A stretch of DNA of 63,509 nucleotides, the filler included, from Folioceros fuciformis (lineage: Eukaryota): assembly GCA_049999805.1 (NCBI GenBank). It is 9 parts of 9 records of this genome, joined end to end, with 100 filler letters (N's around TTAATTAATTAA, not from the genome) between each part and the next. Parts side by side here need not be neighbours in the genome. Positions count along the whole stretch, not along the records: positions 27,590 to 36,431 come from JBNGIO010002898.1; 8 more parts are not named here. One strand, written 5' to 3'. The notes under the pieces were generated by a model. That model worked only from the letters and a program-made list of their open reading frames with translations, was not told where the DNA came from and did no database searches. The position numbers were made by a program, and so were the translations under genes. Positions 1 to 63,509 of this stretch are shown in pieces; positions within the stretch are counted from its first letter, which is position 1; each line of letters begins with the position of its first letter.

Positions 1-1356
1 TACCTGGTCACTGGGCACGTGACTATAGGAAGAAGCAAGCCGCTGAATCTCGCAAGGAACCTTCAGCGGGTGCATCCGGTCAAGTGGTGATGAAGAAACA
101 ACCTACTCCCTCTGTCCTTACAGTTTTGACTAGGGAGAATGTAATTATCTCACCAGTCCAGCCCATCTGCCTATTTGCAAATTCATTCACCCAACATTCT
201 AATGAGTGGTTTTTAGATACAGGCGCTACTGCACACATCTATTTTGACAGAAGTGCATTTACCATATATTGGTCAGTCAAGGATGAGTATGTTTACCTAG
301 GAGATGATAGATCTCTGGTTACACCTAGCAAAGGCACAATTAAATTGTTAGTACCTTCTAGGGTTACTTTGCTTCTTTATGAAGTCTACTATGTGCCTGA
401 TATGACAAGGAATTTGATATGTCAAGCAAATGAATGCAGATAACAATTATCATGTACTGTTTACACAAGCAGAATACCAACTTATAGATGCATTTGATCA
501 TAGGAAAATACTTGCTTGTGGGTCATTTGCAGATGGTTTGTTCCTTCTTCATACAAAGCAAGAACCTGTAGAGTCTAATCTAACACAAGATGTGTTGTTA
601 TCCTTTGACCAGCAAGTAGAAAAGTCTAAACTTTGGCATGCAAGATTGGGACATCCACATAATGCTAAGTTGCAGAAACTAGTAGTGAGTGATTTGTATC
701 AAGATGGGAAGATAGGTTCCTTACCAATTTGTCACTGTGTGAAGCCTGTGTGCTTTCTAAAAGACATCAAGCTTCTTTCAAAAATCAAACTCCCCACAGT
801 GCACATGAAACCTTGGAACTTGCGCATACAAACCTATGTGGGCCTCTTCCTCAAGAGTCCATAGGTGGGGGGAAGTACTTCTTGACCTTCACAGATAATA
901 AAACCAAATTTGTTACTTCATACATCTTGAAAAACAAGCGTGAGTGTTTTTCCTATTTCAAGGAGTATATTAAACAATCTGAAAGGTGGATTGGAAAACC
1001 ATTGAAGATATTGAGATTAGACAATGGTGGGGAATTTACCTCCAAAGCTTTCCAAGACTATTGTACAAATGTTGGTATTGGAAGACAACTTACAGTTTAC
1101 AAACCCTAAAATCAATCTCCTGAAATTGTTGAGCAGTTACCTCCTCCCGGACAACAACCCAACACAAAATTTGCTATACCTACAGCTAATGTTCAGGATG
1201 AAAATATTAATCCTGCAGGGGGGAACATAGAAGGGAACTTTGACTTACCTAATCAAGCACCTGAGCTAGAGTCTCCACCTAGTCGCTACCCAGTTCATGA
1301 CCGACGTGCCCCAGATTAATATCGTGCTCCAGATTTCAAAGTTGGCAGAGCAGGAG
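1..1356 (+). mobile_element. Ty1/copia fragment (zinc-knuckle end, protease, GAG-pre-integrase, partial integrase), frameshifted and internally deleted
   Basis: Motifs WFLDTGATAHI (protease), LWHARLGHP, CEACVLSK and LRLDNGGEF (rve) lie in successive frames. The integrase stops after ~1105, and the fragment is cut by a LINE poly-T at 1357. Confidence 0.92.
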
Positions 1357-4026
1357 TTTTTTTTTTCGCGAAGAAAATAATTCTGATTATGAGTGGAAGA
1401 CTCCTCCCACTTACAATACAATGGGAACCCCCTGCTAACGAATGGACATATATCGAGCACCAAAAGAGAGGAGGGAGGACTAGCCTTAAGACCAAAGCTC
1501 AAGACAAGGCGCACAGAGAGTGCTCCCCTACACTATGGTACCCGCCGCCTGCCTAAAACACTGATACACACCCTTCAAAGTCTCTCAAAGACCCTAAAGA
1601 CTCACCTTCCCCAGGGGCACAAGTGATTCCAACCCGTATCTTTCGCAGGCGAAAGGAAGCCGGCCATCCTCCAGTCTTTTCGCTTAAATTGCTTCCGGCT
1701 TGATTGCTCCAAGGCTTCTGCTGCAATCAATAAATGCTCCCATATGCGCCATAACAGAGCTTTCACTCAAGCTGACTCCTGTCCTCCATAAACCACCGCG
1801 GACCAATTGACCAAGAGATAGAAAAGACAAGAGGACCACAGTAAGCCCCACCATTGGGTCATCAAGAGACCATCCTCCGAGTCGACTCCCCTACTATCCA
1901 TGGAGTAAGCAAACCACCCTTCCTAGCCTATGGTAGGTTATTGCCTTAGGATCTGATGTACCTTTTCCTCTAGCCCCTCGTGCAGCCACGAGAATATGAG
2001 TCTGATGTGCCGGGCCCCTACGCCAAACTCCCTTCTGACCTCTTCCACCTCCTTCCAACGGGACTCTAATCTATTCCACAAATGCCCAAGCTGGATAACA
2101 CCTTTGTGACAAACCAGCCCGAAAATTTGTGACCGATAAACCTTTGGCCTAAACTCCCGTACCCATGACCTTGAGAAGCCCTGCAAAGGAATGCCCAGAA
2201 CATCATCCAAATGAGAGAAGGTGCCCGGGATAAGATAATGTTTGATCTCCAAGTAACTGTTCCAGATGGACTTGAAGAGCGGGGAGCATCCTGCAGTATC
2301 CAGCAGCGGTTTGTCAGCCAGAATGTTGTCAATAGACCTCCTACCCCTAGGGACAGCTTGGGTGCCGTCCAAGTACTATGTTAGCAGACTCTTCCAAGGG
2401 TAGTATGTCGGATCTGCTGCCCTAACAACCCATTGAGCATGCAAAAATTTCATCTTGGCAATTGGGTCCACCACCCCTAGGCCCCGCATTCCACGCGCTT
2501 GAATAATATGCTGCCAAGCCACTTTAGAACAACCAGCCAAACCATCCCCCGAACGTTTCCACAGGAAAGAGGTCAGCACCTGTTGTAAGCGCTTCACCTC
2601 TGTCTTAGAAGGTGCCCACAAAAACAAAAAGTACCATAAAGAGGCTGTAAGGGTATGGTTAATCACCACAAGCCTACCTGCCAAGTTGAGCTCCAGCAAT
2701 TGTAAACTAGCAGCTTTGCGAATGAACCTGAGGCAGACATACTTCCCAATCTCCCCATTCTCCTCCCCCTCTTGAAAAGGAAGTCCCAAATACTTGTGGG
2801 TAGAGCCCAGGGTCACTCGCTTGATATGGTTAATACACTGAGGGGGTTCCCCCTCCATGTGAAGACACATCATGCGCGTCTTGTTCCAATTCACCTTGCA
2901 GCCCGAGAGTTCACTAAAGACCTTGACCTATTGGAGCAACGCTTCCAATGAAGCCTCCTTTGCTGAGGAAAAGAGGAGCATATCATCTGCAAATGCAGAG
3001 ACCATTAGTTGTGTTCCATCTGGGTTCCGGATACCCACCATTGCCGGGTCCTGCTTAACTGCTCTGAGAAAGAAGTCAGTAACGATAATAAATAAGAATG
3101 GAGCAAGGGGGCAACCGTGACATACCGACTAAGAGATGCCAAAGCGCTCCGTAAAGGATCCGTTAACAGACACCTTGGCGCCTGCGTCTTCACACAGAAT
3201 GGCTATCCATCTGCAGAAGTTATTCCCAAACCCGAAACTACGCAGGCATCGCCACAGGAAGTGCCATTCAACTGAATCATACGCCTTGTAAAAATCAAGG
3301 GAGATGAAGACTGCGGCTTTCTTCTGTACCTGGGTGTTGTACTTAGCTTCACTCAGGAGTAGAAGGTTGTCTTGGATGCACCTATTTTGAATGAACCCTC
3401 GCTACTCTTTCTCAATCCAATCATCAAGAAATGGAGTGATTCGGTTAGCCAACACCTTAGCAATCACCTTGTATATGGTAGTGAGCAGGGTAATCGGGCG
3501 CCAATTGGAGATTGATAGATTGGCGTCTTGCTTAGGGAGCAAGGAGATAACCCCCATGTTGAACCAACTCCCCATGCTACCCTCCTCCCAAAACATATTA
3601 ATCGCCTCCATGAACAATGGTTGCATAAAATCCCATCCCCAGAGTAGGAACTCGGGAGGGATACCATCGTGCCCTGGGGACTTATCCCTCGGCATCCCCT
3701 TCAGGGCCTGGAACACCTCATCAGCAGATATCGGCATATCCAGAGCCTTGCGTTGGTCCTCAGAAACCTTGGGCGAAAATGCACTATATGAAGAGGACCA
3801 AAGCCGTTCCCACCCTGCCAGCTTCCCAACACTAGAGAAAATGCTAACAAAGAAGGTAATGAGAGTTTTTAAACCTTCAAGCAATTCTTGCACCACGCCA
3901 CGCGCGTCCGGGAGGGCAGGGATTCGAGTCTTATGCCGATTAGAGGCCACCTTGTCGAAGAAGAATTTAGAGGGGCCATCCCCCTCCCTCACCCATTTAA
4001 TTTTAGCCCGCTTAAACCATCCTCAA

Positions 4027-4241
4027 TACAAAAACAGGAGAAGCAATCTCACTTAGGAAAAATGATCACATATATCAAACAAGCAAAACTCTTTTTGTCT
4101 TGTGTCATGTGCTATGGTGGTTAGGTATTTTGTAGTCATGTGTCTTTTCACATCTTGACTTTCTAACCCTAACTAAGCTTATTTAGCTTAACCTAGTTGT
4201 TGACTAGCTGACGCTAGACTATTCCTAGGCTTCACTTTGCA
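4027..4241 (-). mobile_element. Copia solo LTR (215 bp) inserted in the LINE
   Basis: Flanked by TSD CTCAA (4022-4026 and 4242-4246). Termini are ta(g)caaa...tttgca. The end is similar to the LTR at 43911-44110. Confidence 0.85.
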
Positions 4242-5333
4242 CTCAAGCCCTATCTTCTTCCAGCTTGGCCAAGGCGCATTATACCTCCGTTTTACGGGCC
4301 ACTTCCGCATCAGTGAAATCCCGACTCTCACAGCTCCTTTGGAGCCAGCCCAATTCCTCCCTCAAAAACATTCTTGCTGACGTTGATAGCTTGCTCGTTG
4401 CACCCCTCGCCTCCTCAGATACCTAGTCGCCTTAGTGTTAGCACGCATCAGTTTGATCGCCGCATTCTCTTCCCCCTGTTCCACTCCCTGCCAAAAGTTT
4501 TTGATGTCTTCAAAGACACCTTTGTCCTTCAATAAGGAGGTGTTCATCCGAAAATTTTGCAAATGTCTCCTAGGGCACTCCGAATCAGGAGCAAGTCTCA
4601 GGTGCAGACTAATAGGATGGTGGTCCAATAGAATCGTACTTGCAAGAATGCTGTACGACTGTACAAAGGCCAGCCACCTTGCAGGTAAATAATACCTGTC
4701 CAACCTGCGTGCTCCCAAGTTCTGTTGTTGATGGTTAGACCAGCTGAACATTAAGAACTGCGGTAGGCGATGCGCCAGGAGAGCCACCCACGGATCCTGC
4801 ACCGCCAAGATCGTATCTCTCAGCTCCTACCAAGACATAGGCACCACCCGAACATCACTTGGGCTATCCCCACGTATGTCCTCTCGATGGTCAACAAAGT
4901 TGAAATTGCCCGCCAGCGTCCACGGAATCTGCTCATCAAGCTGTTCACCCAGCTTACTCCAGAGGATACTCCTGTCCACGGCATCATTGGGCGCGTAAAT
5001 ATTACATACTCCAACTGGACCTTGAGGTGTTTGTAGCACCATCCACACAAACCTCCCATCCTCATCTTGTCCCAATTCCAGGATATTATGGGTTTGCTCT
5101 GGGTGAACTGTCATGGACACCCCTCCACGGGTTGCTGAAGCTCGTTGAGAAGAGATTTGTCAATCTCTTGTATCCTCCGCTCTAGCTGCTGCCCATTCAG
5201 TTCTCCCAGGAAGAAAGATTTTCTTCACTTTTTGGATGTGCTCCAAGGACAATTTATGCTCTTGCAAGCACACCACATCCCAAGTGACTTCCTCTTCTAG
5301 CAGCTTCTTAAGTCTTCTGTTGGATGAGGATTC

Positions 5334-5611
5334 GCTTACCCTTTAAATAATAATTGTATTAAATAATAAGTGTATTAGGGTTAGGCAAGTAGATATGAAT
5401 AGTTTCATTTATTTTTAGGGCACGTTGACGGTTGGTAGTTGGTAACTGCCGTGTCATGTGAAAGACACACGAACGTCGTTTCACCATCTAATTCTATTCT
5501 TAATTCTATCGCTTCCTCGCCTACATGTCTCTAGTGCGCGTACGCCTACTACAATCTACTTGCTGTTCATAAACGACATCTTCTACACTTCGACGCCGTC
5601 TTCGACCATCT
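5334..5611. mobile_element. LTR-like insertion splitting the start of the LINE endonuclease
   Basis: It separates SWNVRGLG from ESSSNRRLKKLL...VCLQEHK. It contains TTAGGGTTAGG and shares GCCGTGTCATGTGAA with ~47047. No clear TSD. Confidence 0.6.
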
Positions 5612-8600
5612 CCCCAGACCCCTAACATTCCAGGAAATGATCCGTAAATGAGGCCCCCTTTCATAGTTCTTCAAAGTGTCGAAACTCATTTAACGGGACT
5701 TGCTTGAGAGATTTCGTATTGCAGACAGCTTGGGCAGCCTAGCCCCAATCACTGACTTATGCCGCGTCAGACGGTCCTTAGCTTTTAGCTCAAGGGACAA
5801 TCTTTGAAGCCTTTCCGACTTGCGAGTCGCAGGGGCGGGCCTCCAATCTTGACCAGCTAAGGGCCCCTTAGCATCACTTGCTGCCGAGTGTGGACCCCCA
5901 AACCTGTCTTTCGCCCAAGGCGCATCCAAGGACCACCTCCACTCTGGGTTAAGTGGTAAATTGGGACCAATGTCTTGCTTTAGCCGAATATCAGCAAAGA
6001 GACGACCCTCCTTCTGGTAGATACCACTGAAAAATTCCACCTCCTTACCCTCCTTGCCTACAAGGACCCCTTCAGCATACAAGAAGTCAAAAATCTTGTC
6101 CTGCCATGCATGCAACTGATGTAGTGTAACGACAAGAGGGAGCTGTTCCCCCTCGCCTCCTATCACGACCAGAAAGGAAAGATGGTCATGAACCTTTCTC
6201 ATAACTGTTAGGTTGATCACAAAATGTCGGCCTTTTCTCCTTGATGTGCCTTCCGCCTTCCTAAGTTCCTAACCTCTTAACAAGTGATACACCTCCTGCC
6301 CTGTAGGAGGGTACCCATCCTGCGCCCTCTTAGCCTGCACCAAGTCCTTGTCCAAGGAGTTAGACGGAGAAGTGCTTGCTTCATCCCCGGAGAAAACAAC
6401 CTGCACTTCATGCCAGATTGTATCAGCATCCTCATCTACCTCAGCACAAGGAGTGGAGAAAAGATCTTCCTCGGAGGCGAACACCGCGTTATCTCTCATG
6501 ATGGGATTGGCATATTTTGTGGGGCTGTTACCTACCACCGCGAGTTTACTGAGACACGCAGAGTCATTTCCATCCATTCCACATCCTCGTCCTGCTCCAT
6601 AATTGTGGTGACTGCGGACTACCAAAGGGGCGTTCCCCCCGCCAATAGAAATCTTCCCGAGAAACTTGTTACCACCCCTTATTCCTTCCAGCACCTTAAG
6701 CTTTTTCCCTTCCGGGGAGGTGATGTCCAAAGCCATGCGTTGTACGGCTTTGTTCAACGCCTTCCTTGCCTTGCCGCATCCTTGGTAGAAGGATGTTCAT
6801 ATTCAAACGATTAAAATAAGGCATCTTTTCATGATTGTTCCTTGTCACAAACATCTTCTTCCTTAAAATTTTGAAATAGGCATGGAATATGTGGATTGGT
6901 TTTGTAGGAACACAACTCTTTTCGCACCCTTAAAAAGTTGGATTTGTTGAAAGACAATTTTCTTTTCACACCCTAAAACATGGAGACAAAGAGTTCCAAT
7001 GCTTGCTTAGAGAACTTGTTTGTTTTTTCAAAACAACTTCCTTCTCATACCCTAAGAAACGAAGATGGAGAGTGCGATGCTTATTTGTTGTTTTTAGCCA
7101 AAGTCTTTCTTTTTGTTCGAAGATGTTTTTAATTATCTTAGAAAAACAAGATAGAAAAACCCATCTACACCTAGAAAGGAGATAAACCATCATAGGGAGA
7201 GATAAACCATCATAGGCACATTAGAGGCTTACCCCTAGAAAGCCCTAATGACTATCAATAACACCTAAAACATAATGGTCTATTATAGATAATGTAATAT
7301 AATGCATTCATGCCGTGGTGAAGTTATCATAAAGGTGAGAAATTTGCAAGCACTGCATACATCCATAATGTAGGGGCAATATGGTTTACTGAAAGGTTAG
7401 TTGGTACTAAGATTACCTCATCATCTCTGTTTTCCAAGATTTTATTGAATGCATCCCTAACAATAAATAATTTTATTGTCATGCAACCTGCATTCTCTAT
7501 AAGTTAGGTGCATGAATCTATCTAGGATTATCCTTGTACTCGAATGATCTTCTTTGCATTCCAACCATATTTATTCTAAAGCAGGGGAACTATATGACCT
7601 GCTTGTAGCTTAAATAAATAAATAAATGAATGAATAAATAAAAGCTATCTAATAAGATGTATTAGAGGATAATGACAGCGGAGCAGCATCGTGCGCAAGT
7701 TGGTCGGCCATGTCAAATAGACTAGGATTCTTCTGTTTTCCGGAGTTACTGCACATGTCGACCAAGTGGATGGCGCCAGCAAAGGAGCGGTCCGGACCTA
7801 CGGACGTGCGGACCAGGATCTACCAATTTCAAGTTCATGGGGCATGTGAAGCAACCGCGGGCGACCGGTCGTCGTAGATTGCTACGCAAGATACCAACCA
7901 AGCATGTCCCCGCCGGGCCTTCTTGGCGTGGCCTCGTCGTATTCCTTTTGCTGCAACCAACTTGTCTGCGTGCCTCCCCGGAAGCCAGTCATGTGGGAGC
8001 TCTGAGCGTGATGGATCTGGTTGCATGATCCGCAGCGTGCCGTCGCTGGGTTGAGTCGGAGGACTCCTCCGGAAATGTACTTCACGTTCAAAGTGAAGGT
8101 CAGAATTCTCCTACAGTGACAGTCACGATTTCCGCAATAGCTTGCGAAATTTTGAATTTCGGTTGCAAATCTGTTTCTTTCTGAGCTATGCGAGTGTGCG
8201 TGCTCGTCCTCGTCTGCTGCCACCTGTTGTTAGGACGTCTTCTCAGGTTTTGATTTCGTGCTCATCCTGTACCACTGGAATACGCATATGTGCCACTAGG
8301 CAGCTTCCAGCCTGTGCCACTCCGAAAGGGGAGCCTTTTCTCTGCGATTGTGCTGAGCCAGTACTAGCTCCTCCATGTCTCGCGTTTTGTGTAGTCGCTG
8401 TACCTCAGGAGTCAGAGACGGTTGTTGTGCGGTTTAGGTCGGGTGGTTTTAAAGCTGCAGATCCAGAAAGCAGGGCTTGGTGTGATGCTTTTTGACGGAA
8501 GGTGTATGAGACAGTGACAGAGAGGAGCAGGAACGTGCTGAATCTTGTGGAATTCAGGAGGTAGGACACCTCGCTGTGGTGTCAATTACTGTAGAGATGG

Positions 8601-8637
8601 CAGTCCTTGCTTGCTAGGAAAGCTACCATACCAATTG

Positions 8638-8737
8638 NNNNNNNNNNNNNNNNNNNNNNNNNNNNNNNNNNNNNNNNNNNNTTAATTAATTAANNNNNNN
8701 NNNNNNNNNNNNNNNNNNNNNNNNNNNNNNNNNNNNN
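8638..8737. other. Assembly spacer (N44-TTAATTAATTAA-N44); also at 15150, 21241, 27490, 36432, 46871, 53635, 58269; plain N100 at 15882
   Basis: Identical 100-nt structure each time, with a six-frame-stop linker. Confidence 0.98.
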
Positions 8738-10142
8738 TTTTCTATTTTCACCCCTATTTTTCTGGATTTAATTCCATAAATTCCAATTCAACTCTGTTTC
8801 ACCTGCTTTCTTTTCCTCCTAGTTCGGGGCCTATTCCAGCACCTCGGGGTCAGTCTTCCATGGCCAAGGAACCATTTCAGCTGGAAGCTGATCCCGCTGA
8901 ATAAGCTACCATTTTCAGGCCTGGTTCCGGCTGTTGATCCCATTGCCTCCCACCTCCTCTCTATCTTTCCCACTTCTCATACTCCTCCCCTGGAGGCTGG
9001 CTCAGCCACCAAGGGTGAATAGTTGCCGGGGAAGACTTAGCGGGCGGCCATCGAGCATGGAAGAGGCGGCGTCCGCATATCTTTGAAGATCAGACATCCT
9101 TCGAAGTCTCAGGGTAGTCTAAGAGGTGGTAGATCCTTGTGGTGGTAGGGCCAGGAGCTCATTGGTGGCATGATGTGCTAGAAGTCTAAATAAGTGGATG
9201 GTGATAGCTGGCTAGGCTAGTGGTCCTATTAAAATAATATTTCTCAAGTTAGAGAGGTGAAGTCAGAGAGAGAGAGAGACTCCTATAAGATCAGGTGAGC
9301 CTGTAGGAGGAGGGAGTCATTCACTTTGGGAGTCAGTCTCTCTCTTCGTGAGCTCTTGGAGGTCCTCTCTTCATGAGCTCTTGTGGTATGTCCCTGCTTG
9401 GTTTAGGACCTGCAGTGTGTTGCCGGCTGTGCAACGTCTAGTAGGATCGCAAGCCGCGTGTTGCCGGCTGTACAGTGTCTGGTAGGATTGCAGGCAGCGT
9501 GTTGCCTGCTGTACAGTGTCTGGTAGGATCACAAGGTGTAATGACCAGGGTGTAGGGGCTTGCCCCTAGCTCTTGATTGTAAAGGATGTGTCTTTCTCTC
9601 GACCTGTCCACTCTTGTTCCCTGTTTGGACAAGTGCTATAGGCCGGCCATGTCTCATGGTGTCTGGTAAGGTTGTGGGGAGGAGATATCCAAAAGGGGAG
9701 TGTGTTCCCTTCTTTCTTTTCTTTGGGGTAAGTCTAGTGACTCTTGCCGGGTAGGAGGAGTCAGTAGGGAAGTGTAGAAGGTAGTGGTGTCATTGTTAGT
9801 TGCTGGTGTTGGTGCTGGAGTGAGAGAGTGAGTGAAGTGAGTGAGGGAAGTCGCAGATCTAAGAGGTTAGGGTCGTTGTAGTTACTGGAGTGAGTTTGTG
9901 GGCACCGAGAGAGGTGCAGCTGACCGCTGGACAGTGAGGCCTATCCTATGCCTGATCGGAGCTGGAGGGGAGCCCTCGAATCCATCATCAAGTCGATCAA
10001 GTCTGACCCTCCATCCACAGCAGCAAGGAACCTCATCGCTCCTTCGTGGGAACGAAACCCAATGTCTCAACGACAGTGGGATAAGTGTGGCCACTAAAGG
10101 TGGAACCCGTTGGCAATCAGTGCCCAGGGTTTTGCCTCCACA
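8738..10142 (-). mobile_element. Long LTR (starts TGTGGAGGC on the minus strand) inserted in a copia pre-integrase region
   Basis: About 9840-10142 is the reverse complement of 53332-53634. It interrupts WHARLG-P and contains ~3 imperfect ~41-bp repeats at 9417-9535. Confidence 0.75.
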
Positions 10143-12794
10143 GGGACCTAACCTGGCATGCCACATAAGTGCAAGACGTTTGGAGTCTCGTGAAGCCATC
10201 CCTATAGAATGCTTGTGCGAGAAAAAATCCAGTCTGTACAGACCACTGTCGGGAATGCCCCTAAACACGCAGATGTTAGGGTATGACTTCTTGTGAAAGG
10301 TGCAGATGTCGTGCATAGCCTTCAATTCATAGATGCGGAGTCTCATAAAGAACATATAGCACATCTTCTAAAGTTAGGATGGAACAATCATGCAAGGTAA
10401 ATTTACAAATACCTTGCCCTTTGATTTGGAGACTTGTCTTGTTCTGTTCATCTCCCAGCAACACCTTGTCAACTATGTGACCAAGGTTTGACTTGAAAAA
10501 TTGATCCCTATTCTTGCAAATGTGGGAAGTTGCACCAAAATCAAGGTACCAGCTGCCTTCCTCAGGCCAAGAACGGGCAAGACAAACAGTAAGGATCTTT
10601 ACCACAGCTTTGGCATCACTTGACTGATTTTTCTCCTTGACTTCCATGTTTGTAGTGCTCTTTGAAGTGCGTTGGGGTTCCCGTGCCTTCTTCTTCTTGC
10701 ATTCTCAAGCCCAATGACACGGAATACCACACCAGTTAAAGTTTCCAGATCTCTTGGAAGACGAAGAAGATGTAGAATCAGGTTTACCCACAGACCTGTA
10801 TTTGCCTTTACCCTTATTGGGTCTGAAGCCTGGTGCTAATGCCTTTTCTGCTTTGTTCTTAGGAACACCAACGGAGATAAGACGAGTCTGCTCTTCTTGA
10901 TACAAGGCACCAACCACTTCTTCAATAGTGACTATGCTCGCAGAAGTGCCACCAGTAGACTTGATAGGCCCATTCTGGGTTGTAACAAAGGACTAGTATG
11001 ATGGAGGCAAGCTAGAAAGGGGCTTTGCAACTTAACTGCCTGAACTTCTGGTATCTTTTCTCTTGTAAGTGAAGCAATCTGAGCTCTCAAGTGTCTAAAT
11101 TTACTAGTGTAAGATGACACTCTTTCTCCTTCCTTCATCCGTAGTGAGTAATACTCTTGTTGTACTGAACACAATGTCATCATGTTTTGATTTTGATATG
11201 ACCTTTCTAGCTGAGCCCATATTGCAGAGGCTTCTGTAAGGAACTCTACATTCGGGACAAGATCAGCATCGAGCCCACTGAAAAGCAAGGCAATGGCAAT
11301 ACTATTGTGTAGATCCCGTTTGACAATGTCATCAGGTGTGGGTTTTGTAGCAGCTGCTGCATCTGGTTTACTGTAAGTTCCATCTATTATGGTCCATACA
11401 CCACGAGCCAACAAGGTAGCTTTCATGCGTACACGCCAAACTGGGTACCTGTTGCCATTAAAACGATCCTTCTCCTTGATTTCATATGTGAAGGTTGGTG
11501 ATGACATGGCAGGTACTACAAGCAGTGCAGGTTTTGGTTTGGCTTTCAATTTAGGTGTTACACTTAACTGCTAAAACTGCGATGCTAGAGCATCCAATAA
11601 TTATTCTTTTGACCCAGAGGACATACAGGTAATACAAGTGCTGCTAGGGCTATGGCTCCAATAGCAAAATGCATGCCTGAATGCATTTAGGGTAGGTTTG
11701 CACAATTAGGTTCTTTGCTAACTATGGCATATAGGGGATTTGACGGGAAGGGCTAGCCCGGGAGGATAAGGGATAAGGTGTATCCTGGCTTGCCCGTGCT
11801 AACCTCCCCATCAAAGTCTTCTATGTGCTTATGGTTAGTCAATGTAAAGACAAGTTTTATACATTTTTCTAACTCACGTCGTTTCAAACCTAACTGCCAC
11901 GAGTCATTGGAAAGTGAAGAGGCGCAAGACACCAAACAGCGTGCCTAGTTAGACCAATGCAATGAATCAAATTGCAATGGTGAAGAGGTGCCTGATCTGA
12001 AAATGACGGTTTGGATCTGGCAGTAACCTTGCACAGCCCTAGCACTTGCAAGCCCTCACGTCGTGGAAAAATTCATGCAAGTAAGCCATCGGTAGACGGC
12101 TGAATTGTTAAGTGTGTTCCCTTGTTCGATCTTGAAGCTGGCATTCCGTAATCCCCTTGTGTTGCTGCATCTAGGTACTGTAGTGTCCTGGACATTTCTA
12201 TCACAAGATCGTTTATTTTTTGCTTGGCTTCTATCACCCAAGGGGTTTGCTCAATATTTGTATGAAATTCTTCAATTCTCGCTTTCAATACTTCCTGTTT
12301 TGATAGCAACAAGGAAAAGGACTTCTCCACATGGACGTCTGTTGCAAAAATCTTGCTCATAATGCTTTGATTGTTGTAGTTTCTGTGTGATGATCCTTCT
12401 TGATCACGTTGCTGTGTTACAGGTCTTGGTTGAAATAAAGATTCCACATGAGGCAGCTCAGGGCGTTCGAAGTAAAGATGAGGGTTTTGTCCCCTCTATC
12501 TACAATGTGCTCGAAAAATGGAGTCAACTCTAAAGTTGTTGACTTCTCTTTGATGTGCCCTTCTCTGCCCTGCTCGATTGGATCTCCTATCCACAAATTG
12601 TCTTAGATAGTACTCAGGGTAGTTAGAAGCGTAGAGGTCTGGTACGTCTTCAGGAGAGCAAAAGCTTTGATTTGGAATTCTTCCAAAACATACAATGTTT
12701 CTCTCTCCACTCTTTGACGTCTGCTTCTGCGCGTGTTCCCCCTGTTACGCATCTTGCAAAAATGTGGACAATGGAGATTTAAGCTCTGATACCA
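10143..12794 (-). mobile_element. Ty1/copia 5' half (PBS, extra ORF, gag, zinc knuckle, protease)
   Basis: PBS TGGTATCAGAGC at 12783-12794. Gag KEKDRFNGNRYPVWRVRM (10932-11549), NWCGIPCHW, WYLDFGATSHIC. Confidence 0.92.
12073..12752 (-). pseudogene. Extra sense ORF ('ORF0') between PBS and gag, disrupted
   Basis: ORF pieces 12603-12752 and 12073-12447 show protein similarity to 27767-28354 (SKIF...E..FS.LLS..E). Confidence 0.6.
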
Positions 12795-12801
12795 CATCAA
12801 T

Positions 12802-13013
12802 TGTTGGACATAATTACGTTCTCTAAGAAAAGCTTAGAGACGTGATAGACAAAAGCCAGATAGACAAAACTGATAATGATTAATTAACAAAATTTCTCAA
12901 GTGTGTTTTTAATACCAAACCCTATTATCTAAAGGTCACATATTTAACTTATATCCATTCAACCCCAACCATAACTAACTTAAGCGTAGTCCAGAGTTAA
13001 TTGTATTTTGACA
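12802..13013 (-). repeat. Copia LTR (212 bp), with a PPT-like tract on one side and a PBS on the other
   Basis: Termini TGTTG...TGACA. Minus-strand GGTGAAAG precedes it and a PBS follows 7 nt after. Confidence 0.7.
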
Positions 13014-14155
13014 CTTTCACCAAAGAACATACAAGAGGGCTGACACGGACTATGACGCAAAGAACGATGACACAAGAGTGAAGCCAACTAGACACAACCT
13101 TGACCCCAAATACTTAGAGTTGCATAGGGGAAAACTAAACAAAGATACACACCGTGTGTTCTTTGACGTGCCAGTTAGTAGTAGTTCTAACTCTGACAGT
13201 GACTTTGTGTCTGCGGCCTTCTAGGTCTAGTCCATGAATTGCTCTCAATGACAGTGACAGTCAGGACGTACCTTTCACTTTACTTGGAAAGGTAAGAGGA
13301 GTCCAAGACTCCTAAAGCTTCTTTAAGCTAATGATGTTTACCTTTAGGTAGAGCTTTTGTTAACACATCTGCCGCATTTGAGTCTGTAGGGACATACTCC
13401 AAATGTATCTGGCCTGAGGATACAACTCCACGAATGAAGTGATGATGCACTTCAATATATTTAGTCCTCGCATAGAATACAAGATTTTCTGCGAGTGATA
13501 GGGCTCTAGTGCTGTCACAATAAATTGTTGTGGGCTATGTCTGCTCCTGGCCTAAGTCCTCAAGAAGCCTTCGTAGCCAGATTACTTCTTTGGCTGCTTG
13601 AGTTAGAGCATAATACTTTGACTCTGTGGACGATAACGAAACTATGGTTTGTTTCTTAGATGACCAGGTAACTGCTCCTCCAGCCAACAGGAATGCATAC
13701 GACGAAACTGATTTCTAGGAGTCTGGATTTGCTGCCCAATCAGCATCACAGTACCCTACCAAGATAAGTGACTCACCTTCGTACTACAGCTTCGTGTAAT
13801 GTATGCCATGACTGCTGGTCCTTTAAGATACCTCAATATCCGTTTCACTGCAGTCCAGTGAGTCCTTCCAGGCTATTTAAGAAATTGAGAAGTCATACGA
13901 ACAGGCAGTGATATATCTAGCCTTGTCTGATTTGAACAGAATATGAGCGACCCAACAGCCTGAGAGTAAGGCACACTTTCCATCTCCAGCTTTTTAGAAT
14001 CAATAATGGGAGAATGCTCAGCAGTAAGCCTACTACTTGCTTCCATTGGAGTTGAGGCAGGTTTAGCAGCTATCAACTTACACTTCAACAACATATTGTG
14101 AATATATTTCTTGGTGAATAATCAAAGTGCCACTTGATGTATCTTGCAAGAGTTG
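13014..14155 (-). mobile_element. Ty1/copia RT C-terminus and RNase H fragment
   Basis: Minus strand encodes PYSQAVGSL, GYCDADWA, WSSKKQ, IYCDS, RTKYIEVHHHF, ADVLTKAL. Confidence 0.9.
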
Positions 14156-15149
14156 TGTGGAGTGGTTTCTTGTACCCAAGAACCACCAAAGGGCCACACT
14201 TTCCCTTATTATCGTTGCAGTCTTATGATTTGCTCCCAAGGGAGTGAACTAGTGCCAAGGATACCTATAATTTCCTACACTCACTTCTACCTATCAGCCG
14301 GTCTCTAGGCCTGACCGCACTCTAGCAAAAGGGTCAGAATCCTAGCCTATCTTCAGCTCAATCCACAAATCTGATGCTCCAGCACTTCAATGCTTCAGCC
14401 CTTCATGATATCCACTTCAGTCCGTCACTTCTTCACTTCAGCCATTCACCCTTTACTTTAGCTCACACTCTTTGTGGGGTTAAAATATGGTACCCGGGGG
14501 TACCGCGAGGTCCACACAAGCCCTCTATGTCGTTGTAGCTCTGGGATTTGATCCCAAGGGAATGATTTGTGTTAAACTACACAGGTTAGCTTCTAAAGTC
14601 AATTAGCACTTAAAGCTCGATTGACCCACGCACACACGTCCAGTGCTCGGACCTTATCAAGCCCCCTTACTTCCCCACCGGACGACCCCTCAACCACCCG
14701 GTCGCCCCAAGGGCTACCTTCTCCTAGACTACCCTTGGTTGCCCACTGGGCTACCTCTGTTGCCTTTCGGGCGACGATCGCCTGACGGTCTACAGCTCGT
14801 GAGTCCCATTCTCTCTCTCTCTGTCTCTTAGTTCCCGCTCTCTAGGATTTTCTCTTCCACCAGGGTCATCCCTACCCGACTGATTACCTCCCGCCCACGC
14901 ATCCTCTTTGGCGCTTCCCTTCCTTGGTTCACCGCAAACCGTCTCACTCACCTCAGAAACAAGCGCACGCACACATGAACAGCAACAATCTGTTAGACGC
15001 CTTCCACCCGCGTGATCTTCCACCTTAGATACGCCCCGGCGGTCTCCATTCAGTTTCTTCATAGTCTCTCCAGTCTCATCGCGACCAGTCACTCATACAC
15101 ACCACGTCTCGTGCACCCCACACACATTACACACCTCGCCTCCGGGGTC
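14156..15149 (+). mobile_element. Two nested long-LTR starts (TGTGGAGTG at 14156; TGTGGGGTT at 14473)
   Basis: 14156 onward matches the start of the solo LTR at 23525. The end near 15108-15147 recurs at ~58229-58268. Confidence 0.65.
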
Positions 15150-15417
15150 NNNNNNNNNNNNNNNNNNNNNNNNNNNNNNNNNNNNNNNNNNNNTTAATTA
15201 ATTAANNNNNNNNNNNNNNNNNNNNNNNNNNNNNNNNNNNNNNNNNNNNAGCTCAAATTTAGGGGGTCAGCTAGTTTGTGACGAGGAACCTGAACAACAA
15301 GGGTCTCTCTATTCACAGCAACCATTTGTGAGGTCACAGCAAACACATCCAGGGTTTGCTGGGTCTGTCCTTGGTGTAGGGCAAGGCCAGGGTGACTTGT
15401 CTGAAGGGTCAGACACC

Positions 15418-15881
15418 ATGGAGGGTGGTTCATCAGGGTTTAGGCCTGAGAAATTCTCAGGCAGACCAAGCACCCAATCCTTAAGGGACTTTCGCTTGTT
15501 CATCAATGCAGTCATCAGCAGGGTGAAGTTCAAGCATGGTGCTGCCTACAACCACCAGTACATGTTTGAACAGTTATCCAACTACTTAGCAGATGAGGCA
15601 TTGGATTTGTACGAGGTTCACCAGGCTGATCTATCGGGCACAATTGCCACTCCTAACCCAGCCCATCACTCGGCTCTACAGTTGGCATATAATGCCAAAC
15701 TGGCAGCAGCCATTAACGACCATCAGGCGGAGATTGTAGCCAAGACCATCTCCGCCACCACACCACCTCCAACGGTGGTGAATTTGACACTAGCAGAGCA
15801 GGCTACTGCCACAGCTGGTGTGCAAGAGTTTCTACACACTTGCAAGTACCTGAACCCAGTGGAGGAGTTCCTAGCTATTTT
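15418..15881 (+). mobile_element. Retrotransposon Gag-like fragment (probably Ty3/gypsy type), cut by a gap
   Basis: FRPEKFSG...LRDFRLFINAV...LSNYLADEALDLY resembles a capsid N-terminus. After the gap, 15982-16191 resembles the long LTR at ~24165-24360. Confidence 0.5.
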
Positions 15882-16437
15882 NNNNNNNNNNNNNNNNNNN
15901 NNNNNNNNNNNNNNNNNNNNNNNNNNNNNNNNNNNNNNNNNNNNNNNNNNNNNNNNNNNNNNNNNNNNNNNNNNNNNNNNNCCAACCAGCATGCAAGAAA
16001 GGTCAGCCCTTGCGGATCTAGCCACCCAAATCTCAGCAATTTTGGGAGCCGCCACGTTCCCCTAGTGGGATGGGGAATCAAGGCCAAGGTGCATTTGCAC
16101 ACTGGATTAACCCTCTAACCCAGCAGCCTGCACACAAGGTCAAGGGAGCTCTCACCAAAAAAACCTCTCCCCTCAATAACAGGCCTGGCCTTGTTGATAA
16201 ATTGAATTGCGTGTATTACCACATATACACACAATTGCTAAAAGCAAAGTATATAATTTTTGGAACCTGATGTGTCTTATATACAATATATCAAGAGTCA
16301 CGACTGTTCATTAATCTCTCATAATCCTAACTAGCTAACATAAGCTACGTTTATATGTATGTAACCCTAACGAGGGGTTTTACTTCAAACACGCCCCCTT
16401 AAACGGAGCGCACTGTTAGCGTGGCGAAGTTGCAGCC

Positions 16438-16752
16438 ATGACGGGATTCTTCAGCCTGAGTCTCGCAGTCTGTGCAATCGTGATTGCTGTGTCCCTCCTG
16501 TATCAACACATAAGAGAACAACAGAGAAGGCGCAGAAAGAGAGCGGGCTGCACCACCTATCAGCTGCCTGTAAGCAGCTGGAGTGAAATAACGACGGACC
16601 AGACATGGCGTCTCGCAGGCTGGGAGTGTCGACTGTGGATTGCATTTTCGGCGAAGAGAGTGCCTGAAAGGCGCCAGCAACTGACTGAAGAAAAGGTGCT
16701 GGCAGAGCAACTGAAAAGAGCAGGCGCCTGTCCACTTCTGCCTGAAAAGTGA
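16438..16752 (+). CDS. Antisense ORF in the copia 3' region; 104-aa putative single-pass membrane protein
   Basis: Open ORF, ATG 47 nt from the LTR in context GCAGCCATG. Hydrophobic FFSLSLAVCAIVIAVSLLY is followed by the basic stretch RRRRKR. Confidence 0.55.
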   Translation: MTGFFSLSLAVCAIVIAVSLLYQHIREQQRRRRKRAGCTTYQLPVSSWSEITTDQTWRLAGWECRLWIAFSAKRVPERRQQLTEEKVLAEQLKRAGACPLLPEK

Positions 16753-16831
16753 CCATAGGCACCATAAGCTGCAGTATGCGATTAGGACTGGACTGTGGAG
16801 CTTCATCCGCATCAGCTGTGGCTTGGATATG

Positions 16832-19800
16832 TCAGGATTGAGACGGAGAACATGGTGCAACACCCATCGCCTCCATGAATTGATAATGTTTACTCGCGGG
16901 CAGGTACTTGGTCAACAAGTCTGCAGTGTTGTAATATGTTGAGACATGCTGAAGTCGCACCACCTTCTGTTCCACTTGTTGACGAATAAAATGATGCTGC
17001 ACCTCGATGTGCTTTGTTCGGGCATGGAAACGCGGGTTTGCTGTCATACTGATAGTGGAAACATTGTCGCAGTGGATAAGAGTGGGCTTCAGCTGTGGAA
17101 AACCAAGACCCTGCAGGAAGGCACGCTCCCAAATTGCTTCTTTGGCAGCTTCAGTTAGGGCTTTGTACTCTGCCTCAGTAGAGGACAGAGAAACGGAAGC
17201 CTGCTTCTTTGAGCTCCAGTGAACAACAGCATTTGAGAGAATGAAACAGTAGGCTGATATGCTTCGTCTGGCGTCAGGGTTTGTTGCCCAATCAGCATCG
17301 GCATAACCACACACGGTAGGTGTTGTATCTCGCCCCCTGAAGCATAAGCCGTGATTCATTGTGCCTTTAAGATAGCGCAAGATACGCTTGACGGCTGCCC
17401 AGTGAACTTGGCCAGGATTGTCAAGGAACTGGGAAACCGAGCTAACAGCGTATTGAATATCAGGGCGGGTCCAACAGCTGATGTAATTCAGACAGCCAAC
17501 AGCGTGACGATATGGAAACTGAGACATAGCCTGGCGCTCATTATCATCTTGTGGACAGTCATCAGCAGAAAGCTTGAGACCTGGAACACCAGGGGTGGAA
17601 ACGGGCTTGGCAGAATCAAGGTGAAAACGGCAGAGAGTTTCGGCAATATATTTGCTTTGGTGAAGCATGAGAGTCTGATCCTCCAAGTTGCGGACAAGTT
17701 GAACCCCAAGAACAAAGGTAAGAGGGCCGATGTCCTTCATGTCAAACTGTTGGTGCAGCATGCCCTTGACCCAGGCAAGTAACTCAGAGTTGTTTGATGC
17801 CAGAATAGCGTCATCAACGTACAAGGCCAGTATGACGAGATGACCTCCTTTGGTATATATATACACGTTGGCATCACCAGGGTTCTGCACGAAACCAATG
17901 GACTGCAAATACTTGTCGATGGTTTTGTACCATTCCCGGGCGGATTGCTTAAGACCGTAAATGGTCTTCTTTAAACGGCACACCCAGGTAGGATGGTCTG
18001 GAGCAATAAAACCTTCAGGTTGCTGCATATAGATGTCCTCGTCAAGCTCACCGTACAGAAAGGCGGTACACACGTCCATCTGTTGCAAGTCCCAAGCATT
18101 GGCAGCGGCGAGGGCAAGTATCATTCGGATGGACTGGGTTTTGACGACAGGACTGAAGGTTTCTTGAAAGTCAACACCGGGAATCTGAGTAAAACCCCGA
18201 GCCACAAGACGGGATTTGTATCTAGCAATCTCCCCTTTTTCATTCAGTTTATGCTTGAAAACCCACTTACAACTGACAGTTTTGCGGCCAACAGGCAGAG
18301 GACAGAGATCCCAGGTACCATTCTTGATAAGCGAGTCATACTCATCCTTGATGGATGGAATCCAGTGTGCTTTGTCTGGGCCAGTAACAGCTTCAGTGTA
18401 AGTGCGGGGCTCAGGCTTGAGAAAAGGAAACTCAGAGTTATTAGTCTTGAGAGACATGCCAGCCCTAGGACGCCGATAGTCCACAGACTGATACGGAGGC
18501 TCCTTCCAGTGAGCAGGGGGCACTCTCTCACGAGTGGGGTACCGGTGTTCAGGTGGAGGAGCAGGAAGGGGTACCTCATCATCATCAGTCACAGCAAGTT
18601 CTGGTAAAAGGTCACTGTCAGCTGAGTCGTCTGAGTGATGAGAAGCAACATCCTGCAAATCTGCTGACCCGGGAATTGACACGTCTCCTGCAGAAGCTGG
18701 ATTCGCTTGATTTGCTGCAACGGAGCCAGTGTCGGTGGCAGGAATAACGTCAGGGACACCGGCAGCAGCAGTAGGAGCAACGGGTTGTGCCACTGGAAAC
18801 TGCAAGAGACCAGGGTCAGGCAAAACAACTGGTTGGACCACTGAGCTAACATCAATAAAATCATCCTGGGGGAACTCAGACAGGTCCTCTTCTGCACTGG
18901 CATCTGCATCGGTAAGATTCGCTGGTACAGAAAGTGTTGATTCAAAATAAGGTTTGGCAGGACTGATGAGTTCTCGAAAGGTAACACTCCTAGCGAATTG
19001 TGCTGACTGGGTGAGTGAATCATACAACTTGTAAGCTTTCGCTTCTTCACCATACCCAACAAACAGCAGGGGTTTAGCCCGTGCATCTAACTTTCTTCGC
19101 TTTTCAGCAGGGATATATGCATAAGCAGGAGAGCCAAATACTCGAAGATGAAGTAAACTCGGCTTCCTTTGCCATATAACCTCATAAGGTGTTTTGCCAT
19201 CCACAGCACTTGTCAAGAGACGATTAAGGATGTAAGTCGCAGTCACCACTGCTTCTGCCCAGAATGCTTTGCTGAGACCTGACCATTCCAGCATGCTGCG
19301 CGTCATGCCTAACAGGGTCTGGTTGCGGCGCTCAGCAACGCCATTCTGCTGCTGGGTATAAGGGACTATGAGCTGACGGACAATCCCTCGGTCAAGAAGA
19401 AACTGGTTAAAGTTGCCATGTGTAAATTCTGTACCATTATCTGAACGCAAGCACTTCAGCTGGCGACCTGTTTGTTTCTGAACCATCTGCAGCCATTCCT
19501 GGAAGAAAGCAAAGGTGTCTGACTTCAAACGCATCGGGTAGGTCCATGAATACCTACTGAAGTCATCTGTGAGTGTAAGATAATACAAGGCACCACCTAG
19601 AGAAGGTATGTGAATCTTCCCAGAGATGTCTGCGTGCACGAGGTCCAGAATCTGAGAAGCTCTATATGCTGTCTGTTTGGGAAAGGGCACTTCCTTTTGC
19701 TTTGCTATCACACAAGCATCGCACAAAGGCAAGTCCTTGAAACATTTGGGCAGTGGTTCCCTGTAACAGGTTAGGTTGGACATCTTGATGAGCTTATCCC

Positions 19801-21217
19801 GATTGGCATGTCCTAGACGTGCGTGCCAGAGACTGGCTTGAGCAGCTTGGGTGGACAGAGTGACATTGGCAGTGTCCACAGGTATGGCTTTTAAATCAAG
19901 TTGATATAAATCGTGCACTAAGTGTCCTGTAGCAACTACCTTACCTCTCTCCCCTCTCTTCATAAGCTCACAGCGTGAAGAAGTGAAGAGCAGATCGAAA
20001 GTGCGTAAGGACATAAGTTGGCTAACAGAAAGCAGATGTTTAGCCATGCGGGGCACGTACAGGACGTTATCCAAGTGAAGGATGGAACCATCATGCAATA
20101 TAAAGCGACAGGACCCAGAGCCTTCAATCTGCAGACCTGTACGGGTAAGTTCATCACCCAAAAGCACTTTATCTGAAGTGGTAGATGACTGAAAATTGCT
20201 GATCAGGGACTTATCTTTGCAAATATGAGATGTAGCTCCTGAATCTAAATACCAGCACTGTGGGGAAGGATGTGCAGAAGACACAAGACAGACTGTCATG
20301 ACGACAGGTGGTTTACTTGTGATCAACTGAGAAAGCCGATCCTTGGCAGCCAAGTGTGCCTCAGCCTGTTTCAAAGGCTTCTCAGCTTTACGAGGCTCGC
20401 CAGATTTTTTCTTCCGACATTCTCTCTCCCAGTGGCCCTGTATACCACACCAGTTACAGGCGCCAGTACGTTTCACAGAAATGGTCTTCGAAGAACCTGC
20501 ACCTCCACTCGAGGTAGGTTTCCTCCGGTTTTGCTTTACTTGAGTCGAAAGGACCTTGTCTGTCCTGGTTCGTCCACCATGTAAAGTAGAAGTAGCCCTG
20601 CTTTGTTCTTCCTGTAGCAAGGCGCCAATAACATCAGCCAGGTTGATGTTGGTAGGCTGACCTGCGGCCCGAGCAGCATCAGCAGCGCGAACTGTGGCAC
20701 CGTAGCTGGAGACGAAAGTCTAATAGCTGGGGGGCAGACTCGTCAACAACTGACTAACTGCATCAAGCTCCGAGAATTGAGAACCCAAGTTGATGAGTTG
20801 GGCACGAAGGTGGCGAAAACGGATGACAAAAGGGGACACCTTTTCACCCTCCTTAAGACGCAGAGAGAAGAGCTCTCCTCGAACGGCACACATGGTAAGA
20901 ATATTTTTGGCTTCATAAGTCTGAGTCAGGAGAGTCCAAATCTCGTCAGCCTTGGTGAGGAAGGCAACATCTGCAAGCAGTGTCTCATCCAGTCCGCTAA
21001 TTAAGACGGCGCGAGCGACATAATTCAGGTTTGCCCATTTGTCCTTTTCCTCCTGTGTGGCAGATTGTGGAGGTTCCTTAAGCGTGCCACTAACAACTCC
21101 CCAAACGTGTCTCGCTTGCAGGGCAGCTGTCATGCGCACCTTCCAACCTTCGAATTTCATCCCATTAAATCGATCCCGCTCCTTGAACTCAACAGAGTAG
21201 GATGGCTGAGGAATCAC
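16832..21217 (-). CDS. Copia Gag-Pol polyprotein with one in-frame TAG at 20720-20722
   Basis: The 165-aa gag and 1262-aa ORFs share one frame. Motifs: CNWCGIQGHWEREC, WYLDSGA, WHARLGH, RSDNGTEF, NGVAERRN, YVDD, ADADWA, TKHIEV. Confidence 0.93.
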
Positions 21218-21861
21218 AGGTACGGCAGGGAGCGGGAGGGNNNNNNNNNNNNNNNNNNNNNNNNNNNNNNNNNNNNNNNNNNNNTTAATTAATTAANNNN
21301 NNNNNNNNNNNNNNNNNNNNNNNNNNNNNNNNNNNNNNNNGGGAGAAAGGGGGAGGGGGATGGAGGCGGCCGCAACCCCTACCTCTAGCCCTAGCTAGGG
21401 CACGGCCTCCATGACCGTTCAGGCTAGCCAGGCAATCAGCCAGCCTGACGTCAGACCCTGACACTAACATACCCCACATATTCCCGTTCCTATGTTCAGA
21501 CCATTATTTTATTATTTTCCATATTCTATTATTATTATTATTATTATTTAATCATTTAATAATTATATACCTTTAATTAATATTAAACTAATCACCAGAC
21601 CTAGACTCAAACTTTCCCAACCCTATGGCCCGGTACCGCACCTAAACTTTCCCAGGTCTGGGACCAAACCTATACCCACTCTAATAACCAAACCAACTAT
21701 TTCCTGGTTAATTAACCTAATTAGCACAAAGAAAAATAGGAAAAATGACCAGAAAATAAATAAAAATTAGGGAAAATAAGTAGAAAAAGAAAACCAGACC
21801 ATACCACTATTAACACTTTTTCAGCCAAAACAAACCTCTACCCCAAACTTTGGAGGTTCAC

Positions 21862-22510
21862 ACCAGTGCGTTCTCCCAGGGCAATCTAGGAACTGTGATA
21901 CGGTGCTAACTGAGTATTAGATATCAAGCCTGGTCCAGTTGGCAACGAAGATCAAGCTACTGACGATGTGTCTGTAAGGTGCGCCTTCCATATCTTTCAG
22001 TTCATCAGCTATCTATGGGCTCTGTTGGCGAGTAAGCTTAGTGCCCACGGCGTAGGGTGTGGTGGCGGGTCTGGCTTGGTCGAGATGGAATTTTTGTAGG
22101 ATCTCACTGATGTACTTGCTTTGGTGGATGTACACTATCCCAGCATCTCGTGCGCGTAGGAGTTGAATGCCTAGGCAGTACTTCAATTCTCCGATATCCT
22201 TCATGTCAAACCTCTTGTGTAGTTGTGCCTTCACTTCTGCTAACAGTGTGTGGTCGTTTGTGGCAAGTATCAAGTCGTTCATCTACAAGGCGAGTAGCAC
22301 GACCGAGGATCCGACCACCAGCCTGTACACATTGGTATCTGCAGTGTTCTGAATGAAGTTAATACTCAGCAAGTACTCGTGCATGGTGAGGTACCACACT
22401 CTCCCACTCTGCTTCAACTCGTAGATACACTTCAGTAGCCTTAACACTTTGTGTGGATGTGTAGGGTCTTGGTAGGCCTCGGGCTGGGTCATATACAGTT
22501 CCTCGTCGAG
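21862..22510 (-). mobile_element. Copia RT fragment
   Basis: LDEELYMTQPE, IYELKQSGRVW, FDMKDIGEL. Flanked by other insertions. Confidence 0.88.
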
Positions 22511-25500
22511 GACTAACGCTGTACGGCGCGTAGGGCATAGGTAGATCAAGAGCATAAAGAATGATTGATTAGAGCTCACGCGAGCGGTGCGTTCAAGGCC
22601 GGCAGGCCTATCCAGACGACGGGACATGACCACTGCCCTAACCGACACAACTGGTGTCGGTTACGTGGTGACGGTTAGCTAGGTTTTTAGCATGCGGCTA
22701 CTTAAATGAATTAAGGGCTAAACCCTATATGCCCGCGACACTCCCTCTTAGACGCTTGTGTTTGACCTAGCCTGCACTCGCCACTCGCCTTCGTTTACTG
22801 CTCACTGCAAATTATGATGTTGCTCTTGATTTTTTTTTGTTTTTTTTTTGTGCTCGGTGTTGAGCCTTGCACTCCGGACACTCCTCGATCTCAGATGCTT
22901 GGCTTGCGTTCAAAACTGCAGATGTTGCAATCCAGTCCTCTTTTCCCTCAAATGCGGATTGCCTCAAGAGTGTTGGCGGCGGAGACTGGAAGCCTACACA
23001 GGTAGGCCCTGCAGCCCAGTATCTTGACGACGAAACCTCAAACCAGCAGAAGTGCTGACTGGTTGTCGCAAAATACTGGAGTGGGTTCTGTCTGCTCCTA
23101 GGATATGTTTGCCAGAAGCCTGCGGCTGGCTACTGCCTCCTTTCAGCTTTCTGCTGCTGCTCCATACTCCGCCTCCGTTGTGGAGGTACTCACAAATGTT
23201 TGCTTCTTTGATTGCCATGAGATTGCAGCACCTGCGAACAGGAAGCAGTAAGCTGACATCGACCGCCTTATATCTGGGTCCCCACCCCAGTCTGCATCCG
23301 TGTATCCTTGTAGGAAGAGCTTCTTCACAATCGTGTCTTTCCAATAGCACAGTCCTAGATTTCTTGTGCCCTTGAGATAACGCATAACTCTTTTCCCTGC
23401 TGTCCAGTGAGCTGTGCCAGGGTTCTCCACAAACTGGGAGAGGGAGCCACATGCCTGGCTGAGGTCAAACCGTGTTTTGGTCGACAAATACAACGCAAAC
23501 CCCACAAATTTCCAGTAAGGAACATGTGGAGTGATTTCTTGCACACCCAAGAACCACCAAGGGGCCACACTTCCCCATATTATCGTTGTAGTCTTATGAT
23601 TCGCTCCCAAGGGAGTGAACTAATGTCAAGGTTACTTACATCTCCCTAATCTCACCCTATCTATCAGCATATACCAAATGCTACAGCAATAGGTTAGAAT
23701 TCTCGGTCCTGTCTTCGGCTCCTACCACAACACCAACCCCAGCCTCAACAAAATGAGAACTCCAGCATTGTCTTTAGCCCTTGTTTCCAAGTCCAAGTAT
23801 CAATCACTTCAGTGCTGAGAGGAGGCTCCAGCCCCAAGTCTGGCCTCCAACTCTCAGCACCTAGTGCTAGCTATCTCCGCAGCTGAACGAGAACCTCAAC
23901 TTCAGCACTTCACCCCAGCATTTCAGTCCTTCACTTCAGCACTTCAGCACTTCACTTCACCCTCCAGCCCCTCACTTCAGCCTCCAGCCCCTCACTTCAG
24001 CTCAACTCCTCACTTCAACACTTCCACTTCCAAAATCTGCAACTCCACCCTTCTCTCCTGCAATTTGGAACACAATAGCCTTCCCTCTTGCAACCTTCCC
24101 TTCAAGGCAGAGGTGAGGCCTAGGGCTGGGTAGCCTCCTTGGCTCACGGCCCTGCAACCTCACCTCAACCAGCATGCAAGGTGGTCAGCCATTGCGGATC
24201 CGGCCACACGAATCTTGGCAGTCTTGGGATCCTCCACGTTCCCCTAGTGGCAAGGGAAATCAAGACCTTGGTTTAGCCTCAACCAGCTCAGCGCCCTAAG
24301 CCAGGAGTTCTGCACCCAAGGTCCAAGGAAATCACACCGTAGACAGCCCCCTCCTCAATGGCAGGTCTAGCATCTTATACTACCTTGGCCCAAACCTCCA
24401 TCTCTATCTATTAGGGTTAGCCTCAGTCAACCACCCAGCAATCTCTCTCTGACCTAAGCCGGCCTTAATTCTGACCTTAACCTAACTCTAACCTAACCCT
24501 AACTTTGACCAAAACCTAGTTCTGACATGAAAGGGGTTGTGTCCCATGGACACCACTGGGTGCCCTTACCAAAATTGACCAACCTCTCAAGACTACCAAA
24601 ATGGTCAGTGCCTCTCAACCCTCTCCCTCCTCTCTCAAATCATTCCAGCAACCCTTCAAAGACACATCTCGCCTCACCATCAATCTAGCTACTAATCTAA
24701 CCTAATCTTTTAACTATTTCACCATAGGGTTCACTTAGAGATTCCCAAAAAGAGAAATCCTACCATTTTCCAAGGACCTATTCAGCATGTGGAGTCCACA
24801 GAACAGCTTGCATTTCAGCCTTTTCTGCATCAGTCTCTGGACTGTCCAGCTTCGACAATCGCGCGCCGGCAGCCAGTGGGGTACTCACAGGTTTAGCATC
24901 CTCCATATTGAAAGTCTTGAGCATCAGGTCGATGTAGTGTGCCTGATGCAGGAGTACTGCCCCTTTTGCAGGTACAAGCAAGATTTGAACCCCCAGGAAA
25001 AATCGTATGACTCCCAGGTCTGTCATTTCAAATGCTTTCGTAGTAGACCTTTTACTCTCACTAGCATGTCTCTAGGACTATTGGTGATCAGCAATGCATC
25101 ATCTACGTATAGACCTAAAATGACAAAGTTGTCATTGTCTATGCAGAGATACACATTCGTGTCTGCATCACTCTCCTTGAACCCCAAGGACTTAAGGAAA
25201 GTACTGAACCTTTGGAACCATGCCCTCGGAGCTTGCTTTAGACCATAGATGGTTTTAATTAATTTGCAAGCATGGTTAGGATGCTTTTTATCTACGTATC
25301 CCTCAGGTTGCTGCATGTAAACATCTTCCTCTAATTCTCGATGCAGGAACGCTGTTTTCACATCCATGTGATGCACTGTGAGATCATTATGAGCTACAAA
25401 GGACATGAGTACGCGGATTGAGGTAAACCTGACCACAGGGGAGAAAGTATCCTGATAGTCCAGGCCTGGTCATTGAGAGAAACCTCGAGCCACCAGCCTA

Positions 25501-26925
25501 GCCTTGTACAGTGCAACAGACCCATCTGGATTCAGCTTGGTTTTAAAAACCCATTTGCACGTTACAGCTTTTCTCCCAGCTGGTAAGGGCTCCAACCTCC
25601 ATGTTCTGTTTTGAATGAGGCTGTCATACTTTGACTTGATTGCTGCCTGCCAGTCTGCTCCATGAGGTCCTGACAGTGCCTCCGCTATTGTAGCAGGTTC
25701 TCCAGCAAGCTCAGCAACAGAGAGTGCCTCAACAACAAGGGATTGTGCCGTGATACTCTGTGACTGTCCAATTGCAGCAATGCAAACTCCCTCTGCAGGT
25801 ATGTCCTCCACGTCATGCTCAGCAGCTTCCTCTGTTGATGAGGGTTCCTCTTCCGCAGGTACAGTCCCAAATTGTATAGGTTGATCAAGGACCTGTGTGG
25901 AATTTCGTGCTAACGTGCATGCTGATCGGGAGATTTGCAGGGAGTGGCTGGGTGGTGAATATGGGCGGCCTGTCCAGTTGTCTCGAGAAGGTCAAAATCT
26001 GGACGACTGACGTATCACAGGTGGAGACTAAGACTCCTCATCACCTGAAGACTCAACGACATCATTCTGACCATCTTCAGGCTCTGACTCAGAGGCAGAC
26101 ATGAACTGGCTGACTTCTTTAGGGGCATGAATCTCCTCAGCTGGATTTGATGGTGATTCAGGTTGAGTGTCCGAATCCTATTCAGGTTCTGAGGTCACCT
26201 CAGCTACTTCGTCACATGAGCTGGTAAGGTGATCATATGATTCTGACTGCCCTGAACCATCAGCATCTGAATTTGTGGCTATCTCAGATGTGACTGAGGG
26301 TTCTGTTGAATGTTTCTCAGGTAGTGAAGTGTGAACACGATTCAAGATCGTGGCTTCGTTGAAGACAACACTCCTGGCATGAATCATCTTCCTATTTTCA
26401 GGGTTGAATAATTTATACCCTTTTATTCCCTCTGAATAACCCACAAAAATGCATTTTTCAGCATTGGGTTGCAGCTTCCGTCGTTTCTCCTTTGGTACAA
26501 ACGCATAGGCTGGACTGCCGAATACCCAAAGGTGCAAGATTATGGGTTTGTGACCTGTCCACCTCTCAAATGGAGTGTTTCCAGGTACAGAGGCTGTAGG
26601 CAGTCTGTTTTTCATGTAGACTGCAGCTGCCACGGCTTCTGCCCAATATCCTAGTGACAGTCCTGCTTGAGCTAAGGAGGCCTTAGCCTGTTCCTAGAGT
26701 ATGCCATTACTCCTCTCAGCTATGGGATTCTGCTTCAACGTGTAGGAAATGGTAAGTTGTCTGCATATTCCCAATTCCCTACACAGCTGCTTGAATGAGT
26801 TTGACCCATACTCGCCTCCACCATCTGTCCTGAGTGTCTTCAGAAGATGAGAGGTTTGTCGTTGTGCATTTGCTAGGTAGTCCTTAAAATACTCTAAAGT
26901 TTGTGATTTCTTTGACAGGAAGTAT
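22511..26925 (-). mobile_element. Copia 3' half (integrase, RT, RNase H, PPT, 3' LTR ~22511-22740)
   Basis: RTDGGGEY, KCIFVGY, CKWVFK, YKARLVARGFSQ, YVDD, YTDADW. PPT TAAGAGGGAG abuts TGTCGC at 22740. Confidence 0.9.
23525..24800 (+). mobile_element. Solo long LTR (1276 bp)
   Basis: Termini TGTGGA...TCCACA with TSD GAACA (23520-23524 and 24801-24805). Internal CACTTCAG-type repeats. An inverted partial copy lies at 46127-46870. Confidence 0.9.
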
Positions 26926-27489
26926 TGTTGAGATACCTACCTAGGTATAGGTAACCACGTCACTAGGGCTTTATATATTTATCAATTCAGCTAGCCCTAA
27001 TATGAACAGTCACTTAGTCAATTTTGTACTTAAACACTTTTGTTGATTGATTAATGTAATTTATCTTTTGCCGAATATACAACTTCTCTCTCGCTCTCCG
27101 CTCTAGGAAATCTGACATGGTATCAGAGCTCATGTCTAGATCTATATAGTATGCATATACACTCATATGTGATGACAAGTATGTAGTAACTCCGAAGTCT
27201 GAACGTAATCCATATTTTATATTTTGTATGAAATATGGATTCCATGGAGAAAAGGAGACTACAGAATCGTCATACGTATAGTTTAGGAGTTTTGTCTATC
27301 AGAAAATAGCACATTCTATCAATATGCATTTCTATAAAACTCCTATGTCTAGAGTTACTTATGCCCTTCCGCTGCAAATGAGTGGAGAGCAGAAATTAGG
27401 CAAAAAAGCCTCGTCGCAATTCTGATAGGCGTGTGGTGTTTTTCAGAAATGCCAGATTTGAATGTCCCGCGTGTTGGGAACAGAACCCT
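26926..27489 (+). mobile_element. 5' LTR (26926-27117), PBS and leader of an LTR retrotransposon
   Basis: TGTTG...TGACA is directly followed by TGGTATCAGAGC. It is inserted in a copia integrase and ends at a gap. Confidence 0.85.
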
Positions 27490-27766
27490 NNNNNNNNNNN
27501 NNNNNNNNNNNNNNNNNNNNNNNNNNNNNNNNNTTAATTAATTAANNNNNNNNNNNNNNNNNNNNNNNNNNNNNNNNNNNNNNNNNNNNCTAACACCACA
27601 TGAGTTTAGCTCATATAGAGCTCGATAACTCAACATTTTGCACACCCACTTGTGTGCCCCCAGAGTCTCTTGCATCCTAGACATTCCTCTTAATGTGGAT
27701 GTTTGAGACTCCGCCACATGGTATCAGAGCCTAATTCTAGATGCTGATCTTTTTGGGCCTGCAACC

Positions 27767-28354
27767 ATGCCTTGTAGGAGGGTAGTTGATTCATCATTGC
27801 CCCGGGAGTTGCAACATCAAACTCGCCAAGGAGTGGAGTGGATTCCACCACCTCAACAAGGTCCATGGAGCCAAGAATATCTTGATGAATATCGGACTCA
27901 ACTCCGTGTATTTTGGCACAAGCAGGCCCAAGAGCGAAGACAACATCGAATTCAGTTATGTGAGCAGGATTTTGAAGGTGATTTCTAAGCAGCAAAAATC
28001 TCACCATCTTGTGTAAAGTAGAACCTTTATTCACGTTCCAACAATTCAAAATTGAAGGAGAAATTGAGCGCCTTAAAGGATATTGACCAAGAGAGATGAG
28101 GAGATTTTTCTAGAGATTTAATTCAAAAATATTTGGAGAGAATTGAAATTATATTTTCTTAATTACTCTCTAGGCATGAGTCTTTTTTGGAGTCAATTTA
28201 TGATATGGAAGAACGTTTGCAGCAAAAAATGAGCAATATGAGTTATGACATTAATCACGGCATTAAGTGCATCACACAATTGTTGCACTCAATGCATGTA
28301 ATTCCGAATGAGATGGAAGATTGCGTAGGGCCTGCAAGCCCTGTTGCAACCTAA
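27767..28354 (+). pseudogene. Extra sense ORF ('ORF0') upstream of gag, disrupted
   Basis: ATG lies 37 nt after the PBS. Pieces EPLFTFQQFKI, SKIF and IEIIFS*LLSRHESFLESIYDMEERLQQK align with 12073-12752. Confidence 0.6.
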
Positions 28355-31300
28355 TTTGAGAAAATTTTATGAGGTGGTTGAGTGGCAGCAGTTAGGGTTC
28401 CTGATTTGCCACAGCTGTTGCGCGCTCTATCCACAAATTCAGGGCTGCCTTTCAATTCTCGTTGCCCTGAACAACAGTTATGTCAGTTATTTTCCCTTTT
28501 AGTTATTCCAAACAATAAATTTTTGAAATAGCCCTAATTAATCAGACGGTTTTCAGTTAGGGTTCATATCTCGTTTTTCCATTTCATCTGAAGTGCTTCT
28601 TACCTGTATGTCTTCTTCCGTAGACTAGCTTGTTGTAGACTCAGTCATGGCTACTCCTACCTCTCCTATTCAACCAGGAGCAGTGTCTCCAACCTTCATA
28701 GGAGATCTGAAAGAAAAAGACCGTTTCAATGGAACGCATTATGATATTTGGAAAGTCAGAATGAAGTCTACTTTAATTGCTCGCGGAGTTTGGAAAGTAG
28801 TGGATGGCACTTACCCTGATCTTGGGACTCCTTTCCATCCAAGTGTTCCTGGCGCTGTTGTTGCTCCAGGCCAGAAGATCAAGTGGGATACAGCAAATAG
28901 CATAGCTGTTGCCCTGATTATTGCTGGCCTTGATTCCGATTTAGTCCTTGAAATCGAATTCTTGGAGTCTTCCAAAGCTATATGGGACCAGTTAGCTTCT
29001 ACCTACCAAGTAGTGAATTTGATGACGATGTGTGCTATTAGAGGAAAATTTATAAACCTGAAGATGAGAGAGGGGGACTCGGTCTCTGCTCACGCGAGCA
29101 AATTCCAGCACTTGCGTGCTCAACTAGCCTCCTTTGGCACTACCTTCATTGAGATCGAAGTGGTGTTACAGTTTCTTCTCAGTCTTCCTCCTAGCTATCA
29201 GACCTTCGTCACCACTCAGAATGTTCCTATCCAGGTTCCTGGTCAACCTGTCCCTGTAGGACAATCCACACCAACACTCAGCGCTGTTATTGGAGCATTA
29301 TACCAGGAAGAACAAGTTCGTCACATGCGCGGACAAGGATAGCATAAAGGCAAGAATGACAAGGTATATTTTGCCTGGAGGGGCAGAGGCCGGGGTCGTG
29401 GAAGAAATCAGTCTCAACGACCATCCAACATTTGCGGCCAGAGCTCCTCATCAAATATACAAAAACGCCAAGGCAACTGCAACTGGTGTGGGCTGCCTGG
29501 TCATTGGGCTCGTAAATGTCGCAAAAAGAAAGCTGGCGAACCTCAACGGGTGGTACCTCGTCCAGCCACTGCGACTTCAACCACCCAACAAAATAAAGAT
29601 AAGCATACAGTGGATTTCTCAACACCAAATTCAGGCAAGCCAGTTGTAAAGATTCTAACTATCTGTCTTAATACTCTAGCGAGTGATGTTGACAGTTGGT
29701 ACCTGGACAGTGGGGCAACGCGCACATCTGTCGGGAAGAGTCTCTTTTCACTTGCCTCACGTTTTCTTGTGCTCTAGACAAAGTCTACCGTGGTGATGAG
29801 AGTAGTGCCACTAGTTTAAGTATCTTAGGATCTGGAACTTGTAAGTTCCTGTTACATGATGACTCTGAGTTAGTGCTTCCAGATGATTTATATGTCCCAA
29901 AGATGGCAAAAAATGTGATGTCCTTGAGTAAACTCATGAAAATGAAGAGTCTAGTACTTATTGTATCAGGAACTGTATGTTGCTTCTCTAGACGTAGTGC
30001 TCCTGAAGTTTGTATTTTTAAGGCCTTCCTGGAGTCAGAATTGTATCGCCTAGACATATCCTGCACACATCGAGAGCACGTTTGTTCAACAACTAAAGGC
30101 AGCCTAACAACTATCTAGATGGCCAGGCTTTGGCATGCACGCCTAGGCCATGCTAACAAGACTAAACTCTTGGCATCATCTAGACAGGATTGTTACAGGG
30201 AGCCGTTACCTTCATGTTTCAAGGAACTCCCCACATGCAAGATTTGCGTTTTAACAAAGCAACGAGAAGCGTCATTTCCTCGCATACCTGCTCACAGAAT
30301 GATAGCAGTCCTGGATTTAGTACATTCAGACATTTCTGGACGACTGCAAGTCCCATCCTTAGGTGGAGTAGAATATTACCTTACCTTCACAGACGATTTC
30401 AATTGATATACCTTGACATATCATATGCAAAGGAAAAGTGATACATTTCCTCTTTTTCAAGAGTGGCTACTTCTTGTTCAAAGGTAGACTGGCCGTCTTC
30501 TCAAGGTTTTTAGATCTGACAATGGTGGCAAATTTGTCAGTAATTTATTCAAACAATTTTTGGAAGACAGAGGCATAATACATCAACTTATTGTTCCCTA
30601 CACACAGCAACAAAATGGCATGGCGGAGAGAAAGAACCAAACCTTAATGGGCATGACCAGATCCATGCTGTTGTGGTATGGACTTTCTTCTCCATACTGG
30701 GCAGAAGATGTGGTCACAGCAACCTATATTTTGAATAGACTTACCACTAAGGCTCTGCCCAATAAGACCCCATCTGAATTCTTCTAGAATCGGAAGCCAA
30801 GTATTTCACATCTTCGTGTTTTTGGCTCCAAAGCCTTTGAATATGTGCCTGCAGAGAAACGGCGAAAGTTAGATGATAGGGCTCTTCCCCTACTCTTTGT
30901 CGGTTACAGTGAAGTAACCAAAGCTTATAAACTAATTAATCCTAAAACTTTGCAGCCCACAATTGCCGGGAGTGTTACTTTTATTGAGATACTAAATCCA
31001 CCAGTTTTGGACAATGGAAGCTCACCTGGACATCCTACTGATCTTCTGTATGCCGAGAACTTTGTTGAATATCCAGTTGATGCAGATGGTGATGATGGTT
31101 CTGTCAATCCAGATGCCCTTCCTCCACTTGCAGATCAACAGCCTCTCCCCGCCAATGCACATCCAGATCATGACCTAGATCCAACTTTAGAAGAACGAGT
31201 CATCCCTGAACAACTTGTAGATGATCCTGAGTTACCTGCCCAGAATCACGACGTAGGTTTAGGAGACTCAAGTGACCAAAGTTCCATAGCTTCTTCTCCT

Positions 31301-33228
31301 GACTCTGAAGAAACATCTGATCTTACTCCTGTTCCCACACAACTAGTTCGTCGTTTAGAACGTATTAGGAACCCCAGATTAGAAACTCCTTTCAAGTCTT
31401 TGGATTTTTGAAAGTTCGTGTGCGTTTGCTTTCCTTTAGTCCAAGCTGTAGTACCATCCATCCCTCCAGAACCTGTCACGCTCACTGAGGCATTCACTGG
31501 TCTTGACAAATCAAAATGGAAGATGGTAGTGGATGACAAATTCAAAAGTCTTATTCAGAATGGTACCTGGCAGCTTGTTCCTTGTCCAGCAGGCCGCAGA
31601 CCCATCACTTGCAAGTGGGTCTTCAAACATAAGCTTAATGCTGCTGGAGAGATAGCCAGGTACAAGGCACGTTTGTGTGCCCGTGGATTTACACAAGTCC
31701 CAGGGTTAGACTTCCAAGAAACCTTTTCTCTAGTTGTCTGTTCCCAATCTATTCACCTCATGTTGGCTCTTGTGGCTGAACGTGACCTAGAGTTAGAGCA
31801 GATGGATGTGAAGACAGCCTTCTTGCATGGTATTCTAGAAGAAGAGCTGTACATGGAACAGCCAGAAGGCTATGAGGATCCTGCACATCTGAATTGGGTC
31901 TATAAGCTCATGAAGTGCATCTATGGACTGAAGCAAAGTGCAGAACGCTGGAATGCCAGGTTAGACACTTGCCTGAAATCTCTTGGCCTTAAGCAGAGTC
32001 CCGCAGATCCCTCGGTGTACATCTATGATGATGGAAAAGCCTATGTCTTGCTGGCTATATATGTTGATGACGCTATTTTTGCTTCCAACGACAAACCACT
32101 ATTAGCAAGAGTTCAAGACATGCTTTGCAAGGAGTTTGAAATGACAGATGTTGGAGAATTAAAATTTTGCCTAGGAATTCAAGTCCTTCAAGTTCAAGAA
32201 CAAGGCATGATCATTATCCATTAGCATAAATACATTTCTGAGATTTACAGCGATTCCATATGGCCACTGCACATCCTGCCGCCACTCCTGCTGCTGTTGG
32301 AACACGACTCAGCAAGAATGACTGCCCGACCTCAGCATTTGACAAGGAAGACATGAAAGATGTACCTTACAGGCATGCCGTTGGCAGCCTACTTTTTGTT
32401 AGCAACTGGACGAGGCCGGATATTACATATGCTGTCAACACCGCTTCTCAGTCCCTGGAATGCCTTGGACACAATCACTGGACAGCAATTAAACGCATTT
32501 TTAGATATCTGAAAGGTACTCCTCACCTTGGTTTGTGCTACAAGCGAACTGGTTTGGTTCCTACCTTACAGGGTTTTGCAGACGCTGACTGGGCCTTGGG
32601 CCTCAGATTCAGATTCCCGTAGGAGCCTCTCTGCCTATGTTTTCTTACTTTCATCTGCTGCTATAAGCTGGTCCTGCAAGAAACAAACAAGCATAGCTCA
32701 GTCTAGTACAGAAGCAAAGTATAAATGCTTGACAGAATCAGCAAAAGAGGTAGAGTGGGAAAAAGTGTTTCTTCAGTCTGTCCATGCTAAACAGTCTAAG
32801 CCAACCCTCCTCTTCTGTGACAATGCATCAGCCCTAGAACTTGTTGAGCGTCCTCGTTTCCATGCTCGAACCAAACACATAGAGATACAGCACCACTATA
32901 TTAGGGATGTAAAATCACGAGGAGTCGTTAGCCCCACCTATGTTAATACAGAAGCCAACATAGCTGATATACTGACAAAAGCTCTTCCTAGACACAAACA
33001 TGAGGCACATGTCAAAGGTCTAGGTCTCATCGATTTTTCTCCCCACCTTACACAGTGATGCAGTAGCCCTGTTCACTTTACAACAGTATTACTGGCTTTA
33101 CAATTCTGCACGTTGTTAGTGAGAGTATGTTCCCTTACATTTGTCCAAGTGGATCAAGCGTCACAGTTATATCCAGTCGTGGGCACGGTCATGAGCAAAG
33201 GAACCAAAATCCTACCTGGCCAAACCCT

Positions 33229-33744
33229 TTACCTCCCTTCCTTCTTCCTCCTGATTGCGGCTTGAGCCTTACGCACGTCATAACCGTCTTTTGAGAGCTC
33301 AGCCAGAACCTCTTCAAACTCCTCAACTGTTAGTTCGCGACCACCTTGTCCTGTGTTAAGCCCAACAGAAATTGTGTTTGCAAGTTGGGTTGCGCTTAGC
33401 TTGATAGCCTCTAGCTGCTTCTCCAGTCTTGCGCACTTGTCATCTAAACCCAAGAGGTCCTGAATCAGCTCCTTGTCCCTGGTTGTTGGCCACTTCTTGT
33501 TGGAACTTGCCGAGGCAACTAAGACAACAGAGATGGAGCTCCCTTCAACATCTGAGTCATTCGCTCCTCCGGCCACCTGAAGTCTAAGCTGAGACGTATG
33601 CCCACAGATTCAATTTCTAACCATATTGAAGACTGGTGGGAGCAACAAAGGTGCTACAGTGATCAAGAAAATGACCAGCCAGAGGAAGCAACTCACCAAG
33701 AAGGTCATGGGAACAATCTCTTTAGACATCGAATCCATCTCCAT
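33229..33744 (-). pseudogene. Antisense TM plus coiled-coil ORF (171 codons, one in-frame TGA at 33610-33612)
   Basis: MEMDSMSKEIVPMTFLVSCFLWLVIFLITVAPLLL...N*ICGHTSQLRLQVAGG continues in frame into the listed 115-aa ORF. Confidence 0.72.
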
Positions 33745-34141
33745 GCGATGCTCGTGAGAGTGCTACGGATTCAACACGTGGAGCCGGTGTTAACTTTCGC
33801 GTGCAGCCTTGAATGAAGCTGTTGAGATTTTTCGTGAGTCTAGAAGCGGCACTTGCCTCAGGGTTTAGGGTTTTTTCACCGTTTCCTATTCAGTTTCGTA
33901 TCTAAGTTTCTAACATAATTAACCCGTTCAAGGTTAAGTGGGTGTGTTAGATAAATAACTTCTTAGGGTTAAATAGATACAATTAAAGCTACTTTTGTTA
34001 GGGCGCATACCCTAAATGTACATATATGAATTTTTGTGTTTATTGAGTTAGTTGAGTATTTTGCACACCCACTTGTGTGCCCTTAGAGTCTCTTGTATCC
34101 TAGACATTCCTCTTAATGTGGATGTTTGAGACTCCGCCACA

Positions 34142-36431
34142 AAAATTACTCATCAAACTTCTTTTGTTGCATATGTGAGATGTAGCCCCAGAATCCAAGT
34201 ACCAAGCATCATGTGTCTTGGGAGGCTTGGATGTGGACAAGCAAGTCGTCATCACAACTGGCGATTTGCCTTGTGTTGTCTTGTCCTTGGAAATCGTGTC
34301 GGCCTCAGCCCCTCTATGAGTCTTCTCGGCCTTCTTAGGTTCTCCATTTTTCTTTTTATGATACGCCCGCTCCCAATGGCCGGGAGAGCCGCACCAATTG
34401 CAGGCTCCAACCTCTTGGTTTGACCTGGCTTGGTGTTTCCAGCCTTAGATGTGCTAGGTGTAGAGAAGTTTCTACCCTTGTGTTGTGAACGAGGTTTAAA
34501 GGTAAAAAGGACTTTATCTGTTTTGGTACGCCCAAAATGGGAATGAGAACCACTACGTGATTGCTCTTCTTGGAACAAGGCTCCTACAACATGGGTGAAG
34601 CTAATCTACACTGTTTGTCCTACAGCTGCGGCTCTGCCTGCATCTCTAAGTGAGGCTCTGTAGCTAGAGACAAAAGGCTGATAGCTTGAAGGAAGACTTG
34701 TAAGGAGTTGGGCTACAACATCTAAGTACGACATAGTATACCTTATGAAATCAGCTGTGATCTAAGGTGCCTAAACTTGCCCACAAAAACAGCTGCCTTT
34801 TCATTGTCACGCATACGAAGAGAGAAAAGCTCACTCCTTACAGCACATAAGGTTAGTATATTTTTCACATCATATGTCTGCGAAAGCTGGTTCCATATAT
34901 CCTCGACTTTAGCCAAATAGGCAACATCTGGAACTAGTACCTCATCAAGACCACTTATTAGGAGGGCTCGAGCCACATTATTGGCGTTGTCCCATCTGTC
35001 CTTATCGAATTGATTTGCGGTAGCTCCAGGTTGTTTGAAGTGTCCGCTCACAACGCCCCATACGTGCCTAGCATCAAGTGCTGCTTGCATGCGCACGCTC
35101 CACATGGGGTATTTGTTTCCATTGAACCTATCCCGCTCCTTGAACTCAACTGTATACGATGGCTGATAAATTAGTGTGTGTGCCTGTATAGGAAAATTAA
35201 AGCCTGCTCCCGATCTTGGCAAGGCAAGTGGAGGAGGCCCGTAAGCAGGTCCTGGCCCAGGCAAGGGATTTCCATATCCAGCTCCAAGGTTCGGCAACGG
35301 GTTGGAGAATCCAGCTCCTGTCATAGGCAAAGGATTCCCGGGACCAGCTCCATAGCTTGGCAGAGGATTGGAAAATCCCGCTCCTGGCGCACTGGAAAAA
35401 CCTGTTCCAGGCATAAAGGAGGGGATAGTGGGAAACGGCGTTGTGGAGAAGATTCCAGATGGAGAAGTAGTTGCCGTAATTGTGGTCGAAGCCGTATTCG
35501 CAGGGTTTGAAGATGTGGCGGCGAGAGTTGATGCTGCAGGCGTGCCTGAGGAGGCCGCTGCTGGCCCACCAAACAGAACCCCAGCCAGGCTGTGGCTAGG
35601 GATGCCACTGGAGCCTGGGGAGCCAGCCATGGAGTCTAGGCAGCGAGGGTATGGCAACCTCCACTCCGAGAAAACGGCAACCTAACTACAGGTTCAGGCG
35701 GCGGGCATGCAAAGGGCAAAGAGCGCTAAGGGTTGAGGGAGCTCATGCGTGGATCTTGCCCTCGATCTGCGAGGCCTTGTGCTTGGCTGTAGGGAGCTGC
35801 TTGTGTAGGGGAGGCCAAGAGAACTGCTGATGTCGTGGGACCCGAGCCACTGAAGGAAAACGCAGTCTTGCCCTTCCCTGGCTAGGCCTGTTAGCGACGA
35901 GGCTAAAGTAGCTTCTCGTTCCAAGCTCTCAATTTCTGTTGCTCCGAGGCATTTTCAAAATGCCGTTGTCTGCATAGTTTATCTAGCGATGCAGCAGAAA
36001 ACTAGGTTGATGATCTAGCATCATTAGGAACAATTTTTCAGAGGGCATGCTAGACTAAATCATGTGATGCAGGCAGTGGATGTTTTTAGAACACACTAGC
36101 CAGCATCCATATTTGGTAGTGGGTGCTGGGCGCCGTGTTTGTAAAACATTTCAGCTTCAACATCATTACCATAAAGTAAATTTTCAGACTAAAAATATAT
36201 ATAAGGAGTATAATATCTAAACAAGAATGCAAGAGCATTTATTACATGCCATACCCCTATCCTGTTGCTCTAAGAACAACGTATTGACAGCGCTGATACC
36301 ATGTTAATATTCTAGAGATGCTAGAAGATGCAGATAAGAGCAAACTTGTCAAAGAAAAAACAAGATAATTATTTTAAGTAATCAAAAGAGTGTCTTATAT
36401 ACATAAGTTGTTTAACTCTAAGTGACCTTTC
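34142..36431 (-). mobile_element. Copia 5' part (LTR 36302-36431, PBS, gag with Pro/Gly-rich N-terminal extension, protease start)
   Basis: PBS TGGTATCAGCGC at 36290-36301. FKERDRFNGNKYPMWSVRM; WYLDSGATSHIC is cut at 34142 by the previous element. Confidence 0.9.
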
Positions 36432-36531
36432 NNNNNNNNNNNNNNNNNNNNNNNNNNNNNNNNNNNNNNNNNNNNTTAATTAATTAANNNNNNNNNNNNN
36501 NNNNNNNNNNNNNNNNNNNNNNNNNNNNNNN

Positions 36532-38820
36532 GTCTTCACATGGAGGGGGAACCCCCTCAGTGTATTAACCATATCAAGTGAGTGACCCTGGGCTCTACCC
36601 ACAAGTATTTGGGACTTCCTTTTCAAGAGGGGGAGGAGAATGGGGAGATTGGGAAGTATGTCTGCCTCAGGTTCATTCGCAAAGCGGCTAGTTTACAATT
36701 GCTGGAGCTCAACTTGGCAGGTAGGCTTGTGGTGATTAACCATATCCTTACAGCCTCTTTATGGTACTTTTTGTTTATGTGGGCGCCTTCTAAGACAGAG
36801 GTGAAGCGCTTACAACAGGTGCTGACCTCTTTCTTGTGGAAACGTTCAGGGGATGGTTTGGCTGGGTGTTCTAAAGTGGCTTGGCAGCATATTATTCAAG
36901 CGCGTGGAATGGGGGGCCTAGGGGTGGTGGACCCAGTTGCCAAGATGAAAGTTTTGCATGCTCAATGGGTTGTCAGGGCAGCGGATCCAACATACTACCC
37001 TTGGAAGAGTATGCTAACACAGTACTTGGACGGCACCCAAGCTGTCCCCAGGGGTAGGAGGTCTATTGACAACATTCTAGCTGACAAACCGCTGCTGGAT
37101 ACTACAGGATGCTCCCCGCTCTTTAAGTCCATCTGGAATAGTTACTTGGAGGTCAAACATTATCTTATCCCGGGCACCTTCTCTCATTTGGATGATGTTC
37201 TGGGTATTCCTTTGCAGGGCTTCTCAAGGTTATGGGTACGGGAGTTCAGGCCAAAGGTTTATCGGTCACAAATTTTTGGGCTGGTTTGTCACAAAGGCGT
37301 TATCCAACTTGGGCATTTATGAAATAGATCAGAGTCCCGTTGGAAGGAGGTGGAAGAGGTCAGAAGGGAGTTTGGCGTAGGGGCCCGGCACGTCAAACTC
37401 ATATTCTCGTGGTTGCACGAGGGGCTAGAGGAAAAGGTACATCATATCCTAAAGCAACAACCTACCATAGGCGAGGAAGGGTGGTTTGCTTACTCCATGG
37501 ATAGTAGGGGAGTCGACTCGGAGGAGGAGGATGAACAGGACGAAGCATTAGAGCTAGACAGGGTGATTTGGCTTGCGAGAGCTGACGGCAAAGAGACGTT
37601 GAAGTCGTTCAAGGTCTTGTCGCCTAACGGCTCTCTGGAAGTGCAAGGTAGGGACGACGGTGAAGGCCGAGGGGGGGAACTGCGGGCTATTATTGTAATC
37701 TGTAGGTCCGTTCGGGCAGGGTGGTGGTACACGTCTGGCAAACGCCCAACTGGGCCACGAACCTATGATAAAGCAAAGGTTCTGTGCTGGTTCCGATTGG
37801 GTGAAAACTAGGCTCTGACCTTCAAACTAGATCTCTACAGGTGGCTTAAGCGCCCGGGGTGCAAGAAAGCTACTTCTCGATCTTTCTTCAACTTCCCAAC
37901 GGCAGACCTCTTCCTTTGGTTGGTGCGAGCGCAGAAAATCAAACAAAGACAACCAATGGCTCCCCGCCTGAGGTTAACTGGACGGCGCCAAAAGGAAGCC
38001 ATCAAGCTCCTATGGCACTCCGCAGGAGTCCCTCCCAAGGTCAGGTTTACAGTTTGGTGTTTCTTTCAAGCATGTTTGTCTAATGCAGATCGTTGGGATG
38101 GGCTTCTTGCTGCAACGGGGGAGGACATGTGTCGATTGTGCACCGATGGTGCCCCAAACAAGAGTCAACACATGTTCTTTCACTACTGTTTTGCCCAAGA
38201 GATCTGGGGCGAGGTGAACAGGTGGCTTCGATTGATTTTTCCTAGAGCTAACCTCAAGATCACGAGTCAATCAGCCTTATTTGGGCTGGACGCAGCCTCG
38301 GGCAAACCTCTCATGAAGACCCAATGGTGGGGCTTACTGTGGTCCTCTTGTCTTTTCTATCTCTGGGTCAATTGGTCCGTGGTGGTTCACGGAGGACGGG
38401 AGTGAGCTTCAGTGAAAGCTCTGTTATGGCGCATATGGGAGCATTTATTGATTGCAGCAGAAGCCTTGGAGCAATCAAGCCGGAAGCAATTTAAGCGGAA
38501 AGACTGGAGGATGGCCGGCTTCCTTTCGCCTGGGAAAGATACGGGTTGGAATCACTCGTGCCCCTAGGGACGGTGAGCCTTTAGGGTCTTTGAGAGACTT
38601 TGAAGGGTGTGTATCAGTGTTTTAGGCAGGCGGCGGGTACCATAGTGTAGGGGAGCACTCTCCGTGCGCCTTGTCTTGAGCTTTGGTCTTAAGGCTAGTC
38701 CTCCCCCCTCTCTTTCGGTGCTCGATATATGTCCATTCGTTAGCAGGGGGTTCCCATTGTATTGTAAGTGGGAGGAGTCTTCCACTCATAATTAGAATTA
38801 TTTGCTTCACGAGAAAAAAA
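36532..38820 (+). mobile_element. L1-type LINE 3' part (ORF2 C-terminus with zf-RVT-like motif, 3' UTR, poly-A)
   Basis: KYLGLP, KVAW, GGLGV, CRLC...HMFFHYCFAQEIW; A-tail ending at 38820. Same family as 1357-6790. Confidence 0.92.
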
Positions 38821-41800
38821 CAAGCCAGGTTTCGAGAACCTTTTTTGGTGACCAAATTGCACAGGGGGAACTACACCACCGTCGAGGTAGCCATGAGGTC
38901 CCTGCGATTACAGGCTAAGCAAGCACACCATAAGCAACATACAGCCCTGCTAAAGAGGACGGCAAGGCAGATTGTGACCATCCTACGTGCAGGTAACTCT
39001 TGGGCTTGGAGGTGCACAATTCAAGTTGCGCTCCACAACCTTTGTGCAGACTGTGTGATGTGGGATGTGTACCCTGCAAGAAGCAATCAAGTAGGAGCAG
39101 GGATGTTTGTCAACATGGAAACAACTCAAAGTTGTCACTCCAATTTCATTACTAAAGGGTTTCTTGAGCTGATGCTAGGGCGGCCAGTGGGTGTGGAAGG
39201 TGGATTGAGAGGAGAGGAAGGTGTGGATGGTGGCTTGAGAGGAGAGGAAGGGGAGGCGGTTCTTCACAACAGGGATGTGGCATCAAGTTTGGTTTTGTGA
39301 GTTGACCACATGCAGGGTTGTGGAGTGCTTCCTCCTTATTAGCAAGGGCCCTTCCTCATTCACCCCAGCAGCCTTCACAGCTATCGCTCTCTTGCCCTCC
39401 CTAATCTCCTGCTTTTTTGTTTCTTCCAGTGTATGTTTTCTCATTAAATGTCTTCCAATCCACCTGCACTCCCACAATTTTTTCCAATGTTATCCCTAGG
39501 GCCATGAGTCTAGGAATCCTCTTCTCACCAAGACTTGGCCGCAACTCATAAACACCAAAAACAAAACCATCAATCTCGCACCACTCCACATCACTTAGTG
39601 CGTCTATCACTTTAAACCCATGCCCCTCCTTGAAAGTTGGAGGCCAAATAGCTTCTCCACCTCCTTGGTGCCCAGCTTGTCTTGAAGGGCATTCAAGAGG
39701 GCTAGGTCCTTGACATGAACCCCTATCCCCCAAATGCTACCATCATCAGCCCTCCATGTCCAAGTGTCCATCAATTTTCCTGCACTTGCCCAAATTCTGT
39801 CCACTAAACCCTACTAGGCATCTGCTCTTCGAGCCTTCCCACGTTGGCTTCTTCTCTGAGCCAACCTTGCAGCGACTGCAACAGACCGTTTAAAATCTCG
39901 CTTGGGAAGGGCCTCTAGTGAGCTCACCTATGTACCATGGTCGTCATTGGATCCACATGAACCTCCAGATCCATCATCTTGGAAATCCTCCAAGTCGCCA
40001 GGCTCCTTGCTCACTTGCCCGGCCTCCTCCCTGGCCCCCTTACTTCTTCCCCTGCATCCAACAGACATAAACATGAGATTGGTGAAAAGCAAGGAGAATT
40101 CCTCTCTTACCTTCCCTAAGCAAGTAGAATTTCAAGTAAAAGAATGGAAGGACGATGCATGTGGCATCCTGTGCTCTGCAGGCTGAAACAGGTGACCCCA
40201 AGTTTGTCTTAAGAATACCTTGCAGGCAAGGCATCTTTGCCTGCAAGGCACGTGCAACAATCCGACACGTTCAGATCCAGGTAACCACTAAGCAACCATG
40301 GTCAATTTTGTGGGTGCATAGGCTGATGTCAGTGCTTTCTTCCACACCACCTGTAGTGCTATGCAATCTGATTTAGCCATGCCAGTAGATATGAAGACTA
40401 ATCTCATGTGCAGTTCACCATGTCATTTTTATGTGTTGCATTTGCCACTTCCAATGGTCATACGCTGATAAGTCACTGGACTAAAAGTGCACCTAGTCAC
40501 AACATCTGGTCTTTTAGCCCCATGTGTGGAAATTGTCACTATGCTTGTGAACTTGGGCTACTGCATGCCATCCATGATGCACTTCAAGTGGTTATGTGAA
40601 TTTTCTTTCCACTAGATGTACCACCTTCATACTCTTGATGAACACTGTGACACCCTCGGTACTAACCACGCACTTAGCCTAACATGAAGGATATGTTGTG
40701 TGCCTTTTCTTCATGTGAAGGATCTGCAGTCTATGAAGGAGCCTCAAATCGAAAGAGCAAGTTGGCAACCATTCTTGGTGACCACCTGATCCGCATTACG
40801 GGAGAGTTGGCAAAAATCAACATACAACTTGACAAGTTGGAAGCTGCGGCAAAGGAGATCAAGCAAGCCTTAACTAGTGAAAGGCAACGACTAGGGGAGG
40901 TGGCATTTGACATTCGGAAATGTTCCGAAGAGATGGAAACCACTCCAAAGAGTCGAGAGGAATCTGAAACCTTTGAGGACATTCAAGGGCACACATCTCT
41001 ACTAAACCATCTATCAGGGCAGGTCCAAGCATTGTACACTCTGGAGAAAAGCTTGTACCAGCGAGTGGAGGAGCTGTCGAAGGAGGGCATAGTAGCTTAG
41101 CATGAGCTCAATCAACATGGTTGCATTGTTCATAGGAAGGAACGGACATTCAACATTCTAAAGAGTCTATCTGTAGTACTAGATGTAGAAGTTGAGGGAA
41201 GGCCTGGGCGCTGCAATTTCCTTCCGGCACCCCTGGAGCAAAGGACAAGACCAAGAATCCCTATGAATGCTTGTCCTATTTCTGCAAGGTATTTTCTACG
41301 TAATTGCTCCCTTCATACAATTTGGTCATTAAATTTTTCCAAGCAGAGGTTTCACAAATTGTCCTTGTTACTTTTGCAAGTGGTTTGCTTGCAATGAGTA
41401 GGTCATGTTGTAATGTGAGTATATGTACCATGAGTTTTGTTTACATGCTCATTTGTAGACCAGCAAAACTTGTATGCTCAAGGATTGCAGCATGGAGGTT
41501 GATACAAGATGGTATGTGCCAAAAGATTGGGACCTACTTGTAGGGACTATCCCCTAGGCATGGTGTAGTGAGTTGTTGAAGGAATGGCAAGCTGAGTACC
41601 AAGAGCTTGTGAAAGACCTCGATGCGTTGCTCACTTGGATAGAGCAGATTCACCGAAGCCACAGACAAGACATATCGCCAGCCACTTCTCCATGTGTGCT
41701 TATTTTTTCTCCTTACAAGTCACCATCTCAAGCTATTTCCTCATCCACTGGAGGCTAATACAATGTCATTTGTACTTTGATGCAGAATGCTATGACAAAT

Positions 41801-43910
41801 TGCCCATGACGTCCAGTGGTAGTCGACGTGTTCCAATCAAGAACACAACCAACTTGTTTGCCACCCCTGGGGAAGGCTCATATGGCTCGGTGTTTGGTGT
41901 TCCTAGAGAAGGCCTGTAGGGGGTTGATGAGGTTGCATGCACACCCCCGTCTGTCAAAAAGCCAGGCCCTCAACTGAGTCGGCTTCCAGAGGCCTAACCA
42001 ATGCATATTGTTGAAACACAGTTGCCTTAGGGTCCTACAAGCAATCGTGCACTAGGGGCTGGATACGACACGAGTGCCGTTGAGAAGTAAGTGCCCCATG
42101 AAGCAATTGTAGTATATGAGGGTCCCCTTGGCCTGGACATAGGAACATGAAAATACAGCCAAGAGACGGATGTGGAAAGCCTTGCCCTCCCATTGTCACA
42201 ACCAGAAGTCTTAGCCGAAGTGACCGTGGACAACTTTGCTGGAGAGCCTCATTGACATGATTCACAATGTGCTCCTCAGGAGTAGGGGAAGACCATGGTT
42301 TTGGGTGATGTACACGCTGACATGGGGGAGCTGGTTGTCTGTGCCGAGACCGACAAGGTTGAATTTGCACATGCACTAGATGTGGACACGTGTCAAGCAG
42401 TCCATGATACACTTCAAGTGGGCATTGCCAAACCTCCAAGGATGATGGATACACCTCGGATGCAAAGCGAGCCCAATGTGATGGACAATAACACACCTGC
42501 ACAAGAGTTAAAGCTGCTAGAAGTGCCTCGGGCCCTAGAGGTAGTGGAGCACCCTGAACTTGTAGCAGTGAGTACGAGAACCCACTCTAGCACAAGAGGC
42601 ACAAAGCGAAGAGGCCCAAAGACATTAATGCCCAAGCAGCTAACAAGAGCAAAGGCAACCCCCTTGTCTGTCAAACTTCAGGATTTGGAGCCAGGCGACA
42701 ACTACATCGTTCGCGCGGCCCAAGGCAATTCGGAGAATGTGAAGTTCTACCTTTTGAAATGTGTGAAGGGCATGCACAAGCTTGAAGCATGACATGAAGA
42801 CAAGTTTTGGAAGGGCTTGCCCATACGCAAAGGGGCAGAGGTAGTTGAAGGAAACTACTATAAGGAAGTTGGGTCTTCATAGTATGAGTTGTTGAACAAG
42901 GGGAAGCTTGGTCACCCGGTCCTGCTGCGGGCAGACTTCATGCTGGCAGCAAAAGTGGAGATGGAGGAACAAGACAAGTTGGATCCCCACAACAAGAATG
43001 AGCAAGTGACGTATTGGGTGAGCCCTGTAGTGCAAGCAAAGTTAGAAGAAGCCCTAGATGCAGCTCCAGAGTAGATAGCATGTTAGTCCATAATAGAAAG
43101 TACGGCTGGAATGAACACAACCTTTGCTTAATGGCTGGAGGAGAGTGCTCCTCCATGCAAACACAGAATCAAAATACTCTATGTTCTTTCCTCAACACAA
43201 ACCTTAGTTGTTGGACGAGTGTGCATTTCTTGGGAGTGTGCCTTCCACCTCCTCCTTTGGCGGACCACAGACATCCGTGATCACTAATTGGTCACTCGTC
43301 ATCGGTGGTATGTCCACACGCACGCACGCAAAGACTTGTCGGCGTTGTGGCGGACGCATGACATTCATACCATTGTGGAGGGATTCTTGCACTCCAGCCC
43401 AATGTGCAGCAAGAGCCATGAAAGGACGTGGGGCTCCATCAATGCCTGCCAAGGCGGGAGCTTTCGTTCCCGCAATCGATCCGAGTGCTGTGGTGGCCAT
43501 TGCTCTTGGTGAAAGCTGAAGACCCTCTGATGGAATGATGCTAAAACCTTTCATTCAACTTGCAAGTGTCAAATGAATGTTGTGAAGTAGATTGGCATGT
43601 GTTTAAGGGTTTGCAATCACTAGGGTTTGGCAAGTAAGTGAAAGTTATTTTCAATCTAGTCTCCATTACTCACAAGTTCTTTGAAGGACTCAATTGTGTC
43701 CTTTTCAAGCACATACACAATCTCATCCCCTTCCATGTGACATAGAAGTGGGAACTTGCAGCTCTTGACACTGGACGATAGCAACGTGACTTTTGCTGCC
43801 TCTTGGTCCAAAGTGTAAAAAGAACCATTTGGCTCTCGACCATCATAATACTAGCCGACAACAACCTTGTCACCCGGGAGGAACGTTTAATTGCTCCATG
43901 GACAAGTTGT
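38821..43910 (+). mobile_element. Unclassified, heavily decayed transposon-like region
   Basis: Fragmented protein-like frames (40684-41100 coiled coil; 42295-43074 read through stops: GDNYIV...FYLLKC...VVEGNYY). No catalytic motif recognised. Confidence 0.35.
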
Positions 43911-45876
43911 TGCAAATTTGGAAGAAGCATTCTACATTTAAAAATATTCACACTTACAAAGGTCTGTGTGTATGCTATATACAATGACGGTTGGGTTTTC
44001 AATAATTGTGTGTCTTTTCATAATGGGCTTATTAACCCTAGCTCGAACTTGATCAACTTGACTTAACTATTGACTGTTGACGCTAGACTACTTCTATGCT
44101 TTACTTTGCACCCCCACTTAGTCGAAGTCGTCAGTTGTTGCCAGTCTTCTTAGTCACCTCCTTTTTCTTCTTCGATTTCAGCTTTAGATCTATGCCTCAA
44201 TCCAAGCCCCACAACATGCTGATTATGTTTCTCTTTTGTAAGAGCCTTTGTTAGTAGATCAGCTGTGTTGTCATCTGTGGGAATATAGCTAAAACTGATT
44301 ATCTTGTTGGCAATTGCATTTCTAATGAAATGTTGCTTCACCTCCACATGTCTGGTACGAGCATGTGAGATGGGATTCTTTGCTATAGCAATAGTAGATT
44401 GATTGTCACAATACATGGGTGTCGGCTCTTGTTGCTTGTAGCCTAAGGTTTCCAGGAAATTTCGATGGTGCATAACCTCTTGGGTTGCAGTTGTAGCTGC
44501 CGCATATTCGGCCTCTATGGATGAAAGTGCAACTATTGTCTACTTCTTCGAGGACCAACTGACAAGGCCCCCACACACCTTCATACAGTATGCTGATGTG
44601 GATCAACGTGTGTCCTTATCACCAGCCCAATCGAAGTCCGTCTTGCATTCCATCCAAACTCTTCCAGAGTCTCCTTGTTTGATGTACAAAAGTCCTAGGT
44701 CAGATGTGCCTTTCAAGTACTTGAGAACACGTTTTGCAGCTACCCAATGTTGTTGTCCTGGATTAGCTAGAAACTGTGAGGCAATTGATGTTGCATGGGT
44801 AATATCTGGTATGGTCCAGCCACTCAACCATAGCAAACAACCTACAAGAACTCTGTATGGTATATTCTCCATCTCCTTTTGCTCAGCAGGCGTCTTGGGA
44901 CACTGATCTTGTGTCAAGGTAGCCCCCACTGCAGCTGGAGTTGTTGCTGGCTTCGCATTTTGCATATTGAACTTCTCAAGTAATCTGTTCACATAATGTT
45001 GTTGATGGAAAAATATGCTTCCCGTCGTTGGGTTCATAAGCGCTTGGACACCTAGGAAGAATTTGCAAGGGCCCAAATCTGTCATTTTGAATTCTGATGA
45101 CAAGATACGTTTTACATCTTTTATCATGTCATCATCGGACCCAAATATTATTGTGTCATCAACGTACACCACTAGGTAGGCAGTCTACCCATACTTCTTA
45201 TATACGTAGACGCTGCCATCAGCATCTAATTGCTTAAACCCTCTCCTTACAAGATATGTGTATAACCTCAAGTTCCACCCACGATTCGATTGTTTGAGGC
45301 CGTACTGCGTTTTCTTTAGCCTACAAACTTGCTTGGGTGCTTGGCATCAATGTAACCTTCAGGCTGCATCATGTATACCTCTTCTTCAAGGAGGCCATTA
45401 AGGAAAGCCGTTTGTACATCCATCTGGTGGATGTGGTAACCTTCTTGGGCAGCAATGGCCATGAGTGTCCTTAATGATGACGCACACACAACGGGGGAGA
45501 AGGTCTCATTGTAATCTATCCCTTCTCTTTGGGAAAATCCATGCACCACTAGTCTAGCCTTGAATTTGGCGGTGGTGCCATTAGGGTTGAGCTTCCTTTT
45601 GAACACCCATTTGTTTGAAATTGGCCTCCTTTCATGAGGCAGATCAACTAATTCCCACGTCTCGTTCTCAATGAGAGAGTCGTACTCTTATTTGATCGCT
45701 GCCTACCACTGTTCCTTCTCCGGTGAGTTGATGGCTTCTTGGTAGGATGCTGGTTCACCTAGGTCTTGGGCTGCTATGAGTATTTGAGCCAGCATGACGT
45801 TCTTGTTCGCATCCAGCCGTATATTCCCTTCCATGGCAAGTGGCACCTGACTACAGTTAGAAATATTAGCAGACCA
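43911..45876 (-). mobile_element. Copia RT and RNase H with 3' LTR (43911-44110)
   Basis: TGCAAA...TTTGCA LTR, PPT TAAGTGGGGG, YVDD, YCDNQS, ADLLTKAL. Confidence 0.92.
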
Positions 45877-46126
45877 TGTTAGAAGCGATCATTCTGTACC
45901 AATATGGTTAGTCAGCTAGACCTAGCAATTAATATAGGTAGTTAGCTAAGGTAGTGAAAGGACACATCCCTTGAGGAGACCACCTATAAAAGCCCACCTA
46001 TGAACACACTTGTTTAACTTTTGTTTATATAGCATCTTTGTTCAAGACGCTTCCGCATGCAATTCTCACTTGGTATCAGAGCCATAGGGCTCTTACCTTG
46101 GTCTCTAGATCCAATGGCTAGACTAC
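45877..46126 (+). mobile_element. 5' LTR (45877-46068) and PBS (46071-46083)
   Basis: TGTTAG...TCTCA, then TGGTATCAGAGCC. Confidence 0.8.
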
Positions 46127-46870
46127 TATGGACTCCACATGCTGAATAGGTCCTTGGAAAATGGTAGGATTTCTCTTTTTGGGAATCTCTAAGTGAACCC
46201 TGTGGTGAAATGGTTAAAAGATTAGGTTAGATTAGTAGCTAGATTAATGGTGAGGCGAGGCGCGTCTTTGAAGGGTTGCTGGAATGATCTGAAAGAAGGG
46301 ATGGAATGATTTGAGAGAGGAGAGAGAGTGTTGAGAGGCACTGACCATTTTGGTAGTCTTGAGAGGTTGGTCAATTTTGGTAAGGACACCCAGTTGTGTC
46401 CATGGTCTTGAGAGGTTGGTCAATTTTGGTAAGGGCACCCAGTGGTGTCCATGGGACACAACCCCTATTAGGTCAGAACTAGGTTTGGGTCAAAGTTAGG
46501 GTTAGGTCAGAATTAGGGGCGGCTTAGGTCAGAGAGAGATTGCTGGGTGGTTGACTGAGGCTAACCCTAATAGATAGAGATGGAGATTTGAGCCAAGGTA
46601 GTATAAGAGGCTAGACTTGCCATTGAGGAGGGGGCTGTCTACGGTGCGATTTCCCTGGACGTTGGGTGTAGAACTCCTGGCTTAGGGCGCTGAGCTGGTT
46701 GAGACTAAACCAAGGTCCTGATTTCCCTTGCCACTAGGGGAACGTGGAGGATCCCAAGACTGTGAAGATTCGTGTGGCCGGATCCACAATGGCTAACCAC
46801 CTTGCATGCTGGCTGAGATGAGGTTGCAGGGCCATGAGCCAAGGAGGCTACCCAGCCCTAGGCCTCGCCT
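46127..46870 (-). mobile_element. Partial long LTR (family of 23525-24800)
   Basis: Reverse complement of ~24110-24800, with an extra ~50-bp tandem duplication at ~46356-46453. Confidence 0.9.
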
Positions 46871-47479
46871 NNNNNNNNNNNNNNNNNNNNNNNNNNNNNN
46901 NNNNNNNNNNNNNNTTAATTAATTAANNNNNNNNNNNNNNNNNNNNNNNNNNNNNNNNNNNNNNNNNNNNGTAGCACACGGCGTAGAGAGGAAGCTTAGA
47001 AAAATCAGAATAGCCACTTGTGAATGTGGGTGTAAGGCCATAAGAGGCCGTGTCATGTGAACCGGTACGGCGGTTGACTGTTAACGTTACGACTGTGCAC
47101 CTGTTCGTGCACTTATATAATAAATATATATATATGTGTAACTATTTGCTTAACGACCTAAACTATGCATGACGCCGGGATACGGGCTAGTTAGGGCAAC
47201 CTATCTCGCTATTGGTGAGACTATCCATAGGTGACTATTGCCTCCCTTCGGAGGCATTGTGCTAGTAGGATTACAAGTTTAATTCTTCAAACCATCCAAG
47301 GCGCTTGTGAATTTGTAAGCCAAACACCTTACATGTCTTCCTAGCCATCTTCTTGGCTCAAAAACCCGATGTCACCCTAAATGCCACCTTTCTTGTATAG
47401 CACCATCGCGGCTGATCCTGGGAGAACCAGACGCGTGGTGCAGGTGAAGATCCAGACAACTAGTGGCATAAAAACTTAG

Positions 47480-47697
47480 GCTTTGATACCATGTAATGGA
47501 TCTAGAGCTCATGAGAGACTGGATCGCAAGCAGGCAGCGGCAAAAGAAAAAGGATGCAATAAAACTCTAGGAATATGATACACAAAGTAGCAATTATGGC
47601 TGGCAGTTATAACCGCCTGCTAAACCTAAATAAAATTAACTTAAACTAATCTAGGGTATGAACCAATGTCAATATATCTAACTTAAGATATCTAACA
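47480..47697 (-). mobile_element. 5' LTR (47492-47697) and PBS
   Basis: TGTAA...TAACA termini; minus-strand TGGTATCAAAGC adjacent. Confidence 0.8.
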
Positions 47698-48572
47698 ATG
47701 TCAAACCCTGGCAGGAAGCATTGGGAGGTAGTGAAAGGAGTTATGAGGTACTTGAATGGTACAAAAGCTTTGTGCTTATGTTTTGGTAGTGAAGATGCAT
47801 TTGTTGTGGGATATACGGATGCTGATTATGTAGAAGATATGGACAAAAGGAGGTCCACATCAGGTTATGTCTTCATGTGCACAGGAGGGGCAATCTCATG
47901 GCAATCTCGTTTGCAATCGTGCATAATGCTATCTACCACAGAGGCCGAGTATGTTGCAGCAACTGAGGCATGTAAGGAACCCATGTGGCTTGCTCGTTTA
48001 GTGGGAGATTTGGGGATCAAGGTTGAGCTACCAGTGTTGCATTGTGATAGCTAGAGTGCTATTCAATTGGCGAAGAATCCAGTGTTTCATGCGAAGACCA
48101 AACATGTGGAAGTGAAGTATCACTTCATTCGAGAGGTGTTGGAAGACAAGAGGTACAGCTTGTCAAAGTTCACACCAGTCAAAACCCTGCAGATGTTCTT
48201 ACCAAGGGCTCTCTACGGAGCAATTCGCACAAGCTCGGATACTCATGGGCATGAGGTAGACCACTCTCCTATGAAGGTAAATTGGCCTTTAAGTGGGAGG
48301 TTGTAGGGTTAATAAAGCCCAATGTGCTTAGATTAATGTGTTTAGTCTAAGATTAGTGCCTAGTTAAGTACCATTAGTTTAGATTAGCTTAAGCTAATAT
48401 GTAGGAAGCTTCTTGCGTAGCTTCTTGTGCGCTTCTTGTGAAGCTTCCTAGGGAGCTCTTCTAGATGGTATAAATACCCCCTTGAGCTCCCTTGCTATTC
48501 AGACATTGTGAGAGTGTGACCTCTCTTTTCTCCTCTCCTCCTTCACCATGTAGCTCCTCTAGTGATCCTTCA
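47698..48572 (+). mobile_element. Copia RNase H with PPT and 3' LTR (48302-48572)
   Basis: GYTDADY, STTEAEY, NPVFHAKTKHVEV; PPT AAGTGGGAGG. A copy of this LTR lies at 60408. Confidence 0.92.
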
Positions 48573-51258
48573 CTTCGTTCTAGCATGAAAGACAGGGTTC
48601 TGAGCCAGTAACATCGAGCCTTGATTATCTGTGCGAATCATTATACAAATTGGTCGAACTATACCCATCTTACTTAACAGCAATGTGCACCAAATCACTT
48701 CCTTCGTTGCTGCTGTAAGTACCCTATACTCAGCTTCTGTACTTGAGAGTTCTACTATGGGCTATTTCTTACTCATCCAGCAAATCGGCCCACCAGCAAT
48801 ACTAACAACATAACTAGAAATTGACTTTCTGTTGCCTATGTTGCCAACGTAATCTGAGTCAGTATAGACTTCAAGCTCAAGCTGTTGTCTAGGTGTGTAA
48901 CTATATTGAATGTCTCTATTGAGAGCTCCTTTCAAATATCTAAACACTGTCTTAGCACATGTCCAATGCTCTTGACCAGGATTTTCTAGAAATTGTGAGA
49001 GAGAGCTTGTTGCAAAGGCTACTTTTGGACGGGTGGCATTAGTAGCATAAATCAACTTTCCAATGGCTTGTCTATAGGGAACTAAAACCATTTTTTTGCT
49101 TTTTCAGCATCTGTCTGAGGTGACATTGCTTAACTTTTTCATTGCTCAACTTCAGACCAGAAGGTAAGGGTGTTGCACTTGGTTTTGCATCTTTCAGACC
49201 TAGCTGGTCAATGCTAGTTAGCAAATATCTTGGTTGTGTAAGAGTTATGACCCGCTTTTCTCTGTTGCGCTGTACATAGATCATCTGCCAAGACAACTTT
49301 GTAGAGGGCCAAGGTTTGACATCTTAAGCTTTGTGGCCAGAAGGTCTGTGATTGTTGTGATGAAAGCTTGATTGTTACTGGATAGAATTAGATCATCTAC
49401 ATATACTGCCAGATAACACACAATATCATTCTTGTTGTAAATGTACAGGCTTCCATCTGCTTGGCTCTTGGTGAAATCAAAAGCTAAAAGTTCAGCATCC
49501 AGCACTGCATTCCGAGCCATAGCAGACTGCTTCAAGCCATATAAGGTTTTATTCAATTTGCAAATGTAATCCTCCTTCCTCTTGACTTCAAAACCAGGAG
49601 GCTGTTGCATATAAATCTCTGTGTCAAGCTTACCATTCAAAAATGTTGTTTTAACATTAAACATCTACAGCTCATAATTCTTATATGCTGATATTGCACA
49701 AATGGCTCGCAGGGTTGGTAGCTTGACCACAGGAGCATAAGTCTCCAAGTAATCCACACCTGGGATTTGTGAAAAGCCTCTTGCTACAAGTCTAGCCTTA
49801 TACCTATCAAATGTGCCATTTGATTTGACTTTGAGTTTAAATACCCATTTGCATGAGACCATCTTCTTGCCATGAGGTAATTTAGCTAACTCCCAAGTGC
49901 CATTCTCAATGAGAGTCATATTTTGGCTCTATGGCCTTTTGCCAGTCTTGATGATCAAGTCTGCTCAAAGCCTCAGCATAAGACTATGGTTCAACAGGAT
50001 CAAGTGAGATAGCAGCATATGCCCGAATATGAGCAGAAGATGGACAAAAACCAGGTGCACTATAGAAGTCAGGAGGTTGCTGTTCTCGTGTGGGATAATG
50101 ACGAGCAAGTTCAGGAGCTGGCACATGAGTTGATGCAATCTCATTAGTGCGATCAACAAAATCTGGCAACTCTTCAGACTTTGATGTTTCACTATCAAGT
50201 ATGGGATGATGTAATATGTCTTGATGAGGATGCAGGTCCTGCATAACGGGTTGGTCAGAGTCAGTCAACAAAGGTGCATCTTTTGACTCTATAACAGCGG
50301 CTGGTGTTGCCCCCTTTTTAGAAGATACATCTAAATTATGAGTCCCATGGTCTGTGAGATCAAAATGGGAAATCTCCAACGAGTTCTCTGCATCATCAGA
50401 GTCTAGTATTACACAATGAGCTCCCACTGAAGCCCAAGTCCTGGTTTCATCAAAGGTAACGCTTTGAGCATAGATTACTCTGTTAGATGGAACATCATAT
50501 AGCTTATAGGCTTTTATCCCTTCTGTATAGCCCAGCATAAGGAGCTTACGTGCTCTATGTGAGAGTTTAACTCTCTTCTGTTTAGGGATAAAGGCATAAG
50601 CTAGGCAACCAAAAGTCCTCAAATGTTGTATTGATGGCTCTACCTGTAAAGGCTTCATAAGGGGGGGTCTTATCTGCAATTGCACTTGTTGGCAATCTAT
50701 TGTGTAGATAAGTTGAAGTAATCAGGGCCTCAGCCCAATAAGGGAGTGGTAGCATAGCATCATGCAACAAAGAAGAAACCATTTCCTGCAGAGTAAGATT
50801 CAAACGCTCTGCAACTCCATTTTGCTGTGGAGTATAAACAATTGTGAGTTGACGACCAATGCCTTCGTCCTTACAGAAGTTCTAAAATTCATTAGATATG
50901 AATTCTCCACCATTATCATATCTAAGTGTCTTGAGCTGTTTGCCTGTCCAGCATTCAACAAACTTAATGTACTCCTTAAAGTAGGAAAATCATTCACTCT
51001 TGTTCTTCAGGATATAGGTGGTCACAAAACGACTTTTGTCATCTGTAAACGTTAGAAAGTAACTCCCACCTCCAATGGACTCTTGAGATAAGGGTCCAAA
51101 CAAGTCAGTATGTACAAGCTCAAGGAGATCTGAGGCACGGTAAGGTGCTTTATTCTTGAAAGCTTGGTGTTTCTTAGATAATACACAAGCTTCACATAGA
51201 GGAGTATCAACCAATGGTCCAATGGGGCCATCTTGATACAGACTACTCATGGCCAACT
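48573..51258 (-). mobile_element. Copia integrase, RT and RNase H fragment
   Basis: CEACVLSK, HTDLFGP, CKWVFK, YVDD, YTDSDY. Related to the element at 1-1356. Confidence 0.92.
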
Positions 51259-53331
51259 TGATAAGCAGAATGCTAGAATCGATAGAGAAAGCATCGGTCT
51301 TGCGTAGTGCGCCGTGCGTCTTGCAACTGACACTTACACGTACATGTTCCGTGAAAGAGACATGACGGTTATAATGGTTAGGGTTAGCTAACCTAGACCT
51401 GAACCTAACTAAGGGTAATTAATACCCTATCACTCCCACTCAGTTCGAATGGTTAGTGTAGTTATAGTTCTATACTAATTATCCATCTATCTATTTGTTT
51501 GTTTGTTTGATTAGAAATTTCTAAAACCTTTTAAGAAACTTGAACTAGACCTATAAACGTTGCCCTAGACAAAGAAACTTCGTCGTCGGGCTCCGTTCTT
51601 TGGCCTTCAATCTTCGCGACGCCGCTAGTCTTCACGCCGCTCATCGCCATGCCTGCTGCTCTCCGGATCGGAGATGGTTGTCCCCCGCAAGCTTTTCCCT
51701 GAGGCTCTCAAGCCAAGTGCAGCTGCATGCTCATAGTGTTTTACGCGTCCTAGGGCCTTGGTCAAGATATCCGCTGTCATTCTCTCAGTTGGGCAATAGA
51801 CAACATGGATAATTCCTGCTGCGGCCATCTCTCGGATGAATCTATGCTGGATTTCAATATGTTTGGTGCGGGCATGAAACCTGGGATTCATAGTGAGTGC
51901 TATCGCACTCTGATTGTCACAGATTAGCGTGATGGGGAGCTATTGTTCGAAGCCGACCTCGTGCAATGCTCCCACTGTCCACACAACCTTCTTGGTTGCT
52001 TTTGTAAGACTTTTAAACTCTGCCTCTGTGCTGGATAGAGCTATGGTGGTTTGTTTCTTACTGCTCCATCCTACTGCAGCACCTGCCAGGAGAGTAACGT
52101 AGCTGGAGACGCTGCGACGGTCATCTGGGTCCCCAGCCCAGTCGGCGTCGCTGTATGCCACAAGGGTGAGTGGCTTCTCTGCCTTGCAAGTGTAAAGCAA
52201 GCCCCAGTTTGACGTGCCTTGCAGGTATCTGTACTGTCTGGTCATCAGGTCACTGTGAGAGGCATTCGGATTTGACACAAACCTAGACGTCAGCCCCGAG
52301 GTGAAGCTAATGTTTGGTTTGGATCCTATCATGAGATGCATTGTGCTGCCGTTCCTGGATGGATAATCTGCTACAGCTGCCAGCTCCTCCTCAGGTGGAT
52401 TTCCTTCTTGAGCCCGATACTTAACATTTTGTTCAGCAGGTGTTGCCATCGGTTTGCAATTTTGCATTCCGTATCTCTCTAGAATCTCTCTTGTATACTT
52501 CGCCTGATGCAGGAAAATCATCCCTGCCTGCCTGTTTCTGACTAGGTGCATCCCAAGACAATAGTGTAAGGCTCCAGCATCTGTCATTTTAAATTTAGCA
52601 CTCAGTTGCTCCTTCAGAGTCCTTATCTCACTCCAGGAATTGCTCATGACGATTAGGTCATCTATGTATACAGCCAGTGCTATGAACTTCCTTCCCTGTC
52701 TCTTGACATACACATTGCTGTCCGCATGAAGGCTTAGGAAACCTAGTGCCTTCAGAAATGCATCTATTCTTGCATACCAGGCTCGAGGGCTCTGCTTCAG
52801 CCCGTAGATAGTCTTCTTGAGCTTGTAGACAGGTCGAGGAATCCTTGTGGTGACTGCAACCCCTTCAGGTACGTCCATGTAAATTTCTTCATCAAGGTTT
52901 CCATACAGGAATGCTGTTTTTGACATCCAGCTGTTCTAATTCCAGGTCTTCCACAGCTGCTAGGGCAACGAAGAGTCTCAAGGTTGTAAGCTTGACAACT
53001 GGGCTAAATGTGTCGTCATAATCAATGCCAGGTATTTGTGAATACCCCTTTGCTACAACCCTACCCTCGTATCGCTCTACACTTCCGTTTGTGAATACCC
53101 CTTTGCTACAACCCTACCCTTGTATCGCTCGACACTTCCGTCTGCCTTCATTTATTTTGAATACCCATTTACAGCCGACTGCTTTGCGGCCTACTAGCAG
53201 GCTGGTTAATGTCCATGTGTCTTTTTCATGCAAGGACGCAAGCTCCGAGTCTATTGCAACCTTCCACAAGTTAGAATCTGGGTAGGACATAGCCTCCGCA
53301 TAGGATTGAGGCTCATATAGTTGTGCATTTG
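51259..53331 (-). mobile_element. Copia RT and RNase H with 3' LTR (51259-51432)
   Basis: TGATA...TATCA LTR, PPT AGTGGGAG, YIDD, YSDADWAGD, RTKHIEIQH. A 53-bp tandem duplication lies at ~53035-53141. Confidence 0.92.
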
Positions 53332-53634
53332 TGTGGAGGCAAAACCTCGGGCACTGATTGCCAACGGGTTCCACCTTTAGTGGCCACACTTATCCCACTG
53401 TCGTTGAGACATTGGGTTTCGTTCCCACGAAGGAGCGATGGGGTTCCTTGCTGCTGTGGATGGAGGGTCGGACTTGATCGACTCGATGATGGATTCGAGG
53501 GCTCCCCTCCAGCTCCGATTAGGCGAAGGACAGGCCTCGCTGTCCGGCGGTCAGCTGCACCTCTCTCGGTGCCCACAAACTCACTCCAGTCACTACAACG
53601 ACCCTAACCTCTTAGATCTGCGACTTCCCTCACT
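53332..53634 (+). mobile_element. Long-LTR start (family of 8738-10142)
   Basis: Starts TGTGGAGGC; inverted copy of ~9840-10142. Confidence 0.85.
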
Positions 53635-53914
53635 NNNNNNNNNNNNNNNNNNNNNNNNNNNNNNNNNNNNNNNNNNNNTTAATTAATTAANNNNNNNNNN
53701 NNNNNNNNNNNNNNNNNNNNNNNNNNNNNNNNNNTGTTGAAGGTGGCCGCTTCCCCTTCGATAGCACTGCGTGAAACAGCCGCTACAGCGGATCCGGTCC
53801 TTTTTCCTTTCTTCTCTCATTCTCAGTTGCAGCCAGAATCGTCATTTTCTGTTGAAGCCCACAAATCTCTCAATTTCTGTTGAAGCCAACAATTCTCTAG
53901 TTCAGGTACGAGCG

Positions 53915-54703
53915 ATGCAGAAATCAGGGGCGCGGCCGAGAGATTCTGAGTTGCAGATGCAGATGCGGGACGACATCAGCCAGAGGTCGCTTCGGTTGTT
54001 CGCCGACGGCCAGCTTGACAGCCAGGTGCAGAAGCTACACATGTTGTGCACCTTAGTCATGGCGTGTTCATTCACCGCGGTCCTGCAGCCTCCGGGGGGC
54101 GTCAGTACGGACACAAGAGACTTTGACAAGTTTAAGCCAGGACAGGCAAATCTGCTGCCGGAGTCGACAGTTTTCTGGATCTTTACCGTCGCGAATAGCT
54201 GTGCCATGTCGTTTTCTTATGTCGCTGTCCTCATCTCCTTTGTGTTCCCGCCCAGCATGATTTCGTGGTGTGGGACAGCGCTCTGCTTTGTTTCTGTCCA
54301 TTGCTTCGTTGCCGCATTTTGTGCGTCGCTGTCGATCGTCTTGGGCCAGGAGAGGACCACTTTCATCATCGGTGCTTTCTTGTTCAATCTCTGCTTGATC
54401 CTCCTCTTCATCTGCGGCAGCGTGTACGGCGGATGCAAGATAATCTGGGACTTGATCCTCCTCTTCATCTGCGGCAGCGTGTACGGCGGATGCAAGAGAA
54501 TCTGGGACTTGATCCTCCTCTTCATCTGCGGCGTGTACAGCGGATGCAAGAGAACCTGGGGGTCTACTTCGCGTACGAGCCCAGACATCGTCGCTTCAGA
54601 TGGAGCTGGCGAGCCTGAAGTTATTTCTGGTGAAGGAGCTGGCGAGTCTGAGAGTTCCCAGTATGTCAAGGTCCAATGCACACAAGTTGATGAAGAGTTA
54701 TAA
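53915..54703 (+). CDS. PGG-domain multi-pass membrane protein (ACD6/ankyrin-PGG-type TM domain), no ankyrin repeats visible
   Basis: LCTLVMACSFTAVLQPPGGV...FWIFTVANSCAMSFS...FVAAF matches the PGG pattern. Uninterrupted ORF. The start (first ATG) is uncertain. Confidence 0.85.
   Translation: MQKSGARPRDSELQMQMRDDISQRSLRLFADGQLDSQVQKLHMLCTLVMACSFTAVLQPPGGVSTDTRDFDKFKPGQANLLPESTVFWIFTVANSCAMSFSYVAVLISFVFPPSMISWCGTALCFVSVHCFVAAFCASLSIVLGQERTTFIIGAFLFNLCLILLFICGSVYGGCKIIWDLILLFICGSVYGGCKRIWDLILLFICGVYSGCKRTWGSTSRTSPDIVASDGAGEPEVISGEGAGESESSQYVKVQCTQVDEEL
54394..54560 (+). repeat. 57-bp in-frame tandem repeat, ~3 copies, inside the PGG gene
   Basis: Units start at 54394, 54451 and 54508 and encode LILLFICGSVYGGCK(I/R)IWD. 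Confidence 0.95.
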
Positions 54704-55205
54704 ACTTTAGCGGGATTGAGCACAGGATTAGATAAACTTTGAGGGCAGCGCAGGGATCGTGTGGGATTAAGCATCTGCGTTCAGATTCGGAACTATAATT
54801 CCTAAAGTAAAGGTGCTCCAAGTAGCTACGCCTATAGTAATGGCATGGCACGAGCGTAGAAGAGAGGCAAAACCTCCTTCAAAGATAGAGTTGTAATGAT
54901 CACTAGTATTCATAAATGAGTGGTATATATATTCCCACCCACTTAGTTATGGAGTATAAAAAGGCTAAAGTATATAGAATATTATATATAGATATTTTTA
55001 ATATGTATTTTCTATGGGAATACATTGTGGCATCTCAGGAATATTACCATCCTCAACATAGCCATGTCTTCAAACCTACGTGTACACTGTGTAGGGATTT
55101 TTTTTCTATCACTCTAATCGGCATGTGGACCGACAGGATACGTCCTTTGTTCTTTAATTCGTTTAATACACACAGTGTTTTTAGATTCATCCCAATTGAC
55201 ATTGT

Positions 55206-55320
55206 TGTGAGGGAGGGCTCCCAATTGCCATAGCCGGAGGGCTCCCGATTGACACCCTGTCGCGAGTGAGGGCTCCCTATTGCCACCGCCGTGAGGGAGG
55301 GCTCTTGATTGACACCCCGG
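55206..55320. repeat. Four imperfect ~28-30-bp repeats
   Basis: Core GAGGGCTC(C/T)..ATTG(C/A)CA occurs four times. Confidence 0.75.
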
Positions 55321-55430
55321 TTTGGGCAGGTTCTACATTGGAGTGGCGAAAACTTAGATAGTTAGGGCTGTGCATGGAGGTGACATATGTGTCCACAGCA
55401 GATAGCACAGTGAACGCAGAGGTCTAAAGG

Positions 55431-55630
55431 AAGGATGATAAACCGTGGATGCTGAACCCACAAGCCCTAGCCCTCACTAGAAGGATGATAAACCATGGAT
55501 GTTGAACCCACAAGCCCTAACCCTCACTAGAAAGATGATGAACCGTGGATGCTGAACCCACAAGCCCTAGCTTTCACGAGAAGGATGATAAACTGTGGAT
55601 GCTAAACCCACAAGCCCTAGCCCTCACTGG
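55431..55630. repeat. 50-bp tandem repeat, 4 copies
   Basis: Unit AAGGATGATAAACCGTGGATGCTGAACCCACAAGCCCTAGCCCTCACTAG. Confidence 0.95.
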
Positions 55631-56074
55631 AAAAATTGAATGAGTGCGAGTAGAGAGATGGACCCAAACGTGAGGGAGGGCACAAAGTAGATGTCCCGAT
55701 CGGGATACGTACTTGGCTCTATGTGCAAAATGTTTGGACCGTGTATTGTGGAAGGCACCCCCGACAGTCTCGATATTCCATAGCACTAAGGCCTTGAGAT
55801 AGACTTCCTTAAAGAGCAAGCTTATTAAACGAGTCAAGGACTTGTGAGGTAGAGTCAAGGCAGTAGCGAGAAGAGCAGCTGTTAGGAGGTGGTCTGCGAC
55901 CTGTTTATATTTCTTTGCTACTTGCTCCGGTGGTTTTCTCTTTGTCAGTCTTTCTCTAATGAAGATATCCCTTGTTCTCTTTTCCAGAGCGCTATGAAAT
56001 GTCAAAAAATGTCATGTTTGCATGTCATTCTGTTTGCAGTTTGAAATGGTCTTTACGGGAGTCCTATCAAGAGG

Positions 56075-57685
56075 ATGAATGAGATGCCAAAGGACGTGGC
56101 CCCCGTTCTGCCCAGCCGCCCCACCTCCAGAGCTCGCCTGCCGTCTTTTTTGCGCGTCAAGAGGACTGCGCTGCCGCTGGCCGATGCTGCAGAGGCGTCG
56201 GCCTGGCACGAGGACGGGAGGACCGGCCACATAGAGGAGGTGGAGGAGGCTACCGTCCCTGGCCACGTCGCAGAGCCGGAGTCGGTGGGCGTCAGCCCTG
56301 ATTTGCCGCGAACATGTGCTGCCTCGGCCAGCCAAGGCGCGGCTGCATTTTCCGGCCCCCATCTGCTCAGCGTTCAGTCGTTGCACATGTCCTGGCTCCC
56401 CTCCTCCACGCCCGCATCGCCTTCCCAGTTGGATGCAGGAGCAATTCATACTGCATCGTCGCCTGTCGGTGTTACTGGAGTTCCGCCAGCTGTGCTCATT
56501 TCGGGAGATGGAGTGGGAGGGTTTAGGAGTCCCGGCCTGCTTCTTGAGTCCCCGACGGTGTCCGGTCCCACGGTTATTAGTGCTAAGCTAGATTTAGAGC
56601 CTCCGGGAAGGGAAGCTGTCGAAGAGTTGGACAACAGGTCTTCAAACACCGTCGACGTGCTCAACTCTAGCAGATGCTGATTCTGATCCTGGAGAAAAGT
56701 GCGCAGCAGCCAAGACTGAGGCCGTGAATTTGACTGTCGGTGTGCTTTGGGATGTAGTCTCGAGTTGTTCAGCAGGCCCAAGGCGAGCGGAATTATGACA
56801 TTTTATCAGCTCTGTTCTGGGGTTGATGCGTCTCTTTGAGGTATTGCCGAATTTGGCCACCTTTAAAAAGTATTGATTAGCAGAGGTCTCTTCTGCCTTG
56901 CATCGGGTATTCATAACTTTTCTTGAACTCTACGTGGAGAGATTGTGGGTCAGGCCAGCCGAGCATAATCGGTTCTTGAACCAGAGTGATTGTATGCGGA
57001 TCGAGAATGTGAATGATGCACACCAGTTTCATGCTGTTATGGTAAGCGATGAGTGTTTAAATGCTCGATGCGACCTGGTTATATCTCTTTGCTACTTTGC
57101 TCCGGTGCTTTTCTGTTTGTCAGTCTTGTTCTCTAACGACGATATGCCTTGTTCTCTGTTTCCAGAGCGCAATGAATGTTGTGCAGATCAGCGAAGAGGA
57201 TCAAGAAGTTGCGTTTGCTACGATTTCAGCAGTGCTCTGGATTGGAAGCATTTCCTTCCATGTGGTGGATAATGATGGTCGTGTGAATGTGGTTGAGGAT
57301 GAAGGTGAGTAGGGCCAGCGGATTCTCAGATTGTTTGGTGTAAGTCATACGTCACAAATTTCAGTTCCATTTTGCTGCAAGGGTACTCTGTCATTTCTCA
57401 GCTCTTGAAGTAGCTGCACATTTGTTGCCATGCAAAGCGGAAGACCTGCCTTCAGCTATGTGCTTAAGAAAGATGCGAGCCGGGTCTGATGACGCAGTTC
57501 TAAGCCTTAACCTCGCCGAGGTATGGTGTGTTCCGTTAAGCTTTTGTCCAGATAGTGTTTCTGTGGTGAATTCCGTTCATTGTGTGCTCACCTTTGTAAA
57601 GCCTTATGTGTTGTCACGCTGCCGACCCTAGAGATGCACGGGCTAAATCTGTCTATGTAGGACTGTTTGAGTGGCTGTTGGATGT
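56075..57685 (+). pseudogene. Myosin VIII pseudogene (N-terminal exon plus five motor-domain exons)
   Basis: PKDVAPVLPSRPTSRARLPS is the class VIII N-terminal motif. Exons: 56758-56840 SRVVQQAQGERNY..YQLC; ~56938-57041 FLNQSDC..VNDA; 57166-57304 AVLWIGSISF; 57402-57520; ~57618 RDARAKSVY.GLFEWL. Carries a frameshift, stops and lost acceptors. Confidence 0.9.
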
Positions 57686-57893
57686 CCCTGGAAGGGAGCA
57701 AGCACAAGAACCCGGCATTAGCCTCCAACAATTGCGAACAACTCTAACAATTCCAAAGTGCTATGCCTCCAACAATTGTATATGGTATGAGACTACAAAT
57801 GAAGTCCAAGCTTTTACCAGCATAGCCTCAGCTTGATATACATCTATAGTTGTAGCTGCATAGTCTCTATGATCTGGTTGCATTGGTACAAAG

Positions 57894-60800
57894 TTTTTCG
57901 CGAAGAAAAAGATTCTGATAATTATTAGAAGATATCATCCTCTTACAATATTAGGGGACCTTGCTTAGGTATTTATAGCATGAGTATCATGATCGAGAGA
58001 AAAAAAACCAACCTCGTGTCTAGACCTCAGGTGAGGACGTAGAAAACGCTCCCCACCACCTTGATAATAGTAGTCTGCTAAGACCATTCAAACTTAAACC
58101 TCAAATTCACCCGAAGACCATGGGAGCTCACCTTCCCCAGGGGCAGGCATGATTCCAGTGTTCATCATTCCCAAGCATTAAGAAACCCGCCATCCTCCAC
58201 TCTCTCCGCTTAAACTGTTTCCGATGGTCTCGTGCACCCCACACACATTACACACCTCGCCTCCGGGGNNNNNNNNNNNNNNNNNNNNNNNNNNNNNNNN
58301 NNNNNNNNNNNNTTAATTAATTAANNNNNNNNNNNNNNNNNNNNNNNNNNNNNNNNNNNNNNNNNNNNCCCGAGCATGCCCACATCTCCTTCTCCATGCT
58401 GAAAACCAGGGATCTTTTACACCCATCTGTCACCGATCCGCCTGCTAGCATCTCGTCTTGCGCCTCAGGCCATGCCCTTTGCACTTCAGCAGAGGTCACC
58501 GCCTGCTCTCCCGCCAAGGCGTCACTATCTACTGCTTCAACGAATTCATTCTGGAGTTTGTTAGTGAGACTGTCAATCGAAGAACCCGCCTCACCCCGCA
58601 AATTTTTTGCCTGGAGAGTTGCGTCGGTGCATGCCAACTAGTCTACCACAGCCTCGAGCCCAGACTGATCACAACCTACAACACTCCCTAACAGGACCCG
58701 CGCTTCCGACCTGGCTTGAGGAACCTGCACAAATCCTCCTTGGGCTCTTCCATAGTGATGTCCACCACATCCCTGCCACACCCCACCCTGATCCCGACCC
58801 TCTACGGGGGTCGTGGACGCCTCGGCTTGCAAGCCTTCCTCAGCAAAAACCACTGCGGCGTCTTGATCTCGCAGAGAGCCCAACTCCGTGCCTACATCAT
58901 CACACTTAGGAAGCGATGAGAGAAGCTCAGTCTCAGAGCTCGCACACTTGCGTTCGCAAAACCTGCCTAGGCTGCTCTACAGCACCAGCCCCAACATCTG
59001 GATGGACCGCCATCGAGCCCCATCCTTCCCCCTTGCACTGCTCTCCCTTCCCGGACAGTGACGTAGGGAAGGTTTGGAGCCGGTGTTCGATCAGCTCCTC
59101 GCCAAATTGGAAGCGACACCGTTCGGGAGCTTCCCAGCTTGACACCCTCCAGAAGTCTCCTGGGAGCCCCGTAGTGATCGCCAGGATTGCAAGGCCTCCT
59201 GCCTGACCACTCCTTTATCACTGATGTGCTCCACCTCCTACATCTACCGAGCAGTAAGTTCATCCTCCTCCATTGATAAGGCAGAACTAGTGCCTGGTCC
59301 CGGCAACGGGTAGCTAGCACGCCATGCTTCTAGAGGCTGGGAGGTGGGAATCCCCGGGGCAGAGTTCCCTGCGCTGCCCCCCACCTCTGACGACGTCCCA
59401 CTGGCTCCTTCCCCAATCCCCTTCCCGTTAAGTGGCACATCGTCCAATGGAGGGCTCACCCCACCTTGCTGGGCCAAGGGAGCAGCCCTACCCCCTGGAC
59501 CTACATACTGATCAGGTTGTCTTTCACCTCCAGACCCTTGCTGACAACTTGGAAAGACTCCGTCGTCCACCGCGTTCCCCAGACGTGGCACTAGTTTGCG
59601 CTTCTCCACCCTAGCCAAGAAACTGTGGAGCTTCCCTGCCTTGAGATTCTGAAAATCCCTCTGCCGCTCCCCATGAGAGGTTGACCTGGTTGTTTGCCTC
59701 TGTCTTTGGCTCCCCAGTGTGTGAGGTAGTCCCAACGCCCCCTGGAAGACTGTCTTACCAGCTGCCTTACTTATCCCACCCTGCAATTTTTCGGAGTCCA
59801 ATCCCTGCAAGGCTTGCTTCCTGCAGGGTAGTAAAAGACGCCTGCTGTGCTGCGGGGTTGTTGAGCTAATGAGCATTTCCCCTTTGATGAACCCCCCCGA
59901 TATAACCCTTGTCTTTTGTTGCTAGACCTTTAAAACCTTTTGTTGGGTGACGCACTACCGACGTCCACACTGTTGGAGTCCTCTTCCATAGGCATCGTAG
60001 CCTCAGCTGTCATATCCTCTGCCCATCTTAGCTCCCAACTGCCGGGGAGTTTAATCGATATCATGGAGAAGCCCAAGAAAACCAAGATGTGCCTTGAAAA
60101 CCACTCTAGAAGCTAGAGTCACCGTACCTTTGCCAAATTTCCCATCCTTGATGTAAGCCAGCAACTGGGGCTCCCCCATCCACTGCGAAACCTTGAAGCC
60201 CCGGATTCGACATTCGTCCTTCAACTCAATCAAGGTATTCACGAATACGATAGAGGAGCTATCCTCCAGTTTGTGACACACCAAACTATGCCATGCCCCT
60301 TGCAGATCATGCTAATAGCTTGCTCATCAAACCCCAAACCCGCCTGCAGCATGCCCTTGACTTTTAGTCTGGGAGTAGACCAGAGCCCAGTCGACCCGCA
60401 GGTCGTTTGTAGGGTTAATAAAGCCCAATGTGCTTAGACTAATGTGTTTAGTCTAAGATTAATGTCTAGTTAAGTATGATTAGTTTAGATTAGCTTAAGC
60501 TAATCTGTAGTAAGCTTCTTGCGCAGCATCCTGTGCACTTTTTGTGAAGCTTCCTAGGGAGCTCTTCTAGAGCGTATAAATACCCCCTTGAGCTCCCTTG
60601 CTATAGAGACTCTATTGTGACAGTGTGACCTCTCTTTCTCCTCCTCCTTGCCTCTCCTCCTTCCCATGTAGCTCCTTCTAGCGATCCTTCATGGTCTGGA
60701 ATGAGCGTGTAGGTAAGGCTTTGAGATCTCCCCCCTTCGGCATCCAGTAAAAGTAAGTGTTACCCATTTTCTTCCTGAGGAGAACACACAACTTAGCCTG

Positions 60801-61880
60801 TGCATTGTGTACGCACCCGCTCCCCGAGAAGAACACTTCCTGAACTCGTTTTGCCCACAACTGCGTTCCCAGGTTAGTTCTCTAGAGCTTTGTAGGGGCA
60901 CCTTTGAAGCCAGGTAGGGGGCTAGAATGTGCCTTCTCCGAAATCTCACCCCGACCTCCTGATCCAGCCCGTAAAGGACAAGCCTGCTTGAAATGATTAT
61001 GCAAGCCACACACTCTGCACCGGATGGGAAGATCCGGGTAATCAAAAAGCTGTGTAAAACTCTTAGACGAATCCTCCGGATCACAAATAACGACACCTTC
61101 AGGCAGATCTTGGAGGCTGTCGGCCCTCACTCCGAAACGGGGTGGTTTGTTGCTGTCAAAGAATCTGGAGTCCACCTTAGGGACCTCCACCACCCTGCCA
61201 ATGGTCCCCAGAATTGTGCAAACCAGTGGGACGAGCGGAACCGGCAAAGCAAGAAGACCCACCCATAGGAAATGCCGCTTGATTTTAGACTGCATGATGG
61301 AATTCCCGGGGGACCAGGCCTCTACCACCATCGATATTGATTCTCGGATAGACAATGTTGTATGTAGAAGAGCCTGAGCCCCAGCGGCCTCATCACACTT
61401 AATCTGGAAAGAACCGTCTGCTTTCAAGAAAACATACGCTAGATGGAGGGCATCCCGTTACCCGAGCCACCCACTCCTCTAGTTCCTCCATGGTAGGAGG
61501 ACTTCCAGACATATGGCGCCCCACAACCGAGCTGGCAGAGAGCTTGTCCTCCTCTCTTTGAAAAAATCTCACCCTAAGTGAGCACATCCGCTAGCGGACC
61601 CAGCCTTAACCCTGTACCCACTTTTGTGGAGTTCGAGACATATGCTTGGGAGGGGCCCGGCTGTACCTAAGCCTACACACACTCCACCTCAGGAGGCCGT
61701 ACCTGCAATTCTTTCTCTGTCTCGGCCTTTGTCCAGCAAGTGTCAGAGGGATTAGCAACCTTCTCCCCCTCATTTTGCCCCGGTGCCTTCTGTTTATTAG
61801 AACACATGCCAACTATTGCCACCCATGAGCCAGCTGTTGAGCCCCCCCGTGGGGGGCTCAGCGCCTCCATTGAGCCACCT
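57894..61880 (-). mobile_element. L1-type LINE pieces: 3' end (57894-58228) and, across a gap, ORF1 region
   Basis: The tail TTTTTCGCGAAGAAAA resembles that at 1357. ORF1 shows a DUF4283-like segment and CRVCGLHNHFKQAC (CX2CX4HX4C). The two parts may not belong to one element. Confidence 0.82.
60408..60691 (+). mobile_element. Isolated copia LTR inside LINE ORF1
   Basis: Highly similar to 48302-48572; both copies end at GATCCTTCA. TSD is not clean. Confidence 0.85.
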
Positions 61881-61883
61881 AGC

Positions 61884-62374
61884 TAGCTCCCTACCGGTGC
61901 CATCAAAAAACTTGTTGGCCACTTCATTTGCGAATTTGTCCCCGTGCTTTCTTCTTTGCAGATGAGATGAGGTCTTCCAGTTCGTTGCACATCTCAAGCG
62001 CCTTGATCTGATGCCACAGCAGCTCCATGTCAGCCTTGTTTGGCCACCATGACTTCCAGTTACAAAGGGAGATGACGGAGTAGGAAGCTGTTCAGGTGGC
62101 GGATTTCTCATATGGTTGATGCTGCTGCTGCCCATCTCCAAGGAGTCAAAGTTGTTCCATGCCATCCTGTAGGAGAGAGTGGTGACGATGGGAGCGCACT
62201 GCCGCGATTGGAAGAAAAGCCCCTATTGATCTGTCGAAGTCCTGCTTCTGCTAAACGCCAAGTCCCCTTTTTGTAGCCTGAATGAGCAGTCAGCCTGTAG
62301 GCTGTGATCGCAATCAACACCATGGCACAGAAGGTTATCGTGACAAGTAATGACGGCAATTGAAGTGTCGTCAC
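61884..62374 (-). pseudogene. Third antisense TM plus coiled-coil ORF, frameshifted; PPT and LTR start at 62455-62560 on the plus strand
   Basis: TM segment LLVTITFCAMVLIAITAY, then MEQL*LL..ASYSVI..WWPNKADMELL..MCNELE..FANEVANKFFDGTGREL in other frames. GGTTAACAGGGAG|TGTTAG at 62467. Confidence 0.68.
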
Positions 62375-62726
62375 GAGGAAACATGGTGATAGCTAGAGTT
62401 CGTGTGAGCTTGTCCTTCTTCTTCGCTCATGAGCTTCGCCTTTAACCATTGCAGGTTAACAGGGAGTGTTAGGGTTAATTAGTGATTAACTATATATTTA
62501 ACCTGCTTAGGTTAAATTATATTCAAGGGTCATACCCTTAGGGTTGCCCATACATATTGACAAACTTTTTTTTTTTTTTTTAACACTTGAGATATACACA
62601 TATATAGTATTGTACACAAAAGTATCAGCCTCCGGGCTCTCTTGCATATTTTATGCTAAATGACTATCTTCTGATAGTTTACATTGCTCATAGCCCCATG
62701 AGTCACAAGAGCAAAGAGGATGAATA

Positions 62727-63050
62727 GGAGAATACTTATGGACTTTGGCGCTTATCTTGCAAGGGAGAATACTTATGGACTTTGGCGCTTGTCTTGCAAG
62801 GGAGAATACTTATGGACTTTGGCGCTTGTCTTGCAAGGGAGAATACTTATGGACTTTGCCGCTTGTCTTGCAAGGGCGAATACTTATGGACTTTGGCGCT
62901 TGTCTTGCAAGGGAGAATACTTATGGACTTTGGCGCTTCTCTTGCAAGGGAGAATACTTATGGACTTTGGCCCTTGTCTTGCAAGGGAGAATACTTATGG
63001 ACTTTGGCGCTTTTCTTGCAACGGAGAATACTTATGGACTTTTGCGCTTG
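62727..63050. repeat. 37-bp minisatellite, ~8.7 copies
   Basis: Unit GGGAGAATACTTATGGACTTTGGCGCTTGTCTTGCAA, head-to-tail, no spacers. Confidence 0.97.
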
Positions 63051-63509
63051 CACAACCCTCCGCCACCCATCTAGGGGGGTTGATGATCACGTGCTCGCAA
63101 TTTGAATCCCTAGTACGATCTATAACAACCACATCAACAACACAAACCTATTTCCCCGTAAAGGAAAAAAAAGGTCAGCTGTCAAGCATGATTGTGTGCT
63201 ATCGCTTAGATGCATGCAAATAGTAATTAGTTAATAATTAAGTGATGCTAATAAATAGCATTAGTGGTCATTAATGACTATTTAGTGAAGGTGATTAGAA
63301 AATATAATATAATATAATATAATATTAGCTAGATAAACATATAACTAGATGTGTGGATATGGTTGCAGCAAGTCTCAAGTAGCAGGCATAAAAGCTTAGC
63401 TCAACTGTGTTCGCTATAGTTGTAAGCTTGTATTCTCTTTGCATTCTGTGGAATAGGCTGAAATTAAGGGAGCATTCTCTTGAGTGCATCCTCTTGGAAG
63501 TGCATTCTC

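Follow-up and report, generated by a model that had tools for sequence, protein, structure and literature searches.

The DNA analysed here (hereafter the window) is a stretch of 63,509 nucleotides from Folioceros fuciformis, and the Ty1/copia element at 27636-34141 raises the question of whether a copia element of about 6.6 kb from a non-seed land plant carries genes of its own besides gag-pol. Its parts follow one another as a 5' LTR remnant, primer binding site (PBS), sense ORF (ORF0), gag-pol, antisense ORF (AS-A), polypurine tract (PPT) and 3' LTR, with zero assembly gaps between 27636 and 34141, as the first-pass annotation had claimed. The LTR-to-LTR architecture it described is real in the order of the parts, but only 83 bp of the 5' LTR survive and the remainder is gone. 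The features are:

27590..27635, minus strand: beginning of another copia family's LTR, which sits reversed in the 5' LTR (46/46 identical to L100:5516-5561)
27636..27718, plus strand: 5' LTR remnant, its 3' 83 bp, ending ...CA (80/83 identical to 34059-34141)
27719..27730, plus strand: PBS, TGGTATCAGAGC, directly after the LTR
27767..28354, plus strand: ORF0, 195 codons long, here with 4 internal stops
28355..28646, plus strand: non-coding spacer; a pyrimidine tract and CAG stand immediately 5' of the gag ATG; frame-breaking indels between copies
28647..33058, plus strand: gag-PR-INT-RT-RH in Ty1/copia order, with stops and three frame changes
33149..33160, plus strand: 12-mer, non-coding and conserved, between the stops of pol and AS-A; of the GTGGATGAAGCT type, GTGGATCAAGCG in this copy
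33744-33229, minus strand: AS-A, antisense ORF of 171 codons, 1 internal stop
33919..33944, plus strand: small inverted repeat TTAACC..GGTTAA, overlapping the PPT
33930-33944, plus strand: PPT, just 5' of the 3' LTR
33945..34141, plus strand: 3' LTR, 197 bp, TG...CA
34142..35681, minus strand: host element, gag and protease start of another copia, interrupted by the window element

The GAG-PR-INT-RT-RH order with an RVT_2-type RT, the TG..CA LTRs (the 3' one whole, the 5' one an 83-bp remnant), the PBS and the PPT are those of Ty1/copia, and Pfam recognised Retrotran_gag_2, Pol_BBD, SH3_retrovirus and RVT_2 domains in gag-pol. The PBS presumably pairs with the 3' end of whole tRNA-Met (plant initiator tRNA-Met). 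Every ORF is broken, gag-pol by 7 stops, counted over its first two frame segments, and by the three frame changes, and this copy is a dead, decayed member of its clade. The left part of the 5' LTR was replaced by the start of the nested, reverse-oriented LTR of another copia family, an insertion that adjoins a scaffold gap and whose counterpart in L100 stands after a PPT. The missing part was not among 9 matches in G000, and the target site duplication (TSD) of the window copy is therefore unreadable, while clade members C6112 and C6333 have 5-bp TSDs matching at 5/5 and 4/5 positions.

Could the accessory regions be unrelated nested insertions, or host fragments captured by a few copies? The region is rich in nested elements, one of them inside the element's own 5' LTR. 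However, sister DNA is colinear with no breakpoint, both from the LTR into gag (L002, 94% over 2.5 kb; L003, 87%) and between RT and the 3' LTR (L016, 85%; L017, 80%). Among 16 clade members selected by RT, AS-A was present in 12/12 readable 3' ends and ORF0 in 7/7 readable 5' ends; the 5' ends of C5444 and C3870, sought as unbiased tests, were absent. In a profile search of 48 contigs, 27/29 with an AS-A match had RNase H 166-543 nt away, on the strand opposite to AS-A; one further AS-A match adjoins RNase H by another search, and C3311 has no pol in the stretch examined. The same search placed gag 295-438 nt downstream of ORF0 in 15 of the 21 contigs with a match, the remainder being contig ends or interruptions. 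Both ORFs occur together in five contiguous elements. Nested insertion, which the first-pass annotation had itself named as the finding that would undo its reading, thus fails against colinear copies, fixed slots and purifying selection; it is refuted for the clade and retains next to no probability. The three-gene layout that the annotation had proposed holds, with slots kept and sister copies colinear, whereas its likeness to complex retroviruses is an analogy only, env being absent and pol not of the retroviral type.

For the two accessory ORFs, omega was 0.33 (13 rows, 2dlnL 150) and 0.27 (11 rows, 2dlnL 171), in both cases tested against omega = 1 on codon alignments built from in-frame segments with protein guidance, which therefore favour the chosen frame. 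In the window's subfamily the antisense ORF (AS) was constrained about as RT was (0.38 and 0.32), and Gag was much more constrained (0.12). ORF0 constraint within the window's own family was weak (omega 0.58, 2dlnL 4.9; 0.97 for the nearest pair); decay after insertion would give such values, though they are not themselves proof of it. A further alternative is that no protein is made and the ORFs are by-products, reflecting conserved cis-acting RNA or a sense-strand frame whose shadow they are. In its favour, omega is similar (0.43) for the AS shadow frame on the sense strand, L092 and L099 have sense ORFs of 104-126 aa that overlap AS, and antisense RNA alone is able to regulate (PMC7264820). 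Nevertheless, over nine pairs the antisense frame had 15 stops as against 60 in the shadow frame and 60-158 across the other five frames; indels were multiples of 3 in 10/10 cases in the AS-pair DNA alignments vs 4/12 in the spacer; and the start codon, hydrophobic segment and WPT/C/L motifs of AS-A persist down to about 25% identity. We consider it very unlikely that no protein was involved. ORF0 and AS-A are, with high confidence, inherited parts of the element: each keeps its slot and orientation, and their protein sequences were constrained between families.

The first-pass annotation had called the trait lineage-specific, which is true of ORF0, whose homologues were seen only within or next to a 22-row RT clade, but not of the antisense ORF: AS-A homologues also occur in copia clades of the same genome with RT only about 40-55% identical, where they are accompanied by non-homologous 5' ORFs. 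In the sister clade, an antisense ORF unrelated to AS-A (AS-B) fills the same slot. Candidate homologies between AS-A and AS-B (hhalign 0.2%), AS-A and ORF0 (0.1%), and AS-B and an ORF at 16.4 kb of the window (1%) were rejected. This last ORF (16438-16752, antisense, 104 aa, hydrophobic) lies in the roughly 440-nt 3' region of a sixth copia (pol 20719-16832) that had been left out when the other copia 3' ends in the window were described as short; the five that were named (13.0, 22.7, 44.1, 48.3 and 51.4 kb) are indeed short and without such an ORF, indicating that it is dispensable for copia in general. The patchy spread on the RT tree, with the same protein in distant clades and another in the sister, points to module exchange, on a quick tree whose deep forks are not firm, which kept only 14 metagenome rows and in which C1280, C5882a, C5444, C6684 and C6367 (short or frameshifted pieces) are unreliable. 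From these comparisons, the 3' slot appears to behave as an exchangeable module, which in different clades holds one of at least two small, mutually unrelated hydrophobic-plus-helix proteins. The nearest database protein in the lineage search was 55% identical, and the named ones 38-44%.

A sense ORF before gag together with an antisense ORF after pol has so far been described mainly for the gypsy class, to which Grande and RIRE2 belong. REXdb tabulates this layout for gypsy/Ogre and for zero copia lineages, and with its cut-off of 250 codons both ORFs of the window element would be missed; a literature search, for which most subscription papers were out of reach, found no copia with it. Ogre (Ty3/gypsy, Tat; eORF-5'F in 21% and eORF-3'R in 60% of elements; PMC6317226, supplement MOESM5) shares both positions and orientations, but it is a gypsy of about 15 kb with a tRNA-Arg PBS and an extra RNase H, and its eORFs have at least 250 codons, often with a plant mobile domain, whereas the accessory ORFs considered here have 155-220 codons and no Pfam match. 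The aORF-3R of Retand, Grande, RIRE2 and PvRetro13 is, like AS, a family-wide conserved antisense ORF after pol and before the 3' LTR; Retand and bean ORF2 are described as gypsy cases (PMC11963269, PMC4093653), and Grande's has its own demonstrated antisense promoter (PMC7264820). That region measures 2.9-6.6 kb, in contrast to 0.75-0.95 kb in the window's clade, and its products are TRP28/SMC-like and nuclear or predicted DNA-binding, whereas AS has a hydrophobic segment and, in the three stop-free rows searched, no Pfam match to TRP28 (PF04195), plant mobile or SMC-like domains. SIRE (Sirevirus) is a copia with a tRNA-Met PBS and an extra ORF between pol and PPT, and env-like products of the SIRE type can carry transmembrane segments (PMC7264820). 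Unlike the window element, however, it averages 9.9 kb, carries its eORF in sense orientation (74%; antisense 1%) and has no tabulated 5' ORF; here, no sense stretch downstream of pol stays free of stops for more than 86 codons, and the constrained frame is antisense. Of the REXdb lineages, Bryco and Lyco, which belong to non-seed plants, and Osser are likewise Ty1/copia; their TSDs are 5 bp, the length read in clade members C6112 and C6333, and Lyco shares the full tRNA-Met PBS, but they average 4.7-5.3 kb with no eORFs tabulated, and Bryco and Osser use half tRNA-Met, which TGGTATCAGAGC does not match. Plant copia other than SIRE have been treated as bare gag-pol units; many copia families of one genome carry small conserved accessory genes under the standard survey's cut-off, and such genes may therefore be widely overlooked.

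What might these proteins do? AS-A consists of a short N-terminus, a hydrophobic segment, a Ser/acidic linker, a WPT motif, a coiled coil and an ELTVEE helix. Kyte-Doolittle 19-residue maxima near the N-terminus are 2.1-3.0 in 8/9 full-length AS rows and 1.7 in the ninth, and the protein is predicted to cross the membrane near its N-terminus and to form a coiled coil. ORF0 is basic and helical, with an Arg-rich start, a conserved W/YR/W/QE helix, a long C-terminal amphipathic helix and a hydropathy maximum of at most 1.0. AlphaFold models of both are all-helical with low pTM (0.35, 0.40). Searches of near-length proteins among 5.8 billion found no homologue in 405 candidates for ORF0 (P0002) and 121 for AS (L092), and the AS profile had no match in 1.84 billion representative proteins. 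Neither the ESM Atlas (no usable match) nor IMG/VR matched the accessory proteins, nor did their profiles match 62 metagenome copia loci. Pfam matched none of seven accessory sequences and no family at E<=0.01 for three stop-free AS rows, with only weak coiled-coil matches under cut-off for the window AS fragment. Foldseek returned nothing from PDB and BFVD at E<=0.001, and the best VIA-align hit (Z 7.9) was to generic helical bundles.

We suggest that the window copy decayed from a Ty1/copia clade whose active ancestors probably encoded two accessory proteins besides Gag-Pol. ORF0, first on the genomic RNA, would be translated from it, and gag-pol would be reached via splicing or re-initiation; AS-A would require a separate transcript of the opposite strand that begins within or close to the 3' LTR. 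As a tentative joint guess from sequence features, AS could be a membrane tether, ORF0 an RNA regulator and the 12-mer a candidate cis site. AS-A would then be a single-pass membrane anchor whose short N-terminus lies outside and whose coiled coil lies in the cytosol, tethering the virus-like particle to an endomembrane or trafficking it there, and ORF0 an oligomeric, basic, putative nucleic-acid-binding regulator of element RNA.

Alternatively, both proteins could be anti-silencing or transcription factors on element DNA, the role played by VANC of VANDAL transposons, with the hydrophobic segment incidental or cleaved. Roles on DNA have been proposed for Grande gene23 and Retand TRP28, and the plant antisense ORF products known to date are either nuclear or predicted to bind DNA (PMC7264820, PMC11963269); moreover, the 12-mer is a short motif conserved across families and ORF0 is basic. 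The same disruption of AS-A's hydrophobic N-terminal part is seen in 4/4 readable copies of one subfamily (C6094, C6112, C4152, C5444), indicating that this subfamily multiplied without an intact membrane segment, and the C-terminal part is still constrained (L044/L101, 0.46). Conversely, TRP28, SMC or other Pfam matches are lacking, and most families retain the hydrophobic segment, which is also present in the unrelated AS-B. The antisense products look like membrane proteins, as opposed to the nuclear or DNA-binding ones of gypsy elements. We regard action on DNA as doubtful.

AS might also be a movement or fusion protein, comparable to sORF2 of the Drosophila MDG1 group or to the small movement proteins of plant viruses, taking particles between cells, through plasmodesmata or towards gamete-forming cells. 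It has 104-175 aa, one hydrophobic segment, a short N-terminus and a cytosolic amphipathic helix, which on hydropathy only agrees with sORF2/FAST proteins (60-210 aa, one transmembrane segment, short ectodomain), and MDG1-group elements (Drosophila gypsy) likewise have two small accessory ORFs, sORF1 and sORF2, one encoding a membrane protein that has a single pass and amphipathic helices (10.1101/2025.03.14.642691). Those ORFs, however, are mostly upstream of gag in an animal host, all 105 sORF2 candidates are sense-oriented, and their myristoylation motif and, apparently, their polybasic patch are largely absent here: MGxxxS/T occurs in 1/9 full-length AS rows, and only 2-4 K/R lie within 25 residues after the hydrophobic segment, where the published rule uses 15 residues. 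Cell walls argue against fusion, and BFVD gave no match at E<=0.001; we judge a movement or fusion role unlikely. An undescribed copia group in which an exchangeable antisense membrane-protein cassette moves particles cell-to-cell, with a Rev/Rex-like 5' ORF acting on a conserved 3' RNA element, is similarly improbable; if true, it would mean envelope-free spread in a walled organism, with two or more unrelated proteins having taken on that role independently.

A membrane protein and a soluble partner on one mobile unit, with seemingly fast module turnover, also recall wtf-type drivers, and ORF0 and AS could be a selfish pair, active in haploid tissue or spores as poison and antidote or in copy-number control. 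Yet AS-A of distant clades is paired with non-homologous 5' ORFs, and copies freely lost either gene after insertion, which makes such a pair highly improbable. Stop-free natural homologues of AS-A (L092, L098, L099, L100) and of ORF0 (218 aa, L027), with ORFs of 150-220 codons, allow simple localisation and binding tests, which bear on the role of additional ORFs in LTR retrotransposons.

Among the non-coding features, the pyrimidine tract and CAG of the spacer are a possible splice acceptor, judged by sequence, and YAG directly precedes the gag ATG context in 7/10 leaders; no convincing splice donor was found in the leaders examined. A simple invariant hairpin at the 12-mer was discarded, as predicted folds differ among families, and Rfam had no match in 33000-34200. 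Telo-box-like motifs lie upstream of AS in only 4/18 rows, and a telo-box was rejected as a general antisense promoter mark. One sequencing run, checked for expression, yielded a single distant contig, on gag/RT.

The window sequence, a contig string with N linkers, is dense in nested copia elements, and the one studied here is inserted in the protease of another copia. Domain matches and ORF calls bore out the first-pass annotation in placing at 27636-34141 a single gap-free element with accessory ORFs on both sides of gag-pol:

27636 (start), remnant of the 5' LTR, 83 bp
27719, primer binding site (PBS)
27767-28354, + strand, ORF0
28647-33058, gag-pol, with Pfam copia gag, protease, integrase SH3 and RVT_2 domains
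33744-33229, antisense ORF (AS-A)
up to 34141, polypurine tract (PPT), then the 197-bp 3' LTR

The LTR length of about 200 bp proposed earlier agrees with the 3' LTR, but only 83 bp are left of the 5' LTR, which is cut at 27635 by the reverse-oriented LTR start of another family; its left part was absent among nine matches in the host assembly, and the two LTRs differ at 3 of 83 comparable sites. This copy is dead, because it carries stops in ORF0 (four), in the antisense ORF (one) and in the gag-pol segments counted (seven), together with three gag-pol frame changes. In sister copies the reading frame continues past the end of gag, indicating that gag-pol is one ORF. For two exons compared with the PDB, the nuclear RbcS genes of the assembly scored highest against 9CHZ, a hornwort Rubisco, above chains from angiosperms and algae, which suggests a non-seed land plant. 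Compared with database proteins, the RT-RNase H of the clade showed at best 55% identity (38-44% for named proteins), with no close relative. The Gag of the host copia (34746-35681, - strand) has an N-terminal extension of about 170 residues, rich in Pro, Gly, Ser and Thr, with repeated GAGFSNPLP-like units.

We searched the assembly (87 Mb in 7240 contigs) for both ORFs, finding ORF0 at 29 places in 20 contigs and AS at 18 places in 16 contigs, with 34 matches for a second AS query; contigs C4063 and C6684 hardly differ and could represent a single locus. Among 48 contigs given to the profiles, AS matched in 29, 27 of them with an RNase H encoded on the other strand at a distance of 166-543 nt, and ORF0 matched in 21, with gag 295-438 nt downstream in 15 and the remainder truncated at contig ends or interrupted by insertions. 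So as not to select on the trait, 16 clade members were chosen by RT among 150 scored RT matches of 2872 candidates. AS was present at all 12 readable 3' ends and ORF0 at all seven readable 5' ends, the unreadable ends belonging to truncated or interrupted copies. Additionally, DNA alignments of sister copies show no breakpoint, either from the LTR to within gag or between RT and the 3' LTR, so that the alternative of unrelated nested insertions fails for this clade. Both ORFs are visible in five contiguous elements, two of which have flanking duplications (5/5 and 4/5 matching) and LTRs that are 96% and 93% identical.

The ORFs keep their slot and orientation, are inherited, and are constrained at the protein level. 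Codon models gave ω 0.33 for AS (13 rows; 2ΔlnL 150 against ω = 1) and 0.27 for ORF0 (11 rows; 2ΔlnL 171), with 0.38 and 0.35 for AS and 0.27 and 0.58 for ORF0 in closer subsets, and the nearest sister pair neutral (0.97); for comparison, RT of matching copies gave 0.32 and Gag across families 0.12. The codon alignments were built from selected in-frame segments, a choice that biases towards protein-level constraint. In frame tests, nine AS pairs yielded a mean ω of 0.41 with 15 stops in the antisense frame, 0.43 but 60 stops in the sense shadow frame, and 1.4-1.8 with 125-158 stops in the other four; eight ORF0 pairs yielded 0.55 with 33 stops, against 0.77-1.79 and 83-248 stops in other frames. 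Indels in unguided DNA alignments were multiples of three in 10/10 cases for AS, 4/6 for ORF0 and 4/12 for the spacer.

In a quick RT tree of 84 rows, the element falls within a 22-row clade (SH-aLRT 98) in which both ORF0 and AS-A are found. Its 15-row sister clade carries a different antisense ORF, AS-B (loci L130, L135, L140, L136, L145, L132 and L137; ω 0.26), with a hydrophobic start, a W-rich middle (EWDE..GW..CW..P) and a C-terminal helix; hhalign detects no homology between AS-B and AS-A (0.2%). AS-A homologues reappear in two more distant groups, contigs C4928/C3031/C6247/C4963 and C237/C6038 (hhalign 98%, E 1e-14). A third candidate, an antisense 104-aa ORF at 16438-16752 (+) behind a nearly intact copia pol (20719-16832), combines an N-terminal hydrophobic segment (2.5) with an Arg-rich patch, has a conserved non-coding 12-mer at 16810, and shows no detectable homology to AS-A or AS-B. 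From these distributions, ORF0 marks one clade, as expected for the lineage-specific trait proposed initially, whereas an antisense ORF in the 3' slot is common in the assembly, and which ORF fills it changes. This pattern is compatible both with old inheritance followed by replacement and with recombinational exchange. Copia families of the window cluster with unnamed database RTs (P0006, P0047, P0007, P0012, P0013), with identities reaching 80-84%, indicating relatives in other public assemblies.

Several other families have 5' ORFs with basic starts that are not homologous to ORF0. The leaders of L204, L095, L196 and L201 hold sense ORFs of 120-200 codons in the interval from PBS to gag; these begin with basic residues, include a helical part, and match the ORF0 profile marginally or not at all. 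In another copia, a leader of 1.2 kb (12794-11570, -) follows the PBS and holds broken ORFs starting MRNRGNTRRSRRQR. The LTR of this copia also terminates the element that ends at 13.3 kb, and the two thus lie in tandem with one common LTR.

Searches of Pfam, protein collections and fold libraries yielded no identity for AS-A or ORF0. In AS-A, some 10 residues precede a hydrophobic 19-mer (hydropathy 2.1-3.0 in 8/9 full-length rows). Behind it come a linker of Ser and charged residues, a WPT motif, an amphipathic helix in which L, C, L, E and L are invariant, and a final ELTVEE helix. ORF0 lacks a hydrophobic segment; its start is Arg-rich, the residues W, YR, W, Q and QE are invariant, and its C-terminal helix spans 65 residues. 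Our best guess, still tentative, is that AS may tether particles to membranes while ORF0 acts as a basic oligomeric regulator; in one AS-A subfamily the hydrophobic part is broken alike in 4/4 readable copies, which counts against a fixed membrane role. Of the main rivals, an anti-silencing role is only slightly less probable than this guess, and cell-to-cell movement is unlikely. Starting about 45-50 nt past the LTR end in a good start context, ORF0 would come before any other long ORF on the genomic RNA, and gag-pol would be reached by splicing or re-initiation; YAG precedes the gag ATG in 7 of 10 leaders, and no clear splice donor was seen. AS would need an antisense transcript, such as the one shown for Grande (PMC7264820).

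Together, these results support well a real, compact copia element whose three-gene layout resembles that of Ogre and which encodes two small proteins that no search identified, one of them membrane-like. As in this copia, extra ORFs of gypsy/Ogre are tabulated in both slots in PMC6317226, which for REXdb copia gives SIRE a 3' extra ORF in sense in 74% and in antisense in 1%, and Bianca and Ikeros low percentages with ambiguous slot columns. Because ORFs below 250 codons were excluded from that count, it would miss both ORF0 and AS. Retand and the bean elements, whose antisense ORFs have TRP28/SMC-like domains, are gypsy (PMC11963269, PMC4093653). We found no copia with ORF0 plus an antisense ORF in the literature seen; supplementary element-level tables of PMC6317226 may hold cases.

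Flanked by the stop codons of pol and of the antisense ORF, the 12-mer (up to two mismatches) recurs in 41 of 51 distinct 3' regions examined in the assembly and in 3 of 31 metagenome rows, and an exact 14-mer of the motif had 33 matches in the assembly against one for the reversed control. It is not tied to AS, because it occurs in some short ORF-less 3' regions and is missing from the AS-bearing contig C5266. This GTGGATGAAGCT-type motif (33149-33160; 41 regions) often has CTAA/CTGA and ATC behind it, at a distance of 10-14 nt; it may be a protein-binding RNA element, with a faint resemblance to a C/D box or K-turn. An Rfam search of the region gave no match. Telo-box-like AAACCCTA motifs precede the AS start on its own, antisense strand (33860-33875, L016 and L056), in only 4 of 18 rows, two of them the copy studied here. 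A short inverted repeat, TTAACC..(G)GTTAA, lies at 33919-33937 and in most AS-bearing families, directly before the PPT.

The window also holds tandem arrays:

62653-63096, 37-bp unit
55380-55629, 50-bp unit
54394-54561, 57-bp unit
53035-53140, 53-bp unit
9412-9534, 41-bp unit

Another element is present as two 96%-identical copies in opposite orientations (1358-2866 and 36532-38820). The two ends of L098 (contig C6367), 1-730 and 6417-7146, match at 100% over 730 bp, which probably reflects a repeat collapsed in the assembly. Within retroelement sequence, a 312-aa ORF at 53765-54703 (+) encodes a PGG domain (PF13962, E 1.5e-14).

Follow-up and report, generated by a model that had tools for sequence, protein, structure and literature searches.

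Several gypsy LTR retrotransposons carry an extra ORF in forward orientation at their 5' end, among them Ogre, Tekay (including the ORF0 of Retrosat2) and TatII. In the Drosophila gypsy elements MDG1/412, two ORFs of 70-110 aa, sORF1 and sORF2, lie in the sense orientation upstream of gag and are under purifying selection, the first encoding a nuclear and the second a membrane protein, according to the accessible part of the report (10.1101/2025.03.14.642691). An antisense ORF (aORF, aORF-3R) is located between pol and the 3' LTR of the gypsy elements Retand, Grande and RIRE2, and the review that covers 3' sense and antisense ORFs gives gypsy examples (PMC7264820). Plant copia elements are usually viewed as structurally uniform, with extra ORFs essentially limited to SIRE. 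The REXdb survey counted extra ORFs only from 250 codons and, in its accessible part, gives a 3' forward ORF for 74% of SIRE, extra ORFs in an apparent 5'-forward column for 5% of Bianca elements and for 4% of Ikeros elements, and antisense ORFs in copia that reach only 1%, in SIRE (PMC6317226). The accessible text on bean copia reports only 3' ORFs (PMC4093653), and full-text searches, outside which most subscription papers lie, showed no copia lineage with conserved 5' sense and 3' antisense ORFs.

Here we describe copia elements of Folioceros fuciformis that have both, an ORF0 between the PBS and gag and an antisense ORF behind pol, with ORF0 seen so far in one genome. Unlike Ogre, Tekay and TatII, these are Ty1/copia elements in which ORF0 is shorter than 250 codons and is without a plant-mobile or SMC Pfam match. 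Whereas MDG1/412 has two short ORFs before gag, here a single soluble ORF of about 200 aa lies upstream and an ORF with a hydrophobic start lies antisense downstream of pol; MDG1/412 is the closest functional precedent, the likeness seen being one of layout. The Retand/Grande/RIRE2 aORF occupies the same site but in gypsy elements, while the copia ORF described here is 104-171 aa long and often has a hydrophobic N-terminus, and the env-like ORF of SIRE, also behind pol, is sense where this one is antisense. The 5' ORFs of Bianca and Ikeros are of at least 250 codons and rare in the accessible REXdb data, in contrast to an ORF0-type frame in 44 of 53 leader clusters here.

Two copia elements and their lineage

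The window, by which we mean the whole stretch of 63,509 nt that was analysed, strings together unrelated contigs with N spacers between them. It comes from an 87-Mb assembly of 7,240 contigs, which was the genome searched, and holds two elements, A and B, with the following features.

Element A
27635-27718, + strand: 84-nt remnant (3' end) of the 5' LTR, sharing 96% identity with 34058-34141
27719-27730, + strand: PBS of tRNA-iMet type, after the LTR-terminal CA
27767-28354, + strand: ORF0, group I, decayed, 195 codons with 4 internal stops
28355-28646, + strand: ORF0-gag spacer, 292 nt, 3 AUGs, folding z of -2.9 against shuffles
28393-28399, no strand given: telo-box, a motif of the plant telomere repeat, 254 nt ahead of the gag AUG
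28558-28564, no strand given: another telo-box, 89 nt ahead of the gag AUG
28647-33058, + strand: gag-pol, decayed by stops and frameshifts, in ORF pieces; Pfam Retrotran_gag_2, E 5e-26
33229-33744, - strand: antisense accessory ORF in the interval from pol to the 3' LTR, one internal stop
33866-33872, no strand given: telo-box, about 120 nt upstream from where the antisense ORF starts
33945-34141, + strand: 3' LTR, about 197 bp, with a purine-rich tract in front

Element B
12783-12794, - strand: PBS motif
12073-12752, - strand: ORF0, group II, decayed, with a frameshift near the start and stops
10932-11507, - strand: gag (5' part)

In element A the ORF0 ATG at 27767 is at PBS + 48, the stop occupies 28352-28354 and the gag ATG is at 28647; the internal stops of ORF0 are at codons 74, 85, 111 and 132, and the remainder of the 5' LTR has been replaced by unrelated sequence close to the contig start. 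The segment 27767-28354 is a dead copy of a real gene. The leader of element B is about 1.29 kb long (PBS at 12794, - strand). Just before gag in element A (28608-28646) and in loci L002-L007 there is an upstream in-frame ATG followed by a stop common to the subfamily members seen, and a 6-codon uORF in these copies ends 18 nt before the gag AUG. A same-clade Gag at 34743-35681 (- strand) has a long repetitive N-terminal extension rich in Pro, Gly and Ser. Elsewhere the window contains a host gene fragment with a PGG domain (53765-54703, + strand; Pfam E 1.5e-14) and 54-57-nt tandem repeats, tandem arrays with 37-nt and 50-nt units (62653-63096 and 55380-55629), LINE fragments (1358-6800, with an inverted copy at 36532-38820) and a 140-codon frame of coiled-coil-like composition (40678-41100, + strand). 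The PGG-domain gene, the telo-boxes of plant type and the tRNA-iMet PBS suggest a land-plant genome.

The elements are Ty1/copia LTR retrotransposons, with the domain order gag-PR-INT-RT-RH, a copia-type Gag and RVT_2. In two relatives (L098 and L100), Pfam gives Retrotran_gag_2, Pol_BBD, rve (scores of 54 and 41) and RVT_2 in that order. An element is about 6.6 kb long with LTRs of 175-200 bp, and the distance from the PBS to the end of the 3' LTR is 6.4 kb both in element A and in L108, the latter having an LTR pair of about 175 bp (93% identical, TG..CA) and a 5-bp target-site duplication with one mismatch. CA precedes the PBS in 40 of the 53 leader clusters, and the PBS is of the full tRNA-Met 3'-end type. 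On contig C354 of the assembly, positions 631-990 hold 11 PBS motifs, ten of them spaced by 33 nt, in a tandem array at an LTR/PBS junction.

Several named lineages do not accommodate these elements, while Ikeros, Gymco, Tork, Ale, Ivana and Angela, which are told apart in RT/RH/INT trees with REXdb references, are candidates; searches gave no named relative. SIRE is about 10 kb, compared with about 6.6 kb here, and the conserved 3' ORF here is antisense (24 of 25 loci). Bianca, Bryco, Osser and TAR have half-tRNA or self-priming PBSs and not the full tRNA-Met 3'-end type, the PBS types of copia lineages being those given in the accessible part of REXdb, with half-tRNA-Ile for Bianca (PMC6317226). 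Lyco elements are 4.7-4.9 kb, as against 6.4 kb from the PBS to the end of the 3' LTR. The gypsy order, aRH and tRNA-Arg PBS of Ogre/Tat elements with ORF1 are not found, INT preceding RT here.

ORF0 in the clade

The initial annotation had proposed a conserved sense ORF between the PBS and gag from three peptide matches between elements A and B. That conclusion was correct and the reasons for it partly wrong, because peptides that were compared are off-frame and profiles nonetheless align. The first two matches (EPLFTFQQF.. and SKIF in A, ETLYVLEEF.. in B) fall outside the homologous frame, with 4 identities, and the third (IEIIFS../VEKSFS..) is in frame. The similarity does not reflect neutral DNA identity, as DNA similarity between A and B is nil beyond 20-nt words. 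Aligned directly, the two ORF0 proteins do not match significantly (149 of 1,000 shuffles reach the same score), and the protein-level link that had been claimed is real only indirectly, the A-group profile (9 sequences) matching the B-group profile (12 sequences) with 95.7% probability and E 9e-9 over 175 columns. The two elements belong to different ORF0 groups, which profile comparison alone joins. The ORF0 of element B matches an open 186-aa ORF in L041 (47.7% over 153 aa, E 6e-40). A DNA search of the assembly found, alongside near copies, two relatives at about 71% local identity (L011 and L012) with uninterrupted ORF0s of 210 and 218 aa that start 40 nt after the PBS, and the window ORF0 is 34-41% identical to these intact relatives.

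The spread of ORF0 was assessed from a Gag search of the assembly, in which 150 of the 2,269 candidates were scored as matches. The 130 loci analysed, some redundant and mostly from the Gag match list, included 83 with a PBS within 1.8 kb, and 81 leaders of 650-1,500 nt formed 53 DNA clusters. An uninterrupted ORF no shorter than 130 aa, with its ATG 25-75 nt past the PBS, is present in 23 of these 53 clusters, compared with 8 of 8,100 shuffled leaders, so that the frame is indeed open in many subfamilies. A recognisable ORF0-type frame is found in 44 clusters, of which 35 belong to groups I-VI, six to an L140 type that starts further downstream and two to an L192 type, the last being L102; seven of the 53 have no ORF0-type match, and two doubtful clusters were left out of the 44. 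ORF0 starts about 38-49 nt past the PBS in most groups. Groups I-IV and VI are linked by BLASTP only at E ≤ 0.05, and at that threshold no link to other groups was found for group V and L102. Six fetched elements combine a PBS with a gag-pol frame that runs without interruption for 1,479 codons or more (L094, L096, L098, L099, L100 and L102), and all six have an uninterrupted ORF0 (185-209 aa).

In a quick Gag tree of 67 rows, elements with long leaders group together in a single clade (SH-aLRT 93), from which copia elements with short leaders (such as L236 and L245) are separate, and the ORF0 groups mostly track Gag subclades with at least one mismatch, L098. This element shares its ORF0 group with L094, L096 and L123 and sits on a different Gag branch, and the mismatch suggests a swap of the leader module by recombination. 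One subclade (L092, L114, L127, L133 and L140) has an ORF0-type frame of 100-140 aa with an MP.RR start located 370-505 nt after the PBS, the start elsewhere being about 45 nt after it. The ORF0s of L030, L031 and L032 are near-identical copies with a frame shift in the same long T run, the run lengths of which differ, and slippage, sequencing error or a shared lesion may be responsible. ORF0 was also considered as a general feature of tRNA-Met elements and this was rejected, with an ORF0-library match at 3 of 27 evaluable PBS sites among the first 29 loci out of 1,328 sites.

ORF0 is under purifying selection in its own frame in the relatives. With translation-blind DNA alignments and kappa of 3, dN/dS (omega) was 0.25-0.64 in all 12 pairs of intact relatives, which share members and were picked for open frames, and the 95% interval was below 1 in 11 of the 12; the other two frames of the same pairs gave 0.89-2.27. 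Indels come in multiples of three in 19 of 23 cases in ORF0 compared with 30 of 115 in the spacer, a test that is partly circular because intact frames were the criterion for picking the pairs. Omega among members of the window's own subfamily is 0.67-0.91, and the intervals include 1, as expected of dead copies; selection is therefore seen in the family and not in the window copy. A purine occupies position -3 relative to the start codon in 17 of 18 ORF0s, and ORF0 changes faster than Gag (for example, 63% versus 98% identity between L094 and L096). ORF0 is almost certainly protein-coding.

The 19 full-length ORF0 proteins are of 177-236 aa, mostly with an MPR start, and in all 19 the first 100 residues carry a net charge of +5 to +13. 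The highest 19-aa hydropathy is 0.33-1.09 across the same set, which leaves no transmembrane segment, and the reading of ORF0 as a membrane protein (Env-like or sORF2/FAST-like) was rejected. Two AlphaFold2 models, covering both groups and built on shallow alignments (mean pLDDT 69 and 65.5, pTM about 0.33), predict a disordered N-terminus, short helices and one C-terminal helix of 65-79 residues. A three-copy model of the L176 protein scored 0.63 versus 0.00 for the best control, with a heptad interface at residues 129-197, at least 47% of contacts in common between runs and pLDDT of at least 51; three copies are outside the calibration of this complex score. In that calibration, 21 of 30 solved homodimers and 0 of 23 monomers attained the mark, as did 17 of 29 from eukaryotes and 1 of 7 without an older relative. 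ORF0 is thus predicted to form an oligomer through a C-terminal coiled coil, which we consider probable, with a model that supports it and stops short of showing it. A nucleic-acid-binding accessory role, suggested by the architecture, is to us as probable as its opposite.

Database searches with ORF0 were largely silent. No homologue was found with P0002 as the query, no match with the group-I profile among 1.84 billion representatives, none in a metagenome scan with one ORF0, none in Pfam at curated cut-offs, none in Foldseek searches of BFVD and the PDB at E ≤ 0.001 and none for P0002 in the ESM Atlas. The group-II profile found one 134-aa protein (P0003), 75% to L183 over 57 aa. This silence says little because the same databases miss the Gag of this clade: a Gag query found nothing among the candidates scored in the protein search, and a metagenome scan with Gag returned relatives at 23-26% only, without a PBS match. 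The ESM Atlas matched L176 to Borna virus P at 0.80, a level reached by a third of shuffled proteins, and this resemblance is only a lead.

The antisense ORF behind pol

The antisense ORF is a second conserved accessory gene of the clade. It was counted at 25 loci including that of the window, with 29 matches in all (relatives catalogued as L195-L218), and among the matches listed the relatives lie antisense to RNase H and 121-543 nt away from it at 24 of 25 loci. The proteins are 104-171 aa long and share a WPT-type motif. That of element A has a hydrophobic N-terminus and a conserved helical-looking domain, and a hydrophobic N-terminal segment is present in many others, with hydropathy of 2.1-2.5 in L098, L099, L108 and the element at 16420-16752. 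Omega is 0.23-0.72 in nine pairs, with an interval below 1 in seven, and a Pfam match is absent. Other ORF0 groups have different antisense ORFs at the same site (L094, L100, L101). The ORF at 16420-16752 (+ strand) encodes 104 aa, with a hydrophobic start and then an arginine run, and sits behind the nearly intact pol (a 1,295-codon frame, 16832-20719, - strand) of another clade member. A telo-box is located upstream of the antisense ORF at 18 of 25 loci, and 12 tails hold 11 telo-boxes compared with 1.2 expected.

Access to Gag-Pol and the role of ORF0

The suggestion in the initial annotation that Gag is reached by splicing or reinitiation is not supported, with splice donors no better than in shuffles and 6-27 AUGs upstream of gag. 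These AUGs precede the gag AUG in all 18 elements, and simple leaky scanning is ruled out because of them. We lean slightly toward an account in which the selected ORF0 would be the first cistron of the LTR-driven RNA, and likely translated, while another RNA, begun at an internal telo-box promoter within the spacer, would supply Gag-Pol. The ORF0 product, basic, likely nucleic-acid-binding and predicted to oligomerize through its C-terminal coiled coil, would then be a trans-acting helper on the RNA or DNA of the element, in export, as a packaging chaperone or in anti-silencing.

The internal promoter is favoured because of telo-box enrichment together with several precedents. The spacers hold 18 telo-boxes, in 14 of 22 elements, compared with 0.95 expected, and there is one in 13.6 kb of ORF0 and none in gag. 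They are present in 33 of the 53 leader clusters in both orientations (split 13/28) and in 22 of 46 LTR-side stretches. Those upstream of the antisense ORF bear on a promoter role because that ORF needs its own promoter. Angiosperm telo-boxes are mostly within 50 nt of the transcription start (PMC3022908, in its accessible part), the Grande antisense ORF (gene23) has its own promoter (PMC7264820), and the accessible text on BARE separates translated from reverse-transcribed RNA (PMC3735527). BARE1 is hence a copia precedent for separate RNA pools, but it has two LTR TATA boxes and no upstream ORF, whereas here an internal promoter is what we infer. Against such a promoter, 8 of 22 spacers have no telo-box, including those of the intact group-I copies L106 and L107, and 1-7 AUGs remain between telo-box and gag in 13 of 14 elements. 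The 14 telo-box spacers have no TATA match, and site-II motifs, which were counted without a null, show no clear peak. Telo-boxes may do no more than label non-coding sequence throughout the element, for example as chromatin-factor sites. In addition, out-of-frame AUGs are halved in the ORF0s of groups II-VI (43 versus 83 expected) and not in gag or pol, which counts against the promoter because it leaves this depletion unexplained. An expression check with one run gave only short pieces of less than 90% on element A and none on L105. For the internal promoter taken by itself, our confidence falls a little below even.

The depletion would fit a route in which ORF0 and Gag-Pol share one full-length RNA. 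Ribosomes would scan leakily past the AUG-poor front of ORF0 and then gain non-canonical access by a shunt, an IRES or protein-assisted reinitiation across a structured, uORF-bearing spacer, as pararetroviruses or MDG1/412 do. Over its first two thirds, ORF0 in groups II-VI has AUG densities of 4.0 and 4.6 per kb compared with about 21 per kb in gag and pol, the depletion was replicated in six further ORF0s (13 versus 24.8), the spacer uORFs are short (median about 8 codons), leader folding exceeds that of shuffles (mean z of -1.1 to -2.0 versus -0.6 in gag), and MDG1/412 RNAs are described, in the accessible part of the report, as unspliced full-length transcripts that carry two sORFs ahead of gag (10.1101/2025.03.14.642691). 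However, group I, to which element A belongs, has no AUG depletion (69 versus 53), the AUGs upstream of gag still number 6-27, the folding signal extends beyond the spacer, and the AUG signal may be an avoidance of AU because out-of-frame TAA is equally depleted. We regard this same-RNA route as rather unlikely.

Less probable still, and in our view a clear outsider, is that Gag-Pol, or an ORF0-Gag fusion, is made from a spliced RNA from which most of the leader is removed. YAG is mildly raised near gag, 12 of 22 elements having one no more than 13 nt from the gag AUG compared with a background of 36%, and group-I spacers have U-rich TTAG/GG sites, but one telo-like motif in three has the orientation that gives no acceptor. 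A conserved donor was sought in the leaders and rejected: the best donors of 20 leaders score below shuffles (7.2 versus 8.05 bits, by an approximate matrix), words resembling donors show no enrichment (8 versus 11.9) and no donor position is conserved. The reading of ORF0 as a neutral by-product, open by chance in a non-coding leader kept for RNA structure or packaging, can draw on the omega near 1 in the window's own subfamily, on databases empty of homologues except for one unnamed protein and on the structured leader RNA, but it is largely refuted, and hardly credible to us, given that omega is well below 1 in the ORF0 frame only, that the MPR-type start is fixed, that 23 of 53 clusters have the frame open although they share no DNA identity, and that the groups are homologous at the protein level.

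With ORF0 in front of its core genes and the antisense ORF behind them, this clade is likely a copia lineage with retrovirus-style accessory proteins. A bolder extension, which we think improbable as a whole, is that of an undescribed 'complex' copia with three genes and three promoters, laid out in the manner of complex retroviruses and comprising an oligomeric basic ORF0 protein, a Gag-Pol from an internal telo-box promoter and an antisense membrane-anchored protein, in which ORF0 would export, chaperone or shield from silencing the RNA of the element and the membrane-anchored protein would tether particles or move them between cells. Both accessory genes are below the 250-codon cut-off, and similar genes may be systematically missed because the reference survey counts from that length. 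The clade offers dozens of diverged natural alleles for probing the function of retrotransposon accessory proteins, and it would provide a clean test of how Gag is produced behind a long selected ORF and many AUGs.

Follow-up and report, generated by a model that had tools for sequence, protein, structure and literature searches.

A nested Ty1/copia element on a chained stretch of contigs

The window, by which we mean the whole 63.5-kb stretch of DNA analysed, consists of nine unplaced contigs chained by linkers of the form N44-TTAATTAATTAA-N44. The eight linkers occupy positions 8638-8737, 15150-15249, 21241-21340, 27490-27589, 36432-36531, 46871-46970, 53635-53734 and 58269-58368; an additional plain 100-N gap lies within the window at 15882-15981. 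The antisense frame discussed here is found on the piece 27590-36431, and the second copy alleged in a preliminary description of this DNA is on a separate piece, 58369-63509. As the pieces are unrelated unplaced contigs, 'copies' found in different pieces have no common genomic context. Inverted stretches about 96% identical are common to two of the contigs (36532-38820 and 1358-2866) and contain long open frames, one of them with a zf-RVT domain; they are probably a LINE-type element.

The frame is carried by a decayed Ty1/copia element on the plus strand, itself nested in another copia. The features of the locus are the following.

27590..27718, plus strand: partial 5' LTR, truncated by the contig start; demonstrable LTR only at 27635-27718
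27719..27731, plus strand: primer-binding site, directly 3' of the LTR end (...CCACA then TGGTATCAGAGCC)
28629..33058, plus strand: gag-pol, decayed, in the order gag, protease region, integrase, RT, RNase H
33059..33943, no strand assigned: pol-to-LTR spacer of 885 nt, from the pol stop to the polypurine tract and the start of the 3' LTR, both inferred
33744..33229, minus strand: antisense frame of 171 codons, closed by a TAA and interrupted by a TGA at codon 45 (33612..33610)
33628..33708, minus strand: hydrophobic, transmembrane-like stretch, residues 13-39 of the frame, upstream of the TGA
33370..33468, minus strand: heptad run L-L-L-C-L-L-I-A-L-I, residues 48-80 of the 126-aa part downstream of the TGA
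33945..34141, plus strand: 3' LTR, of which the part from 34058 on is demonstrable, with a merely inferred start near 33945
34142..35681, minus strand: older copia, host of the insertion, with Retrotran_gag_2 and DUF4219 in 34746-35681 (minus strand)

Assignment to Ty1/copia follows from the order of Pfam domains on the plus strand of 28629-33058, namely Retrotran_gag_2 with DUF4219, Pol_BBD, gag_pre-integrs, rve, SH3_retrovirus and RVT_2, and is accompanied by an 84-nt LTR pair and a PBS-like word at 27719. The word TGGTATCAGAGCC we take to be of the initiator-Met tRNA type, typical of copia. The paired LTR segments, 27635-27718 and 34058-34141, are 96.4% identical over 84 nt, and likeness farther upstream is only weak. 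The inferred start of the 3' LTR is the TG behind a purine-rich run at 33930-33944, which gives an inferred LTR length of about 200 nt. The pol stop lies at 33056-33058. When compared with the window's intact 1295-aa copia polyprotein, gag-pol is recovered as four HSPs in three frames with eight in-frame stops, and the element is dead. Both the leader (27732-28628, about 900 nt) and the spacer between pol and the LTR are long, and the DNA of the spacer has no match elsewhere in the window. That the element is nested follows from the older, minus-strand copia, whose Pol_BBD match covers profile positions 1-22 of 81 and breaks off at the insertion point.

Two observations concern the piece as a whole. 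In sequencing run X1, the summed contig depth over 27590-27884 is about 2965, compared with 35-276 across the remaining stretch, and the first 45 bases of the piece (27590 on) do not align with the 3' LTR; the contig may begin in a high-copy repeat or a chimera there. Run X3 differs from 27590-36431 by 473 C>T and 554 G>A changes against 7-92 for each other type of difference, a pattern that is that of bisulfite-treated DNA from the same sample.

Anatomy of the antisense frame

The preliminary description reported a 171-codon antisense frame with one TGA, situated between pol and the 3' LTR, and this frame is present as described. It lies between the pol stop at 33058 and the LTR (34058 or earlier), antisense to gag-pol. 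The statement that the ORF track hides the transmembrane part also holds, since the TGA at codon 45 leaves only 33229..33609 in a stop-to-stop list. The first ATG of the frame is about 200 nt inside the inferred start of the 3' LTR. Candidate ATGs occur at codons 1, 3, 6, 13 and 41, all ahead of the TGA, and none occurs among the 126 open codons downstream of it. Including the terminal codon, the antisense frame has two stops; the five others have 5-12 apiece. The plus-strand frames across the region have 5, 7 and 10 stops, which excludes a sense-strand 'shadow' gene. Exact contigs from runs X1 and X2, possibly the assembly's own data, span the frame, TGA included, with zero differences. The internal stop density is about that of gag-pol, which has eight stops and three frame changes over some 1300 aligned codons.

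The claimed N-terminal transmembrane helix corresponds to a strongly hydrophobic N-terminus, in which the maximum 19-residue Kyte-Doolittle mean is 2.65 (residues 16-34 of the frame), a value suggestive of a membrane anchor; 21 of the 616 window frames of at least 44 aa have a mean of at least 2.0. For the helical C-terminal domain proposed in the same description, AlphaFold2, run with the single sequence of the 126-aa part, predicts helices at residues 43-85, 95-107 and 112-124, at low confidence (mean pLDDT 56.4, pTM 0.24). A coiled-coil-like heptad pattern is likewise present, in agreement with the proposed coiled coil as far as residue pattern goes: ten consecutive a/d positions (L48, L52, L55, C59, L62, L66, I69, A73, L76 and I80) are hydrophobic. 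A run of ten with the residue set LIVMFAC is reached by 4 of 3000 open nulls from a Markov chain and by 5 of 3000 residue shuffles; the set was picked after the sequence had been seen, and the strict set LIVMF gives a run of four, which is ordinary. Within the window, 3 of 356 frames attain a run of ten. The longest heptad run of the window, 11, belongs to a 140-codon frame at 40678-41097 (plus strand) that has no Pfam match. Prediction of residues 40-126 as a homodimer gave a score of 0.31 against a mark of 0.32, with controls not folded, and counts neither for nor against a dimer.

Relatives of the spacer in the sequencing runs

Runs X1 and X2 contain a 421-letter contig that aligns to 32990-33411 with 68 other letters and one gap and is thus 84% alike. 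This contig runs from the end of pol through the beginning of the spacer and covers the final 61 codons of the frame, which makes the spacer part of a small family and not a private insertion. The summed contig depth in X1 is 47-51 over the frame and about 10.7 for the exact contigs, a quantity that is not to be equated with copy number. The depth over the frame resembles that over most of the leader, where five bins in 27885-29064 stand at 51-66. One well-supported difference is listed inside the frame, at 33287, where it would change codon 153 from D to G. None of the runs recorded as RNA contains the stretch. Run X4, taken to be RNA by guess only, has nothing on 32015-34374 and is uninformative on expression.

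The alleged second copy at 62 kb

The preliminary description called the protein conserved within a copia lineage and presented it as selected, on the strength of an alignment by eye with a locus at 62 kb. The quoted motif strings are present at 62088-61880 (minus strand), split across two frames with in-frame stops. With default settings, a tblastn search of the window with the 33-kb protein finds only the query itself and nothing at 62 kb at E<=10, the unrelated matches having E>=0.45. A sensitive search returns a best HSP at 62 kb of 34 residues at 29% identity (21.9 bits, E 0.65), a score equalled by two unrelated places in the window. When the whole window was searched with the antisense frame itself masked, 21.9 bits were reached by 75 of 200 shuffled queries at word size 3 and by 155 of 359 at word size 2. 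Chaining of colinear HSPs on a single strand, across frames, joins three pieces at 62 kb into an alignment of 45.4 bits, which all but one of 359 shuffles match or beat somewhere in the window. Even for the real query the best chains are not at 62 kb but at 37.6 kb and 53.5 kb.

The surroundings of the match are no more favourable. After matches within the host element's own piece were removed, a comparison with the gag-pol ORFs of the host element gave no match on the 62-kb contig, which has no copia gag or pol. In Pfam only one of its frames, 60885-61457 (minus strand), has matches, to DUF4283 and zf-CCHC_4, both sub-threshold. At 62727-63050 the contig also has a tandem repeat (about 74 nt, about 95% identical). 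The apparent conservation with the 62-kb locus is an artefact of alignment by eye. Because the match does no better than shuffled queries and lies on a contig without copia, the description of the protein as conserved and as belonging to a copia lineage loses its support, and with it falls the basis for calling it selected. A wider distribution in a 'copia lineage' has no support in the window or in the searched collections. The antisense promoter that the preliminary description placed in the 3' LTR, an LTR of which only 84 nt is demonstrable, likewise gains no support from the analysis, and the functions suggested there (membrane targeting, movement or anti-silencing) are speculative.

Searches for homologues

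A phmmer search with the 126-aa part against 1.84 billion representative proteins returned two bacterial proteins at E ~3e-4. Both are long repeat proteins that match through 18 and 6 short stretches, and both were rejected as noise. A word-indexed search among proteins of near length scored none of 48 candidates, and scans with the frame confirmed none of 465 pattern matches in metagenomes and none of 20 in viral contigs. The sole Pfam match of the 126-aa part, to Cep57_CLD, has 19.2 bits where the cut-off is 28, and Transposase_28 (PF04195) is absent from both the 126-aa and the 44-aa parts at E<=0.01. The ESM Atlas has no usable match for the whole 126 aa; for residues 40-126 the best score is 0.76, below the level often reached by shuffled proteins. 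The language-model recognition value of the frame is 2159, where 91 of 100 proteins of known families reach 2300.

The element itself is scarcely better represented. A metagenome scan with its RT confirmed 303 of 386 stretches, 80 of which were retained, with identities of at most 48%; in the viral scan with the RT none of nine matches was confirmed. The 80 distant metagenome copia loci contain no relative of the frame (best E 0.38). For gag, only 2 of 466 candidates pass, one with 79% identity across 39% of the query and the other with 49% identity, and no identity above 54% occurs among the best 120 of 354 matches to the end of pol. Since the gag and pol-end searches find the family itself nearly absent from the collections, the missing homologues are weak evidence.

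These searches also bear on whether the spacer might hold captured or foreign coding sequence, that is, a piece of a fast-evolving host gene or of another mobile element brought in by transduction or recombination in reverse orientation, which would have a coding look without being of service to the element. Gene capture by LTR retrotransposons is documented in the available text of PMC7264820, and coding-like codon usage and period-3 signals (below) would be expected from such a piece. We nevertheless regard capture as improbable: the frame matches no plant or other protein among the 1.84 billion representatives or in Pfam, it has no DNA or protein likeness to other elements in the window, and its course from ATG to stop is that of a complete small ORF and not of a fragment.

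Coding signal compared with chance

The frame was chosen by eye among hundreds of frames, and its length is within chance. When the spacer was shuffled 2000 times by dinucleotides, 262 shuffles (13%) had at least 126 open codons and 116 (5.8%) had at least 177 codons with at most one stop.

The model for codon usage was trained on the intact copia polyprotein of the window. It gives the antisense frame 0.084-0.086, above both of its off-frames and similar to the gag-pol ORFs of the element, of which four score 0.074-0.110 and one -0.121. Shuffling the spacer 3000 times produced 1437 chance ORFs of at least 100 codons, and 8 of them attain the score of the frame. Against open frames generated by a first-order chain with the frame's own strand-specific dinucleotide composition, the score was compared under three copia training sets, and 20, 103 and 32 of 5000 nulls reach it (z 2.0-2.5). 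A period-3 chi-square, which needs no training, is as high in 70 of 5000 nulls. Taken together, the intrinsic signals are moderately protein-like.

The specificity of the codon test is uncertain. Among the frames of at least 100 codons in the window, training ORF excluded, the antisense frame ranks 13th of 115, and the top place goes to 54071-54595 (minus strand; z 4.59), a frame antisense to a PGG-domain frame, so the test can be fooled. Calibration against Pfam adds to the uncertainty, as only 1 of 10 high-scoring unlabelled frames has a match, a weak one to RVT_1. The PGG-domain frame itself (53765-54700, plus strand; E 1.5e-14) is probably a host gene fragment, and the frame on its opposite strand is an acidic repeat, AAADEEEDQVPD-like. 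A second antisense frame of the element, of 139 codons (27693-28109, minus strand), lies in the leader and runs across the PBS into the LTR. Its codon score under copia training has z 2.9, and it has no Pfam match; it is either a chance frame or a hint of antisense coding remnants in both long flanks of gag-pol.

A remnant of a family-private ORF or a chance frame

On one account of these data, the spacer is nothing but the usual 3' untranslated region of the copia RNA, with a polypurine tract and perhaps cis signals, and the hydrophobic run and the heptad pattern are accidents of scanning hundreds of frames. The length statistics agree with this, as do the missing homologues, the lack of an ATG after the stop and the low values for language-model recognition and fold confidence. 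The sole evidence of conservation that had been cited is the chance match at 62 kb, an equal heptad run appears in 3 of the 356 window frames, and the top score of the codon test falls on the strand opposite a real gene. On the other side, codon usage, period-3 and the heptad run agree with one another at roughly the 1% level each and are roughly independent, the five sister frames have 5-12 stops where this one has a single internal stop, and the family's near absence from the collections weakens the argument from missing homologues. We give this account somewhat less than an even chance.

The reading that we tentatively prefer, at a little short of even, is that the frame is what decay has left of an antisense ORF private to the family, of the kind known as aORF-3R. 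In favour of such a remnant are the single internal stop in 171 codons compared with 5-12 stops in the other five frames, the occurrence of the codon-usage, period-3, heptad and transmembrane-like signals in the same frame, and the fact that antisense ORFs at such a position are an established kind. It is disfavoured by a length within chance, by the lack of both a homologue and an ATG after the TGA, by the low recognition value, the poor AlphaFold2 model and the unspecific codon test, and by a heptad set chosen post hoc for a frame picked by eye. The family-private ORF and the chance frame are thus close as readings.

If the frame is such a remnant, the antisense ORF would have belonged to a small Ty1/copia family with short LTRs, and its place would have been the spacer between pol and the LTR, which at 885 nt is unusually long. 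Judged by its residues, the product would have had about 170 aa, with a putative N-terminal membrane anchor, a linker, a candidate zipper of five heptads and a short basic, probably helical tail. In the present copy the ORF would be dead, broken by one TGA, and lesions are likewise abundant in the gag-pol of the element. What is observed directly is the anatomy, the number of lesions and the intrinsic statistics; past translation, coiled-coil formation, a membrane location and any role in the life cycle of the element would be inferences. The fuller proposition, that a small Ty1/copia family encodes its own antisense membrane-anchored protein of about 170 aa with a five-heptad zipper and without a relative in the searched collections, we consider rather doubtful.

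Comparison with known systems

A conserved antisense ORF in plant copia was not found in the literature covered, the main texts of openly accessible papers, and the word 'antisense' does not occur in the available text of the REXdb survey (PMC6317226).

The closest parallels are the aORF-3R of plant Ty3/gypsy elements. According to the accessible parts of three reports (PMC7264820, PMC11963269, PMC4093653), these include gene23 of maize Grande and the ORFs of rice RIRE2, Silene Retand and bean pvRetro13 (ORF2); their function is unknown, and some have matches to the Smc domain, which is of coiled-coil type. The same parts of these sources (PMC7264820, PMC11963269, PMC4093653) give spacers of about 3-6.5 kb and ORFs that are usually longer than 200 aa, are present in most copies and occur across species. 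The Transposase_28 domain is recorded in 97% of Retand clusters in the available portion of PMC11963269. In bean, so far as the accessible text of PMC4093653 goes, the families with an antisense ORF2 are gypsy in 15 of 15 cases, and 63 of 65 copia families have no extra ORF, the other two having sense-strand, env-like ORFs. The present frame resembles the gypsy aORF-3R in its position between pol and the 3' LTR, its antisense orientation and its lack of any retrotransposase or env match. It differs in its copia host, in the 885-nt spacer, in being a broken 171-codon frame, with the TGA at codon 45 where an aORF-3R would be intact, in having no Pfam domain and in having been read from a single copy.

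Env-like ORFs of the kind found in SIRE (Sirevirus) elements are on the sense strand and several hundred residues long, for example 381-793 aa, in the available text of PMC4093653. The likeness to SIRE is that of an extra ORF behind pol in a copia element. Transmembrane and coiled-coil features are predicted for SIRE env-like proteins. The present frame, in contrast, is antisense, would specify 171 aa and belongs to an element whose LTR is short, at an inferred 200 nt or so, and no sense ORF lies behind pol, where the three plus-strand frames have 5, 7 and 10 stops.

A more distant parallel is HBZ of HTLV-1, an antisense accessory gene transcribed from the 3' LTR (cited in the accessible part of PMC7264820). 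What is alike is the antisense position, in a retroelement, of an accessory gene, which here is putative and known from sequence. HBZ is a bZIP nuclear factor; the present frame differs in having no Pfam bZIP domain and in its transmembrane-like N-terminus.

The present case is that of one broken copy. If real, it would be an aORF-3R in copia, a superfamily from which none has been described in the literature covered, the plant cases documented there being in gypsy only. A copia antisense ORF with a membrane anchor and a zipper, if true, would widen the class and add to it a small, tractable protein.
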